Source of the DNA: Myxococcales bacterium
Lineage (GTDB): Bacteria > Myxococcota_A > Polyangia > Haliangiales > Haliangiaceae
Assembly: GCA_043775605.1 (NCBI GenBank)
Contig: JAYVSF010000623.1
Coordinates: forward strand, 1 to 51,019
Reading direction: 5' to 3'
DNA length: 51,019 nt
The position numbers were made by a program, and so were the translations under genes. This document shows, piece after piece, positions 1 through 51,019 of this stretch (positions within the stretch are counted from its first letter, which is position 1; each line of letters begins with the position of its first letter). The notes beneath the pieces were generated by a model, which saw nothing but the letters and a program-made list of their open reading frames with translations, did no database searches and had not been told where the DNA came from.

Positions 1-408
1 CTTCGCCTTGTGCGGATCGGTGAACTCGGCGATCGAGCTGGCATCGAGGCGCGACGCGTCGATGTTCATGCCGACCCCGGGTCGCACCACGTTGATGACG
101 ATGAGGCCGATCGCCAGCGCGACCGTGCTCGCGAGCTCGAAGTACAGCAGCGCCAGGCCGCCGGCCTTGCCCACCGCCTTGAGGTTCTTCATCCCGGCGA
201 TGCCGACCACCACCGTGCAGAAGATCAGCGGGGCGATGGTCATCTTGACCAGCTTGATGAAGCCCTCGCCGAGCGGGCGCAGCGTCACCGCGAGGTCGGG
301 CGCCGCGATGCCGAGGATCACGCCGAGCGCGATCGCGACCAGCACCCGGAAGTACAGTGAGTGATAGAAGCGCGGCTTGCCGAGCGCGCGCGCGGCGGGG
401 AGGGCCAT
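1..408 (-). CDS. dctA: Dicarboxylate/amino-acid:cation symporter (DctA-type), N-terminal 136 codons; the 3' end lies outside the window
   Basis: Not in the ORF track because it runs off the edge. Reverse-strand translation from the ATG at 408 gives [84 protein letters not shown]... This includes the DAACS-family signature region [18 protein letters not shown]. Confidence 0.8.
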
Positions 409-425
409 CGCCCGATCATGCCCGA

Positions 426-2261
426 TCAGGTGAGGCCGTGACGCTTGAGCTTGGACAGGAAGGTGCGCAGCGGCATGGCGATGGCGCGGGCGGCGCGGGT
501 CTGGTTGCCGCCGTGGGCGCGCAGGGCCTCGCCGATGCGCGTGCGCTCGAGCTCCTCGATCTCGGTGGCGAGCGGGCGGAAGTGGGGCAGGCCGGGCTCG
601 GCGGCCGGGGCGTCCGCGGGCGGGGTGGCGACGGGCGGGGACGAGCCGGGGCCGGCGTCACGCGCGGCGCGGGCGTCGTCGTCGGCGGCGCTGGTCGCAG
701 GCGCGGCCAGGACGTCGTCGAGGTGCCAGTCCTCGAGCCGGGCGTCGCCGGCGGTGGCGACCAGGAAGTCGCACAGGTGCTTGAGCTCGCGGACGTTGCC
801 GGGCCAGGCGTGCTCGGCGAGGCGCTGCATCACCGCCGGCGCCACCAGCACCGGCGCACGGCCGGCGCGCGCGCTGGCCTCGTCGAGGAAGCGGCGGGCC
901 AGGATCGGGATCTCGCGCAGGCGGTCGCGCAGCGGCGGCAGCCACACCGTCGCGCCCGACAGCCGGAAGTAGAGATCCTGGCGAAAGCGACCGCGCTTCG
1001 ACTCGTCCTTGAGATCGCGGTTGGTCGCGGAGATCAACCGGAAGTCGACGGCGATCTCGCGGACGTCGCCGAGCCGCACCACCCGCTTGGTCTCGAGCAC
1101 GCGCAGGAGCTTGGCCTGCACGGTCAGCGCAAGCTCGCCGATCTCGTCGAGGAAGACGGTGCCGCCCTTCGCCAGCTCGAAGATACCGGGCTTGGCCGAG
1201 GTCGCGCCCGAGAACGCGCCGCGCTCGTGGCCGAACAGCTCGCTCTCGACCAGGCTCTCGGGCAGGGCCGCGCAGTTGAGCGTGACCCGCGCCTTGTCGC
1301 GCCGCGGCGACAGGTGGTGCAGCGCCAGCGCGACCAGCTCCTTGCCGGTCCCGGTCTCGCCGCCGATCAGCACCGGCAGCTCGGCCGCGGCCAGCCGCTC
1401 GACCAGGCCGTACAGGCGCGCCATCGCCGGATCGGCGATCATCACGGTCTGGTCGCCGAGCGCGAGCGCGCGCACCGCACCGGCGGCTCCCGCCCTCGTG
1501 CCCGGCGGCGCCGAGGTGGCGGCGGCGCGGGCCCCACCGAGCAGCGAGGCGACGTCGCACGCGTCGCGGGGGGCGGTGGCGTAGCCGAGCTGGGCCGAGG
1601 GCACGTCGGCGTGCAGCAGGTCGAGCGCGGTGGCGAGCCCATCGGCGTCGATCTCGGGCAGGAGCAGGGCCAGCTCATGATCGTGATCCCAGGCGGCGAC
1701 GTCGAGCGTGCGCAGGTGGCGGCCGAGCGCGCGGACCAGGGCGTGGCGATCGCCCTCGCCGGTCCGGACGTGGACCACCGCCAGCTCGCGGCCGAAGTGG
1801 ACGACCCGCTCGAGCTCGCGCCCGAGCTGGGTCCGCAGCTCGTCCCAGGTCGCGAGGGTGAAGCTGCGAGCCGGCGCGCTCGGGCCGTGGAACACCAGCA
1901 CCGCGGTGCCGATGGTCAGGACGTCGCCGCCGATCAGGTCGCGGCGCTCGATGCGCTGGTTGTTGACCAGGGTGCCGTTCTGGCTGCCGAGATCGATGAC
2001 CGTGGCCCGACCTTCGACCAGCTCGATGCGCGCGTGCTGGCGGGACACCGCGGTGTCGTTGAGCACGACCTCGCAGCCCGGGACCCGGCCGATGACGATG
2101 CCGCCGTCTCGCGGCAACGGCTGCATCCACGACGCGTCGCCGGCCACGACCAACAGGTACAGCCGGCCGGCGTCGCTCACGACGGCGGTCGGTCGGCCGA
2201 TCGCGGCCGTGGTCATGTTGTCGCGTGCCCCGCCGTGGGTGGCCACGGCGTCATCGTACAT
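426..2261 (-). CDS. Sigma-54-dependent transcriptional activator (bEBP) with an N-terminal FHA domain and a C-terminal Fis-type HTH
   Basis: ORF 426..2600. FHA segment: [53 protein letters not shown]+ sigma-54 interaction domain: Walker [15 protein letters not shown] (GAFTGA-type) loop, [17 protein letters not shown]-terminal HTH: [26 protein letters not shown]. Start taken at ATG 2261 (MYDD...); ATG 2216 is an alternative. The upstream part of the listed ORF is Arg/Cys-rich junk. Confidence 0.9.
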
Positions 2262-2366
2262 CGAGCGAACGGCATCACGCGCCCGGCGGATGCACCTCGC
2301 GTGCCGGTTCCGAGGATCCGAGCGGAGCTCGGGCCGGGGTTGAATATCGAGATCGGACCGGCACTC

Positions 2367-2400
2367 AGAGCGTGTGAATCTTTGCAGATTCACACGCTCT
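2367..2400. promoter_or_regulatory. Perfect 15-bp inverted repeat AGAGCGTGTGAATCT-ttgc-AGATTCACACGCTCT in the divergent EBP/kinase intergenic region (candidate operator or UAS)
   Basis: Arms at 2367-2381 and 2386-2400 are exact reverse complements. It is AT-richer than its surroundings. It lies about 105 bp upstream of the EBP start and about 150-180 bp upstream of the sigma-54-like element at 2548. Confidence 0.5.
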
Positions 2401-2547
2401 GTCGATCGGCTCGTCGACGAGGAACGTCGACGTCGCCTGTACGGAAGCGAGTTTGTTTCACAAACTCTCAGGGCCGGCCCGATCGATCGACAACACAGAG
2501 TTCTGGCCAACCCTGTGGTCGGCCGCGCGATCGACCGCCGCGTGGCT

Positions 2548-2563
2548 TGGCACGGCGCTTGGA
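2548..2563 (+). promoter_or_regulatory. Candidate sigma-54 promoter (TGGCACG-gcgc-TTGGA) upstream of the kinase gene
   Basis: The -24 element TGGCACG is perfect. The -12 element is TTGG instead of TTGC, at the correct GG-to-G spacing. It sits 32 nt upstream of ATG 2594. Confidence 0.3.
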
Positions 2564-2593
2564 CACAGCGCAGGATCGAGCACCGCGCCCAGC

Positions 2594-5500
2594 ATGCCAC
2601 CTGTCGACGAGCCCGCGATCGCGCCGGCCTGGAGCCCGCCGGCCCAGTTCGCCGAGTACCGGCTGATCCGCCGCCTCGGCGAGGGCGGCATGGGCCAGGT
2701 CTGGATCGCGCTCGACACCGTGCTCGATCGCCGGGTGGCGGTGAAGTTCCTCAGCGCGGAGCTCGAGCGCTCGCCCGGCGCCCACGAGCGATTCCTCCTC
2801 GAGGCGCGGGCGGCTGCGCGGCTCCAGCACCCCAACGTCGTGACCGTCTACCGGATCGGCGCGCTCGGCCACCGGCCCTACATCGTGTCGGAGCTGATCG
2901 ACGGCACGCCGCTGTCGCAGCTCGAGCGGCCGCTGTCGTCGGCGCGGGTGCTGGAGCTCGGGCTGGGCCTGGCCCGCGGGCTGGCCGCCGCCCACCGGCG
3001 CGGCGTGCTCCACCGCGACCTCAAGCCGGCCAACGCGATCCTCGCCGACGACGGCCAGGTCAAGCTGCTCGACTTCGGGCTGGCCAAGCTGCTCGAGCGG
3101 CCGGCGCCGGCGACCACCGGCGACCCCGGGCCGCCACCACCGACCGCCATCGCGGTGACGGTGGCGATGGGCTCACCCGGGGCCGACCCCCTCGCGGTCG
3201 GCGGCGCCGCCACCACGCCCTTGCCCGCGCCGGTCGGTACGCCGCCCCCGATCGCCGACGCCATCGCCCTGGCCGCCGACGAGCCGCGCGGGGCGCTGAC
3301 CGGCTTCGGCGTGGTGATGGGCACGCCGTATTACATGCCGCCCGAGACCTGGCTGGGCGAGCCCGCGACCCGCGCCTCCGACGTCTACGCGCTCGGGGTC
3401 GTGCTCTACGAGCTGTGCGCGGGCCGGCCGCCGCACGCCGGCGTCGCCGTCGGCGCGCTGGGTGCGGTGGTGGTGTCGACCGACGTTCCGCCGCTGGCCG
3501 TCGAGGTGCCCGGGGTCGAGCCCCGCCTGGCCGCGGTCATCGATCGTTGCCTGCTGCGCGACCCGGCCGGCCGCTACGCCACCGGCGAGGACCTGCTGCT
3601 GGCGCTCGAGGCGGTCCGCACCCTCGACCTGGTCCGCACCACCACCGGCAATCCCTATCGGGGCCTGTACCGGTTCGAAGCCGACCATCGCGGTGTCTTC
3701 TTCGGCCGGGCCACCGAGATCCGCGCGGTCGTCGAGCGGGTCAAGAACGAGGCGCTGATCGTGGTCGCCGGCGACTCCGGGGTCGGCAAGTCGTCGCTGT
3801 GCCGGGCCGGCGTGCTGCCGACCGTGCTCGACGAGGGCGTCGGCGACGGCCGGGCCTGGACCGCGGTCCGGCTGGTGCCCGGTCAGCGACCGATGACCGC
3901 GCTGGTGGCCGCGCTCGCGCTGCCGACAGCGACCTCGCCCGACTCGACGGTCGTCCTCGGCGGCGTGGCGCCGGACCAGGGCGAGCCGGCCGTGGGGTCG
4001 CCGTGGGGGTCGCACGCGCAACTGGTCCGCCAGGTGGTCGTCGCGCGCCGCGGCCGCGGCCTGATCGTCTTCGTCGATCAGCTCGAGGAGCTGGTGACCC
4101 TGGCCGAGCCGGCCGAGGCCGCCGACGCGGCCCAGCTCCTGGCCGAGCTGGGCGCGGGCGTGCCGGGGATCCGGGTGCTGACCACCGCGCGCTGCGACTT
4201 CCTGACCCGGCTGTCGGGGCTGCCGGCGCTGGGCCCGGCGATCGCCCGCGGGCTGTACCTGCTGCGGCCGATGGCGATCGACGCCCTGCGCGAGGCGGTG
4301 CTCGGCCCAGCGCGGGCCACCGGCGTCGCGTTCGACCCGCCCGCGCTCGTCGACGAGCTGGCCGCCGACGCCGCCGCCGCCGAGGGCGGGCTGCCGCTCC
4401 TGCAGTTCACGCTCGGCGAGCTGTGGGACGCCCACGATCGCGAGCGCCATGCCATCACCCGTGCGGTGGTCGAGCGGGTCGGCGGCACCCGCGGCGCGCT
4501 GACCCGGCACGCCGACGGCGTGGTCGCCGCGCTCTTGCCCGGCCAACGACTGCAAGCCCGGGCCGTGCTCATGCGCCTGGTCTCGGGCGCCGGCATCCGC
4601 GCCCGCCGGACCGAGGCCGAGCTGACCCACGGCGAGCCCGGGGCCGGCGACGCCCTCGCCGCGCTGGTCCGGGGCCGGCTGGTGGCGGCCCAGGCCGGCG
4701 AACCCGAGGCGGTGTTCGAGGTCGCCCACGAGGCCCTGCTGTCCGAATGGCGGACGTTGCGCGACTGGCTCGACGAGCGCGCCGATCAGCGGCTCGCGCT
4801 CGAGCGGCTCGCCGACGCCACCCGCGAGTGGCTGCGGCTCGACCGAACCCGCGAGCTGCTGTGGGGCGAGCGGGCCCTGGCCGACGCCGAGCTGGTGCCG
4901 ACCGCCGAGCTGAGCGCGGATCAGCGCGGGTTTCTGACCGCGTCCCGGCGCGAGCAGCTCCGCCGGCGCTGGCGGGTCCGGATCCTGGCCGCGGCGATCG
5001 TCGCCGCCGCGATCGCCGGCTACCTCGGCTACCGGGCCGTCGACGATCGGGCCCGCGCCCGCAAGGTCGCGAGCTACGTGACCGCCGGCAAGGGCGAGCT
5101 GTCCGCCGCCCGGACCGGCGCCGCCGCGATCGAGGTGCTGCGGGTGCGCGCGTTCGCGACCTTCGACGGCGGCGACCGCGCCGGCGGCGAGACGCTGTGG
5201 ACCGAGGTCATGGCCCAAGGCGATCAGGTCGCGGCCACCTACCGCGCCGCCAGCCGCTCGTTCGAGGCCGCGGTCACCGTCGACCACACCGCCGCGCGCG
5301 CCCGCACGCTCCTGGCCGACACGCTGTACGAGCGCGCGCTGATCGCCGAGCGCGAACGCCACGACTCCGACCGCGACGAGGCCCTCGAGCGCCTGCGCCT
5401 GTACGACGACGGCCACCGGCTGGCGGCCTGGGCCGCGCCCGCGACGGTGACGCTCACCACCACGCCGCCGGGCGCGCAGGTCCGGCTGGCCGCGGTCGTC

Positions 5501-6517
5501 CCCCGCGCCGGCAAGGCCGAGCTCGGAGCCTGGCGCGACCTCGGGGCCACCCCGCTGGCGGTCCTGCCCTTGCCCGCCGGCTCGTACGTCTTCGAGCTGA
5601 CCCTGGCCGGCCGCGCGCCGACCCGCTACCCGGTGCTGCTCGGCCGCGGCGAGCCGTTCTCCGCCGACGTCCCGCTCATCGCCGCCGCCCGGGTCCCGAC
5701 CGACATGATCTACGTCCCGCCCGGTCGGTTCACGTTCGGCAGCACCGCGCCCGATCACTTCCGCACCAACTACCTCAAGGCGGTCCCGCCCCACGCCCGC
5801 ACCACCGGCGCCTTCCTGGTCAGCCGGTTCGAGACCACCTACGCCCGGTGGACCCGCTTCCTCGCCGCGCTGCCGCCCGACGAGGCGGTCCGTCGCGCGC
5901 CGGCCTCGGGCAGCGACGGCGCGCCTGGCTTCGTCCGGCTCGTCCCCGACGGTCACGGCTGGCGCCTCACGCTGCAGCCGGCGACCGAGCGCTACGACCT
6001 GCTGCTCGGCGCCGAGCTCAGCTACCGCCACCGCCCGGCGGAGGCCCCGCATCCCAGCGATCAGCTGCCGGTGACCGGCATCGGCCCGGCCGACGTCGAG
6101 GCCTACGTGGCCTGGCTCGACCGCACCGGCGCGGTCCCCGGCGCCCGCCTGTGCGGCGAGCTCGAGTGGGAGCGGACCGCACGCGGCGCCGACGCCCGCA
6201 CCTACGCCCACGGCGATGTCCTCACCCCCGACGACGCCAACTACGGCGAGGGCGGCTCCGACTATGCCGGATATGGCCCCGACGCTGTCGGCCGCCACCC
6301 CGCCTCCCGCAGCGTGTTCGGCGCCGACGACCTGGTCGGCAACGCCTGGGAGTTCGCGCGCTCGGCCTTCGCCGAGACCCGCTACGTCGTCCGCGGCGGC
6401 GGATATCCTCTCGACGACCAGGCCGCGATGTCGACCATGCGCGACGTGGTCCACGAGGCGTTGCGCGACGTGTCGATCGGCTTCCGGGTCTGCGCCGACG
6501 CCGAACCTGCACGGTAG
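2594..6517 (+). CDS. Multidomain Ser/Thr protein kinase: Hanks kinase + P-loop (STAND-like) NTPase + TM segment + PEGA-like domain + FGE-sulfatase (SUMF1-type) domain
   Basis: ORF 2453..6517, whose listed start is TTG; ATG 2594 (MPPVDEP...) is the likely start. Kinase motifs: GEGGMGQVW, VAVKFL, HRDLKPANAIL, DFGLAK, GTPYYMPPE. P-loop: NPYRGLYRFEADHRGVFFGR...IVVAGDSGVGKSSL. TM segment: RILAAAIVAAAIAGYLGY. C-terminus: MIYVPPGRFTFGS...LPVTGIGPADVEAYVAWL...LVGNAWEF...GGGY...IGFRV, typical of formylglycine-generating-enzyme-like domains. Confidence 0.85.
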   Translation: MPPVDEPAIAPAWSPPAQFAEYRLIRRLGEGGMGQVWIALDTVLDRRVAVKFLSAELERSPGAHERFLLEARAAARLQHPNVVTVYRIGALGHRPYIVSELIDGTPLSQLERPLSSARVLELGLGLARGLAAAHRRGVLHRDLKPANAILADDGQVKLLDFGLAKLLERPAPATTGDPGPPPPTAIAVTVAMGSPGADPLAVGGAATTPLPAPVGTPPPIADAIALAADEPRGALTGFGVVMGTPYYMPPETWLGEPATRASDVYALGVVLYELCAGRPPHAGVAVGALGAVVVSTDVPPLAVEVPGVEPRLAAVIDRCLLRDPAGRYATGEDLLLALEAVRTLDLVRTTTGNPYRGLYRFEADHRGVFFGRATEIRAVVERVKNEALIVVAGDSGVGKSSLCRAGVLPTVLDEGVGDGRAWTAVRLVPGQRPMTALVAALALPTATSPDSTVVLGGVAPDQGEPAVGSPWGSHAQLVRQVVVARRGRGLIVFVDQLEELVTLAEPAEAADAAQLLAELGAGVPGIRVLTTARCDFLTRLSGLPALGPAIARGLYLLRPMAIDALREAVLGPARATGVAFDPPALVDELAADAAAAEGGLPLLQFTLGELWDAHDRERHAITRAVVERVGGTRGALTRHADGVVAALLPGQRLQARAVLMRLVSGAGIRARRTEAELTHGEPGAGDALAALVRGRLVAAQAGEPEAVFEVAHEALLSEWRTLRDWLDERADQRLALERLADATREWLRLDRTRELLWGERALADAELVPTAELSADQRGFLTASRREQLRRRWRVRILAAAIVAAAIAGYLGYRAVDDRARARKVASYVTAGKGELSAARTGAAAIEVLRVRAFATFDGGDRAGGETLWTEVMAQGDQVAATYRAASRSFEAAVTVDHTAARARTLLADTLYERALIAERERHDSDRDEALERLRLYDDGHRLAAWAAPATVTLTTTPPGAQVRLAAVVPRAGKAELGAWRDLGATPLAVLPLPAGSYVFELTLAGRAPTRYPVLLGRGEPFSADVPLIAAARVPTDMIYVPPGRFTFGSTAPDHFRTNYLKAVPPHARTTGAFLVSRFETTYARWTRFLAALPPDEAVRRAPASGSDGAPGFVRLVPDGHGWRLTLQPATERYDLLLGAELSYRHRPAEAPHPSDQLPVTGIGPADVEAYVAWLDRTGAVPGARLCGELEWERTARGADARTYAHGDVLTPDDANYGEGGSDYAGYGPDAVGRHPASRSVFGADDLVGNAWEFARSAFAETRYVVRGGGYPLDDQAAMSTMRDVVHEALRDVSIGFRVCADAEPAR

Positions 6518-6607
6518 GGTGACGCCGTCCTGGCGTGATCACGCAGAAGTGGCGTGGTGCCGACGCTGCCGACCGCGGGCGCGGCGCCTGCTCGGCCCCG
6601 TCCGGCC

Positions 6608-6624
6608 TGGCACGTCGCCCGCAA
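6608..6624 (+). promoter_or_regulatory. Candidate sigma-54 promoter (TGGCACG-tcgc-CCGCA) abutting the ADYC lipoprotein start codon
   Basis: Perfect TGGCACG at -24, with GCA at the canonical -12 spacing. The C of the GC lies 14 nt before ATG 6636. A perfect 12-bp palindrome, GCGTGATCACGC, lies at 6533-6544, about 75 bp upstream. Confidence 0.3.
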
Positions 6625-6635
6625 TACCCCCGGGC

Positions 6636-7919
6636 ATGAAGCTCCAACACCTCGTCCGCACCCGCGCGACCCTGCTGGTCGCCCTCGCCCTCGCCCCCGC
6701 CTGCATGACCGACGATCCGGAGCTCGACGGCAGCGAGGCCGCCGCGACCATCGCGCAGATCCTCCGCAACGGCAGCCACTTCCCCAACGGCAGCCACTTC
6801 CCCAACGGCAGCTACTTCCCCGCCGGCACCTTCTTCCCCGACGGCAGCGGCGGCGCGGTGCTGCAGAACGTGCACGTCCGGGCCGGCACCCTCGACGGCT
6901 TGACTGCGCCCGACCCGGTCCAGAGCGGCGAGGGCCTGACCGGCGGCTACGTCGCCGACGGCTCGCTGTACATGACCAGCCCAACTCGCGGGCTGCTCGC
7001 CAACGCTCAGCTCGCCGGCACGGTCATGAAGGCCAAGCTGTACGGCCCGAGCACCGCGTTCCTCGACGTCCGCATCGACTCGGTGGTGCAGGCCGCCGAC
7101 CCGACGCCGCAGACGTGGTGCTCGCCGGTCTGGCCATACGCCTGCACCAACCTGTCGACCAACGAGAACGCCGACGTCTATCGCTTCGGCCTGTCGTGGT
7201 ACCAGCCCGGCTACTACTACCTGAGTGGGTTCACCAAGCGCTACGTGCTGCCGTCGTGGCAGCCGCTGTGCCCGGGCGGCGCCAAGGCCGTGGTCACCGC
7301 GGGCAAGTGGCGCGTCGGCCAGCGCAGCGACGGCCTCCTGCTCGACCTCGGCTACGACGAGAGCGTCGACGCCAGCGGCCTCGCCACCTTCGCGTGCGAG
7401 GACACCGGCGCGATCGCCAAGTGCGTGTACGAGGGCTACAAGCCGTGGAAGGCGTGGTCGCGCGGCTACTGGAGCTACAATGGCGTGCTCGGGCAGTGGC
7501 AGTGGCTGACCAAGGTCGACAGCGGGTTCGACTACCTGCGCGCGTGCGTGCGCATGGTCCGCGCCGACTACTGCGGCAACGGCGAGAGCAACACCGTCGA
7601 CGGCACGCAGATCGATCCGATCGATCGCATGAACGTGGTCGGCGGCTACCAGACGGCGGCCTGGGGCACCGAGGCCGAGTGGAGCATCGACGGCGCGTCG
7701 TGCGTGAGCGCGGCCCGCATCCCGGCCCTGCAGCCGTGGGCCAACACCACCGACCCGCGCTACTCGAAGTGCCGGCAGGTCTACGAGTACAGCCAGAGCC
7801 GGATCGCGGCCGGCATCCCGTGCGGCACCCAGGAGCAGGTCGACGGCCAGTGGTACCAGGGCGCCGATCCCGGCCGCTGGACCCTGCTCGCCAACCGCTC
7901 GCAGTACATTGCCCCGTAG
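6636..7919 (+). CDS. Secreted lipoprotein with an NGSHFP tandem repeat and a C-terminal ADYC-type domain
   Basis: In frame with ORF 6216..7919; ATG 6636 begins MKLQHLVRTRATLLVALALAPAC (lipobox LAPAC). C-terminal motif: VRMVRADYCGNGESNTVDGTQID. The 5' part of the listed ORF overlaps the kinase gene and is Pro/Ala/Thr junk. Confidence 0.75.
   Translation: MKLQHLVRTRATLLVALALAPACMTDDPELDGSEAAATIAQILRNGSHFPNGSHFPNGSYFPAGTFFPDGSGGAVLQNVHVRAGTLDGLTAPDPVQSGEGLTGGYVADGSLYMTSPTRGLLANAQLAGTVMKAKLYGPSTAFLDVRIDSVVQAADPTPQTWCSPVWPYACTNLSTNENADVYRFGLSWYQPGYYYLSGFTKRYVLPSWQPLCPGGAKAVVTAGKWRVGQRSDGLLLDLGYDESVDASGLATFACEDTGAIAKCVYEGYKPWKAWSRGYWSYNGVLGQWQWLTKVDSGFDYLRACVRMVRADYCGNGESNTVDGTQIDPIDRMNVVGGYQTAAWGTEAEWSIDGASCVSAARIPALQPWANTTDPRYSKCRQVYEYSQSRIAAGIPCGTQEQVDGQWYQGADPGRWTLLANRSQYIAP
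6768..6839 (+). repeat. In-frame 18-bp tandem repeat (AACGGCAGCCACTTCCCC x2, AACGGCAGCTACTTCCCC, degenerate GCCGGCACCTTCTTCCCC)
   Basis: Units at 6768-6785, 6786-6803, 6804-6821 and 6822-6839. They encode NGSHFP NGSHFP NGSYFP AGTFFP. Confidence 0.9.
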
Positions 7920-7973
7920 CGGCCTCATCGCCGTCACGACGTGAATGTTGACCTGGTCGTGGTCTTCGACGTT

Positions 7974-8125
7974 GACGGCGACGGCGACGTTGACCGTGAA
8001 CCTCGACGCCTCTCGATTGATCACAGGTCGACAGCATCGACGTGAACGCAACCGGAGCCGGGGCGGTGACAAGGTCCACGTCCACGTCCACGTCCACGTC
8101 CACGTTCAACGTCGCCGTCGCCGTC
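7974..8125. repeat. Long-range imperfect inverted repeat (25 nt, 24/25) enclosing a (GTCCAC)5 hexamer microsatellite, between convergent genes
   Basis: Left arm 7974-7998: GACGGCGACGGCGACGTTGACCGTG. Right arm 8101-8125: CACGTTCAACGTCGCCGTCGCCGTC, which is its reverse complement with one mismatch. (GTCCAC)5 at 8074-8103, followed by (GTCGCC)3. Confidence 0.8.
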
Positions 8126-8168
8126 GCCGGCGCCGTCAACATCCTCGTGTGATGGTGCTGTCGAGGGG

Positions 8169-10883
8169 TCAGAAGCGGCCGTCGGCGATCCAGAGGTCGC
8201 CGGCGCGCGAGGTGAGCGAGGCGAGAATGGTGTCGCCGTCGAGGTCGTAGTCGACCGCGCCGACCGCCGAGTACTCGCTGCCGGCGAGTTGCCAGCGCGG
8301 CTCGAGCGCGCCGGTCGCGAGCGTGAGCTCGAGCAGGCGGCCGTCGCCGTCGACCAGCAGCAGGCGGCGGCCGTCGGGCGCGTAGCGGACGGTGCGCAGG
8401 GCGGCGCTGAGCGACGCGGCGGCGACGACGGGCTCGCGCTCGCCGCCGGTGAGCGCCATCCGCGACAGCGGCGAGCGGGGATCGGCGGGGACGATCAGCG
8501 CCACGGTGTCGTCGAGCGGCGAGACGTCGAAGGCGCGGACGTCGACGGCGCCGCCGGCGGGCTCGAGCGGCAACGCCGGGCCACCGCCGGCGTCGACCCG
8601 GTACAGGCCGAGGCCGACCGGGGTCTCGCGCAGGAACACGACCGCGTCGCCATCGCGGGTGAAGCGGGCCGCGCGATCGACATGGCCGGTGGTGAGGGTC
8701 CGCTCGGCGGCGAGCGCGTCGAGCGGCGCCGTGCGCAGGCCGAGCATGCTGTCCTGCTCGACGGTCGCGTACACGAGGGTCGTGCGATCGGGCGACAGGG
8801 CCGGGTTGCTCGACTCGGGCGGCACCAGCGGCGCGTCGTCGCCGGTCGTGCGGTCGAGCAGCCAGAGCTGGAGCAGGCCGCTACGAGTCGAGGTGTGGAC
8901 CAGGCGGGCGGCGTCGACGGCGAGCGGGCCGTTGTCGCGCCACGCGCCGTGACCGGTCAGCGCGATCGGCGCGCCGCCGCGAGCGATCACCGCGATCGTC
9001 GCCGACTCGGCGCAGCTCGAGAACGCGAGCCGGTGGCCGTCGGCCGCGACGTCGAAGCCGCCGGACGGCGGGGTGTCGGTGGCCACCGGGGTCGGCTCGG
9101 CGCCGTCGAGGGCCTGGACGAAGAGCTGATACTGGTTGGTGTTGCGGCGCTGCACGTAGTAGACGACGCCGCGGTCGGCGCGGTAGCGGACCCCGGCGGT
9201 CGACAGCACGCCGCGCCGGAGCTCGCGGGTGGTGCCGTCGGCCTTGACCTCGGCGACCACCGCCTCGGCCAGGGTCGCGTCGGGGCGGTGGATGACGAAG
9301 ATCCGGTGGTCGACCCCCACCGCGATCGCGCGCACGACGTGGCCGTCGGGGACGTGGCCGAGCACCCGCTCGGCGCCGTCGGCCAGCGCCCGCGCGACGA
9401 TGCGATCGCCGACGCCGACCACCAGGGTCTCGGCGTCGAGCCAGACCGGCCCGCTGGTCGACGGCCCGAGCGTGCGGGGCGCCGCCGCCGAATCGCGCAG
9501 GTCGTGGACGACGACCTGGGTCTTGTCGAGCGCGGCGAGGTAGTGGCCGTCGGGCGAGAACGCCGGCTCGGTGCCGGCCCCGAGCGCGCGTCCAGCCCCG
9601 CCGCTCGCCGCGCTGAGCATGAGCGTCGAGGCGCTGCCGCGGCGCTGCACGTACGCCACGCCGTCGCCGTCCGGGACGAACGCCGGCTGGGCCGCGCACC
9701 CGGCGAAGGTCACCCGGGTCGCGCGATCGATCGCGAACACGTCCGGCTTGCGCGCACCGCCGCCACGCCACGCGCCGCTGGCCATCACCGCGACCGCGGC
9801 GACGCCGACCAGCGCGAGGCCGGCGAGCCCGATCAACGCCAGCCGCCGACCGCGGTGCAGGCGACGCTCGATCGCGGCGGCGAGCGCGGTCATCGACGGC
9901 CAGCGCGCCGCCGGATCCTCGCGCAGCCCGCGCAGCACGATCGCGCGCAGCCAGCCCGGCACGTCGCCCTCGGGCTTGCCGGGCCGGACCGGGCCGGTGC
10001 GGATCGCCTGGCGCAAGGACATCAGATCGGTCGTGCGCGCGTCGTCGTCGAACGGCCGGTGCCCGTACAGGCCCTCGTACAGCGCGACGCAGAAGCTGAA
10101 CTGATCGGCCTTGGCGTCGACCACCGCGCCGTCGAGCTGCTCGGGCGCCATGTACGCCGGGGTGCCGAGCACCGTGCCCTCGGCGGTCACGTTGGTGGCG
10201 AGCGCGGTCGGGGCGACCCCGGGCGCGGGCCCGTCGACGTCGTGGGTGGCGCGGGCCAGCCCGAAGTCGGCGACCTGGACCTCGTCGCCGGCGCCGAGCA
10301 GGACGTTGTCGGGCTTGAAGTCGCGGTGGACCAGGCCGACGGCGTGGGCGGCGGCGAGCCCGCGGGCGGCGGCCAGGAAGCGGGTGACGATGTCGCGCCA
10401 CGGCCGGCGCGTGGCCCGCAGCCAGCCGCCGAGGGTCCCGCCCTCGAGCAGCGGCATGACCAGGAACACGTTGCCGTCGTGGACGCCGACGTCGAACACC
10501 GGCACCACCCCGGGATGGCGCAGCCGGGCCATCGCCTGGGCCTCGCGCAGCACCCGCGCGCCGCTCGGATCGTCGGCGACCGAGCGCACCAGCTTGATCG
10601 CCAGCGCCCGATCGAGCTCGCGATCGCGGGCCCGGTAGACCACGCCCATGCCGCCCTGACCGAGGACGCGGCCGAGCTCGTAGCGGCCCAGCCGGACCGT
10701 GGCGACCGCGCGCGCGCCGCTGTCGCCGCCGGGGATCGGCGGGGCACCGGCCGGGCTCGACGACGCGGCCGCCACCGGGCGCGACTCAGCGCCGGGCGTC
10801 AGCACGCGGGTGGTGTCGTAGGCCAGCGGCGCCGCCGGGCTCGCCGGGGTGGGCGCGTCATCCTTCTCGGAGCTGGCGCCCAT
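8169..10883 (-). CDS. Ser/Thr protein kinase with a TM segment and a C-terminal TolB-like (PD40/WD40-like) beta-propeller region
   Basis: ORF 8169..10910. Kinase motifs: [45 protein letters not shown] segment: [19 protein letters not shown]. Repeated FSPDGHYLA / [11 protein letters not shown] / [11 protein letters not shown] motifs. Start is ATG 10883 (MGASSEK) or GTG 10910. Confidence 0.85.
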
Positions 10884-10949
10884 GGGGTCGGCAGTATCGC
10901 CCGATCGCACGCCGATCGCACGCCGCCTGACCGGCTCCGTCGACGGCCG

Positions 10950-11399
10950 GTGGTCGCTCGCCGAGGCTCGCTACCGGCCGATGTCGACGATGGCGGGGGC
11001 GCTCCGACCTGCCTCCGCCACGCCCGGCTCGGTCCCGACCGCATCGAACTCTCGACCAAGGTCGCGTTCGAATACGACAGGCCCACGCTGCGCCCGGCCA
11101 GCTTCGCGGTGCTCGACGACGTCGCCGCGCTGCTGCTCGCCCACCCCGCCATCGTCGTCGAGAGCCAGGGCCACGGCCTCGACGAGGAATACCGCGACCT
11201 CCGGCTGTCGGACCGGCGCGCACGCACGGTCATGGACTTCCTGGTCACGCGTGGCGTGCCGGCGCGCCAGCTCGAGTCCCACGGCTACGGCGACACGGTG
11301 CCGCGGGTGCCGTGGACCGCGCAGGACACCCGGCTGCGCAACATCCGGATCGAGCTCCACCTCCGGTCACCACCGCCGGCCCCGCCCTCGCCGCCGTGA
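10950..11399 (+). CDS. OmpA C-terminal-like (peptidoglycan-binding) domain protein; start uncertain, possibly N-terminally truncated
   Basis: Only the last ~150 codons of ORF 8289..11399 look real: IELSTKVAFEYDRPTLRPASFAVLDDVAALLLAHPAIVVESQGHGLDEEYRDLRLSDRRARTVMDFLVTRGVPARQLESHGYGDTVP. There is no in-frame ATG; the nearest in-frame start is GTG 10950. No signal peptide is visible. The usual HTD motif is replaced by HGL. Confidence 0.5.
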   Translation: MVARRGSLPADVDDGGGAPTCLRHARLGPDRIELSTKVAFEYDRPTLRPASFAVLDDVAALLLAHPAIVVESQGHGLDEEYRDLRLSDRRARTVMDFLVTRGVPARQLESHGYGDTVPRVPWTAQDTRLRNIRIELHLRSPPPAPPSPP

Positions 11400-11459
11400 G
11401 TGCGCGCGGCCCCTGGCGCTGGCCATCGATCGCCCGTGCGAGTATTGTCGGCGCCCGCC

Positions 11460-12218
11460 ATGACCACCGACGGGCAACGACCGCGGCCCGCCTACAAGCG
11501 GGTCCTCCTCAAGATCTCCGGCGAGGCCCTCATGGGGGCCCAGGGCTACGGCATCAGCCCCGAGGTGCTCCAGCTGGTCGCGGCCGAGGTCGCCGACACC
11601 GCCCGGCTCGGCGTCGAGCTCGCGGTCGTGGTCGGCGGCGGCAACATCTTCCGCGGCCTGTCGGAGTCGTCGAAGGGTATGGACCGGGCCTCGGCCGACT
11701 ACGTCGGCATGCTGGCCACGGTGATGAACGCGGTGTCGCTGCAGGACGCGATCGAGCACCAGGGCGTGGTCACCCGGGTCCAGTCGGCGATCCCGATGTC
11801 GCAGCTCGCCGAGCCCTACATCCGCCGCCGCGCCATCCGCCACCTCGAGAAGGGCCGGGTCGTCATCTTCGGCGCCGGCACCGGCAACCCGTTCTTCACC
11901 ACCGACACCGCGGCCGCGCTGCGGGCGATGGAGATCGGCGCCGACGTCCTGCTCAAGGCCACCCGCGTCGACGGCGTCTACGACCGCGACCCGCGCAAGC
12001 ACCCCGACGCCCGCCGCTACGAGCAGGTCACGTTCACCGACGCGCTCAAGCAGGATCTCGGGGTGATGGACGCGACCGCGTTCGCGCTGTGCCGCGACAA
12101 CGAGCTGCCGATCATCGTCTTCGACATGACCCAGCGCGGCAACATCCAGCGGGTGGTGTGCGGCGAGGCCGTGGGCACCAAGATCGTCAAGGACAACCTG
12201 GAGTCCCGGTTCTCGTGA
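11460..12218 (+). CDS. pyrH: UMP kinase
   Basis: ORF 11400..12218; ATG 11460 gives [24 protein letters not shown]...[11 protein letters not shown]...[13 protein letters not shown]...[22 protein letters not shown]...[12 protein letters not shown]. Followed directly by frr, the conserved pyrH-frr arrangement. Confidence 0.95.
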
Positions 12219-12242
12219 ACCGGCGGCGTGAAGAGGACCGAC

Positions 12243-12809
12243 ATGTCTGACATGCTCAACGACATCACCACCGACGCTGACGACGGCATGAAGAAGGCCG
12301 TCGAGGCCTTCAAGCGCGACCTGGTCAAGGTCCGCACCGGCCGCGCCACCACCGCGATGCTCGACGGTGTGCGGGTCGACTACTACGGCACGCCGACCCC
12401 GGTGAACCAGGTCGCCAGCGTCACGGTGGTCGACGCCCGCCTCATCACGATCAAGCCGTGGGAGAAGACGATGATCCCGATCATCGACAAGGCGATCCGG
12501 GCCAGCGACCTCGGGCTCAACCCGGTGTCCGACACCGACCTCGTCCGCCTGCCCATCCCGCCGCTCACCGCCGAGCGCCGCCGCGACCTGGTCAAGAGCA
12601 TCAAGAAGATGACCGAGGAGTCCAAGGTCGCCGTCCGCGCCGCCCGCCGCGACGCGATGGAGATGATCAAGGACGCCGAGAAAGACAAGGAGATCACCGA
12701 GGACGAGCGCAAGCTCGGCGAGAAGAAGGTCCAGGACCTGACCGATCGCTTCGTCGCCTCGATCGACGCGCTCGAGCAGGCCAAGGAGAAGGAGATCATG
12801 GAGATTTGA
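12243..12809 (+). CDS. frr: Ribosome recycling factor
   Basis: ORF 12228..12809; ATG 12243 is preceded by GAAGAGGA. MSDMLNDITTDADDGMKKAVEAFKRDLVKVRTGRATTAMLDGVRVDYYGTPTPVNQVASV...LGLNP...IPPLTAERRRDLVK. Confidence 0.95.
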   Translation: MSDMLNDITTDADDGMKKAVEAFKRDLVKVRTGRATTAMLDGVRVDYYGTPTPVNQVASVTVVDARLITIKPWEKTMIPIIDKAIRASDLGLNPVSDTDLVRLPIPPLTAERRRDLVKSIKKMTEESKVAVRAARRDAMEMIKDAEKDKEITEDERKLGEKKVQDLTDRFVASIDALEQAKEKEIMEI

Positions 12810-12909
12810 CCGCTGGGGCGCGGACGCCGGGGCGGATGGGGTGCGGTCGGGGCAACGGCGCGAGGCGCAGGGGGGCGAGCGCGATGGAACCGGGGTATAG
12901 TCCCCGCTG

Positions 12910-15054
12910 ATGTCTGCGCCGCCGCCGAACGCGGGCGCCCTGGTCGGCACCCGACTGGGCGACTACGAGCTGGTCGCGCTGCTAGCGCTGGGCGGAACCG
13001 CGGAGATCTACCTGGCCCGGGTCGACGGCCACGCCGGGTTCGAGAAGTACGTGGTGGTCAAGTGCCTGCACGACCACCTGGCCTTCGATCCCGAGTTCGT
13101 CCAGATGTTCCTCGACGAGGCGCGGCTGGGCGCGCAGCTCGATCACTCGAACATCGTCCAGACCCTCGGGCTCGGCGAGCAGGACGGCCGCTACTACCTG
13201 GTGATGGAGTACGTGGCCGGCATGTCGGTGGCGCTGATGGCCCGCCGCTCGGCCGAGCGGGTGTCTGGCTCGAAGATCCCGGCGAGCCTGGTGCTGGGCA
13301 TGGCCATCCAGGCCGCGGGCGGGCTGCACTACGCCCACGAGCGCAGGGCCGGGGCCGGCTCGCTCAACCTGGTCCACCGCGACATCAGCCCGCAGAACCT
13401 GGTGGTCACGTTCGAGGGCGTGGTGAAGATCGTCGACTTCGGCATCGCCAAGGCCGAGCAGCGCTCGACGGCGACCCGGGCCGGGACCATCAAGGGCAAG
13501 TTCGCCTACATGTCGCCCGAGCAGTGCGTGGCCAAGAACGTCGACCGCCGCACCGACGTGTTCGCGCTCGGCGTGGTGGTCCACGAGCTGCTCACTGGCC
13601 GCCGGCTGTTCAAGCGGGGCTCGTCGTACGACACCTACCAGGCGATCCTCGAATGCAAGGTGCCGCCGCCGTCGGCGGTCAACCACGAGCTCGATCCCGC
13701 GCTCGACGCGGTGATCATGCACGCGCTGGCCAAGGATTCCAACCGGCGCTACCAGACCGCCGAGGCGTTCGGCGAGGCGGTGTCGGCGTACATGCACCGC
13801 GGCGGCAAGCACTGCGGCGCCGGTGACATCTCGACGTTCATCGAGCAGTTCTTCCTGCCCGAGATCGCCGACCACGGCGACCGCATGCGCGAGCTGCTCG
13901 AGGGCCGGCCCGGCGGCGCCAACGGCTGGGACGACGCCGACGACGACGCCGAGGAGCTGTCGGGCCAGGACGTGATCGAGGACGAGGCGCAGGAGCCCGA
14001 CGACGACGACGCGGGCGGCGACTTCCCGGTCGGGGCCTCGGGCTTCGAGGACGGCGGCAGCGGCGACGACGACAGCGGCGCGCCGTCGGCGGACTCGACC
14101 CGGATCGAGATGAACCCGCTCGATCGGCTGGCCGAGCTCAACGAGGAGGTCCGGCGCAGCGGCGCGTTCCCGGTCCAGCAGATGCCGACCATCGCCGCCC
14201 CGAGCCAGAGCCTGGCGGCGATCGATCGGGGGCCACCCATGCCCGCGCGGACCCCGGGGCCACCGGCCGGGGCCGTGCCCGCCCCGGTTCCGGTCGCGCG
14301 CAACCCGGGCCCGCCGGTCGCGGTGTTCGCCGCCGCCAAGCCCGGCGGCAGCATGTTCGGCGGTGCAGCCAGGCCCGGCGCCAGCATCTTCGGTGGCGCT
14401 GCCGGCGCGGCGGCCGGGGCCCGACCGGCGAGCGCCAGCAACGCGGGCGCCGAGCCGCTGAAGATCGCGTCGCTGTTCGGCGGCAACACCCCGGCCTCGA
14501 AGCCGCGACGCGACGTCGTGCCCGCGCCGGTGCCGCGTCCTCTGGTGCCCGCGCCGGTCGACGCGGCCGGGCCCTTCGTCGCGCGCGCACCGACCCAGCC
14601 GTCGGTGCGCGGCGGCGGGTTCGGGCCGTCGGTGGTGCCGACCGTGATCGCCGAGCCCGAGCCGACCCCGGCCTCGCGCGGTGCGAAGGCGGCGCCCGGC
14701 GAGGCGACCATGTCGATCGACCTCGCCGACGTCATCGCCGACCTGCCCAACCTCGGCGCGCGCGCGGCCATGGAGCCGGCCAGCCCGCCACCGCCCGCGG
14801 GCATGGGCGCCCTGGCCTACGGCACGCCGCCCGGCACGCCCTCGACCGACGGGATGCCGTACCTGGACATGGACCAGACCCACCTGCCGGCCCACCTCAT
14901 CGGCCTGCCGCCGTCGGACTCGTACCCGGCCTGGGACGGGACCTACCCGACGCCCCGCCGGCCGGCCCGGACCTGGCTCTTGCCGCTGCTGTTCGTGATC
15001 GCGATCGGCCTGGCGACGGGCCTGACGATCGCCATCGCGCGCGCCGTGAGCTGA
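12910..15054 (+). CDS. Ser/Thr protein kinase with an acidic then Pro/Ala-rich linker and a C-terminal TM anchor
   Basis: ORF 12910..15054 (ATG). Motifs: LGGTAEIYLA, VVVKCL, HRDISPQNLVV, DFGIAK, GKFAYMSPEQ. C-terminal TM segment: WLLPLLFVIAIGLATGLTIAIA. Confidence 0.9.
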   Translation: MSAPPPNAGALVGTRLGDYELVALLALGGTAEIYLARVDGHAGFEKYVVVKCLHDHLAFDPEFVQMFLDEARLGAQLDHSNIVQTLGLGEQDGRYYLVMEYVAGMSVALMARRSAERVSGSKIPASLVLGMAIQAAGGLHYAHERRAGAGSLNLVHRDISPQNLVVTFEGVVKIVDFGIAKAEQRSTATRAGTIKGKFAYMSPEQCVAKNVDRRTDVFALGVVVHELLTGRRLFKRGSSYDTYQAILECKVPPPSAVNHELDPALDAVIMHALAKDSNRRYQTAEAFGEAVSAYMHRGGKHCGAGDISTFIEQFFLPEIADHGDRMRELLEGRPGGANGWDDADDDAEELSGQDVIEDEAQEPDDDDAGGDFPVGASGFEDGGSGDDDSGAPSADSTRIEMNPLDRLAELNEEVRRSGAFPVQQMPTIAAPSQSLAAIDRGPPMPARTPGPPAGAVPAPVPVARNPGPPVAVFAAAKPGGSMFGGAARPGASIFGGAAGAAAGARPASASNAGAEPLKIASLFGGNTPASKPRRDVVPAPVPRPLVPAPVDAAGPFVARAPTQPSVRGGGFGPSVVPTVIAEPEPTPASRGAKAAPGEATMSIDLADVIADLPNLGARAAMEPASPPPPAGMGALAYGTPPGTPSTDGMPYLDMDQTHLPAHLIGLPPSDSYPAWDGTYPTPRRPARTWLLPLLFVIAIGLATGLTIAIARAVS

Positions 15055-15090
15055 CGCAAGCCAGCGAGGCGCTGGTGTATCGTGCGCGCC

Positions 15091-16947
15091 ATGGCTCGCA
15101 TCCGCACCACGCTGCCCGTTGCTCTGCTCGTGGCCCTCGCCGGCTGCCCGGCCGCCAAGAAGGCGCCGCCGCCGCCGGTCGACGTCCTCGACACCACGCC
15201 GAAGCCGACGCCGCCGCCGACCGTCGACGAGGCCCGCGCGTTCATGGCCGAGGTCGACGCCGGCCTGCGCGACGCCTGGACCACCCGCGACCTCGCCGAC
15301 TGGAACCGCTCGATCAACATCACCGACGAGACCGAGGCCGAGGCCGCGCGCACCGCCGAACTCGCGATGGGCTACCTCACCAAGCAGATCGCCGCCTCGC
15401 GCCGCTTCGATCCGGTCCTGGGCGAGCTCGACGAGGCCACCCGCCGGCAGTTCCTGCTGCTGCGCATCGGCGGCCAGACCGCGCCCGCCGATCCCGCGCA
15501 CGCTGCCGAGCTGACCAAGGTCACGACCGCGATGGACAGCGCCTACGGCAAGGGCAAGGTCTGCGTCGGCGAGAAGTGTCAGGACCTCGGCCAGCTCACC
15601 GACGTCATGGCCAAGAGCCGCGACCCCAAGGTCCTGCTCGCCGCCTGGCAGGGCTGGCACGAGGCGGTCGGCCGCGAGATCAAGCCGCTGTACGAGCGCT
15701 TCGTCACCCTCGCCAACGAGGGCGTGCGGGTCGCCGGCTTCGACAACGTCGGCCAGCTCTGGCTGTCGCAGTACGACCTGCCGCCGGCGGCGGTCGTCGC
15801 CGAGGCCGACCGGCTGTGGGATCAAGTCCAGCCGCTCTACCAGGACCTCCACTGCTACGTCCGCCGCCAGCTTTCGAAGAAGTACGGCAAGACGGTGGTG
15901 CCGCCGACCGGGCCGATGCCGGCGCACATGCTCGGCAACATGTGGGCGCAGTCGTGGGCCAACATCTACGACCTGGTCGAGCCGTACAAGGGCATGCCCT
16001 CCCCCGACGTCAGCAGCGAGCTGGTGGCCCAGGGCTTCGACGCCAGCCGGATGACCAAGCTCGCCGAGTCGTTCTTCGTCTCGCTCGGCCTGCAGCCCCT
16101 GCCCGACACGTTCTGGGACCGGTCGATGCTGGTCCAGCCCGAGGGCCGGCAGGCGGTGTGTCACGCCTCGGCGTGGGATCCGACCTACTCCGGCGATGTC
16201 CGGATCAAGATGTGCACCAAGGTCAACCAGGAGGACCTGATCACCCTCCACCACGAGCTCGGCCACGACTACTACTTCCTCGCCTATCACGAGCTGCCGA
16301 TCCTGTTCCAGCAGGGCGCCAACGACGGCTTCCACGAGGCGATCGGCGACACCGTCGCGCTGTCGGTGACGCCGGGCTACTTCAAGAAGGTCGGCCTGCT
16401 GAAGAAGGTCGTGGTCAATCCCAAGGCGGTCATCGATCAGCAGATGTATATCGCCCTCGAGAAGGTGGCGTTCCTGCCGTTCGGCCTGCTGGTCGACAAG
16501 TGGCGGTGGGAGGCGTTCTCGGGCGTGATCGCGCCGGCGCAGTTCAACGATCGCTGGTGGCAGCTGCGCACCAAGTACCAGGGCGTGATGTCGGCGGTGC
16601 CGCGCGGCGCCGAGGACTTCGATCCCGGCGCGAAGTACCACGTGCCCAGCAACACGCCGTACCTGCGCTACTTCCTCGCCACGATCCTGCAGTTCCAGTT
16701 CCACCGCGCGCTGTGCCACACCGCCGGCTGGACGGGCCCGCTCAACGAGTGCTCGATCCACGGCAACGCCGCTGCGGGCGCGGCGCTGTGGTCGATGCTG
16801 CAGCTCGGCTCGAGCAAGCCGTGGCCCGACGCGCTCGAGGCGGTGACCGGCTCACGGACCATGGACGCCTCCGCGCTGATCGAGTACTTCGCCCCGCTCC
16901 ACGCCTGGCTCAAGACCCAGAACAAGGGTCAGGAGTGCGGCTGGTAA
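15091..16947 (+). CDS. Peptidase family M2 (angiotensin-converting-enzyme-like peptidyl-dipeptidase) lipoprotein
   Basis: ORF 15082..16947; ATG 15091 gives MARIRTTLPVALLVALAGC (lipobox). Zinc motif: HHELGHDYYF with a downstream FHEAIGD. Overall length (~620 aa) fits M2. Confidence 0.85.
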   Translation: MARIRTTLPVALLVALAGCPAAKKAPPPPVDVLDTTPKPTPPPTVDEARAFMAEVDAGLRDAWTTRDLADWNRSINITDETEAEAARTAELAMGYLTKQIAASRRFDPVLGELDEATRRQFLLLRIGGQTAPADPAHAAELTKVTTAMDSAYGKGKVCVGEKCQDLGQLTDVMAKSRDPKVLLAAWQGWHEAVGREIKPLYERFVTLANEGVRVAGFDNVGQLWLSQYDLPPAAVVAEADRLWDQVQPLYQDLHCYVRRQLSKKYGKTVVPPTGPMPAHMLGNMWAQSWANIYDLVEPYKGMPSPDVSSELVAQGFDASRMTKLAESFFVSLGLQPLPDTFWDRSMLVQPEGRQAVCHASAWDPTYSGDVRIKMCTKVNQEDLITLHHELGHDYYFLAYHELPILFQQGANDGFHEAIGDTVALSVTPGYFKKVGLLKKVVVNPKAVIDQQMYIALEKVAFLPFGLLVDKWRWEAFSGVIAPAQFNDRWWQLRTKYQGVMSAVPRGAEDFDPGAKYHVPSNTPYLRYFLATILQFQFHRALCHTAGWTGPLNECSIHGNAAAGAALWSMLQLGSSKPWPDALEAVTGSRTMDASALIEYFAPLHAWLKTQNKGQECGW

Positions 16948-16951
16948 GACG

Positions 16952-17683
16952 TCAGCTCGCGGTGAAGCGGGCCTGCAGCTCGGGCGTGACGTCGATTTCG
17001 AGATCGACGGCGTCGTGGTGCCGGCGGAGGTGGAAGCGGCCGGCGTCGAGGATGTCGGACTCGCCGGTCGGATCGGGCTTGGAGATGCCGGCGGTGGCGC
17101 AGACCTCGCGGGCCAGGCGGGCGAACAGCTCGCGGCTGTGCTGGGGTGAGTGGGCCGGCACCCGGCGACGGATCCGACCCGCGGCCACCGCGCTCTTGCC
17201 GTCGGCCGAGCCCAGCAGCAGCAGGTCGGCGAGGCCGATGGTCCCGCTCTCGCGCGCCGGCTCGGTCACCGGCATGCGGGTCGAGATGTCGATCCACGTG
17301 ACGTTGTGCGCGGTCAGCCAGTCCATCGCCTTGGCCCGATCGAGGCCGAGCTGGAACCCGAGCCACGCGTCGGCGACGCCGTGCTGGTAGATCAGGTTCT
17401 TGAACCGACGGAACGCGCCGTTGCCGTCGAGAGCGACCGCGAGCAAGCCGGCCAGATCGCGATCGACGCTGGCGGCGAACTGCTGCATCCGGTTGTACCG
17501 GTACGCGCCGTCGAACGGCGGGATCGACAGCAGCAGCTCGGCGTCGTTCGCCGCCGTCGACGCGTCGGGGTGGACGATCTCGCCGTTGCGCAGGTCGAGG
17601 TACGAGGCGAGGCCGTCGGGGACCGCGAAGTCCATGGTCTCGGCGAGGTCGGTGATGTCCACCTGCAGCGTCCACGTCGGCAT
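16952..17683 (-). CDS. UPF0158-like family protein with a C-terminal extension
   Basis: ORF 16952..17683: MPTWTLQVDITDLAETMDFAVPDGLASYLDLRNGEIV...GNGAFRRFKNLIYQHGVADAWLGFQ. The GAFRRFK...W..F motif is characteristic of UPF0158, from memory. Confidence 0.6.
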   Translation of the reverse strand: MPTWTLQVDITDLAETMDFAVPDGLASYLDLRNGEIVHPDASTAANDAELLLSIPPFDGAYRYNRMQQFAASVDRDLAGLLAVALDGNGAFRRFKNLIYQHGVADAWLGFQLGLDRAKAMDWLTAHNVTWIDISTRMPVTEPARESGTIGLADLLLLGSADGKSAVAAGRIRRRVPAHSPQHSRELFARLAREVCATAGISKPDPTGESDILDAGRFHLRRHHDAVDLEIDVTPELQARFTAS

Positions 17684-17752
17684 GAACTCACCGTAGCGCT
17701 TTCAACCCGCGGCCACAGGCGCGATATCGAAGCGCGGGCGGAGCGTGCGCGC

Positions 17753-17782
17753 TCACAGGGTTGGCCAGGACCAACCCTGTGA
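17753..17782. promoter_or_regulatory. Perfect 12-bp inverted repeat TCACAGGGTTGG-ccagga-CCAACCCTGTGA in a divergent intergenic region
   Basis: Arms at 17753-17764 and 17771-17782 are exact reverse complements. It lies between the starts at 17683 (-) and 17833 (+). Confidence 0.4.
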
Positions 17783-17832
17783 CCGCGCGCCTCGCCCTGT
17801 TCGATCGGCGGGGTTGGGGTAGCGTACGGCCC

Positions 17833-18792
17833 ATGTCGAAGACCGCCACGCTCGTCACCGTGCTCACCGCGACCCTCGCCGCCACCGCCTGCTCGTCGAA
17901 GAAGGACGCGCCGAAGGCGAAGCCCGCGCCCGAGGTCAAGCCGCCCGCGCCCGAGGTCAAGCCGCCGGCGCCGCCCGCCCCGCCCGTGGCCGTCACCGAG
18001 GTCAAGGACGTCGGGCTGGCGACCCCGGAGTCGGTGCTGCCGCTGCCCGATCAGGACGTCTACCTGGTGTCCAACATCAACGGCGCGCCGACCGCGCTCG
18101 ACGACAACGGCTTCATCAGCAAGCTCGGGCCCGACGGCAAGATCGTCGAGCTCAAGTGGATCGACGGCAGCAAGCCCGACATCACGCTCAACGCGCCCAA
18201 GGGCATGGCGGTGCTCGGCGGCAACCTGTACGTCGCCGACGTCACCGCGGTCCGGATCTTCGATCTCGCGACCGGCGCGGCCAAGGGCGCGGTCGACATC
18301 AAGGGCGCGACCTTCCTCAACGACGTCGCGGCCGGCGCCGACACGATCTACGTCACCGACAGCGGCCTGACCGGCGAGCTGAAGCCGTCGGGCACCGACG
18401 CGGTCTACGCCATCGACGCCGCCGGCGCCGTCACCAAGCTGGCCGCGGGCGCGGACCTCAAGGGCCCCAACGGCGTCACCGTGATCGACGGCAACGTCTG
18501 GGCGGTGCCGTTCGGTGGCAAGGAGGCGTACCGGATCGCCGATGGCAAGCCGACCGACCTGAGCGCGCTGCCGACCGGGGGGCTCGACGGGATCGAGGCG
18601 GTCGGCGACGGCCGGGTCGTGATCTCGAGCTGGGAGGGCAAGGCCGTCTACATCGGCAAGCTGGGCGGGCCGTTCACGGCGCTGGCCGAGGGCGTCGAGT
18701 CGCCCGCCGATCTCGGCATCGATCACAAGCGGCAGCGGGTGGTCGTGCCGCTGTTCATGAGCAGCACCGTGCGCTTCATCGCGATCCCGTGA
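17833..18792 (+). CDS. Lipoprotein with a PAPEVKP repeat and a beta-propeller-like (SMP-30/NHL-like) body
   Basis: In frame with ORF 17761..18792; ATG 17833 gives MSKTATLVTVLTATLAATAC (lipobox). Followed by KPAPEVKPPAPEVKPPAPPAPP and repeated ...LYVADV... / ...IYVTDS... / ...GPNGVTVIDGNVW... strands. Confidence 0.7.
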   Translation: MSKTATLVTVLTATLAATACSSKKDAPKAKPAPEVKPPAPEVKPPAPPAPPVAVTEVKDVGLATPESVLPLPDQDVYLVSNINGAPTALDDNGFISKLGPDGKIVELKWIDGSKPDITLNAPKGMAVLGGNLYVADVTAVRIFDLATGAAKGAVDIKGATFLNDVAAGADTIYVTDSGLTGELKPSGTDAVYAIDAAGAVTKLAAGADLKGPNGVTVIDGNVWAVPFGGKEAYRIADGKPTDLSALPTGGLDGIEAVGDGRVVISSWEGKAVYIGKLGGPFTALAEGVESPADLGIDHKRQRVVVPLFMSSTVRFIAIP

Positions 18793-18810
18793 GCACGGCA
18801 TGGGCGGAAC

Positions 18811-20394
18811 CTAGGGTGCCGGACTCGACAGCTGGCGATCGATCGCGCGCAGCTCGCCCTGGACCTTGATCGCCTCGGCGGGGTCGCGCAGCGCCTGGAG
18901 AAACCCCAGCTGGCCGTAGCGTACCCGCAGGCTGGCGGCCCGCGGGTCGGCGGCATCGAACGCGCGGTTCAGCCGCTCGCCGACCGCGGCGTACAACCGG
19001 CGGAGGTCGGCGGCGTCGACCACGGGCTCGACCGGGGCCGCGCCTGGGGTCACGCCGGCATCGCGGCCAGAGGTCGCGGTCAGCGCGCGATGATCGTCGC
19101 GGACCGGCGCACGGACCGCCACCCGGCCCGGCCCGGTCGGTTCGCCCGCGCGATGGTCGCCGGCGCGAGCCGAGGTCGGGCCCGGCGGTGGGATCGCGGC
19201 TCCGCTGCTCGCACGCAGATCAGTGCCGGCGTCCACCGCGCTCGCGGCGGCGGTCGTCGATGGTGGAGGCGCGGCCCCGTCGTCGAGAGCGTGGTCGATC
19301 GCCGGCGCCGCATCGCCGGCATCCGGCGCGGCCCGCGCCAGCCGCGCGGCGTCGCTGGCGGTCGACCGCGATCGGCCGGCGATCACCCCGAGCGCGATCA
19401 CCACGACCACGACCGTCGCGATCGCCGCGACCCGGCGCCCGCGCGAGCCAGGGTGGAGCCGAGCGGTGCCGACCTCCCGCACGGTCGGCGTGGCCTCCAC
19501 CGCCGCGGACCACGGCGCTGACGTCGGCGCCTCGGGAGCGCGCGCCAGCTGCCGGAGCACCTCGACCACCACGGCGGCGCTCGCCGGGCGATCGGCCGGC
19601 TTCTTGGCCATCAGCCAGAACGCGAGGGACTCGAGCACCGGATCGACCACGAGCCCGGGCACCCGCTCGGCGATCGCCGGCGGCGTGAGCACGAGGTGCT
19701 GGCGCGCGATCTCGATGCCAGCGCCGTCGAACGGGATGACGCCGGCCAGCAGCTCGTAGAGGATCACGCCGAGCGCGAACAGATCGGTGCGGGCGTCGAG
19801 CGGGTCGGCGCTGGCTTGCTCGGGCGCCATGTACTGCGGCGTGCCCAGCACCACGCCCTGGGTCGTGACCCGACTGTGCTCGTCGGCGCCGAGGATCGCG
19901 ATGCCGAAGTCGACGATGCGGACGACCGGGCCGTCGTCGCCGGCCACCACCAGCACGTTCTCCGGCTTGAGATCGCGGTGGATGAGCCCACGCTCGTGGG
20001 CCTGGATGAGCCCGGCGGCGATCTGACCGACGAGGTTAGCGGCCACGGACGCCGCCATCGGACCGTCGTCGATCATCTCGCCGAGGCTCACGCCGTCGAC
20101 GAAGTCCATCACCAGGTACAGCAGCCCGGCCTCGGTCTCACCGACGTCGAGCACGCCGACCAGGTTGGGGTGGTCGAGGCGGCTGGCGGCCTCGGCCTCG
20201 CGGGCGAAGCGGAGGCGCAGACGATCGTCGCCGGAGACGTCGCCGAACGGCACCTTGACCGCGTAGCGTCGCGAGATCTTGACGTGGCGGGCCCGGTACA
20301 CGCGCCCGAGCCCGCCCTCGCCGATCAGCGCCTCGATCACGTAGCGTCCGCCCAGGGTCTGGCCGAGCAAGGGGTCGTCGGTGGCGGCGACCAA
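18811..20394 (-). CDS. Ser/Thr protein kinase with a single TM segment and an Ala/Pro-rich C-terminal region
   Basis: ORF 18811..20394. Motifs: GEGGLGRVYRA, YAVKV, HRDLKPENVLV, DFGIA, GTPQYMAPEQ. TM segment: VAAIATVVVVVIALGVIAG. The only in-frame start ahead of the kinase domain is TTG 20394. Confidence 0.85.
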   Translation of the reverse strand: MVAATDDPLLGQTLGGRYVIEALIGEGGLGRVYRARHVKISRRYAVKVPFGDVSGDDRLRLRFAREAEAASRLDHPNLVGVLDVGETEAGLLYLVMDFVDGVSLGEMIDDGPMAASVAANLVGQIAAGLIQAHERGLIHRDLKPENVLVVAGDDGPVVRIVDFGIAILGADEHSRVTTQGVVLGTPQYMAPEQASADPLDARTDLFALGVILYELLAGVIPFDGAGIEIARQHLVLTPPAIAERVPGLVVDPVLESLAFWLMAKKPADRPASAAVVVEVLRQLARAPEAPTSAPWSAAVEATPTVREVGTARLHPGSRGRRVAAIATVVVVVIALGVIAGRSRSTASDAARLARAAPDAGDAAPAIDHALDDGAAPPPSTTAAASAVDAGTDLRASSGAAIPPPGPTSARAGDHRAGEPTGPGRVAVRAPVRDDHRALTATSGRDAGVTPGAAPVEPVVDAADLRRLYAAVGERLNRAFDAADPRAASLRVRYGQLGFLQALRDPAEAIKVQGELRAIDRQLSSPAP

Positions 20395-20492
20395 GCGCGC
20401 GCCGTCGCGCGGACAGCGCTGGAAGGCGCCCCGAAAGGTCGCGCAGCACGCGGTGCAGGTCAGCCGCCCTTCCGCGTCGCGAGCCTCGACCG

Positions 20493-21347
20493 TCAGAAGC
20501 GCCCCCCCACGACCAGCGAGACGCCGGTGGCGCGGGCCGCGACCTCGACCCGGACCCGCGGCTCGGCCGGCGCCGAGCGCAGGTAGAGGATCGTGCCGGC
20601 GAGCGCGGACAGCGCGGCCGCCGCGAAGCTGGCGTCGGCGAGCCGGCCCCGCAGCCGGATCGAATCACGGCGATCGCCGTCGCAGCCGCCGCCCTCGCAG
20701 GCCAGGAACGCCGAGCGCGTCGACAGGCCGAGCCCGACCCCGGCGCCGAACCCGACGACGGCGAGCGCGGCCAGACTCTTGCTGGCGCCGGTCAGGTGAC
20801 GCCGGGGTCGGCCGGGGCCGGTCACGGGCACGCGCACGCTGACGTCCGCACGAAGCCGGGCCTCGGGCAAGAGCGTGACCGCGCGCGCCCGGAACACCTC
20901 CTCGGCCACGTCGCCGGGGCCGAGCAGGATGCGGGGGCGGCTGGCGTTGTGGGTGCCGTCGGCGTCGGTCCACGAGGTGTCGAGCTGGAGCTGATCGCCG
21001 AGCTGGACCAGGGCGATGAACAGCAACTGGTCGACCTCGAGCCGGCGTCCGACGTCGGTCACACAGGCGGGTCGCGCGAGGCAGCCGTCGGTCAGGCCGC
21101 CCGCCGGCAGCCGCTCGGTCACCGCGGTCCCGCCGCGGGCCTCGACCATCAGCTGGCTAGTGATCGCGGCCGCGAGCGTGCCGCTGATCTCGCTCGCCCG
21201 TGCGGGATCGACCCCGATGGCGATCTCGACGACGATCGCCACCCGCGGCGAGGCGAGCGGATCCCGAACCGGCGGGGGTACGAGCGGGCGGGCGAGGGCT
21301 TGCCCCACCAGCAGGGCGAGCAGGACCATGACCAGAGACGCGCGCAT
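20493..21347 (-). CDS. Hypothetical secreted protein (signal peptide; ends in ...VVGGRF)
   Basis: ORF 20493..21413; ATG 21347 gives MRASLVMVLLALLVGQALA. No recognisable domain. The C-terminal Phe is reminiscent of outer-membrane beta-signals, but that is weak evidence. Confidence 0.55.
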   Translation of the reverse strand: MRASLVMVLLALLVGQALARPLVPPPVRDPLASPRVAIVVEIAIGVDPARASEISGTLAAAITSQLMVEARGGTAVTERLPAGGLTDGCLARPACVTDVGRRLEVDQLLFIALVQLGDQLQLDTSWTDADGTHNASRPRILLGPGDVAEEVFRARAVTLLPEARLRADVSVRVPVTGPGRPRRHLTGASKSLAALAVVGFGAGVGLGLSTRSAFLACEGGGCDGDRRDSIRLRGRLADASFAAAALSALAGTILYLRSAPAEPRVRVEVAARATGVSLVVGGRF

Positions 21348-21441
21348 CGACCGGGGGACAATAGCGCGGCGGTCCGAGCAAGAGGAGCGGAACGGTCGAT
21401 CTGGACCAGACACGCGATCGTCAGGTCGATATGATGGGTGG

Positions 21442-22872
21442 GTGGCTGCTGGCGCTCGCTCGTTGCTCGCCGTCGCGCTGGCCGCGAGCGGGTGCAGCGT
21501 GATCTACGATCCCGATCGTCTGCTCGGCGACGGCGGCGGTGGAGGCGACGCCCGCACCGACGCGAGCAAGGCCCCCACCCTGACCGGGATCGAGGCCAGG
21601 AGCCTGGTCGAGGGCGCCGGCGTCGGCGGCAGCCGACCGGCGGTGGTGCGACTGCTCGGGACCGGCCTCGGCGGCGGCGTGGCGTTCTACGCGCAGATGC
21701 TTGGGGGATCGTTCCTGGAGATCGTCGATCGCGAGGTCAGCGCCGATGGCCACAGCGCCGTGCTGGCGATCCAGCTCCCGATCGATGCCACCTTCGGTAG
21801 CGGCGTCCGCACCCTGGCGATCAGCATCGGCAACTCGTCCGCAGACCCGGTCACGACCGAGGTCACGATGCTGCCGGAGCTGACGCTCGCGGCGGAGACC
21901 CCGACGGCGCCGTACCTGTACTCGATGATCCGCATCAGCGGCGCGACCCACATCCCGGGCGGGATCGGCCCGCTGATCCTGCACTCGACCAGCTCGATCA
22001 TCATCGACGCGGGGCTCGACGTCGATGCCGGCGATGGCGTCGGCCGCGGTGCGTGCGTGGCGGGCCCGGCTTGCCCCGGCGGTGGGCAGGCTGGCGTCGG
22101 TGGCTTCGGTGGCGGCGGCGGTGGATTCGGCTCGACCGGCGGCGGCGGTCGCCCCCTCGGTAGCGGTGGAGCTGGCGGGGCGGCAATCGGCGAGCCCATG
22201 CTCGTCCCGCTTGGAGCTGACGCCAACCGCGGCCAGCCGGGGGGCCGGGGGTTCGAGGTCGCCGCCGAGGATGCCAGCGGCGGTGGCGGGGCGGGCGCGC
22301 TGGGGTTGTGGTCCGAGGGCGACGTCTCGATCACCGCGGGCGCCCACGTGTCCGCCGCCGGTGGGGCCGGGAAGTCCGGCGTCCAGTCGGGAGTCGGCGG
22401 CGGCGGCGGCGGCGGCTCGGGGGGCGCGGTGCTGATCCATGCCGGGGGCACCCTGCACGCCTTCGCGGGCGCCGTCGACTGTCCGGGCGGCGCCGGCGCC
22501 CACGATCAGTTCGACGGCGGCGACGGCGGCGGCGGTCGGGTGCGGATCGACGCCGCGATCGTCGACGGGGCATCAGGCGCGATCGACAAGGTGGTCGCGG
22601 CTGGCGAAGCCTATCGTGGACCGTCGTTCGTGGCCGAGACTCCCCTGCTGTCCGGCATGGCCAGCATCGACATCGACGTGGTCGGCACGCCGGGCGCCAC
22701 GCTGATCCTGACCGGTGCGGACGAGCCTCTGTTCGCGACGCCCGACATGGCCGGCTCGGGGCGGTTCGCGAGTGTGCCCCTGGCCGCCGGCATCCATCGG
22801 CTGTGCGTCACCGTCGCCGGCCTCTCGGACGACCCTCTCGGGCTTAGCTGCATCGACCTCGCGGTGCCATAG
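21442..22872 (+). CDS. Glycine-rich lipoprotein of unknown function
   Basis: In frame with ORF 21016..22872; GTG 21442 gives (M)AAGARSLLAVALAASGC (lipobox). Long GGxGG tracts (GGFGGGGGGFGSTGGGG, GVGGGGGGGSGG). The 5' part of the listed ORF is antisense to the previous gene. Confidence 0.6.
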   Translation: MAAGARSLLAVALAASGCSVIYDPDRLLGDGGGGGDARTDASKAPTLTGIEARSLVEGAGVGGSRPAVVRLLGTGLGGGVAFYAQMLGGSFLEIVDREVSADGHSAVLAIQLPIDATFGSGVRTLAISIGNSSADPVTTEVTMLPELTLAAETPTAPYLYSMIRISGATHIPGGIGPLILHSTSSIIIDAGLDVDAGDGVGRGACVAGPACPGGGQAGVGGFGGGGGGFGSTGGGGRPLGSGGAGGAAIGEPMLVPLGADANRGQPGGRGFEVAAEDASGGGGAGALGLWSEGDVSITAGAHVSAAGGAGKSGVQSGVGGGGGGGSGGAVLIHAGGTLHAFAGAVDCPGGAGAHDQFDGGDGGGGRVRIDAAIVDGASGAIDKVVAAGEAYRGPSFVAETPLLSGMASIDIDVVGTPGATLILTGADEPLFATPDMAGSGRFASVPLAAGIHRLCVTVAGLSDDPLGLSCIDLAVP

Positions 22873-23031
22873 GCCCCCGTGGCGGGGCCGACCGGGCGAC
22901 TGCACGTCCAGCAGAATCAGGAGCTTGAACAGATCGGGCGTCGCTGTGAGCGGGGAGCGTTGCGACGTGTCAACCGACCGACGCCGTCGCGTATCTAGGG
23001 TCTCGAAGTGTACGCGCAAGGCCCCCTACCC

Positions 23032-23634
23032 ATGGCGACCGGAGCCACGTTGACCGTGACCGCCACGGACGCGCGCAGCCGCCTCCTCGCCGAGCTGGCC
23101 GACGGGCCGGCCCGCCGCGGATATCGCATCGCCCAGGACCTGCTAGGCAACCGGGCCGAGGCCGAGGAGGCGGTGCAGGAGTCGCTGGCCCGGGCCTGCG
23201 AGAATCTCGAGGACCTGCGCGAGCCGGGCGCCGCCGCCGGCTGGTTCCTGCGCATCGTCACCACCACCTGCCTGCGCGTCCTGCGCCGGCGGCGGCTGCG
23301 GCGGGCGGTGTTCGGGCGCTGGTTCGGTGGCGAGCAGCCGCGCGAGTCCGACCAGGCAGCGCGCGGGCTGCCAGCTGGCGACGACGTCCCGCTGCACGGC
23401 ACGGTCTCCGATCGCGCCGACCACGCGCTGGGCGCACGCCGCGACATCGCGGCCATGCTCGGCAACCTCGAGTCGCTGCCGGCCAAGCAGCGCGCGGCCC
23501 TGGTGCTGCGCTACGGCCACGACCTGCCGGTGCCCGAGGTGGCGAGCGCGCTCGGCGTCGAGCTGGCGACCGCCAAGACCCACCTGGTCCGCGGGCTGGC
23601 CCGCCTGCGCGAGCTGATGGAGGCGTCGCGATGA
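23032..23634 (+). CDS. ECF-type RNA polymerase sigma-70 factor
   Basis: ORF 23008..23634; ATG 23032. Region 2: [25 protein letters not shown]...[18 protein letters not shown]. Region 4: [51 protein letters not shown]. Confidence 0.85.
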
Positions 23635-24109
23635 GCCCCTGTGATGTCATCGCCGAGGCGGTGGTCATGGGCGAGCTGCTTTCGGCGGACGACCAGGGCC
23701 ACGTCGACGGCTGCGCTGCCTGCCGGCGGTTGACCGCGCTGCCCGCCCTGCTGGCGGCGACCACCAGCGCCGAGCCGCCCCGGCCCGGATTCTCGGCCCG
23801 GATGATGGCCGCGACCCGCGAGCGGCTCGACCAGCGCCGTCGACGTCGATTCGCGACCTTCACCTTCGGCCTCGCCGCCGCCGCTGCCAGCGCGGTGGCC
23901 GTCGACCGACGCTTCGTCCGCGATCATGGCTCGACCGTGGCCGAGCCCGCGCTGCCGTCCGCGTCGACCGGCGAGCCGGTTGACCCCGAGCTGCGCGCGG
24001 CGCTGGAGTCGCTCAGCTTCAAGCGCGCCATGGCGCCCGTCGCGAAGTGGAACGACATCGAACGTCCGATCCAGAACTACCGCGTCCTGCTCCGCAAGGG
24101 AGGTCTCAA

Positions 24110-24113
<4 letters not shown>
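23631..24113 (+). CDS. Anti-sigma factor (zf-HC2 type) with one TM segment
   Basis: The ATG overlaps the sigma stop (ATGA). H-x3-C-x2-C motif: [12 protein letters not shown] segment: [18 protein letters not shown]. Confidence 0.7.
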
Positions 24114-25252
<1,139 letters not shown>

Positions 25253-25312
25253 CCGCCGGTCACCGAGGGTGTGCGAGCAGCCGCGACCCGCTTCTGCTAT
25301 AGCTCGGCGGCG

Positions 25313-25942
25313 ATGAAGCTGTCCCCGTGGTCGCTGCTGGTCGGCGCGTCGGTCGTCCTCGGGTGCGGCGATCACGCCTCGCCGGATCGGTCGGCGGCGC
25401 CGAGCCGGGTCGCGACCGAGGTGCCCGCGGCCGCGATCGACGCCGGGGTCACCGCGTTGCCGGCCTACGATCCGGCGAGCGGGTTCCACCTCGATCCCGA
25501 CGTCGGCGACGCGCCACGGCCGGCTGGCCCGCGCGGCGCACGCGACCGCAAGATCGTGCAGCTGTTGTTGCGCTCCACGCCGCCGGGGGCGATGGCGGCG
25601 GTCGACGGCGTGCGCGTGGGGCCGACGCCTGTCCTGTGGGAGGGGCTCGCCGCCGGCGACCCGCGCGAGTTCACCTTCGTGCTCCCCGGTCACGCGCTGG
25701 CGCGCTATCAGTTCGTGCCGATCACCGATGGCATCGTCCACGGGACGCTCGCCCGCATTCCCGACGACGAACGGACCCCGGAGCTGCCGGCAACGACGAT
25801 CGCGCCGCCCGCGCGGACCGTACCCCGTCCGCCGCCCCCGCCCACGCCAGCCGTCGCGCCCACGGTCGATGCTGCCGGCCCGACCGAGGCCGTCCCGCTG
25901 ATCGACGGCGGCGCACCGGCGCCGGGCACGCCTCCTGCCTGA
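25313..25942 (+). CDS. PEGA-domain lipoprotein
   Basis: In frame with ORF 25271..25942; ATG 25313 gives MKLSPWSLLVGASVVLGCG. PEGA-like segment: LLLRSTPPGAMAAVDGVRVGPTPVLWEGLAAGDPREFTFVLPGHALARYQFVP. Confidence 0.7.
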   Translation: MKLSPWSLLVGASVVLGCGDHASPDRSAAPSRVATEVPAAAIDAGVTALPAYDPASGFHLDPDVGDAPRPAGPRGARDRKIVQLLLRSTPPGAMAAVDGVRVGPTPVLWEGLAAGDPREFTFVLPGHALARYQFVPITDGIVHGTLARIPDDERTPELPATTIAPPARTVPRPPPPPTPAVAPTVDAAGPTEAVPLIDGGAPAPGTPPA

Positions 25943-27157
25943 TCAGGGCGCGAGCCGGTAGAAGCGGAGGGCCTTGCCACCGCGGGCGAAGCCCAGGTTC
26001 TTCTCGAGGACCCACAGCGTGTCGCCCGACCAGCCCCAGGTCAGCTTCTTCTTCGCCGCGAAGATGCGCGCGCGGCGCACGGCGCGGTTGCCGTCGACCT
26101 CGAACAGATCGAGATACTCGGGGTCGGCCTTCTGCCGGGCGACCGCCGTCGGGTTGACCGGGTCGACCACCAGCGAGAGCCACACCCGGTCGCCGCGCAT
26201 CGCCAGCCGGGCCGTCGCGGGGTCGTAGTTCGCCAGCGGGGGATCGAGCGTGATCGCCGTCGGCGCGCCGTCCCGCCAGAGCTGGAGGTCGCTGCCGTCG
26301 CCGGGGACGTGGACGAAGACCCGCTGACCATGGTGCTCGGTCAGGATGTCGAGGTTGCGTCGGTGCGCGAGCAGGTCAGGGATCGGTGCGTCCTTGATCC
26401 ACTTGCTGGTGACCAGGTCGTACATGGCCTGGGTGTCGGGGGACCGCTGGTCCTCGTGCCGGCGCCAGACCCCGCCGCGAAGCCCGGCGGCCACGGTGTG
26501 ATCGTCGACGAAGTAGTCGACCCGCAGATCGAGCTTGGCGTCGCGGCCATCGGTGCCGATGACCACCTTGCCGCCCAGCTTCGGCACGCGCTTCGCCGTG
26601 AGCAGGTCGAACAGCGCGATCTGGAACTGGTCGCCCTTGGCCGACGCGCTCCGGGTGTACGCCACGACCAGATCCTTGCCGCCGATCTTCCGCAGGGTGA
26701 GGTCGGTGGCGGCCGCGTGGCGCTTGACCACCTTGCCGGTCAGCTCGATCAGGGCGCCGGTCACCGGCCCACCGGCCGGGTCGTCCGCGACCACGAACAG
26801 GCGCGAGCCGAGCAGGTACATCCGCCGGACCGTGGGCATCACCGGCCCCAGGTCCACCTTCGCCTGGCTGACACCATCGGGCCCGAGCACGGTCGCCTCG
26901 GCCAGCGCGGCCCCGTCGGTCACCACCACCGCCAGGCGGGCGCCGTCGCTGGCCATCGGGTCGTCGACGAACCCGCGGTCGGGCACCAGGCTCCCGGTCG
27001 ACATCAGCCCCACCAGTTCGGGGGGCGGCGGCGCCGGCACGATCTTCGTCGGCCCGGGTCGAGGCGGCCCCGGCTGCGCCCCCGCCGGCTCGAGGGCGGC
27101 TGACACCACGAGAATGACGAACAGGGCGGCGACGCACGTGGCAGCTCGAGTGATCAT
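25943..27157 (-). CDS. Hypothetical secreted protein
   Basis: ORF 25943..27202; ATG 27157 gives MITRAATCVAALFVILVVSAALEPAGA. No recognisable domain. Its stop abuts the stop of the PEGA gene (TGATCA at 25940-25945). Confidence 0.6.
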   Translation of the reverse strand: MITRAATCVAALFVILVVSAALEPAGAQPGPPRPGPTKIVPAPPPPELVGLMSTGSLVPDRGFVDDPMASDGARLAVVVTDGAALAEATVLGPDGVSQAKVDLGPVMPTVRRMYLLGSRLFVVADDPAGGPVTGALIELTGKVVKRHAAATDLTLRKIGGKDLVVAYTRSASAKGDQFQIALFDLLTAKRVPKLGGKVVIGTDGRDAKLDLRVDYFVDDHTVAAGLRGGVWRRHEDQRSPDTQAMYDLVTSKWIKDAPIPDLLAHRRNLDILTEHHGQRVFVHVPGDGSDLQLWRDGAPTAITLDPPLANYDPATARLAMRGDRVWLSLVVDPVNPTAVARQKADPEYLDLFEVDGNRAVRRARIFAAKKKLTWGWSGDTLWVLEKNLGFARGGKALRFYRLAP

Positions 27158-27216
27158 GGCAGCACGGCCGGGAGTGCCACGAGGCCGCGCCGCATGCAAC
27201 ACGCCCGAGGCCCGCT

Positions 27217-27317
27217 GGTGTCAGCCACCGCAGCCCCGCCCGGAAGGTGTCAGCCACCGCAGCCCCGCCGGAAGGTGTCAGCCGCCCGAGTCGATCGACG
27301 CGCTGGTGTCAGCCACC
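27217..27317 (+). repeat. Motif cluster A: four phased copies of GGTGTCAGCCACC (one variant, GGTGTCAGCCGCC)
   Basis: Copies at 27217-27229, 27246-27258, 27274-27286 (variant) and 27305-27317, with a period of 28-31 bp. The first two units share the spacer GCAGCCCCGCC(C)GGAA. The last copy contains the psuG stop codon. Confidence 0.9.
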
Positions 27318-28223
27318 CAGACCCGCGAGCGCTACGGCAAGCCCCGCCCCTACCTCTGCGTTGTGACGAGCGAGTGACCGGTTAGCCTGCACCGCCCGCC
27401 CCGCCGTGACCCGCGCCAGCTGCGCAAGGAGGAATGGCGTGAGTCGCTTGCCGGTGATCGCAGCATCAGCGGCGGTGCGGAGGGCTTGCCCGATCGCCGC
27501 CTCGAGTTCGTCCGCGGGAAGTTCGTCCTGCTCGGGAATGGGGTTGCAGACCAGCACGCCGCCCTGCTGGAAGCGCGTCCACCGGTGCTGGCAGACGCGG
27601 GCCAAGTCAGCGAGGTTCTCCACGTGGTGCTCCAGGGCCAACCCCGACCGCCTGCCATAGAACGCCGGGAACTCTCGACATCGATAGCCCACCACCAGGA
27701 CACCGAGCGTCTCGAGCGTCTCCAGCGTGCGAGGAAGGTCGAGGATGGCCTTGGCGCCGGCCGACACCACGGCCAACGGCGCCCGCGCTAGCACGGTGAG
27801 GTCGTGCGAGACGTCGCTCGCGTCCCCGCGATGAACGCCGCCGATGCCGCCAGTCGCGAACACGCGGATCCCTGCGCGGACCGCCAACGTGGCGGTCGCG
27901 CTGACCGTCGTGGCCGCATCTGAACCCCGTGCGGTGTGCATGGCGAGATCGGTTGCGCCTGCCTTGGCGAACGCGGACCCCTGCTGCGCCACCACCGCCA
28001 GCGTGTCGGCATCGAGCCCGATCCGGACCTCGCCACGGACGATCGCGATCGTCGCGGGGACCGCGCCCCCGGCCCGCACGGTTGCCTCGATTTCGCGCGC
28101 GACTGCCAGGTTTTCGGGATACGGCAACCCGTGGGCGATGATCGTAGACTCGAGCGCGACGACCGGCGCGCCGTCGTCGAGCGCCGCCGCGACCTCGGAC
28201 GCGAGCACGAAGGGTGGGAGCAC
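27309..28223 (-). CDS. psuG: Pseudouridine-5'-phosphate glycosidase (IndA/PsuG family)
   Basis: ORF 27309..28253: ...SEVAAALDDGAPVVALESTIIAHGLPYPENLAVAREIE...VFATGGIGGVHRG...DVSHDL..L... The likely start is GTG 28223 (VLPPFVLASEV). The first 10 listed codons are encoded by motif copy B1. Confidence 0.85.
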   Translation of the reverse strand: MLPPFVLASEVAAALDDGAPVVALESTIIAHGLPYPENLAVAREIEATVRAGGAVPATIAIVRGEVRIGLDADTLAVVAQQGSAFAKAGATDLAMHTARGSDAATTVSATATLAVRAGIRVFATGGIGGVHRGDASDVSHDLTVLARAPLAVVSAGAKAILDLPRTLETLETLGVLVVGYRCREFPAFYGRRSGLALEHHVENLADLARVCQHRWTRFQQGGVLVCNPIPEQDELPADELEAAIGQALRTAADAAITGKRLTPFLLAQLARVTAGRAVQANRSLARHNAEVGAGLAVALAGLGG

Positions 28224-28238
28224 TAACGCAGGGTAGCA

Positions 28239-28274
28239 GGTGGCTGACACCACGACGCCCAGGTGGCTGACACC
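28239..28274 (-). repeat. Motif cluster B: two copies of GGTGGCTGACACC (reverse orientation relative to cluster A)
   Basis: Copies at 28239-28251 and 28262-28274, 23 bp apart, each preceded by CA. The second reads CAGGTG-GCTGA-CACCTG, a 6-bp stem with a 5-nt loop. Confidence 0.9.
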
Positions 28275-28341
28275 TGCGCCGCTGGCCGCATCGTGAGGCG
28301 CGTCGACGTCCGCACGCCACTGGCTCCTCGCCTAGCCTGGC

Positions 28342-28356
28342 GTCCGGTATTCGGAC
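28342..28356. promoter_or_regulatory. Dyad GTCCG-gtatt-CGGAC (candidate enhancer/operator) upstream of the RAYT-like gene
   Basis: The CGGAC half starts 56 nt upstream of the -24 GG at 28408. This is the same distance as the equivalent dyad upstream of comM. Confidence 0.45.
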
Positions 28357-28406
28357 ACTCAGGCCTGGCGACGACCTGCGTGTGTTGCAAATCAAGGGCT
28401 TGGGTT

Positions 28407-28422
28407 CGGCACGATCCGTGCT
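28407..28422 (+). promoter_or_regulatory. Candidate sigma-54 promoter cGGCACG-atcc-GTGCT
   Basis: Matches TGGCACG-N4-TTGCW at 11 of the 12 specified positions when the first T is included as a mismatch (10 of 12 strictly). GG-to-GC spacing is canonical. The C of the GC (28421) lies 14 nt before ATG 28435. Preceded by AATCAAGGGCTTG (WATCAANNNNTTR-like) at 28390-28402. Confidence 0.5.
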
Positions 28423-28434
28423 GTGGCGGGCGCC

Positions 28435-29646
28435 ATGGGCCACCCACTTCGCTGGAACCGTACCGACCTCATCTACGAAGTCACGATCGAGACCATCCAG
28501 GGACGCTACCTGCTGCGGCCGAACCGCGAGGTCCGCGACATCATCCTCGGGGTGATCAGCCGGGCCCAGGAGCTGTACCAAGCCATCCGCCTGTACGCGT
28601 TCGTCGTCACCCGCAACAGGTCGACGTTGCTCCTCTCCACCGGCGATGAAGAGCAACTGTCCAGGTTCATGGCCTACGTGCATGGTGAGGTCTCACGCAA
28701 GGTCGGTCGGCTGCTCGACTGGTCGGGCAAGCTGTGGGGTGGTCGATATCGCGCGCTCCCGGTCCTCGACGAGGAGGCGATCACCCAGCGGCTGCGCTTC
28801 GTCCTGTCCCAGGGCGTCGACGAGGGGCTGGTCGCCTCACCGCGACACTGGCCGGGGGCCTCGTGCGTCCCCGCCCTGCTCGGCACGATGAAGCTCGAGG
28901 GAGCGTGGGTCGACCGGGACCGCGAGGCCCGCCTCCGAGGGCTGGGGCTCGATCCTCCCGCCTCCGCGTACGTCCGGCCGTACCGGGTCGTGCTCACGCC
29001 GATCCCGGCGTGGGCGTCACTGCCGCGGACCGAGCTCGTCGCCCGCTACCAGGCCATCATCGAGTCGATCGAGCTCGAGCACCTGGTCATGCGCACCGCG
29101 CCGGTGCTCGACCCGATCGAGCTGCAGCGTCAGGATCCATTCGCCCGACCGGAACGCGCTCCTCGACGACGGCTCGCTCGCTTCTGTCATGCGACCTGCG
29201 CGACCTTGATCGCCGGCTTTCGGACCGCCTACCGACAATTCTGTGCCTCCTTCCGAACGGCCGCGAGCGCGCTCGGTCCTCCCTCGCCGACGAAGGCCGC
29301 GCTGGTCGCGCACTTCCCCGGCGGGAGCAACCCGAGGCCCGACCTGAGCGTGCCGCTGCCGGACGGTGAACTGCCACCATGGTGGAACGAGTCGTTCTCG
29401 ACGCCTCCGCCGTCTTCAGGCGATGAGACCGTCGTCGATGAAGGTGGAATGGAGTCGGGGTGCGAGCCTCCGACGTCGCCGTGGATCCGGCGGGTCGACG
29501 CCCGCGGGCCGCGCGGGTCGAGTCGGAGCCCGGGGCCGACGACCGCCCCCGCGCACCAGCGTCCGCCGAAACCGCGACGCGGCGGCGGGCAGCCGACCCG
29601 CGCCCTGACGCCCGCGCGACCTCCAACCCACGGGCCGCACCCGTGA
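28435..29646 (+). CDS. RAYT / IS200-like (Y1 transposase fold) protein with apparently degenerate catalytic motifs and a Pro/Arg-rich C-terminal tail
   Basis: ORF 28423..29646; ATG 28435. By-eye alignment to REP-associated tyrosine transposases: LIYEVTIETIQGRYLLRP..., IRLYAFVVTRNRSTLLL (where the HUH motif x-H-x-H-LL is expected), GKLWGGRYRALPVLDEEAITQRLRFVLSQGVDEGLVASPRHWPGAS (where RY-I/L-x-x-NP-V..GLV with the catalytic Tyr is expected). Confidence 0.6.
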   Translation: MGHPLRWNRTDLIYEVTIETIQGRYLLRPNREVRDIILGVISRAQELYQAIRLYAFVVTRNRSTLLLSTGDEEQLSRFMAYVHGEVSRKVGRLLDWSGKLWGGRYRALPVLDEEAITQRLRFVLSQGVDEGLVASPRHWPGASCVPALLGTMKLEGAWVDRDREARLRGLGLDPPASAYVRPYRVVLTPIPAWASLPRTELVARYQAIIESIELEHLVMRTAPVLDPIELQRQDPFARPERAPRRRLARFCHATCATLIAGFRTAYRQFCASFRTAASALGPPSPTKAALVAHFPGGSNPRPDLSVPLPDGELPPWWNESFSTPPPSSGDETVVDEGGMESGCEPPTSPWIRRVDARGPRGSSRSPGPTTAPAHQRPPKPRRGGGQPTRALTPARPPTHGPHP

Positions 29647-29649
29647 TCC

Positions 29650-29706
29650 GTCCGGCTGCCGGACATCATCGTCCGAATGCCGGACACATGTGGCCGAATC
29701 TCGGAC
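29650..29706. promoter_or_regulatory. Three phased dyads GTCCG-N5-CGGAC (21-bp period) upstream of comM
   Basis: GTCCGgctgcCGGAC at 29650-29664, GTCCGaatgcCGGAC at 29671-29685, and GGCCGaatctCGGAC at 29692-29706 (one mismatch). Centre-to-centre spacing is 21 bp, so they lie on the same helical face. Confidence 0.5.
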
Positions 29707-29735
29707 GGGGCCACGCAAGATCGAGGAGTTGCGCC

Positions 29736-29751
29736 CGGCACGCCGCGTGCA
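29736..29751 (+). promoter_or_regulatory. Candidate sigma-54 promoter cGGCACG-ccgc-GTGCA
   Basis: Same pattern as at 28407 (CGGCACG-N4-GTGCW). The C of the GC (29750) lies 15 nt before ATG 29765. Preceded by GATCGAGGAGTTG at the position equivalent to AATCAAGGGCTTG in the RAYT-like promoter. Confidence 0.5.
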
Positions 29752-29764
29752 CGCTGGACCCACC

Positions 29765-31354
29765 ATGCTCGCCCGCCTGACCTCTTCAACGCTACGCGGT
29801 ATCGACGCCATCCCGATCGAGGTCGAGGTCGACGTGGTCGGGGGCTTGCCCTCGTACCACGTCGTCGGGATGCCGGGGCCGTCGGTCCGAGAGGGGTCCG
29901 TGCGCATCCGGTCGGCGCTCGAGGCCGTCGGCCAGAGCCTGCCGAGCAAGAAGGTGACGGTCAACCTCGCGCCCGCTGATCTGCCCAAGCCGGGAGCCGG
30001 CTTCGATCTGCCGGTCGCCATCGGCGTGCTGGTCGCCGAGGGCGTGTATCCACATGCGCCGGTCGAGGGTCTGCTCATGGTCGGCGAGCTCGGCCTGGAC
30101 GGCACGATCCGCAAGGTGCGTGGTGCGCTCGCCGCAGCGATGATGGCGCGCGACCTGGGGATGCGCGGCATCCTGCTACCGCGCGCGTCGGCAGAGGAGG
30201 CGGCCGTCGTCGAGGGCCTGGAGGTCTACGGCGTCGGCCACCTGGCCGAGGTCATCGCCGCGCTGGCCGGGCTGGCCGAGCTGCCCCGGGGCACCTCGGC
30301 GCCACGACGTCCCCCTGCTAGCCTCGGCCTCGACCTGGCGGATGTCCGCGGGCAGGCCAGCGCTCGCAGCGCGGTCGAGATCGCGGTCGCCGGCGGTCAC
30401 AACCTCCTGCTGATGGGCCCGCCGGGCATCGGCAAGTCCATGCTGGCGCGGCGCATCCCCACGATCTTGCCGGCCTTGAGCCACGAGGAGGCGCTCGAGG
30501 TGACCAAGATCTACTCGGCGGTCGGGCTCGCCGATGGACTCGTGGTCGACCGCCCCTTTCGAGCCCCTCACCACACGGTCAGCACGGCGGCGCTACTCGG
30601 TGGGGGCTCGGCACCGCGGCCCGGCGAGATCTCGCTCGCCCATCACGGCGTGCTGTTCCTCGACGAGCTCCCCGAGTTTCAGCGCCATGCGCTCGAAGCG
30701 CTGCGCCAGCCGCTCGAGGACCGCCACGTGACGATCGGCCGGGCGCACAGCACGATCCGGCTCCCGGCCAGCTTCCTGCTGGTCGCGGCGGCCAACCCCT
30801 GCCCCTGTGGCTGGGCCGGCTCTCAGCTGCGCGAGTGCGTCTGCTCGGGCACCGCGGTCGAGCGCTACCGGAGTCGCCTCAGCGGGCCGCTGCTCGACCG
30901 CATGGACCTCCAGGTCTCGACGCAGCCGGTGGCGATCAGCGAGCTGCGTAGCCAGCGCCCAGGCGAGTCATCGGCAAGCGTGCGAGCCCGGGTCGAGGAT
31001 GCCCGGGCACGGCAGGCCCGTCGTCTTGCGCCCTTCAGGCTGCGGACCAACGCGGAGATGACTCCGGCGGCGACCCGAGCGACCTGCGCACTCGACGCCG
31101 CGTCGGAAGCGTTTCTCGCCAAGGTGGCCGGCGCGCGCCACAGCATGAGCGCACGGGCGGTCGACCGCATCATCAAGGTGGCGCGGACGATCGCGGACCT
31201 CCAGGGCTGCGACGAGATCGACCACGAGCACGTCGGCGAGGCCGCTGGCTACCGGGCGCTCGAGCGCGAGCCGGCCATTGACCCTCGGCCGTTCATCGCG
31301 GGCCTCCACGGTCGTACGCGCGCCGGCCAGCCCGCGACCGGCGAGCCGGGTTGA
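29765..31354 (+). CDS. comM: YifB/ComM-family Mg-chelatase-like AAA+ ATPase
   Basis: In frame with ORF 29690..31354; ATG 29765 gives [52 protein letters not shown]...[24 protein letters not shown]. Walker A: [13 protein letters not shown]. Also [11 protein letters not shown] and CPCGW...C.C. Confidence 0.9.
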
Positions 31355-31428
31355 CGGGCGGGCATCCGGGCCAGGCCCACCCGCCCTGTGTCTGGTGCAA
31401 ATCGGCGGACGGTCGATAGATCGAGGTG

Positions 31429-32787
31429 ATGTCGGCCCCTCCACCAACGACGCCCGGGCCGGGCCGCGGTTTCGCCCGCCCCGGATGGACATCGTCGCCC
31501 GAGTCGCGAAAGAATCGACGGGTGGAAGTTCCCACCCGACCGAAGGTCGGCTTCGTCCTGTCCGGTGGCGGCTCACGCGGGGCGTACGAGGCTGGGATCA
31601 TCCAGTACTTGCGCGAGGATCTCCCGCGCCGTCTTGGCCACCACGTCCCGATCGACATCGTCACCGGCACCAGCGTCGGGGCGATCAACGCGACCTTCGT
31701 CGCCGCGACCGCTGACGAGCCCGCCACCCAGGGCCAGCGGCTGGTCGCGGCCTGGAGCGCCCTTCGCATCGAGGAGATGATCGGCCTCGGCGCCTGGGAC
31801 GCCCTGCGGGCGCTCAAGATCGTCATGGGTCGGGATGTCCAGCCCGCGCCCGGAAGCTTCCGGTACGGTGGCCTCCTCGACACGAGCGGCCTGGAACGCT
31901 TCGTGATCAAGCACATCCCCTGGCACGGGATGGAGCGCAACCTGCGGAGCCGGGCGATCCACGCCATCGCGGTGTCAGCCACCCACGTCGGATCCGGCCA
32001 CACGGTCGTGTTCGTGTCAGCCGCCGATCCCGTCCCGGTGAGCTGGAGTCGCGACCCGTTCGTCCGCCACCGGGCCGCGCGCATCGGTCCGCGCCACGTC
32101 CTGGCCTCGGCGGCGATTCCGCTGCTGTTCCCGTCGGTCAAGATCGGCGGCGAGTTCTTCACGGACGGCGGGTTGCGGCAGAACACGCCGATGTCGCCGG
32201 CCATCCGGCTGGGCGCGGACAAGATGCTGCTGGTATCGCTGCGCCACGTCGCCGATTCGGAGAGCGCGCAGGTCGAGAAGGAGCGCGTGGAGGCGTCTCC
32301 GCGGCCCCTGTTCCTGGTCGGCAAGGCGCTCAACGCGCTGATGCTCGATCACACCGAGTACGACCTCGATCGTATGCAGCGGGTCAACCACATCCTCGCC
32401 GCCGGCACGGCCGCGTTTGGTCCCGAGTTCGTCGACGTCATGAACCGCGAACTCGCCAAGTTGCGGGGCGCGCCGGTGCGTCCGATCGACGCCTTCCACA
32501 TCCGCCCTTCGGAGGACATCGGTGCGCTGGCCCACGACTTCGTCGCCAGTGGACGGGTCCTGGTCCAGAGCCGCGTGACCCGCCGCCTGCTGCACCGGCT
32601 CGCCGAGAGCGAAGCGCCCCACGAGAACGACCTCCTGTCCTACCTGCTCTTCGACGGCAACTGGGCGGCCGAGCTCATCGCCCTGGGGCGACGTGACGCC
32701 CTGGCAAGGGAGGAGGACTTCGTGCGGTTCTTTACCTCGGAGGGCAACAGCATGCGACGGGAGACTCCGACCGCGGCCCTGCCGTGA
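31429..32787 (+). CDS. Patatin-like phospholipase
   Basis: ORF 31426..32787 (GTG 31426 / ATG 31429). Oxyanion motif [16 protein letters not shown], nucleophile elbow GTSVG, catalytic Asp motif FFTDGGL. Confidence 0.85.
31971..32025 (+). repeat. Intragenic copies of the 13-nt motif inside the patatin gene (GGTGTCAGCCACC exact; GTGTCAGCCGCC variant)
   Basis: 31971-31983 is an exact 13/13 match. 32014-32025 matches the variant seen in cluster A. Both are read as Val-Ser-Ala using the TCA Ser codon. Confidence 0.8.
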
Positions 32788-32789
32788 GC

Positions 32790-32865
32790 GGTGGCTGACA
32801 CCATCGCCCGCGCGTCCGGCGGGTGGCTGACACCATCGCCCGCGCGTCCGCGGGTGGCTGACACC
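32790..32865 (-). repeat. Motif cluster C: three phased copies of GGTGGCTGACACC
   Basis: Copies at 32790-32802, 32822-32834 and 32853-32865. The first two units are near-identical 31-32-bp repeats (GGTGGCTGACACCATCGCCCGCGCGTCCG...). The cluster starts 3 nt after the patatin stop and ends 74 nt before the ABC exporter start. Confidence 0.9.
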
Positions 32866-32938
32866 CTCGGGGCACCAACCGATCGGGTAGCGGGCTGCCG
32901 GGGCGCGGCTCGGCGGCTTCCTGCTAGGCTCTCCCCGC

Positions 32939-34783
32939 GTGAGCGACTCCACCGACCCCGCCGCTGGCGAGCGCGCACCGCTTGGCGTGCTGACCCGGCT
33001 GCTGGCGCTGCTCCGGCCCCACCGCGGCCGCTTCGTCGTGGCCGTGGCGACCCTGTTCACCGCCTCGCTGCTGTCCCTGGCGTATCCAAAGATCGCGGGC
33101 TACGTGGTTGACGCCGGCATGGCCGAGCGGTCGATGGCCGACCTCGACCGCATCGTGCTCATCCTGATCGGCGTCTTCATGATCCACGCCGTGCTCATCT
33201 GGTTCCGCCATTACTCGATGAGCTGGCTGGGCGAGCGGGTGGTGGCCGATCTGCGGTCGATGGCGTTCGATCGGCTGGTCACGCTGCCGCTGGCCTGGTT
33301 CCACGAGCGCCGCACGGGCGAACTGGTCGGCCGGCTGTCATCCGACGTCACCGTGGTCGAGGGGGTGGTCGGCAGCGAGCTGTCCCTGGCGCTCCGCAAC
33401 GCGGTCCAGCTGGTCGGGGGCCTGGTCTTCCTGGTCATCATCGACGCCCGCCTCACCGGCCTGATGCTGGCCGTGGTGCCGCCGCTCACCCTCGGCACCG
33501 TGTACTTCGGCCGCACGATCCGCCGGATGAGCAAGCAGATGCAGGACGCGCTGGCCAAGGTGTCGGGCCAGGCCCAGGAGTCGCTCGGCGCGATCCAGAC
33601 GGTGCAGGCCTTCGTCCGCGAGCGCGACGAGGCCCGCCGCTACCGGGCCGGCGTCGAGACGTCGTTCCAGCAGTCGCTGTCGCTGGCCCGCTCGCGCTCG
33701 TGGTTCTTCGCGTCGGCGACCACCGCCGGCTACATCGCGATCGCGGCGGTGATGTGGCTGGGCGGGCGCGCGGTCATCCGCGACGAGCTGACCCCGGGCG
33801 AGCTGGGCTCGTTCTTCCTGTACACGTTCATGGTCGCCGGCTCGCTGGCCGAGCTGGCCAGCCTGTGGGGCTCGCTCCAGCGCGCGGCCGGCGCCACCGA
33901 GCGGCTGTTCGCGATCATCGACACCGTGCCCACGATCCGCGACCCAAATCACGTGGTCGCCCTGCCCGCCGGCGGTGGCGCGCTCCGCTTCGAAGCGGTC
34001 GACTTCGCCTATCCGTCGCGCCTCGATCATCCGGTGCTGCGCGGCTTCGACCTGGCCATCGCGCCCGGCGAGGTGGTGGCGCTGGTCGGGCCGTCGGGCA
34101 CCGGCAAGACCACCGTGCTCCAGCTCCTGCTCCGCTTCTTCGACGTCGATCGCGGCCGGGTCACGCTCGAGGGCATCGACGTCCGCACGCTCGCGCTCGC
34201 CGACCTCCGGCGCGCGACCGCGATGGTGGCCCAGGAGCCGGTGCTGTTCGCCGGCACGCTGCGCGACAACATCGCGTACGCCTGCGACGACGCCACCGAC
34301 GCCGCGGTCGAGCAGGCCGCGCGCGACGCCAACGCCCACGACTTCATCGCCTCGTTCCCCGAGGGCTACCGCACGGTGATCGGCGAGCGCGGGGTCAAGC
34401 TGTCCGGTGGCCAGAAGCAGCGCATCGCGATCGCGCGGGCCCTGCTGGTCGATCCGCGGGTCCTGATCCTCGACGAGGCGACCAGCAACCTCGACGCCGG
34501 CAGCGAGGCCGTGGTGCAGGAGGCTCTGGCCCGGCTGATGCGCGGCCGCACGACGCTGGTGGTCGCCCACCGATTGTCGACAGTACGCGACGCCGATCGC
34601 ATCGTGGTCCTCGACGCCGGCCGGGTCGCGGAGGTCGGCCAGCACGGCGAGCTGATGGCCCGCGGCGGCCTCTACCGCCGACTGGTCGAGCATCAGGTGA
34701 TCAGCGACGAGCCCGCGCCCTCGGACAGCCCGGCACCGGCCGAGCTCGTCGAGCCGCTGATGGTGGCGCCGGCCGGATCGTGA
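32939..34783 (+). CDS. ABC transporter, fused permease/ATPase (MsbA/ABCB-type exporter)
   Basis: ORF 32939..34783 (GTG). Six-TM N-terminal half. Walker A GPSGTGKTT, signature LSGGQKQRIAIARAL, Walker B ILILDEATSNLD. Confidence 0.9.
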   Translation: MSDSTDPAAGERAPLGVLTRLLALLRPHRGRFVVAVATLFTASLLSLAYPKIAGYVVDAGMAERSMADLDRIVLILIGVFMIHAVLIWFRHYSMSWLGERVVADLRSMAFDRLVTLPLAWFHERRTGELVGRLSSDVTVVEGVVGSELSLALRNAVQLVGGLVFLVIIDARLTGLMLAVVPPLTLGTVYFGRTIRRMSKQMQDALAKVSGQAQESLGAIQTVQAFVRERDEARRYRAGVETSFQQSLSLARSRSWFFASATTAGYIAIAAVMWLGGRAVIRDELTPGELGSFFLYTFMVAGSLAELASLWGSLQRAAGATERLFAIIDTVPTIRDPNHVVALPAGGGALRFEAVDFAYPSRLDHPVLRGFDLAIAPGEVVALVGPSGTGKTTVLQLLLRFFDVDRGRVTLEGIDVRTLALADLRRATAMVAQEPVLFAGTLRDNIAYACDDATDAAVEQAARDANAHDFIASFPEGYRTVIGERGVKLSGGQKQRIAIARALLVDPRVLILDEATSNLDAGSEAVVQEALARLMRGRTTLVVAHRLSTVRDADRIVVLDAGRVAEVGQHGELMARGGLYRRLVEHQVISDEPAPSDSPAPAELVEPLMVAPAGS

Positions 34784-35670
34784 CGCCGGGCGTCGACGAG
34801 CTGACCCTGACCACCCCGCGCGGTCGCTTCCACGCCCTGGCCGCGGGCGACTCCGCTCACCCGGTGGTGGTGGTGGTGCACGGCTTTCCGGACGCACCCC
34901 CGACCTTCGCCGCGCTGCTGCACCAGCTCGCCGCGCTCGGCTACCGCGGGGTCGCGCCGTGGTTGCGCGGCTACGGCCGGTCGGTGGCCACCGGCCCGTA
35001 CGACGTCGACACGCTCGCCGAGGACGTCCTGGCCTGGGCCGCGGCCCTGTCGCCCGATCGGCCGGTGCGCCTGCTCGGTCACGACTGGGGCGCGCTCGCG
35101 ACCTACGCCGCGTGCGCCCGCGCGCCGGCCCGCGTCGCCGCCGCGGTCACGCTCGCGGTGCCGCACCCGCTGGCCTTCGTCCGCGCGCTCGCCTCCCGCC
35201 AGCTCGCGCGCAGCTGGTACATGCTGTTCTTCCAGCTACCGGGCGCGCTGCACGTCGCGCGGGCCGGCGACTTCGCGCTGATCGATCGCCTGTGGCGCCA
35301 GTGGTCGCCCGGCCACGACCTGTCGCCGGCGCTGCGCAGGGCGGTGCACGACGCCCTCGCGGCCAGCTGGCCGGCGCCCGCGCTGTACTACCGCGCGCTG
35401 CTGCGACCGCTCGGCCCCGCGCTCGCGCGCCTCGGCCCGCACCACCCGCTGGCCCGGCCGCTGACGGTGCCGACGCTTTACCTCCACGGCGCCGACGACG
35501 GCTGCATCGGCGCCGACGTCGCGCGCGGCGCCGCGAGTCACTTCGCGAGCCCCTACCGTCAGGAGCTCCTCGCCGGCGCCGGTCACTTCCTCGCCGCCGA
35601 GCGCCCGGCCGAGGTCGCGGCCCGCGCCCACGCCTGGTTCCAGGGAACAGACCGGCCGCGTCGAGCGTAG
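34780..35670 (+). CDS. Alpha/beta hydrolase (epoxide-hydrolase/haloalkane-dehalogenase-like)
   Basis: Last ~296 codons of ORF 33700..35670. GTG 34780 overlaps the ABC stop (GTGA). Motifs: VVVHGFPD, GHDWGA nucleophile elbow, C-terminal GAGHF. Confidence 0.8.
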   Translation: MTPGVDELTLTTPRGRFHALAAGDSAHPVVVVVHGFPDAPPTFAALLHQLAALGYRGVAPWLRGYGRSVATGPYDVDTLAEDVLAWAAALSPDRPVRLLGHDWGALATYAACARAPARVAAAVTLAVPHPLAFVRALASRQLARSWYMLFFQLPGALHVARAGDFALIDRLWRQWSPGHDLSPALRRAVHDALAASWPAPALYYRALLRPLGPALARLGPHHPLARPLTVPTLYLHGADDGCIGADVARGAASHFASPYRQELLAGAGHFLAAERPAEVAARAHAWFQGTDRPRRA

Positions 35671-35876
35671 ATCGCGGTAGCGTCGCGCCGACGCCGGTCA
35701 TGCTGCCCGCTCCCTCCGTCTCCGCTCGCGTCACGCCGGTCCTGCTGGCGCTGCTCGCGTGCCACGCTGGCGGCCACACCCGGCCCCACGACCGCGACGC
35801 GGGCCCGTCCGCCCCGATCGACGCCGCCGGCGCCGTCGACGCCACCACCGCGGCCCCGGACGCCGACGAGCCGTTC
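35637..35876 (+). repeat. Left copy of a 240-bp direct repeat (hydrolase 3' end + intergenic region + first 59 codons of mltA)
   Basis: Aligns with 50203-50441 with four substitutions and one 1-nt indel (by-eye alignment). Confidence 0.9.
35700..35876 (+). pseudogene. Truncated 5' copy of mltA (signal-peptide/lipoprotein N-terminus only)
   Basis: MLPAPSVSARVTPVLLALLACHAGGHTRPHDRDAGPSAPIDAAGAVDATTAAPDADEPF is near-identical to the N-terminus of the intact gene at 50265. After 35876 the frame continues into unrelated sequence. Confidence 0.8.
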
Positions 35877-36180
35877 TCGGCGAACACCCCGCGAACACCG
35901 GCAAGGTCGACGTCACCGCCACATGGTGCGCGATCAGGTCCGCGAAGGCGTCCTTGACCAGTGGGCTGTCGACGTCGAGGGCGGCGAACGCCTTGTCGAA
36001 GGCCGCGCCATCGGGGCACTCGTCGGTCTTCCGCGTCGGGAAGAAGTCCGAGTCGAACAGGAAGCCGTGCTCGACGTTGTCGATGCCGGCGGCGGCGGCG
36101 TCCTTGAAGCCGATGGTGCACAGGTGGCCCGTGACCTTGAGGCCGCGGGCGTGAGCCGCGGTGACCGCCGCGGGTACGGC
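35877..36180 (-). pseudogene. Internal fragment of an amidohydrolase-family gene
   Basis: Part of ORF 35731..36252: AVTAAHARGLKVTGHLCTIGFKDAAAAGIDNVEHGFLFDSDFF...LIAHHVAVTSTLPVF. It has no start and no C-terminus and is bounded by the repeat junction at 35876/35877. Boundaries are approximate on the 36180 side. Confidence 0.55.
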
Positions 36181-36331
36181 GCCGACGGCAGCACGTGATC
36201 CACCAGGTGGGCCGCGGCGTCCGCCATGCGGCGACCTCGGCAGGACGGGCACACCGCCCGGCCCTTACACGAGAACGCGACCAGGCGATCGAAGCCGCAG
36301 TCGACGCAGCGGACGCGACAGAAGCCGTGGG
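36181..36331 (-). mobile_element. IS91-family transposase fragment (zinc-binding N-terminal domain), distal half
   Basis: Reverse-strand translation: HGFCRVRCVDCGFDRLVAFSCKGRAVCPSCRGRRMADAAAHLVDHVLPSA. This is the CxxC...CPSC pattern of IS91-like transposase zinc-binding domains. It continues the fragment at 50155-50202. Confidence 0.65.
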
Positions 36332-36558
36332 TGTCGGTGTCGAGCTTCCGCTACAACGACAAGGTCTTCCGGGTGGTGGTCGACGCCCGCACCGGCGAGG
36401 TCGCCGGCGATCGCCTCTACAGCGGCTGGAAGATCTTCTTCTTCGTGCTGCTGATCGTGGCGGTCATCACCGGCATCATCGTGCTGATCGCGATGGCCCG
36501 GCAGAAGCCGGCGCCCGAGGAGGAGCACACCATCCGGTCGAGGCGACCTCATCCCTGA
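36332..36558 (+). pseudogene. 3' fragment of a membrane-anchored protein gene (C-terminal TM segment)
   Basis: C-terminal part of ORF 36226..36558: FRYNDKVFRVVVDARTGEVAGDRLYSGWKIFFFVLLIVAVITGIIVLIAMARQKP. Coding-like sequence begins abruptly at the IS91 junction. Confidence 0.4.
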
Positions 36559-36639
36559 CCGTCGAGCACCGCGCCCCGACCCCGGACGTCGTCGCTCGCC
36601 AGCTCGACCGGTAAGGGGTGCAGCGCGGGCGCGGCCCGG

Positions 36640-37275
36640 TCAGTGCTCACGCGCGGGCTTGGCGGCCGCGGCCATGAGCTTGTCGGCCACCGTGATCCCG
36701 ATGGCCGACAGGATGAAGACCATGTGGATGATGGTCTGCCACATCACGCCCGCGGAGGTGACGGTCGTGCACGCGGTCAGCGCGGCCTCGGCGGGTCCGG
36801 CGGCCGCCCGGGCCGCGAGGTCGTCCACGGCGCTGCACATCGGCAGCGAGCCGAGGGCGCCGGCCTCGATGAAGGTCTTGAGCAGGTGGATGGACGAGAT
36901 GCCGATGATCGCCATCGCCAGCTTCACCTTGAGCACGCTGGCGTTGACATGGCTCAGCCACTCCGGCTGGTCGGGATGGCCCTGGAGCCTGAGTCGGGAC
37001 ACGAACGTCTCGTAGCCGCCGACGATCACCATCATCAGCAGGTTCGAGATCATCACCACGTCGATCAGCCCGAGGACGATCAGCATGACGTCCTGCTCGC
37101 CGAGGCTGGTGGCGCCGCGCATCAGGTGCCACAGCTCCTTGAGGAACAGGACCACGTACACGCCCTGCGCGACGATCAACCCCAGGTACAGCGGTAGCTG
37201 CAACCACCGCGAGTTGAAGATCAGGCGCGGCAACGGGGTCAGCTCGGGCGTGTCGTTCGTGGGCATCGTCGGCAT
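36640..37275 (-). CDS. yqhA: UPF0114 (YqhA) family inner-membrane protein
   Basis: ORF 36640..37518; ATG 37275. ...[31 protein letters not shown]...[31 protein letters not shown]...[20 protein letters not shown]. Close to E. coli YqhA, from memory. Confidence 0.8.
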
Positions 37276-37351
37276 GGGTCGGTCCTGGTCAGGGGCACGA
37301 AAGGCTACAGCATGCCCACCGACCGGCCAGGCCCGCCCTGCGATGCACCCG

Positions 37352-40300
37352 TCAGTTCGCCTGGAAGACCATGCGCTCCCAGCCCGGGGCACCGTACAGG
37401 CTATCCGTCGCGCCGCAGCGCCAGCCGGGGAGGAGCCCACCAGCGCTGGCCGTCCAGCACAGCCGCTGATCGGCGGTTCCTCCGGGGTTGCCGTCGAACG
37501 AGCTGTCGACAGTGTCACAGCTCATCAGCGAGACGGGTGCCCCGCTCGGCGCGAAGCCCCAGGACCAGTTGTCGCTGTAGTACCAGCCGACGCCGTTGGC
37601 ATCGTGGGGAAGGCTGTCGCGGCCGGTGAAGTGGAACACGTCGTCCCTGGGCGCGTAGGCGAGCACGGAGAGGTCGGGTGAGCCGTTCGGCCGGCAGGCC
37701 AGCATGAGGTTGTGCCCGCTGCACGCGGCGCGGATCTCCGAGAGCGGGGCGAACTCGTCGGCGTAGGTGTCGCTGAAGCACTGCGTCCAGCCGATCAGGT
37801 CGGCGACCGGCACATTGGTCCTGACGCCCGAGAACGAGTAGCGCGGCACGCAGGCTCCCACCGCGCAGGTCGGTGCCTGATCGCCGCACACGAACCCGCA
37901 CGAGCCGCAGTTGTTCGCGTCGGTGGCAGTCAGCTTGCAGCCGCAACCACACCCGTCGCTGTCGTCGCTGTTCCCGTCATCGCACTGCTCGTCGGGGGTG
38001 ACCACGCCGTCGCCGCAGACCTCCTGTCGGCAATCCAGCGTGCAGCCATCGCCGTTGACGTAGTTGCCGTCGTCGCAGGTCTCGCCGATCGCCGCCTGCA
38101 CGAGCTGGTCGCCGCAGAACTCGGCCACGCAGGTCGCCGAACATCCATCGCCGGACAGCGTGTTGCCGTCATCGCACCCCTCGCTGTTCTCCTGTCGGCC
38201 GTTGCCGCAGATCTCGAGATGGCACAGGTCGTCGCAGCCGTCACCGCGCTCGCGGTTGCCGTCGTCGCACTCCTCGCCGGCCCCCGCCTGGAGCACCCAG
38301 TTCCCGCAGATCTCCTCGCGGCAGGCGCTGTCGCAGCCATCACCGTCGAGCGTGTTGCCATCGTCGCAACCCTCACGGGCCTCGACGCGGCGGTTTCCGC
38401 AGACCTCGGCGAGGCAGGTCGGGCCGCAGCCATCACCCCCAAGGAGGTTGCCGTCGTCGCACTCCTCGAGAACGTCGAGCCGGCTGTTGCCACAGGCCTC
38501 GACGAGGCACGACGCGCTGCAGCCGTCGCCGGCGCGGCTATTGCCGTCGTCGCACGCCTCGTCGGGGTCGACGAGCGCGTTGCCACAAGCCTCGAACAGG
38601 CACGTCGGACCGCAGCCATCGCCCGCCGAGGTGTTGCCATCGTCGCACTGCTCGTCGCCGCGCTGGAACGGGGTCGACACTGCCACACCACCGACCAGCG
38701 CGCCGCCGCAGAGGTCGGGGTTGCGGGTCTCGGCGTCGCCGCCGCCGCCAGCGTCGACGAGCACGATGTCCCTCGACCCGGCGGCGTCGGTCACCGTCAG
38801 CACCGCCCACGACACCAGCGCCACCGAGGTGAAGTCCACCGTGTTCAGGCCGGCGCGAATGGCCGCGGCCTCGGCGGCAGTCGAGACGTAGGTCCGCACA
38901 CCCGGCGTGCAACCGCAGTCGTACGGCACGACCTCGGTGTAGACGCGGACGCCGTTGATGTCGAGCCGGACCTCGACGCCAAAGGGGGCGCAGGTCGTGG
39001 CCAGCCAGGTCAGCGTGAAGGACTGCGTCGGCGGCGCGGCCTCGACGCGCCCGTCACCGCAGGTCGGGTGGACGCAGCCCGCCAGGCCTGGGGCACAGTG
39101 GTCGAGATCGGTCTCGCACGCCCCGCCGCCGAAGCCCGCGGTGCAGGCGCAGGTGAAGCTGTTGACGCCGTCGACGCACTGGCCGCCGTGCTGGCAGGGG
39201 CTGGCGGCGCAGTCGTCGACGTCGATCTCGCAGTGGCCGCCGGTGAAGCCGGGAGCGCACGCGCAGGTGTAGCCGAGCACGGCGTCATGGCAGGTGCCGC
39301 CGCCAAGGCAGGCGTCGACGATGCAGTCGTCGAGGTCGACGTCGCACTGGCCACCGCCGAACCCAGGCGCGCACGAGCAGGTGTAGCCGGCGACGCCGTC
39401 GTTGCAGGTCGCGCCGTTGTGGCAGGGGTTGCCGACGCAGTCATCGACGTTGATCTGACAGTTGCCGCCGGCGAAGCCGGGAACGCACGCACAGGCGTAG
39501 CCGGCGACGCCGTCGATGCAGGTCGCGCCGTTCTGGCAAGGGGCGCCGGCGCAGTCGTCGATCTCGATCTGGCAGTCGGCGCCGCCGTAGCCGGCCGCGC
39601 AGGCGCACGTGTGATCGGCGACGCCGTCGGTGCAGACGCCACCGTGCTGGCAGGGGTTGGGCGCGCAGTCGTTGACGTTGGTCTGGCAGTCGAGCCCGGC
39701 GTAGCCGGCCCCACAAGTGCAGGTGTAGCCGGCGACGCCGTCAGCGCAGGTGCCGTGCTGGCAGGGGTTGGGCGCGCAGTCGTCGACGTCGGTCTGGCAC
39801 GCGTTACCGCCGTAGCCCGCCGGGCATTCGCAGGTGAAGCCGTCGGCGGCGTTGGCGCAGGTGCCGCCGTGCTGGCACGGGTTCGGGCGGCAGTGGTCGT
39901 CGGGGGTCGTGTACGTGATCCGCAGCGCCGGGCGCTGGTTGACCGGTTGCTGCTCGCTGCTGACGATGAGGGTGTGGGCCCGGCCCTGGGTCTCGACGAG
40001 CAACCCGTAGTTGGGTCGGGTACCGTTGACCCAGGACTGGACCAGCGACTTGAGGTCCACGGTCTTGTACGAGTTGCGGTTGGACAGGGCGATGACGCCG
40101 GCGACCGCGGGGTCGAACTGCTGGCTGAAGCTCGCGTAGGTCACGGTGCGCTCGGTCCACGCGTGGGTGACCCTGTGGAGCTTGAGCGGCGCGATCGGGT
40201 GACCTTCGTGATCGCCGTCGTCGCAGTCGTCATCGTCCTCGTCGTCGCCGCCGTTGACGTACAGCGTCAAGGCCGCGCTGGTGAGGACCGCGTTGGCCGG

Positions 40301-40597
40301 GATCGCGCTGACATCGAAGCGGAGCAGCGCCTCGTTCTTCCGGCTGACCCGCAGCTTCTTCTGGTCGCCGTGGTTCTTCCTCGGCTCGGCGGCGCTGATG
40401 AACGTGTCGGCCACCACGCCGGCGGTGCCGCGCTGCACGGTGACCGTGCCGGTCAGCGCCGCGGACGTCGAGCCGAGCTCGTCCGGTGCGTTCATGGCGC
40501 AGGCCACGGCACCCAGCGCGATCAGGGCGAGCCCCGAGGCGGCAGGCGCCAGGCGCGACCGCGGGCGGAGCATCAGGGATCGACGGCGTGGGGCCAT
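37352..40597 (-). CDS. Giant secreted protein: DNRLRE-like N-terminal domain, ~8 tandem calcium-binding EGF-like domains, ~8 Myxococcus-type cysteine-rich repeats (CGN..E.CDDGN...GDGC), and a unique C-terminal domain
   Basis: ORF 37352..40795; ATG 40597 gives [37 protein letters not shown] array (~39090-39905): [36 protein letters not shown] and similar units. Cys-rich repeats (~37940-38665): [29 protein letters not shown] and similar units. Confidence 0.85.
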
Positions 40598-40724
40598 GGA
40601 CCGTGATGCGTCGCCGCCGCCCGAATCCCACCAGCGAATCGAAAATTCAGCCGAGAAGGGTCCGACTCGCCCGCGCCGGTGACCGGTCGCTCCCCTGGCG
40701 GCCGGGCTTGACCGCGCAGTCGCG

Positions 40725-41303
40725 GTGCGGTCCGCTGCGACCGTGAGCGCTAGGACCGTGACGCTGTTGCTGCGCGACTGGCGCGCCGGGGACAAGGGCG
40801 CGCTCGATGACCTGGTGCCGATGGTCTATGGCGAGCTGCGCAAGCTCGCGAGCGGGTACCTGCGCGGCGAGCGGGTCGGGCATACGTTCCGGCCGACGGA
40901 CCTGGTGTCGGAGGCCTACGTGCGGCTCGCCGATGGCACGCCGCCCGACTGGAACGATCGGGTGCACTTCTTCGCGATCGCGGCCCGCACCATGCGGCAG
41001 ATCCTGGTCGATCACGCGCGCAAGCGGGGCGCGGCCAAGCGCGGCGACGGCGCGGTGCCGGTGACGCTCGACGAGGAGATGGTCGGCGAGGCCCGGCCCG
41101 AGGCGCTGCTGGCGCTCGACGAGGCGCTGCTCGCGCTCGAGCAGCTCGACGAGCGGAAGGCGCGCACGGTCGAGCTGCACTACTTCGGCGGGATGACGCA
41201 CGACGAGATCGCGGCCAGCCTCGACGTCCACGTCAACACCGTGCTGCGGGATCTCAAGTTCGCGAAGGCGTGGATCCACCGCAGGCTGAGCGGGCAGGAC
41301 TGA
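40725..41303 (+). CDS. ECF sigma factor of the kinase-associated type (TIGR02999-like)
   Basis: ORF 40725..41303 (GTG; GTG 40743 is an alternative). VTLLLRDWRAGDKGALDDLVPMVYGELRKLASGYLRGERVGHTFRPTDLVSEAYVRL...FFAIAARTMRQILVDHARKR...RTVELHYFGGMTHDEIAASLDVHVNTVLRDLKFAKAWI. Confidence 0.85.
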   Translation: MRSAATVSARTVTLLLRDWRAGDKGALDDLVPMVYGELRKLASGYLRGERVGHTFRPTDLVSEAYVRLADGTPPDWNDRVHFFAIAARTMRQILVDHARKRGAAKRGDGAVPVTLDEEMVGEARPEALLALDEALLALEQLDERKARTVELHYFGGMTHDEIAASLDVHVNTVLRDLKFAKAWIHRRLSGQD

Positions 41304-41326
41304 CGCGTCGCGATCACGCCTCGCCG

Positions 41327-44683
<3,357 letters not shown>

Positions 44684-44743
44684 CGCCGTGACCTCGGTAC
44701 CACGCCCTCGCGGCCGACGGTGGTCACGGCTCGCTACGGCTCG

Positions 44744-46111
44744 CTACTTGGAGGTGTCGGCGAGGCGCGCGGCCGCCACGGGCTCGCCGGTGAAGGTGCG
44801 CAGGAGCGCGACGAGGTCGGCGCGCTGGGCCGCGGTCAGCCCGAGCGGGCGAAGCAGCGGGTCCTTGGTGACGCCCGCGGCGACCTCGCCGCCGCCAGCG
44901 TCGTAGAAGGCGACCACGTCCTCGAGCGTGGCGAGCTGTCCGCTGTGCATGTAGGGGCCCGAGGTCGCGACGTTGCGGAGGATCGGGGTGCGGAACGCGC
45001 CGCGCTGCAGGTCGGCCTGGGCGAGGCCGGTGAGGCGTCCGGTGGTGCGGTCGTCGCTCCACGGACCATCGCTGTTGAAGGGACTGGCCAGCAGCGCGGG
45101 CAGGTCCTGGTAGCGGCCGAGGTCGGCGGCGGGCACGCCGGTGCCGGTCTGCGCGACGCCGAGGGCGTGGAAGCGCCCGTCGGTGAAGCTGGGGCCGGCG
45201 TGGCACGGCGCGCACGCGGTGAGGAAGGTGCGCGCGCCGCGCTGCGCGGACCGACTGATCGCGGTGTCGTCGCCGGCGACGAAGCGGTCGAACGGTGCGT
45301 CGCGACTGACCAGCGTGCGCGTGTACGCGGCCAGCGCCTTGCCGTAGTTGACCCAGATCCGCAGCACGAGCTGGCGGTCGGCGTCGGCCATCAGCTCCCA
45401 CGGCCCATCGGGGTCGGCGGCGCCGGCCTTGGGTCGTCCGCTCGGCGGGAAGCGCGCGGCGTCGGCCGCGGTCGGATCGAGCGCGGCGTCGAGCGGCACC
45501 GAAAAGGCGGCGTCGTACTCGGCGCGGTACTTGGCGCGCAGCAGGTGGGCGATCTGCAGGCGCGTGCTGCGCATGGTCGCCGGGTTCTCCGAGACCGCGA
45601 GCGGCAACGACCACTGCGAGTCGAAGCGTCCGCCCCAGTTGGTCCAGGCCTGGAATGACGAGTTGATCAGGCCGAGCGCGTTGCGGGTGCCGTAGCCGGT
45701 GCCGAGCGAGATGTGGTTGGGGTGCGAACGCTGATCGTCGAGAGCGCCGCTGCCGACGCCGTGGCAGCTCTGGCAGGCGACCTTGCCGGTGTCGCCGACC
45801 CGGCCGAGGCCGCCATTGCTGCCGTCATCACCGACGGCGAGCGGCCCGGCGTAGCTCTTGTCGAAGAACAGCATCTGACCGAGGCGCGCCGCGGCGGCGC
45901 TGTCGGCGAACGCGTTGGTCGGATCGGCCGGGACCGCCGGCAGCGGCGACAGCGTCGCGAGCATCGCCCGCTCCGCGGCGGTCAGCTGACCGGGGTCGGC
46001 GTCGGGGCTGGCGTCGACGGTCGGCGCGGCGTCGACGGCATCGGTGGGCCGGTCGTCGCCGCAGCTCGCCAGCAAGGTCGCCCAGGCCAGATAGTGAATC
46101 GTGATCCTCAT
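44744..46111 (-). CDS. Di-haem cytochrome c peroxidase family protein (CCP/MauG-like) lipoprotein
   Basis: ORF 44744..46111 (ATG, SD AGGAGGGA upstream). Lipobox LLASCG. Two CxxCH motifs (CQSCH, CAPCH). PYMHSG near the C-terminus. Confidence 0.85.
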   Translation of the reverse strand: MRITIHYLAWATLLASCGDDRPTDAVDAAPTVDASPDADPGQLTAAERAMLATLSPLPAVPADPTNAFADSAAAARLGQMLFFDKSYAGPLAVGDDGSNGGLGRVGDTGKVACQSCHGVGSGALDDQRSHPNHISLGTGYGTRNALGLINSSFQAWTNWGGRFDSQWSLPLAVSENPATMRSTRLQIAHLLRAKYRAEYDAAFSVPLDAALDPTAADAARFPPSGRPKAGAADPDGPWELMADADRQLVLRIWVNYGKALAAYTRTLVSRDAPFDRFVAGDDTAISRSAQRGARTFLTACAPCHAGPSFTDGRFHALGVAQTGTGVPAADLGRYQDLPALLASPFNSDGPWSDDRTTGRLTGLAQADLQRGAFRTPILRNVATSGPYMHSGQLATLEDVVAFYDAGGGEVAAGVTKDPLLRPLGLTAAQRADLVALLRTFTGEPVAAARLADTSK

Positions 46112-46281
46112 GGTCCCTCCTGCTGACGCATGCGTCGGCCGCGGCCAGATCCCACCAGCAAAGATCGATGGGCTTCGTCATGGGGGCCAGCGGGGGTCCA
46201 GCGGTGGGCATCGTTGCCGCGGCGGCGATTCATGGTGGGGTTCGCCGTCGTCTCACGCATGTCGAGGCGGAGGACACGACG

Positions 46282-46512
46282 ATGAAGACGCTGATCGTGG
46301 GAGTGATGGCGATGGTGTTTGCCGGGTGTGCAGGCGCACGGCCGATTCAGGCGACGCCCCAGCAGCGCGCGCGGGCGGCGACCCTGATGATCTTTGGCGG
46401 CACGGTGCACGACGTGGCGACCGAGCTGGCGGTGAGCGACACCGACGCGCGTCGGCTGGTGCGGGCGACGATCAAGGAGTTGATGCGCGGCCTGCGGCAC
46501 AACTACGAGTAG
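46282..46512 (+). CDS. Small lipoprotein (76 aa), unknown function
   Basis: In frame with ORF 46168..46512; ATG 46282 gives MKTLIVGVMAMVFAGCAG (lipobox). No recognisable domain. Confidence 0.45.
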   Translation: MKTLIVGVMAMVFAGCAGARPIQATPQQRARAATLMIFGGTVHDVATELAVSDTDARRLVRATIKELMRGLRHNYE

Positions 46513-46623
46513 AGGCCGTCGCAGCAGGCAGCTCGAAGGCTCGGCCCGGTCGAAAAGGAGGACCTGCACCTGGCGCACCGGCTGCCGCCGTCGCGGACGA
46601 CGACGGAACGGGCGGCCAAGCGG

Positions 46624-47330
46624 GTGGCGCAGCGGGGCCAACAGCAGCAGCGACGAATCGAGGCCGACGTACGCCGCGCGGAGGTCCTCCCCGAGGGGGC
46701 GCACGCGATCCACGCCGGCCTCGACCGCACGTCGGCGCCGATGGCCGAACCGGCGGTGCCGCCGGTCAAGCCGCCGCGCCGGCGACACGACAAGCCCTAC
46801 GTGCGCAAGGTTCCCGATCCCATCAGGGTGCGGATCTTCCTGGACGACGTGAAACCGGTGCGATTTTCGGGTGATGGCGATCGTTCGACGATGAAGCGGG
46901 GCCCCAGCGGCGGTAGGTATGCGGTTGCGAGACCCATATCTACCAACGCCAGAAAGCCCCGAGGCCTCTCGAGCCTGGATCCGCTCGACGCCGAGCTGAA
47001 CCTCCCCGCCGAGCGGTACTCGCATGGCGTCCGCCGGCGCGTGGCGCAGGAGGCCACCCGGGGCTCGTTCGACGACGCCGTCGAGGCGGTGGCGACGACG
47101 ACCGGCGCGCACCTGCCGAAGCGGCAAGCCGAGGCGCTGGTCGTCGCCGCCGCTGCGGACTTCGAGAGCTTCTACCGGGAGCGCGAGGTGGCGACCCGGC
47201 GCGAGGTGCGCGCCACCAGTGGGGTGTTGGTGCTCACCACCGACGCCCAGGGCGTGGTGATGCGGAAGTCGTCGCTGCGGCCGGCGACGCAGCGCGCCGC
47301 GGCGAAGCAGCCCAAGCTGAAGCGCCGGCT
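46624..47330 (+). pseudogene. ISKra4-family transposase gene, 5' portion only (3' truncated)
   Basis: ORF 46624..47532: LDAELNLPAERYSHGVRRRVAQEATRGSFDDAVEAVATTTGAHLPKRQAEALVVAAAADFESFY...VLVLTTDAQGVVMRKSSLRPAT...KLKRRLA. Similarity stops where the 68-bp repeat starts at 47331. The 5' boundary is uncertain. Confidence 0.6.
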
Positions 47331-47399
47331 GGCGCATCAACGCGGTTTGGGCGCCCGCGGGGGGCGGCCGCGAGTTCGGGGGCATTCACGGCGGTGGTC
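47331..47399 (+). repeat. Copy 1 of a 68/69-bp direct repeat (GGCGCATCAACGCGGTTTGGGCGCCCGCGGGG...GGCGGTGGTC)
   Basis: Matches 49999-50066 with one extra G and one substitution. A further shared block (CAGGGCGCCGGTG) follows after a 35-bp insert present only in this copy. Confidence 0.85.
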
Positions 47400-48151
47400 T
47401 CGGCCCGGTCGGACACGTGAGGGAGCGTACGTAGATCAGGGCGCCGGTGGGACCGCGGACGAGCCGAGGGCCTGCCACGTGCGCGCGGACGTAGGGACGG
47501 AGGCGAGTGCGGGCGCCTACGCGGGATCGTAGGCGTCGAGGTCCGGGAGCGGGTCGCAGCCGGTGGGCCAGAAGAGGAACTGGGGCGGGGCGCGAGCGGG
47601 GGCGACCGCGGGTGGCTCGGTGGGGAGGTCGAGGTGGGTGAGTAGAAGGGATCGAGCACGACCTGATTCTTGCCGTCGACGAAGCTCCAGCCGGTGCCCT
47701 CGGGCTTGACCAGCGCCAGGCCCGAGCGACCGCGTCGGGGCGCTCGCCGCTGGCGCGGATGCGGAGCCCGAGCCGGGTCGCGGCGACCGCGCCGATCACC
47801 ACCAGCGTCGGCCTCGATCGCAAGACCTTCGAGCAGTGGCAGGACCACCTCCGCACCGGCGCCCCGCTGCCCGCCGACTTCGACCGCAAGAACCTCGTCC
47901 CGCCCTTCGAGCGACGCGACCGCGAGGCCGACATGGCCCACGCCTACCACCACTTCGCCCGCACCCTCGCGAAGGGCAGCGCCTGATCCGCGCGACTCCT
48001 CGGCCGCTGCGGCCCATCTCGGCGTCACCCGACACGGGTGATGGCCGTCGTCATTGTTCCGATGGATAGTCGTCCCGAGAGGCCCATCCGCTCGTCGGCG
48101 AGGCTGGCGTAGTCGTGGCGGCGGCTAGCAGTCTCCACCTGGAGGATTTCC

Positions 48152-48904
48152 ATGAGGACGCGAGCCTGGATCGTCGTTGGCAGCCTGGTCGCCGTGACCG
48201 GGGCCCTGACCGTGTACGCCGCTGGCGGCACGAAGAAGACCGCGGAGACGTGCAGCGTCGATGACGACTGCGCCCGCGGCCACTGCCACACCAAGGAGGA
48301 CGGCGACAAGGTCTGCGTCGACTGCAGCGCGTCGGACATCAGCGACTACCGCGGGCAGATCAAGCGCAACTGCAAGGAAGAGCCGCGGTCGTGTACGAGC
48401 GGCGTGCCCCAGACCCCGGAGGTCGCAGAGGAGTACTTCACGGTCAGGATCGACAACGGCGACCGCTGTGTCAGGGCACGCGATGACGAGAACCGGCGCT
48501 GCTGGGACGGCGGCAACCAGGGGCACAAGGACGCCGTCGATCAGGCCGGGGCCGCTCGCAAGAACTGCTACGACGAGCTCAACACGCGCCGCGGCGACGG
48601 CCGGCTCTACACCTGCTCCGACTCGACCTACGGCTCGCGCGCCGACGACGTCGACCGCGCGTGCAGCAGCTACGGCCAGGCCTGCGAGTCGTGGTCGAAG
48701 GACGACGCCGAGGTCTCCTGCCGCGACCTCGAGGACGCGATGGAGAAGGCCGACAAGTGTGTCGATGCCGTGGAGCGGCTCGACAGCGACTGCTTGCCTC
48801 GGCTGAGCTCCCGACGCGAGTCGCAGTTCGGCAAGGCCAAGAAGGCCTACGACTACTGCAAGGAAGTGCTGACCTACAAGAAGGACAAGAGCCTGTGCAA
48901 GTAG
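48152..48904 (+). CDS. Cysteine-rich secreted or membrane-anchored protein (18 Cys), unknown function
   Basis: ORF 48152..48904. ATG is preceded by GGAGGA with 7-nt spacing. N-terminal hydrophobic segment: MRTRAWIVVGSLVAVTGALTVYAAG. Lys/Asp/Cys-rich mature part. Confidence 0.7.
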   Translation: MRTRAWIVVGSLVAVTGALTVYAAGGTKKTAETCSVDDDCARGHCHTKEDGDKVCVDCSASDISDYRGQIKRNCKEEPRSCTSGVPQTPEVAEEYFTVRIDNGDRCVRARDDENRRCWDGGNQGHKDAVDQAGAARKNCYDELNTRRGDGRLYTCSDSTYGSRADDVDRACSSYGQACESWSKDDAEVSCRDLEDAMEKADKCVDAVERLDSDCLPRLSSRRESQFGKAKKAYDYCKEVLTYKKDKSLCK

Positions 48905-49395
48905 GCCCCCTCGACAAGGAGCACGTCCGCGCCGAGATCCGCGCTGCGTTCGCGATCGTGGAGGCACCGACGGCGGTGCCCGAGATGCTGTATGAAGCGT
49001 ACCGCACGAGCGAGGACGCGTGGGAGATGGCGGCCTCGTTCGCCGGTCGCCCGTGGGCCGACCTGGCGGTGCGCGAGCTCTTCTATCACCGGGAGATGCT
49101 CATCGCCCTCAGCCCGCCGGCCTATCGCGCGTACCTGCCGGCCTACCTCGACGCAGCCGTGGCGAGCGACGAAGCCGGCGACAAGTACGGTCCCGACCTC
49201 CGCGAGTACCTGCTCTCGACGCTCAAGGTGTGGCCGCACCAGAGCGCCTACGTGGCGGCCGCGACACCGGAGCGCCTCGCCACGCTCGACGTTCGCCAGC
49301 GCGCCGCGGTCGAGCAGGTCTTGCGCTATCTCGTCGCCCGCTGGGACGCCAGAGACGCCGCCGAGGTTCTGGCCGCCTGGCTCGCCGCCCCCTGA
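48895..49395 (+). CDS. Small cytoplasmic protein, overlapping and probably translationally coupled to the Cys-rich gene (possible immunity-type partner)
   Basis: Last 166 codons of ORF 48661..49395. GTG 48895 overlaps the upstream gene by 10 nt. ...ELFYHREMLIALSPPAYRAYLPAYLDAAV... No signal peptide. Confidence 0.55.
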   Translation: MQVGPLDKEHVRAEIRAAFAIVEAPTAVPEMLYEAYRTSEDAWEMAASFAGRPWADLAVRELFYHREMLIALSPPAYRAYLPAYLDAAVASDEAGDKYGPDLREYLLSTLKVWPHQSAYVAAATPERLATLDVRQRAAVEQVLRYLVARWDARDAAEVLAAWLAAP

Positions 49396-49470
49396 CCCCC
49401 GCGACATGAGCCATCCGGGCGAACCGGCGGCGGGGTACCTTCGACAGCGGACTGGGCTTACTCGGTCGGC

Positions 49471-49510
49471 AAGAGCCTCGGTTGCTAGCGAGCCGGGGCT
49501 CTTCGTTTTT
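49471..49510 (+). terminator. Intrinsic terminator-like hairpin with a T-tract
   Basis: AAGAGCCTCGG-ttgctagcgag-CCGGGGCTCTT followed by CGTTTTT. The 11-bp stem includes one G-U pair. It lies 76 nt downstream of the stop at 49395. Confidence 0.6.
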
Positions 49511-49761
49511 CGGATGGGTGCAGCTCTTCTTGGACGACGTTGATCATGGGACCAGCCTCAGGTGGCTGGGGCGCGGCTTTCCCGTCGAGCGAGCCGCGCC
49601 ACCGGTGGTCGGATGGATGACGCGCGGGACCGGACCGGCGTAGGCCATCTCGTGGTTGAGCGTGTGCTCCGGTCGTGTCCCTATAGTTGTGTAGAAGCCG
49701 GTTTCTTGGGCCCCAAGAAAAGAAGGGGGAACCTCTTGGTTACGACACCGAGGAGGACCCC

Positions 49762-49998
49762 TTGAAGAAATCAGAACGACTCCTTCGCGACCAGGCTACC
49801 CAGCTCGTGATCCCAACGCAAGAAGACTTCCAACTCGACCTCGCTGGCCGGTGCCGGCAGGCGGTCCGGCGCACCATCCAGGTGGTGCTCGACGAGGAGC
49901 TGGACCGCCTGGTCGGCGCCGGGCCGTACCAGCGGTCGGATCAGCGCGTCGACGTCCGCAACGGCGCCTACGACCGCCGCGTGGTCACCGGAGCATAA
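49762..49998 (+). pseudogene. IS256-family (Mutator-type) transposase gene, first ~78 codons only
   Basis: In frame with ORF 49687..49998. TTG 49762 is preceded by AGGAGG. LKKSERLLRDQATQLVIPTQEDFQLDLAGRCRQAVRRTIQVVLDEELDRLVGAGPYQRSDQRVDVRNGAYDRRVVTG. It is then cut off by the 68-bp repeat at 49999. Confidence 0.65.
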
Positions 49999-50066
49999 GG
50001 CGCATCAACGCGGTTTGGGCGCCCGCGGGGGCGGCCGCGAGTTCGGGGGCATTCCCGGCGGTGGTC
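49999..50066 (+). repeat. Copy 2 of the 68/69-bp direct repeat
   Basis: See 47331-47399. Confidence 0.85.
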
Positions 50067-50102
50067 GAGCAGGGCGCCGGTGCTGTCGTCGTCATCGTCC
50101 TC

Positions 50103-50153
50103 GTGATCATCGTCCAACTCGGTCCTCTCGTACTAAAGTCCGCTCCTCTCAAG
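50103..50153 (-). pseudogene. 23S rRNA-like fragment covering the sarcin-ricin loop (helix 95 region)
   Basis: Reverse strand reads CTTGAGAGGAGCGGACTTTAGTACGAGAGGACCGAGTTGGACGATGATCAC. It contains the universally conserved SRL AGUACGAGAGGACC exactly. Flanks resemble bacterial 23S (..TGAGAGGAGC.G.C.TTAGTACGAGAGGACCG...TGGACG.., from memory). Confidence 0.55.
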
Positions 50154-50154
50154 C

Positions 50155-50202
50155 GTGGGCGAGGATTCCGCAGGCGAGGTAGTTGCGCAGCTCGCGCTCG
50201 AC
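50155..50202 (-). mobile_element. IS91-family transposase fragment, proximal part (VERELRNYLACGILAH)
   Basis: Reverse-strand translation of 50202->50155. It joins in frame to the fragment at 36329->36181 if the intervening DNA is removed. The hexamer CGTGGG is shared at 36326-36331 and 50154-50159. Confidence 0.6.
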
Positions 50203-50441
50203 GTTCCAGGGAACAGACCGGCCGCGTCGAGCGTAGATCGCGGTAGCGTCGCGCCGACGCCGTCATGCTGCCCGCTCCCTCCGTCTCCGCTCGCGTCACG
50301 CCGGTCCTGCTGGCGCTGCTCGCGTGCCACGCCGGCGGCCACACCCGGACCCACGACCGCGACGCGGGCCCGTCCGCCCCGATCGACGCCACCGGCGCCC
50401 TCGACGCCACCACCGCGGCCCCGGACGCCGACGAGCCGTTC
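50203..50441 (+). repeat. Right copy of the 240-bp direct repeat
   Basis: See 35637-35876. Here the repeat continues into an intact mltA reading frame. Confidence 0.9.
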
Positions 50442-51019
50442 ACGCTGGCCTCGACCGACGACGGCGCGACCGTGGCCGGCGACGTCGCCTTCGATCCCGA
50501 CGCCGCCCACCTCGCGAAGGTCGCGGCCGCGGCCAGCGACACGCTGTACCTGACCGCGGCGACGTTCGCCGACCTGCCGGGCTGGACCGACGATCACCTC
50601 GCCACCGCGCTGGTCGCGCTGCGCCGCTCGTGTACCCGGCTGGCCGCGCTGCCACCGCACGCCTGGATCGGCGTCGACCCGCGCTTCGGTCGCGCCCGCG
50701 ACTGGACCCCGCTGTGCGCCGCGGTCGCGCGCGTCCCGGCCGGCGATGACGCCACCGCGCGCCGGGCGCTCGAGGCCGAGACCCGCCCGTGGTCGGCGGC
50801 GTCGTCGACCGGCCCGGACGGCAAGATGACCGCTTATCACGTCCAGCCGGTCCGGGCCTCGCGCACCCGCGGCGGGCCGTACCAGACCCCGATCTACGCG
50901 CGCCCGCCGGATCTGGTCATGGTCGATCTCGCCCGCTTCGTCCCCGACGCGCGCGGCCGCCGGATCTGGGGTCGGCTCGACGCCACCACCGGCGCGCTGG
51001 TGCCGTACCCGACCCGAGC
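50265..51019 (+). CDS. mltA: Membrane-bound lytic murein transglycosylase A, N-terminal ~251 codons; runs off the window
   Basis: Not in the ORF track because it is open-ended. ATG 50265: MLPAPSVSARVTPVLLALLACHAGG...LTAATFADLPGWTDDHLATALVALRRSC...GKMTAYHVQPVRASRTRGGPYQTPIYARPPDLVMVDLARF...IWGRLDATTGALVPYPTR. This fits the MltA pattern. Confidence 0.75.
   Translation, partial: MLPAPSVSARVTPVLLALLACHAGGHTRTHDRDAGPSAPIDATGALDATTAAPDADEPFTLASTDDGATVAGDVAFDPDAAHLAKVAAAASDTLYLTAATFADLPGWTDDHLATALVALRRSCTRLAALPPHAWIGVDPRFGRARDWTPLCAAVARVPAGDDATARRALEAETRPWSAASSTGPDGKMTAYHVQPVRASRTRGGPYQTPIYARPPDLVMVDLARFVPDARGRRIWGRLDATTGALVPYPTR

Follow-up and report, generated by a model that had tools for sequence, protein, structure and literature searches.

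Arrays of a 13-nucleotide box around an apparently catalytically dead RAYT-like gene in a Myxococcales bacterium: putative binding sites of RAYT-derived origin

Results

The window (the whole stretch of Myxococcales DNA analyzed, 51,019 nucleotides) carries unk and psuG on the minus strand and then, divergently, a RAYT-like gene, comM, a patatin gene, and an ABC transporter gene, an order conserved at related loci. Nine intergenic copies of the 13-mer GGTGGCTGACACC, one of them (27274) with one mismatch, lie here in three arrays, and there is one exact copy in coding sequence besides (Table 1). The repeat was strongly over-represented and mainly extragenic (about 9/10 exact copies intergenic): at up to two mismatches, it matched the window 19 times versus 2.12 ± 1.75 times in shuffles, and 0 of 100 shuffles reached 19. 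TRF placed a period-29 array at 27217-27283 (97% matches) and a period-32 array at 32790-32869 (95% matches). Exact 13-mers were confined to 8 kb of the 51-kb window, and all 13 exact occurrences of the 10-mer GGCTGACACC fell between 24673 and 32865, with zero exact copies of either word in the remaining ~43 kb. A DNA uptake sequence (USS/DUS) was considered and rejected, as this is not a dense, even distribution.

The initial annotation had described the nine copies in three clusters, and all were found at its positions and spacings, as were the exact coding copy at 31971 and a 15-nt match, TGGCTGACACCATCG, at 26865-26879. Its variant at 32014 exists, but with two mismatches and an actual span of 32013-32025, and it overlooked one-mismatch coding copies at 24670-24682 and 27095-27107. 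The motif had also been said to fill most gaps; it is present in three of the five gaps of the block, and the fourth (29646-29765) has a different palindrome instead.

The 13-mer is close to palindromic, and the palindrome is perfect in GGTGTCTGACACC. Copies end 60 to 160 nt ahead of start codons. The minus strand of array A reads GGTGGCTGACACC towards the gene starting at 27157, and the last copy of that array overlaps the psuG stop codon (27309-27311). Array C lies in the gap from the patatin stop (32787) to the ABC transporter start (32939), and arrays A and C are mutually inverted around a 5.5-kb block.

Table 1. Repeat copies, palindromes, and the RAYT-like gene in the window
Feature	Position	Strand	Description
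Array A	27217..27317	-	Four head-to-tail copies; plus strand reads GGTGTCAGCCACC at 27217, 27246, and 27305 (exact) and 27274 (1 mismatch); spacings 29/28/31 nt
Array B	28239..28274	+	Two exact copies; plus strand reads GGTGGCTGACACC at 28239 and 28262; 23 nt apart; divergent psuG/RAYT-like gap
Array C	32790..32865	+	Three exact copies; plus strand reads GGTGGCTGACACC at 32790, 32822, and 32853; 31-32-nt units, spacings 32/31 nt
Exact copy in patatin CDS	31971..31983	-	VSAT encoded as GTG TCA GCC ACC
Two-mismatch copy in patatin CDS	32013..32025	-	FVSAA: GTG TCA GCC GCC
Two-mismatch copy in 25943-27157(-) CDS	26863..26875	+	DGVSQ = GAT GGT GTC AGC CAG, coding strand
One-mismatch copy in signal-peptide codons of 25943-27157(-) CDS	27095..27107	+	VVSAA
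One-mismatch copy inside CDS	24670-24682		
RAYT-fold gene (predicted)	28435..29646	+	403 aa; HUH and catalytic Tyr lost; Pro/Arg-rich disordered tail
Palindrome GTCCGGTATTCGGAC	28342..28356	+	Core of longer hairpin 28329-28370, ~80 nt upstream of RAYT-like start
Three tandem palindromes	29650..29706	+	GTCCGGCTGCCGGAC, GTCCGAATGCCGGAC, and degenerate GGCCGAATCTCGGAC; directly 3' of RAYT-like stop

In the RAYT-like protein, HUH is replaced by R-N-R-S-T (TRNRSTL) and Tyr by Phe (RLRFVL). H-x-H is absent from 15/15 close relatives (the window protein included) and Tyr from 14/15; 13 more distant homologues and the Kofleriaceae homologue at L047 keep Tyr, and all of these except P0021 and P0027 keep both histidines. 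The protein scored 35.7 bits against the NCBIfam RAYT model (cut-off 80), and the best PDB match of its AF2 model was 4ER8, a RAYT bound to REP (E = 1.4e-6; target-normalised TM 0.70). From the predicted structure and the residues, we conclude that the gene has a RAYT fold and that its product is, by prediction, catalytically dead. Near this gene, the only copies of the 13-mer are those upstream (28239, 28262), and hairpins of the form GTCCG-N5-CGGACA flank it directly. The upstream hairpin at 28329-28370 had a z of -4.2, and a GTCCGGTATTCGGAC-type palindrome precedes every family member examined, save L049/L050; the palindromes 3' of the stop recur in the same place, in 1 to 3 copies, at L027, L052, L053, L054, L135, and L136. 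The primary ligand of the dead RAYT may instead be these hairpins bracketing its gene.

Adjacent copies ≤100 nt apart had the same orientation in 179 pairs and opposite orientations in 5, so neither inverted doublets nor alternating orientation organizes them. The GGTG/CACC dyad noted in the initial annotation did not hold up as a stem: its 4-bp arms contained no compensatory changes (the 3-11 pair was CA in 17, TG in 9, and CG in 2), and arrays A and B folded no better than shuffles (z = -0.8 and -1.1). Because of these three results, the sequences suggest recognition by sequence rather than stem. The conserved part is just 13 nt, with no imperfect palindrome of ~20 to 40 nt forming a stem-loop, and Rfam 15 gave no window match at gathering score (chance-level matches only at E ≤10). 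Longer stems were limited to some other taxa. The 13-mer is the tip of a longer stem in L014, L007, and L034, and it belongs to a unit forming a longer hairpin with a TTCG loop in L028 and L017 (two loci of one MAG with a longer ~35-nt unit in common). L011 and L038 have it joined to GTCCGGATCCCGGACAC, the RAYT-family hairpin. The clusters had been called phased. Spacing was continuous from 17 to 87 nt, with peaks reflecting individual arrays and no helical-repeat register. Relative to the downstream gene, by crude (GC3-based) gene calls, orientation was the same in 10 and opposite in 3 co-directional pairs and 6 versus 1 where only one flank was callable.

A genome scan, which reported paired exact copies only, found 47 loci, of which eight Kofleriaceae/Myxococcales MAGs supplied 34 (8 to 11 per MAG where sampling was best); the exact word also forms arrays in a few genomes belonging to other phyla. 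For most array loci, including all Treponema, Patescibacteria, Sulfurimonas, and other distant-phylum loci, there was no RAYT-like ORF within 8 kb. Arrays lie upstream of comM in a related MAG (L042, CALKVT), with no RAYT-like gene there, and in another array-bearing MAG (L004), comM has no adjoining RAYT-like gene and the only array is distal. Genes downstream of arrays had no common function.

The comparison of orthologous loci proposed in the initial annotation found copies in the same gaps and codons at eight related loci (the window, L027/L009, L052, L053, L054, L135, and L136), whose RAYT-like proteins are 55 to 79% identical. In the same promoter-proximal gaps, and at some codons, each site retains at least one copy as the surroundings diverge, and copy numbers and spacers vary. 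The array A gap holds six copies in L135 and one each in L053 and L054; the array B gap holds eight in L027, two each in L135, L054, and L136, one exact copy and two variants in L053, and two variants in L052; and the array C gap holds seven in L053, at least 17 in L009+L044 (a single array split by assembly), at least three in L054, and three variants in L136. The spacers are array-specific, and most array growth therefore looks local rather than transpositional, consistent at the sequence level with growth of each array by local tandem duplication.

The conserved copies in coding sequence run antisense to their host genes. The codons at 31971 are identical in L009 and L054, with the motif at the same place in L136 and different codons in L053 and L004, and those at 32013 are identical in L009 and L053. 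At 26863, GGT GTC AGC CA is retained in 5/5 orthologues compared, at a site with uncommon codons (GGT, 12% of Gly codons; GAT, 23% of Asp codons), and at the position of the 27095 copy, L053, L027, and L135 each have an exact one.

Proximity to other RAYT-like genes, also proposed as a check, was seen for the 13-mer beside the L047 homologue and, together with a variant, at Pirellulales element ends. One Pirellulales MAG has two 1.5-kb RAYT-like elements, 93% identical (L007, L016), whose inverted ends carry the exact 13-mer and the variant GGTGGATGGCACC. In a large Planctomycete RAYT-like family (>8000 homologues), a sister box, GGTGCCAYCCACC, precedes the gene: among 53 metagenomic loci, GGTGYCANCCACC (≤1 mismatch) occurred on the sense strand ≤160 nt upstream in 14 and antisense there in 1, and six inverted box copies lay just downstream. 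In Planctomycetes, the inverted ends of RAYT-like elements thus consist of this 13-mer or of a variant differing from it at two bases. The window-type and Planctomycete families are homologous (hhalign 95.6%, E = 1e-8, HUH and Tyr columns aligned). At L047, where the Kofleriaceae homologue is catalytically intact, two exact 13-mers lie upstream in the same sense as the Planctomycete boxes; upstream boxes of the window gene and its orthologues face the opposite way. A distant homologue (L049) has inverted GGTGCCACCCC boxes on its flanks. No 13-mer was found within 12 kb of the intact homologues L048, L049/50, and L051 (other taxa), so not every member of the window protein's family has the box. 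Sequence comparison places the 13-mer in a family of boxes accompanying RAYT-like genes in two phyla.

Discussion

With modest confidence, we interpret the repeat as a RAYT-derived recognition box, kept as putative binding-site arrays. GGTGGCTGACACC would be the unvarying core of a short repeat dispersed in Kofleriaceae (Myxococcota) and one form of a box (approximately GGTG-N-CA-N-CCACC on the other strand) that appears to accompany RAYT-like genes, themselves probable derivatives of IS200-type Y1-HUH transposases. The box would have come down from a RAYT/REP-type system as a site that a protein recognizes by its sequence, and it is presumably no longer mobilized from the window locus in this lineage because the local protein is predicted to be unable to cleave DNA. 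Since the RAYT-like neighbor lacks catalytic residues, the arrays resemble protein-binding sites that have been retained, not active mobile DNA, and may have been retained just upstream of transcription units for that use. The likeliest reader would be the dead but conserved RAYT or, in genomes that have one, an intact paralogue, binding double-stranded or transiently single-stranded DNA with a possible effect on transcription or local DNA organization. Arrays of binding sites had been one reading in the initial annotation, and positional conservation across species is compatible with, and partly favors, it, the binder being putative.

Exaptation of the HUH/Tyr-less RAYT, in fixed synteny at every related locus examined, as the sequence-specific reader of the 13-nt box arrays is a tentative and doubtful proposition. 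If true, it would concern arrays just upstream of neighboring transcription units and arrays at islands elsewhere in the genome, the box being carried over from the protein's time as a transposase. A REP/RAYT pair would have turned into a regulatory or DNA-organizing system, and this branch of RAYTs would have an ancient recognition code in the box, which is conserved across phyla.

It is unlikely that the copies are operator- or enhancer-like double-stranded sites for an ordinary host regulator, with RAYT-like neighbors by coincidence. Such a regulator would suit the near-palindromic core (perfect in GGTGTCTGACACC), the distance kept from start codons, the retention across species of at least one copy per gap but not of spacers, and the absence of stem covariation. 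Chance is, however, an improbable source of three independent RAYT co-locations (window lineage, L047, and Pirellulales ends) and the Planctomycete sister box; the genes downstream share no function, spacing lacks helical phasing, and no lineage-specific regulator explains the exact word in unrelated phyla.

Another reading is that the arrays are REP/REPIN-like DNA without host function that is still mobile, an intact RAYT paralogue elsewhere in the genome spreading it in trans. In its favor are the intact homologue in at least one array-bearing MAG (L047), the ~35-nt unit common to different loci of one MAG, and the fusion to the GTCCGGATCCCGGACAC hairpin. We judge it quite unlikely, as array-specific spacers point to local growth, copies are direct rather than inverted doublets, orthologous sites and codons retain copies across lineages, and the window has none outside one 8-kb block.

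Action at the RNA level, as small GGUG-GCUGA-CACC hairpins within 5' leaders or between cistrons that affect stability, processing, or protein sequestration, is very unlikely: arrays mostly run in the sense of the downstream gene and a few loci have TTCG-loop hairpins or stem tips, but the 4-bp arms lack compensatory changes, conserved coding copies are antisense, Rfam has no match, and arrays A and B fold like shuffles. An uptake signal linked to comM, suggested in the initial annotation, has comM adjacency and nothing else in its favor and is scarcely credible, as that adjacency is conserved synteny, ~43 kb of the window hold zero exact copies, copies come in tandem and not as single sites scattered about, their orientation goes with the flanking genes, and comM in L004 has a distal array only.

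Among known systems, the RAYT-derived box arrays are closest to REP/BIME and RAYT systems, such as Escherichia coli TnpA_REP/YafM (PDB 4ER8) and Pseudomonas REPIN-RAYT (PMC3116915, PMC5581495). Like these, they form a short extragenic repeat family retained at orthologous places, with a single-copy, vertically inherited RAYT-fold gene (best structural match, 4ER8) that has repeats in its flanks (in the window, 13-mers upstream only), and the Pirellulales box forms inverted ends around a RAYT-like gene, with the repeat on both sides. Unlike in them, the conserved core spans just 13 nt, its 4-bp arms do not covary, units in an array follow one another head-to-tail (179:5) rather than as inverted doublets or alternating BIMEs, the local RAYT lacks HUH and Tyr, a second, different palindrome brackets the gene, and there are apparently tens of arrays per genome rather than hundreds of REPs (a lower-bound impression from a paired-copy scan). 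The Y1-HUH fold, the hairpins near both gene ends, and the multi-copy behavior of the Planctomycete relatives (one MAG has two copies, 93% identical) are shared with IS200/IS605 elements (IS608, ISDra2); the proteins here differ in being 300 to 400 aa long and having an additional conserved domain, the ends in bearing a conserved, inverted sequence box, and the window copy in being apparently catalytically dead and fixed in synteny.

F-plasmid sopC and plasmid iterons are tandem binding-site arrays and offer an analogy of form only: head-to-tail 20- to 70-bp units with one short near-palindromic site each, and a candidate binder's gene inside the cluster. Our arrays differ in being chromosomal, in many gaps, with no partition or replication genes nearby and a putative binder. 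TldR proteins are nuclease-dead TnpB derivatives repurposed as repressors; conceptually, the window protein may resemble them as a conserved, transposon-derived protein that lost its catalytic residues and could keep nucleic-acid recognition, with an HUH rather than a RuvC fold and no guide RNA evident. The REP/BIME reading of the initial annotation thus stands in kind, in that the box family marks RAYT-like genes in two phyla and lies upstream of an intact Kofleriaceae homologue, but not as the classical signature, given head-to-tail copies, no stem evidence, a gene without HUH and Tyr, and flanks made of the GTCCG-N5-CGGACA hairpin. The arrays do not amount to classical REP/BIME elements.

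The 13-nt box (GGTGTCAGCCACC / GGTGGCTGACACC) was present at every coordinate reported for it by the initial annotation, with nine intergenic copies grouped into three arrays (see the table) and one exact copy within coding sequence (31971). The sites listed earlier were correct, and two in-CDS copies with one mismatch (24670 and 27095) had been overlooked. At ≤2 mismatches, 19 matches were counted versus 2.12 ± 1.75 in dinucleotide-preserving shuffles of the window (G+C content, ~72%), and the 10-mer GGCTGACACC had 13 exact occurrences, every one inside 24673-32865 of the 51-kb window. Arrays A and C were found independently by TRF. The in-CDS copies at 4741, 12524, and 24670 are probably due to chance. 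Of these sites, 4741-4755 reads as the RAYT-flank hairpin with one mismatch (GTCCGAATGGCGGAC) and 12524-12536 as a perfect palindrome (GGTGTCCGACACC), both within CDS and probably fortuitous, and the copy at 24670 sits amid a run of short coding repeats (24610-24731; CGACGATGG × 3.7 and GACGTC × 4.2) with weak, noise-level Rfam matches on two strands. Two long tandem repeats in a large minus-strand ORF (38332-38648, 93 nt × 3.4; 39123-39899, 114 nt × 6.8) probably encode a repeated protein domain.

Intergenic arrays of the 13-mer and the surrounding gene block
Feature	Position	Strand
Array A	27217, 27246, 27274 (one mismatch), 27305	
Array B	28239, 28262	
Array C	32790, 32822, 32853	
Unknown secreted protein	25943-27157	-
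PsuG / Indigoidine_A	27309-28226	-
RAYT-like gene	28435-29646	+
comM / YifB	29765-31354	+
Patatin	31426-32787	+
MsbA-like ABC transporter	32939-34783	+

Arrays were sought in one genome per species (two exact 13-mers, 5 to 35 nt apart), which yielded 47 loci; eight Kofleriaceae/Myxococcales MAGs account for 34 of these, and their arrays reach 14 copies. The order unk(-) psuG(-) / RAYT-like comM patatin ABC is kept in seven further contigs, six with DNA; among the latter, the 13-mer occurs in every psuG/RAYT and patatin/ABC gap and is usual in the unk/psuG gap. In most relatives, the ECF sigma gene belonging to this block is likewise preceded by an array (contigs L027, 8-256; L136, 24-135; L052, 2046-2241; L054, 17-46); none lies upstream of the homologue in the window (22999-23634). 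Syntenic gaps hold 1 to 17 copies with spacers unrelated between loci, and since spacers inside one array are near identical, growth by local tandem duplication is probable. In-CDS copies are kept in position in patatin (GTG TCA GCC ACC [VSAT] and GTG TCA GCC GCC) and in the unknown secreted gene (GAT GGT GTC AGC CA [DGVS] and signal-peptide VVSA). They use TCA, GGT, and GAT, which account here for 7%, 12%, and 23% of the codons for their respective amino acids; because these uncommon codons are kept while neighboring synonymous sites vary freely, nucleotide-level constraint on the in-CDS copies is suggested, in a comparison that treats the sequences as independent. As judged from the loci compared, the 13-mer is a lineage-wide element, retained in place.

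Beyond these lineages, arrays were found in a Treponema MAG (Treponema sp. Gx481_bin55; four contigs, L023, L033, L041, and L045; up to 19 copies) and in Pirellulales, Patescibacteria, Sulfurimonas, Prevotella, Mycolicibacterium palauense, Acidimicrobiales, Thermoleophilia, and Thermoanaerobaculia. Distant-phylum arrays consist of the exact 13-mer or the perfect palindrome GGTGTCTGACACC with unrelated spacers and are head-to-tail at G+C contents of 28 to 71% (the Treponema loci and L008, L026, L029, L022, L014, L034, and L039). Chance tandem duplication could account for some of the two-copy cases but not for the multicontig ones. No RAYT-like ORF was found within 8 kb in the loci of these taxa other than Pirellulales, and a search of viral contigs returned no arrays.

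The RAYT-like gene encodes a 403-aa product scoring below threshold against the NCBIfam RAYT model (35.7 bits; cutoff, 80). Its AlphaFold model (pLDDT, >90 at residues 11-220) matches 4ER8 best among PDB entries (E = 1.4e-6; target TM, 0.70), a structure of the E. coli RAYT in complex with a REP hairpin. The protein has an extra well-folded domain at residues ~150-290, and its tail is disordered and rich in Pro and Arg. Only 28 homologues were found among 5.8 billion proteins. The HUH motif is replaced in all 15 members of one group, comprising the window protein and 14 relatives 55 to 79% identical to it (T-R-N-R-S-T-L versus L-S-N-H-x-H-L in other homologues), and the Tyr of RLRYVL is also replaced in 14 of the 15, one relative keeping it. 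Thirteen more distant homologues and the gene of L047, a Kofleriaceae locus, keep the Tyr and, except for proteins P0021 and P0027, both histidines. In profile comparisons, these columns align with the HUH and Tyr of a Planctomycete family described below, and the HUH column aligns with that of ISDra2 TnpA. With both features replaced, the window protein is incapable of HUH chemistry; the gene is still conserved and syntenic despite the lost residues.

Palindromes different from the 13-mer, of the form GTCCG-N5-CGGACA, flank the gene, once ~80 nt upstream (a hairpin at 28329-28370 with 28342-28356 as its core; z = -4.2) and three times in tandem just past the stop codon (29650-29706; 21-nt period). 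They flank every orthologue lacking the catalytic residues in the same places and likewise precede intact homologues in loci L047, L048, and L051. For the family of the window protein, what most resembles a cognate REP is this hairpin rather than the 13-mer, and the GTCCGGTATTCGGACA hairpin is, besides the 13-mer, a candidate ligand of the 28435..29646 product. Directly before the start codon, 28395-28434 contains a short palindrome (GCACG-ATC-CGTGC), recognizable in orthologues, which may sequester the ribosome site of the gene, as in IS200.

Association of the box with RAYT-like genes extends to a Pirellulales MAG, in which a 1.5-kb element present in two copies (93% identical) encodes a RAYT-like protein retaining HUH (SNHVHSIL) and Tyr (AMYVDLNPV). 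Inverted modules delimit each copy; in them, an imperfect hairpin bears an exact 13-mer at its tip, and a variant, GGTGGATGGCACC, lies on the outer side. This protein is a member of a very extensive Planctomycete family (>8000 matches, annotated as IS200-like, DUF1568, or RayT), and GGTGYCANCCACC (≤1 mismatch) lies on the sense strand ≤160 nt upstream at 14 of 53 metagenomic loci of that family, with a single antisense occurrence in the same zone and six inverted copies just downstream. The commonest Planctomycete form, GGTGCCAYCCACC, differs from the window 13-mer at two positions. The intact L047 homologue is preceded by two exact 13-mers in the Planctomycete-like sense and then the family hairpin; composite units of 13-mer plus GTCCGGATCCCGGACAC occur in loci L011 and L038, and inverted GGTGCCACCCC boxes flank a distant homologue in L049. 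A RAYT-like gene was present at 4 of the 47 loci picked by arrays alone, where a rough estimate of chance expectation is far below 1. Arguing against a universal link, the 13-mer was absent within 12 kb in L048, L049/50, and L051, the box points the other way with respect to the gene at loci whose RAYT has lost the catalytic residues, and L042 has arrays upstream of comM and no RAYT-like gene.

Adjacent 13-mers are head-to-tail (179 in the same orientation versus 5 opposite) and spaced 17 to 87 nt apart with no helical phasing. No compensatory change was found in the GGTG/CACC arms, in which one-sided changes go uncompensated, and arrays A and B as single strands folded no better than shuffles; on the lack of covariation and the weak folding, a hairpin reading of the 13-mer was rejected. 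Separately, two loci on different contigs of one MAG (L028, 6135-6567; L017, 5183-5919) have in common a longer unit, ATTGGTCAGGCCAC-TTCG-GGTGGCTGACACC, comprising the 13-mer and an imperfect inverted copy round a TTCG loop, the only unit seen in different loci. A sub-variant, GGTGGGTGACACC, is present in many copies across 8 kb in L025 (CALKVT010000119.1, 460-7600) and also in L047 (5943-6231), with several copies apparently within coding sequence as V-G-D-T, which suggests that islands of this type carry their own box sub-variant.

Under the best-supported reading, the 13-mer would have originated as the recognition box of a RAYT, putatively recognized as sequence and not as a stem, been amplified by local duplication into head-to-tail arrays, and then been retained in promoter-proximal gaps. 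Mobilization of the box by the local RAYT would be impossible, and candidate readers of the box are that protein, a paralogue that remains intact, and some unrelated factor. That the boxes are ordinary regulator sites, as the initial annotation had considered, is possible with lower probability. By crude gene calls, most arrays have GGTGGCTGACACC running in the same sense as the gene that follows (10 versus 3 in co-directional pairs); where one flank is callable, six arrays face a start and one an end, and 10 arrays occupy divergent and 3 convergent gaps. Genes that follow arrays have diverse functions and none in common, no protein neighbor is common to all array loci apart from synteny, and promoter and terminator consensus scans at arrays found none; CTGACA in the box was ruled out as a -35 element by the lack of a -10 at 16 to 18 nt. 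To our knowledge, none of Chi, matS, DnaA boxes, the MrpC site (GTGTC-N8-GACAC), sigma-54 promoters, or the Tn3 inverted repeat matches the box, and full-text literature searches returned only an unrelated human primer for the exact box strings and one unrelated mention of DUF1568. REP-like DNA that is still mobile is also a less probable possibility, and so is an RNA role of the box, for which Rfam gave no family match at gathering or permissive thresholds. The uptake signal proposed earlier is effectively excluded.

REP/RAYT is the textbook domesticated bacterial transposase, with unclear benefit to the host. Taking the box as RAYT derived, the window holds a RAYT-fold protein without the chemistry yet conserved, inside a conserved island of its family's putative recognition boxes, a natural separation of binding from cutting and a testable candidate for a noncatalytic role of RAYT/REP pairs. 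REPs described so far are species specific, and it was unexpected that RAYT-like genes as distant as those of Myxococcota and Planctomycetota would be accompanied by a single 13-nt box, or by a form of it differing at two bases. Because current REP/REPIN finders are built around inverted doublets, the head-to-tail arrays documented here would escape them. The window system resembles classical REP/BIME-RAYT systems in protein fold, extragenic repeat, and vertical retention but differs in lacking the palindrome, the inverted pair, and the catalytic residues, and for these reasons we do not count it as a member.

Follow-up and report, generated by a model that had tools for sequence, protein, structure and literature searches.

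Predicted sigma-54 promoters with phased upstream dyads precede comM and a RAYT-like gene and point to a DNA-recombination regulon in Kofleriaceae-type myxobacteria

Classical promoters at which sigma-54 works with an enhancer-binding protein (EBP) and IHF include NtrC-glnAp2, NifA-nifH, XylR-Pu and PspF-pspA, and known sigma-54 regulons serve nitrogen, motility, envelope and a small number of stress functions. In competence, DNA-processing genes are expressed together under Sxy/TfoX-CRP-S in Pasteurellaceae and Vibrionaceae and under ComX/ComK in Gram-positives. Our literature searches for the dyad described below, for myxobacterial recA or DNA damage under sigma-54 control and for sigma-54 transcripts that lack a leader returned nothing pertinent, and no account of recA, comM and radC being governed by sigma-54 came to light. 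In Myxococcus xanthus, DdiA is an example of LexA-independent DNA-damage regulation, and sigma-54-dependent regulators change after mitomycin C; a sigma-54 damage regulon is not described there (PMC12288472).

The window, that is, the whole stretch of DNA analyzed here, comprises 51,019 nt of a Myxococcales bacterium (GCA_043775605.1, JAYVSF010000623.1:1-51019; G+C 73%) and carries on its plus strand a RAYT-like gene (28435..29646; 403 aa) followed by comM (29765..31354; 529 aa). The comM product is a YifB/ComM Mg-chelatase-like AAA+ helicase that scored 536 bits against TIGR00368, above the ComM/YifB family cutoff of 362, and matched all three Pfam domains ChlI (PF13541), Mg_chelatase (PF01078) and Mg_chelatase_C (PF13335). 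The RAYT-like protein was assigned from alignment, profile and fold matches: it matched NCBIfam REP_Tyr_transpos below cutoff (E = 6.9e-9), its 35.7 bits against NF047646 fell under the curated threshold of 80, it had no match in Pfam, and its profile match was ISDra2 TnpA. The AlphaFold model had pLDDT mostly >85 (10-residue block means) over residues ~31-220; its best fold match was 4ER8_A, a RAYT with a REP hairpin (E = 8.9e-6; TM(target) 0.70), and the N-terminal 140 residues are predicted to have the Y1/HUH transposase (RAYT) fold. In the alignment, the protein has R-S-T in place of the HUH motif and Phe in place of the catalytic Tyr. The HUH motif was lost across the comM-linked clade, and nearly all of P0001-P0015 have F, A or H in place of the catalytic Tyr, with P0006 retaining Y; more distant relatives retain NH.H and RLRY. 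Short repeats (GGTGGCTGACACC) are abundant near the RAYT-like gene.

Upstream of both genes, dyads, a TC...TTG block and a GGCACG-N4-NTGC element occur in one common register. The original prediction had proposed four elements aligned on the GG at 28408 and 29737, and we found every one of them at its given coordinates; with this register, the -84 dyads and the IHF-like blocks align. The RAYT-like gene has an exact GTCCG-N5-CGGAC dyad (GTCCGGTATTCGGAC; 28342..28356), a predicted enhancer site (UAS) centered ~-84 from the predicted start site. The two additional comM dyads proposed in 21-bp phase are also present, so that comM has an exact dyad centered at ~-105 (GTCCGGCTGCCGGAC; 29650..29664), an exact dyad at ~-84 (GTCCGAATGCCGGAC; 29671..29685) and a third at ~-63 with one mismatch, GGCCG (GGCCGAATCTCGGAC; 29692..29706). 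These dyads begin directly after the stop codon of the RAYT-like gene. On the plus strand, the IHF-like blocks AATCAAGGGCTTG (28390..28402) and GATCGAGGAGTTG (29719..29731) share one WATCAR-N4-TTR register with TT 8/7 nt before the GG, and the predicted sigma-54 promoters are the -24/-12 elements CGGCACGATCCGTGCT (28407..28422) and CGGCACGCCGCGTGCA (29736..29751), both with GG and TGC invariant in orthologues. No sigma-70-like promoter, intrinsic terminator or T-tract was found in 28150-29900.

The two 83-nt upstream stretches had 49% ungapped identity and were the top pairing in the window, with 41 matches against 40 for the runner-up. Copies of a repeat or MITE were rejected as their origin, since the blocks alone match at this identity. 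Because the identity is barely the best, and because a sigma-54 consensus scan of the window showed no enrichment (8 matches versus 6.1 expected), significance rests on the co-registered blocks and the comparative data. GGCACG-N4-GTGC itself was exact at 28408 and 29737, and a third copy lies at 2292 (minus strand). Exact GTCCG-N5-CGGAC dyads numbered 5 in the window against 0.57 expected (~9-fold), a count reached by 0 of 100 shuffles; the remaining two, at 4741 and 5101, lie inside a long ORF. If the likeness of the upstream regions were chance in a genome of 73% G+C, their modest identity would be expected, as would the finding that neither one-mismatch dyads nor sigma-54-like strings exceed chance in the window; the excess of exact dyads, together with co-registered blocks that are conserved in orthologues and recur in the same geometry in >100 other loci, leaves that account next to no probability.

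Conservation was examined in eight orthologous loci, whose RAYT-like proteins are ~62-79% identical to that of the window and in which the synteny psuG / RAYT-like / comM / patatin is conserved. All comparative material consisted of uncultured MAG and metagenome contigs. Across these loci, the invariant columns were the dyad half-sites, TT, GGC, TGC and ATG, and the spacers drifted. Each promoter had one to three dyads, spaced 20-22 bp apart and with centers fixed at -105/-84(-85)/-64; the third comM dyad was the GGCCG variant in 7/8 loci, with L007 retaining GTCCG. Footprints upstream of comM orthologues, which had been suggested as a check, were thus positive for both the dyads and the -24/-12 element. 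In locus L044, comM and recA of a single genome both bear dyad arrays.

The same comparison bears on whether the palindromes act in RNA, as 5' UTR or read-through hairpins serving as attenuator, terminator or processing sites. The dyads and both -24/-12 elements of the window can fold as short hairpins, and the comM dyads lie immediately 3' of a stop codon. Yet the stems were sequence-invariant without covariation around a variable central 5 nt, the same dyads precede genes with divergent or convergent neighbors, and the region lacks T-tracts. Moreover, we rejected the palindromes GCACG-atc-CGTGC and GCACGC-c-GCGTGC as hairpins or a second dyad site, since most orthologues disrupt the palindrome yet keep GG and TGC. 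We therefore regard an RNA-level role as highly improbable.

Next, we consider the promoter-like element. In both upstream regions, GG and GC doublets stand 10 nt apart within the sigma-54 consensus TGGCAC-N5-TTGCW. When the query fixed GGC-N8-TGC alone, the free positions favored T ahead of GG and A/C/G behind GGC, with T preceding and T/A following TGC; T preceded GG in 58/85 and T/A followed TGC in 79/85 promoters, in a genome with ~14% T, and the match to the consensus extended to 113 further promoters. The near-consensus elements of the original prediction were thereby borne out both by invariance in orthologues and by reproduction of the consensus at free positions. A gene with FHA, Sigma54_activat and HTH_8 domains in the window implies sigma-54 use in the host; rpoN was absent from the window and the retrieved loci. 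The IHF-like block kept T/C at -16/-15 and TT-R at -8/-7/-6 relative to GG in sets of 40 and 113 promoters, in the exact WATCAR-N4-TTR register that had been proposed, which suggests that IHF may bind there; the A and R positions were weak, the flank was G+C-rich, and the block abuts the -24 element.

The geometry of the module was scanned independently of the promoter and in metagenomes. With a genome query that lacked the promoter, offsets from the dyad to matches of a sigma-54 position weight matrix peaked at 46, 56-57, 66-68, 76-78 and 86-88 in 70 myxobacterial loci, and no peak appeared in 45 non-myxobacterial loci. In the metagenome scan, which allowed any gap of 29-43 nt from the last dyad to GG, 28 sites fell at 30-32, 86 at 40-43 and just 9 at 33-39, so that in these public Kofleriaceae-type genome and metagenome contigs the gap was bimodal at ~31 and ~41 nt, one helical turn apart; these matches were selected with GGC-N8-TGC and include related gene-family copies, and the counts are not independent events. 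Such coupling of dyad and promoter with helical phasing is as expected of enhancer sites: several inverted repeats lie upstream on the same helical face, in two phase classes 10 bp apart, and unusually near the promoter (-64 to -105).

These distances also bear on the idea that a DNA-damage repressor, LexA-like or otherwise, uses the dyads as operators and that the -24/-12 likeness is incidental to a different promoter type. The 15-bp palindrome is like SOS boxes, the downstream content of recA, nucleases and transposase-like genes looks SOS-like, and the window-wide sigma-54 scan was unenriched. However, the sites never overlap the sole conserved promoter-like element, the dyad triplets are phased with their distance to GG quantized by one helical turn, the free positions reproduce the sigma-54 consensus, and no sigma-70-like promoter was found in the region. 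A repressor is, on this evidence, an unlikely explanation.

The proposed near-zero leader was conserved in orthologues and proved to be the commonest arrangement across the regulon, with 5' ends predicted from sequence. The -12 C lies 13 nt before the ATG of the RAYT-like gene and 14 nt before that of comM, the gap was 13-15 nt in all orthologues, and the start codon usually stood 13-14 nt past the -12 C. A Shine-Dalgarno-like 4-mer was present in 3/43 short-gap genes versus 13/25 genes with longer leaders, and the base before the start was C in 39/43 short-gap genes. ATG was not enriched in the short-gap genes (31 ATG:12 GTG versus 20 ATG:8 GTG:3 TTG with longer leaders), so start-codon usage lent the leaderless reading no support. 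The mRNAs are predicted to be leaderless or nearly so; by E. coli rules, a leader of 2-3 nt and 12 GTG starts among 43 short-gap genes would mean poor translation.

The genes behind the module mostly encoded Y1/RAYT-like proteins, small proteins with an SSB-type ...[LIV]PF tail, Rpn/YhgA and Uma2 nucleases, RadC, RecA and ComM, and Pfam identified RecA, RadC, Uma2, Transposase_31 and RE_XamI. Y1/RAYT-like genes were the commonest (45 of ~115 retrieved promoters with a downstream ORF called), followed by clusters of 10 small proteins, all with ...[LIV]PF ends, 7 Rpn and 6 RadC; the RecA, ComM and Uma2 clusters had 2-3 members each. The small ...PF-tailed protein and a 151-aa family had no match in Pfam, NCBIfam or PDB sequence searches. 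Neither dprA nor DNA-uptake genes were seen among ~150 retrieved promoters, nor were lexA, uvr or imuAB-dnaE2 among the regulon genes. The DNA-processing module of two genes in the original prediction thus grows to include recA and radC as well as genes for SSB-tail proteins and nucleases and numerous Y1 genes. A cis-module shared by these sequences points to an undescribed DNA-recombination regulon in Kofleriaceae-type myxobacteria, a program that resembles competence or SOS regulons by content.

The abundance of Y1/RAYT-like genes raises another explanation, in which Y1/RAYT-like proteins recognize the dyads as hairpins of REP-like or transposon-end type and the arrangement marks a mobile element or a mobilized promoter cassette. 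The fold match to a RAYT bound to a REP hairpin, the dyads on both sides of the RAYT-like gene in the window and the existence of promoterless dyad arrays agree with this. Dyads as REPs flanking RAYT genes were nevertheless rejected, because dyads lie downstream of just 4/35 complete Y1-like genes; those downstream in the window belong to comM, at a fixed distance from its promoter. In addition, it is the half-site sequence and not mere pairing that is invariant, strict sigma-54 helical phasing recurs before unrelated recA, radC, rpn and uma2, and the window protein lacks the HUH motif and Tyr. The unconserved spacers and the 49% identity further argue that the upstream regions of the window are not recent copies, and a mobile-element origin appears quite unlikely. 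About 30/70 tandem-dyad loci lacked a sigma-54 element, and 8 of these were arrays beside DnaA boxes, so the factor that binds the dyads may also act in other ways; an Rfam search of glgA-adjacent dyad arrays gave no match.

A GAFTGA scan found no EBP gene adjoining a target in ~190 loci, in agreement with the reported absence of a nearby cognate EBP. Only three EBP genes were detected over all loci, at 3-4 kb from a dyad array in each case, with a dyad-like match inside one of them (L184); the EBP of L110 matches the FHA-type EBP of the window over the AAA+ core alone. That FHA-type EBP adjoins different palindromes, as had been noted, and has its own sigma-54-like site (2548-2563), which makes it an unlikely cognate activator. 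GTCCG-N5-CGGAC is not known as an activator site, and the literature searches yielded no activator site that matches it.

Taken together, we infer, with a probability of about 0.72, that both genes are read from sigma-54/EBP promoters with an IHF-like architecture in compact form, which drive a new recombination regulon. The sigma-54 (RpoN) promoters would require an enhancer-binding AAA+ activator, dimers of which would bind the GTCCG-N5-CGGAC dyads; these follow one another every 21 bp along one helix face, with centers at ~-64/-84/-105. The TC...TTG block at ~-41 to -29 probably bends the short intervening DNA, through which the activator would reach the closed complex at GGCACG-N4-NTGC. 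Initiation would fall on the start codon or 2-3 nt before it, and damaged or incoming DNA, or some comparable cue, may be the inducing signal.

A more far-reaching version is tentative, and we would put it somewhat below even odds: one EBP would run a sigma-54 recombination program of recA, SSB-tail proteins, radC, comM, Rpn/Uma2/XamI nucleases and dozens of HUH Y1 genes, mostly leaderless, with a domesticated dead RAYT as fixed partner of ComM and the same factor on DnaA-box arrays in an oriC-like region, where it would link the program to replication. If the promoter prediction is true, recombination genes would have a third switch in addition to LexA-type repression and competence sigma factors/CRP-S, one that is gated by an activator and leaves next to no basal expression, and sigma-54 promoters would routinely yield leaderless mRNAs. 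A RAYT-fold protein that has lost catalysis but is kept next to ComM and shares its regulation would suggest an accessory role in recombination through hairpin or ssDNA binding. In a myxobacterial family that has received little study, the defined cis-motif could also serve to identify the activator and its signal.

Compared with classical sigma-54/EBP promoters, the module shares the GG-N10-GC element within the TGGCAC-N5-TTGCW consensus, several upstream dyads that share a helical face, an IHF-like sequence between enhancer and promoter, and an activator gene unlinked to many targets. It differs in its highly compact layout, in which the enhancer spans -64 to -105 and the IHF-like core ~-41 to -29, in falling into two distinct phase classes separated by 10 bp, in the predicted leaderless state of most transcripts, and in targets that belong to recombination and repair and not to nitrogen, flagellar, envelope or stress functions. 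RtcR/sigma-54 control of RtcBA similarly places a sigma-54 activator over nucleic-acid repair genes, although RtcR acts on a single operon with an RNA target and is a CARF-domain activator encoded beside it.

Like competence regulons, the gene set includes comM, radC, recA and an extra SSB-type protein, a hallmark late-competence DNA-processing set, but the predicted control is by sigma-54 and an EBP rather than CRP-S or an alternative sigma-70-family factor, dprA and DNA-uptake genes are unseen, and many nuclease and Y1-transposase-like genes are included. As in the SOS (LexA), PafBC, DriD and DdrO/PprI damage regulons, recA, nucleases and transposase-like genes stand under one palindromic motif, here with a distant-activator architecture instead of an operator overlapping a sigma-70 promoter. 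Finally, the RAYT fold and the abundant short repeats near the gene are shared with RAYT/REP systems (E. coli TnpA-REP; PDB 4ER8), whereas the window protein, with 403 aa, has a long extra C-terminal part and has lost HUH and the catalytic Tyr, and the upstream dyads are predicted enhancer sites, not flanking REPs.

The window (G+C content, 72.6%) carries psuG on the minus strand (27309–28253), followed by the RAYT-like gene encoding a 403-aa protein (ATG at 28435, ending at 29646) and comM/yifB (ATG at 29765, ending at 31354); a patatin-like gene and then an ABC transporter come after comM. Exact GTCCG-N5-CGGAC dyads start at 28342, 29650, and 29671, the GGCCG variant at 29692, and GGCACG-N4-GTGC −24/−12 elements at 28408 and 29737, and the blocks AATCAAGGGCTTG (before the RAYT-like gene) and GATCGAGGAGTTG (before comM) occupy an equal offset in both upstream regions. 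Every element described in the original prediction was present. The exact dyad occurs five times in the window, versus 0.57 copies expected. The window by itself is not compelling, because the 49% identity between 83-nt stretches upstream of the RAYT-like gene and comM was only narrowly the best pairing within the window and a sigma-54 consensus scan gave hits at chance level; the argument depends on comparative evidence from other sequences. Neither a sigma-70-like promoter nor an intrinsic terminator was detectable within 28150–29900. Directly 5′ of the RAYT-like dyad lies a further conserved block, CTGGCnCCTCGnnTAGCCTGGC (28319–28341), found at the same position in orthologous loci L001, L003, L005, and L008. 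It was rejected as a sigma-54 site on its GG–GC interval of 11 rather than 10 nt, and it might form part of the divergent psuG promoter. Its (G/C)TAGCC, just ahead of a hairpin, is reminiscent of the GTAG found in E. coli REPs.

The family of the RAYT-like protein is small (29 members among 5.8 billion sequences), with Kofleriaceae as the only taxon-bearing source name. Footprinting was performed with nine contigs representing seven relatives, approximately 62–79% identical in the RAYT-like protein, which together with the window gave eight loci. The order psuG, RAYT-like gene, comM, and patatin-like gene was the same in all eight, and the module, whose conservation upstream of comM orthologues was the critical expectation, was retained in both upstream regions at 8/8 loci. 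In MAFFT alignments, the invariant columns were the dyad half-sites, a TT, GGC, TGC, and the ATG; drift was seen in the spacers and in the five central nucleotides of every dyad. The geometry is rigid, with dyad centers at −105, −84/−85, and −64 from the predicted start site, set 12 nt beyond the −12 C. Three dyads precede comM, the third being GGCCG...CGGAC in seven of the eight loci and the middle one having a 6-nt spacer in L007, and one to three precede the RAYT-like gene. The −24/−12 elements are palindromic in the window, but most orthologues keep GG and TGC and not the palindrome. The conserved feature is therefore the promoter consensus, and the hairpin was rejected.

In two public contigs, automatic annotation placed the comM start at the wrong ATG (L008 5275, within the dyad array; L006 1580, within the gene), and the conserved start MLAR... 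sits approximately 13 nt past the −12 C; such leaderless genes are probably prone to mis-annotation. A more distant Myxococcales MAG (L044 1740–1880) has comM behind three dyads with 6-nt centers (GTCCGG-N4-CCGGAC type), followed by the element GGCACGGAGCTTGAA, with GA in place of GC, 24 nt ahead of the ATG, which may be a degenerate or divergent form of the module. Both recA and comM of this genome carry dyad arrays, and its recA has the canonical module.

Two independent scans addressed the sigma-54/enhancer reading; all sequences compared derive from uncultured organisms, and both match sets include related copies of the same families. In species-representative genomes, a query of tandem dyads only, with the promoter absent from the query, retrieved at least 115 loci, with two or three each from several genomes; among the matches listed, 70 came from Kofleriaceae, Haliangiales, and other myxobacterial MAGs. 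In these 70, distances from the dyad to a sigma-54 PWM hit peaked at 46, 56–57, 66–68, 76–78, and 86–88 nt, and no peak appeared in the 45 listed loci of other phyla. The metagenome query, two dyads followed by a gap of 29–43 nt and GGC-N8-TGC, retrieved at least 120 loci. Among the matches listed (123 sites), the dyad–GG gap was 30–32 nt in 28, 40–43 nt in 86, and 33–39 nt in just nine, so that the two classes differ by one helical turn. Positions left free by the query also matched the sigma-54 consensus, with T before GG in 58/85 and T/A after TGC in 79/85 of the listed sites, as well as A/C/G after GGC and T before TGC, against a background of approximately 14% T. Such phasing is as expected, since a short-range activator requires helical phasing of its dyads with the −24/−12 element, and half-sites 10 bp apart center to center fit a dimeric HTH protein. 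The predicted architecture is that of a classical sigma-54 promoter with a phased enhancer and IHF.

This model does not cover every array. Approximately 30 of the 70 listed tandem-dyad myxobacterial loci had no detectable sigma-54 element, and eight of these are arrays adjoining DnaA boxes, which fall outside what a sigma-54 enhancer explains. The eight (L010, L013, L025, L028, L071, L075, L078, and L079) share a conserved non-coding region just 3′ of glgA (L071 2080–2470; L025 4037–4520), bordered on its other side by a convergent Sel1-repeat gene in the two loci checked (L025 and L071). The region holds four to six GTCCG-N5-CGGAC dyads, mostly at approximately 21–23-bp spacing, beside DnaA boxes, including, in L071, two perfect matches to TTATCCACA (2170 and 2238), and a recurrent block, CCTGTC(A/G)ACAA-N20-GGGTTATTCACAAC. 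Neither a sigma-54 element nor an Rfam match was found in it, and it looks like an oriC-type region carrying the same dyads.

Next, we focused on the block between enhancer and promoter, counting positions from GG in 40 promoters (orthologues and genome hits) and 113 metagenome promoters. T/C at −16/−15, TT at −8/−7 (up to 1.6 bits), and R at −6 stood out against the G+C-rich background, in the exact register of the IHF core WATCAR-N4-TTR. The AATCAAGGGCTTG block of the window fits this core in full, but the A and R positions are weak and the flank is not A/T-rich; for these reasons, IHF as the binder is a reasonable inference rather than a finding.

The −12 C lay 13–15 nt before the ATG at both genes in all eight loci, and the distance to the start codon had a sharp mode of 13–14 nt in 44 of approximately 115 metagenome promoters among the matches listed and in most genome hits. 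At short gaps, an SD-like 4-mer was present in only 3/43, and C directly preceded the start codon in 39/43, which fits pyrimidine(−1)/purine(+1) initiation at the start codon's own A or G. Longer leaders, such as those of recA and the small proteins with SSB-like tails, had an SD-like 4-mer in 13/25. SD-like 4-mers that are frequent with long leaders and rare with short ones would be expected if the element is a genuine promoter that sets initiation at a constant position, and the short-gap transcripts would be leaderless or nearly so. GTG starts were not depleted among short-gap genes, and the start-codon test thus gave no support to the leaderless reading.

The window encodes an FHA/Sigma54_activat/HTH_8 protein (426–2600, minus strand), implying that the organism uses sigma-54. 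As a cognate activator, this protein is probably to be discounted: as originally described, the window's only EBP gene adjoins a different dyad, with long palindromes at 2360–2600, including GCGTGTGAATCT-ttgc-AGATTCACACGC (approximately 2371–2398) and GAGTTTGT-ttc-ACAAACTC, and its own sigma-54-like site, TGGCACGGCGCTTGGA (2548–2563), 30 nt ahead of the ATG at 2594 that begins an ORF resembling Ser/Thr kinases. The two genes probably form a separate EBP/target pair.

Residues 6–140 of the RAYT-like protein matched NCBIfam REP_Tyr_transpos below threshold, and its family profile matched ISDra2 TnpA at the HUH strand. The AlphaFold model (block-mean pLDDT mostly >85 over residues ~31–220) was structurally closest to E. 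coli RAYT with a REP hairpin (4ER8; TM, 0.70). Throughout the comM-linked clade (P0001–P0015), other residues stand in for the HUH motif (R-S-T in the window protein), and F, A, or H substitutes for the RLRY Tyr in nearly all members, P0006 retaining Tyr; more distant relatives keep both. These replacements point to a conserved, catalytically dead derivative. The dyads were rejected as flanking REPs, occurring 3′ of Y1-like genes in just 4/35 cases. Of a separate repeat, GGTGGCTGACACC, the window has 12 copies versus 0.2 expected (27095–27317, 28239–28274, 31971–31983, 32790–32865, and also 24670), mostly in intergenic tandem units of approximately 28–31 bp; the motif can pair as CAGGTG-GCTGA-CACCTG. 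Copies also precede the RAYT-like gene in most orthologous loci, and the repeat is a REP-like family of this lineage.

To describe gene content, the first plausible ORF following each promoter was called mechanically and clustered, some singletons being clearly wrong-frame. Among the matches listed, the largest cluster comprised 45 Y1/RAYT-like genes in two subfamilies, with an H.H motif in all those long enough to read, followed by 10 small proteins of 91–134 aa, all ending in ...[LIV]PF, and seven Rpn/YhgA (Transposase_31) genes. Six RadC, three RecA, at least five Uma2 endonuclease, and two more ComM genes were also listed, with one XamI-type restriction endonuclease, a 151-aa family without assignment, and a trypsin-like protease; dprA, lexA, uvr, and DNA-uptake genes did not appear among these matches. 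The second Y1-like subfamily (~295 aa; MSLPRxVIPGRFYMVTRRCTQRQFLLRPD...SNHHHT; HUH motif intact; REP_Tyr_transpos E = 3e-10, below cutoff) was the commonest single gene among the matches listed, mostly in the 41-nt phase class (L033, L070, L072, L122, and approximately 30 metagenome loci, e.g., L148, L156, L181, and L183). The [LIV]PF-tailed family (L037, L061, L087, L144, L149, L172, L179, L192, L211, and L233) combines a conserved ~60-aa N-terminal domain, a Gly/Ala/Pro-rich low-complexity linker, and an SSB-like C-terminal tip; its genes have leaders with a normal Shine-Dalgarno sequence, and nothing matched it in sequence searches of Pfam, NCBIfam, and PDB. The DNA-processing module proposed for the RAYT-like gene and comM thus widens to a putative regulon, since the same promoter precedes recA, radC, and SSB-like, nuclease, and Y1 genes.

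Literature searches turned up neither a sigma-54 regulon that covers recA, comM, or radC nor a match to the dyad. The module shares its predicted mechanistic architecture with classical sigma-54/enhancer/IHF promoters and differs in its compact geometry, two discrete phase classes, and predicted mostly leaderless output, and above all in its putative targets. The core of recA, SSB-like protein, radC, and comM resembles the set co-expressed in competence regulons, and the addition of nucleases and Y1 genes is reminiscent of SOS-type regulons.
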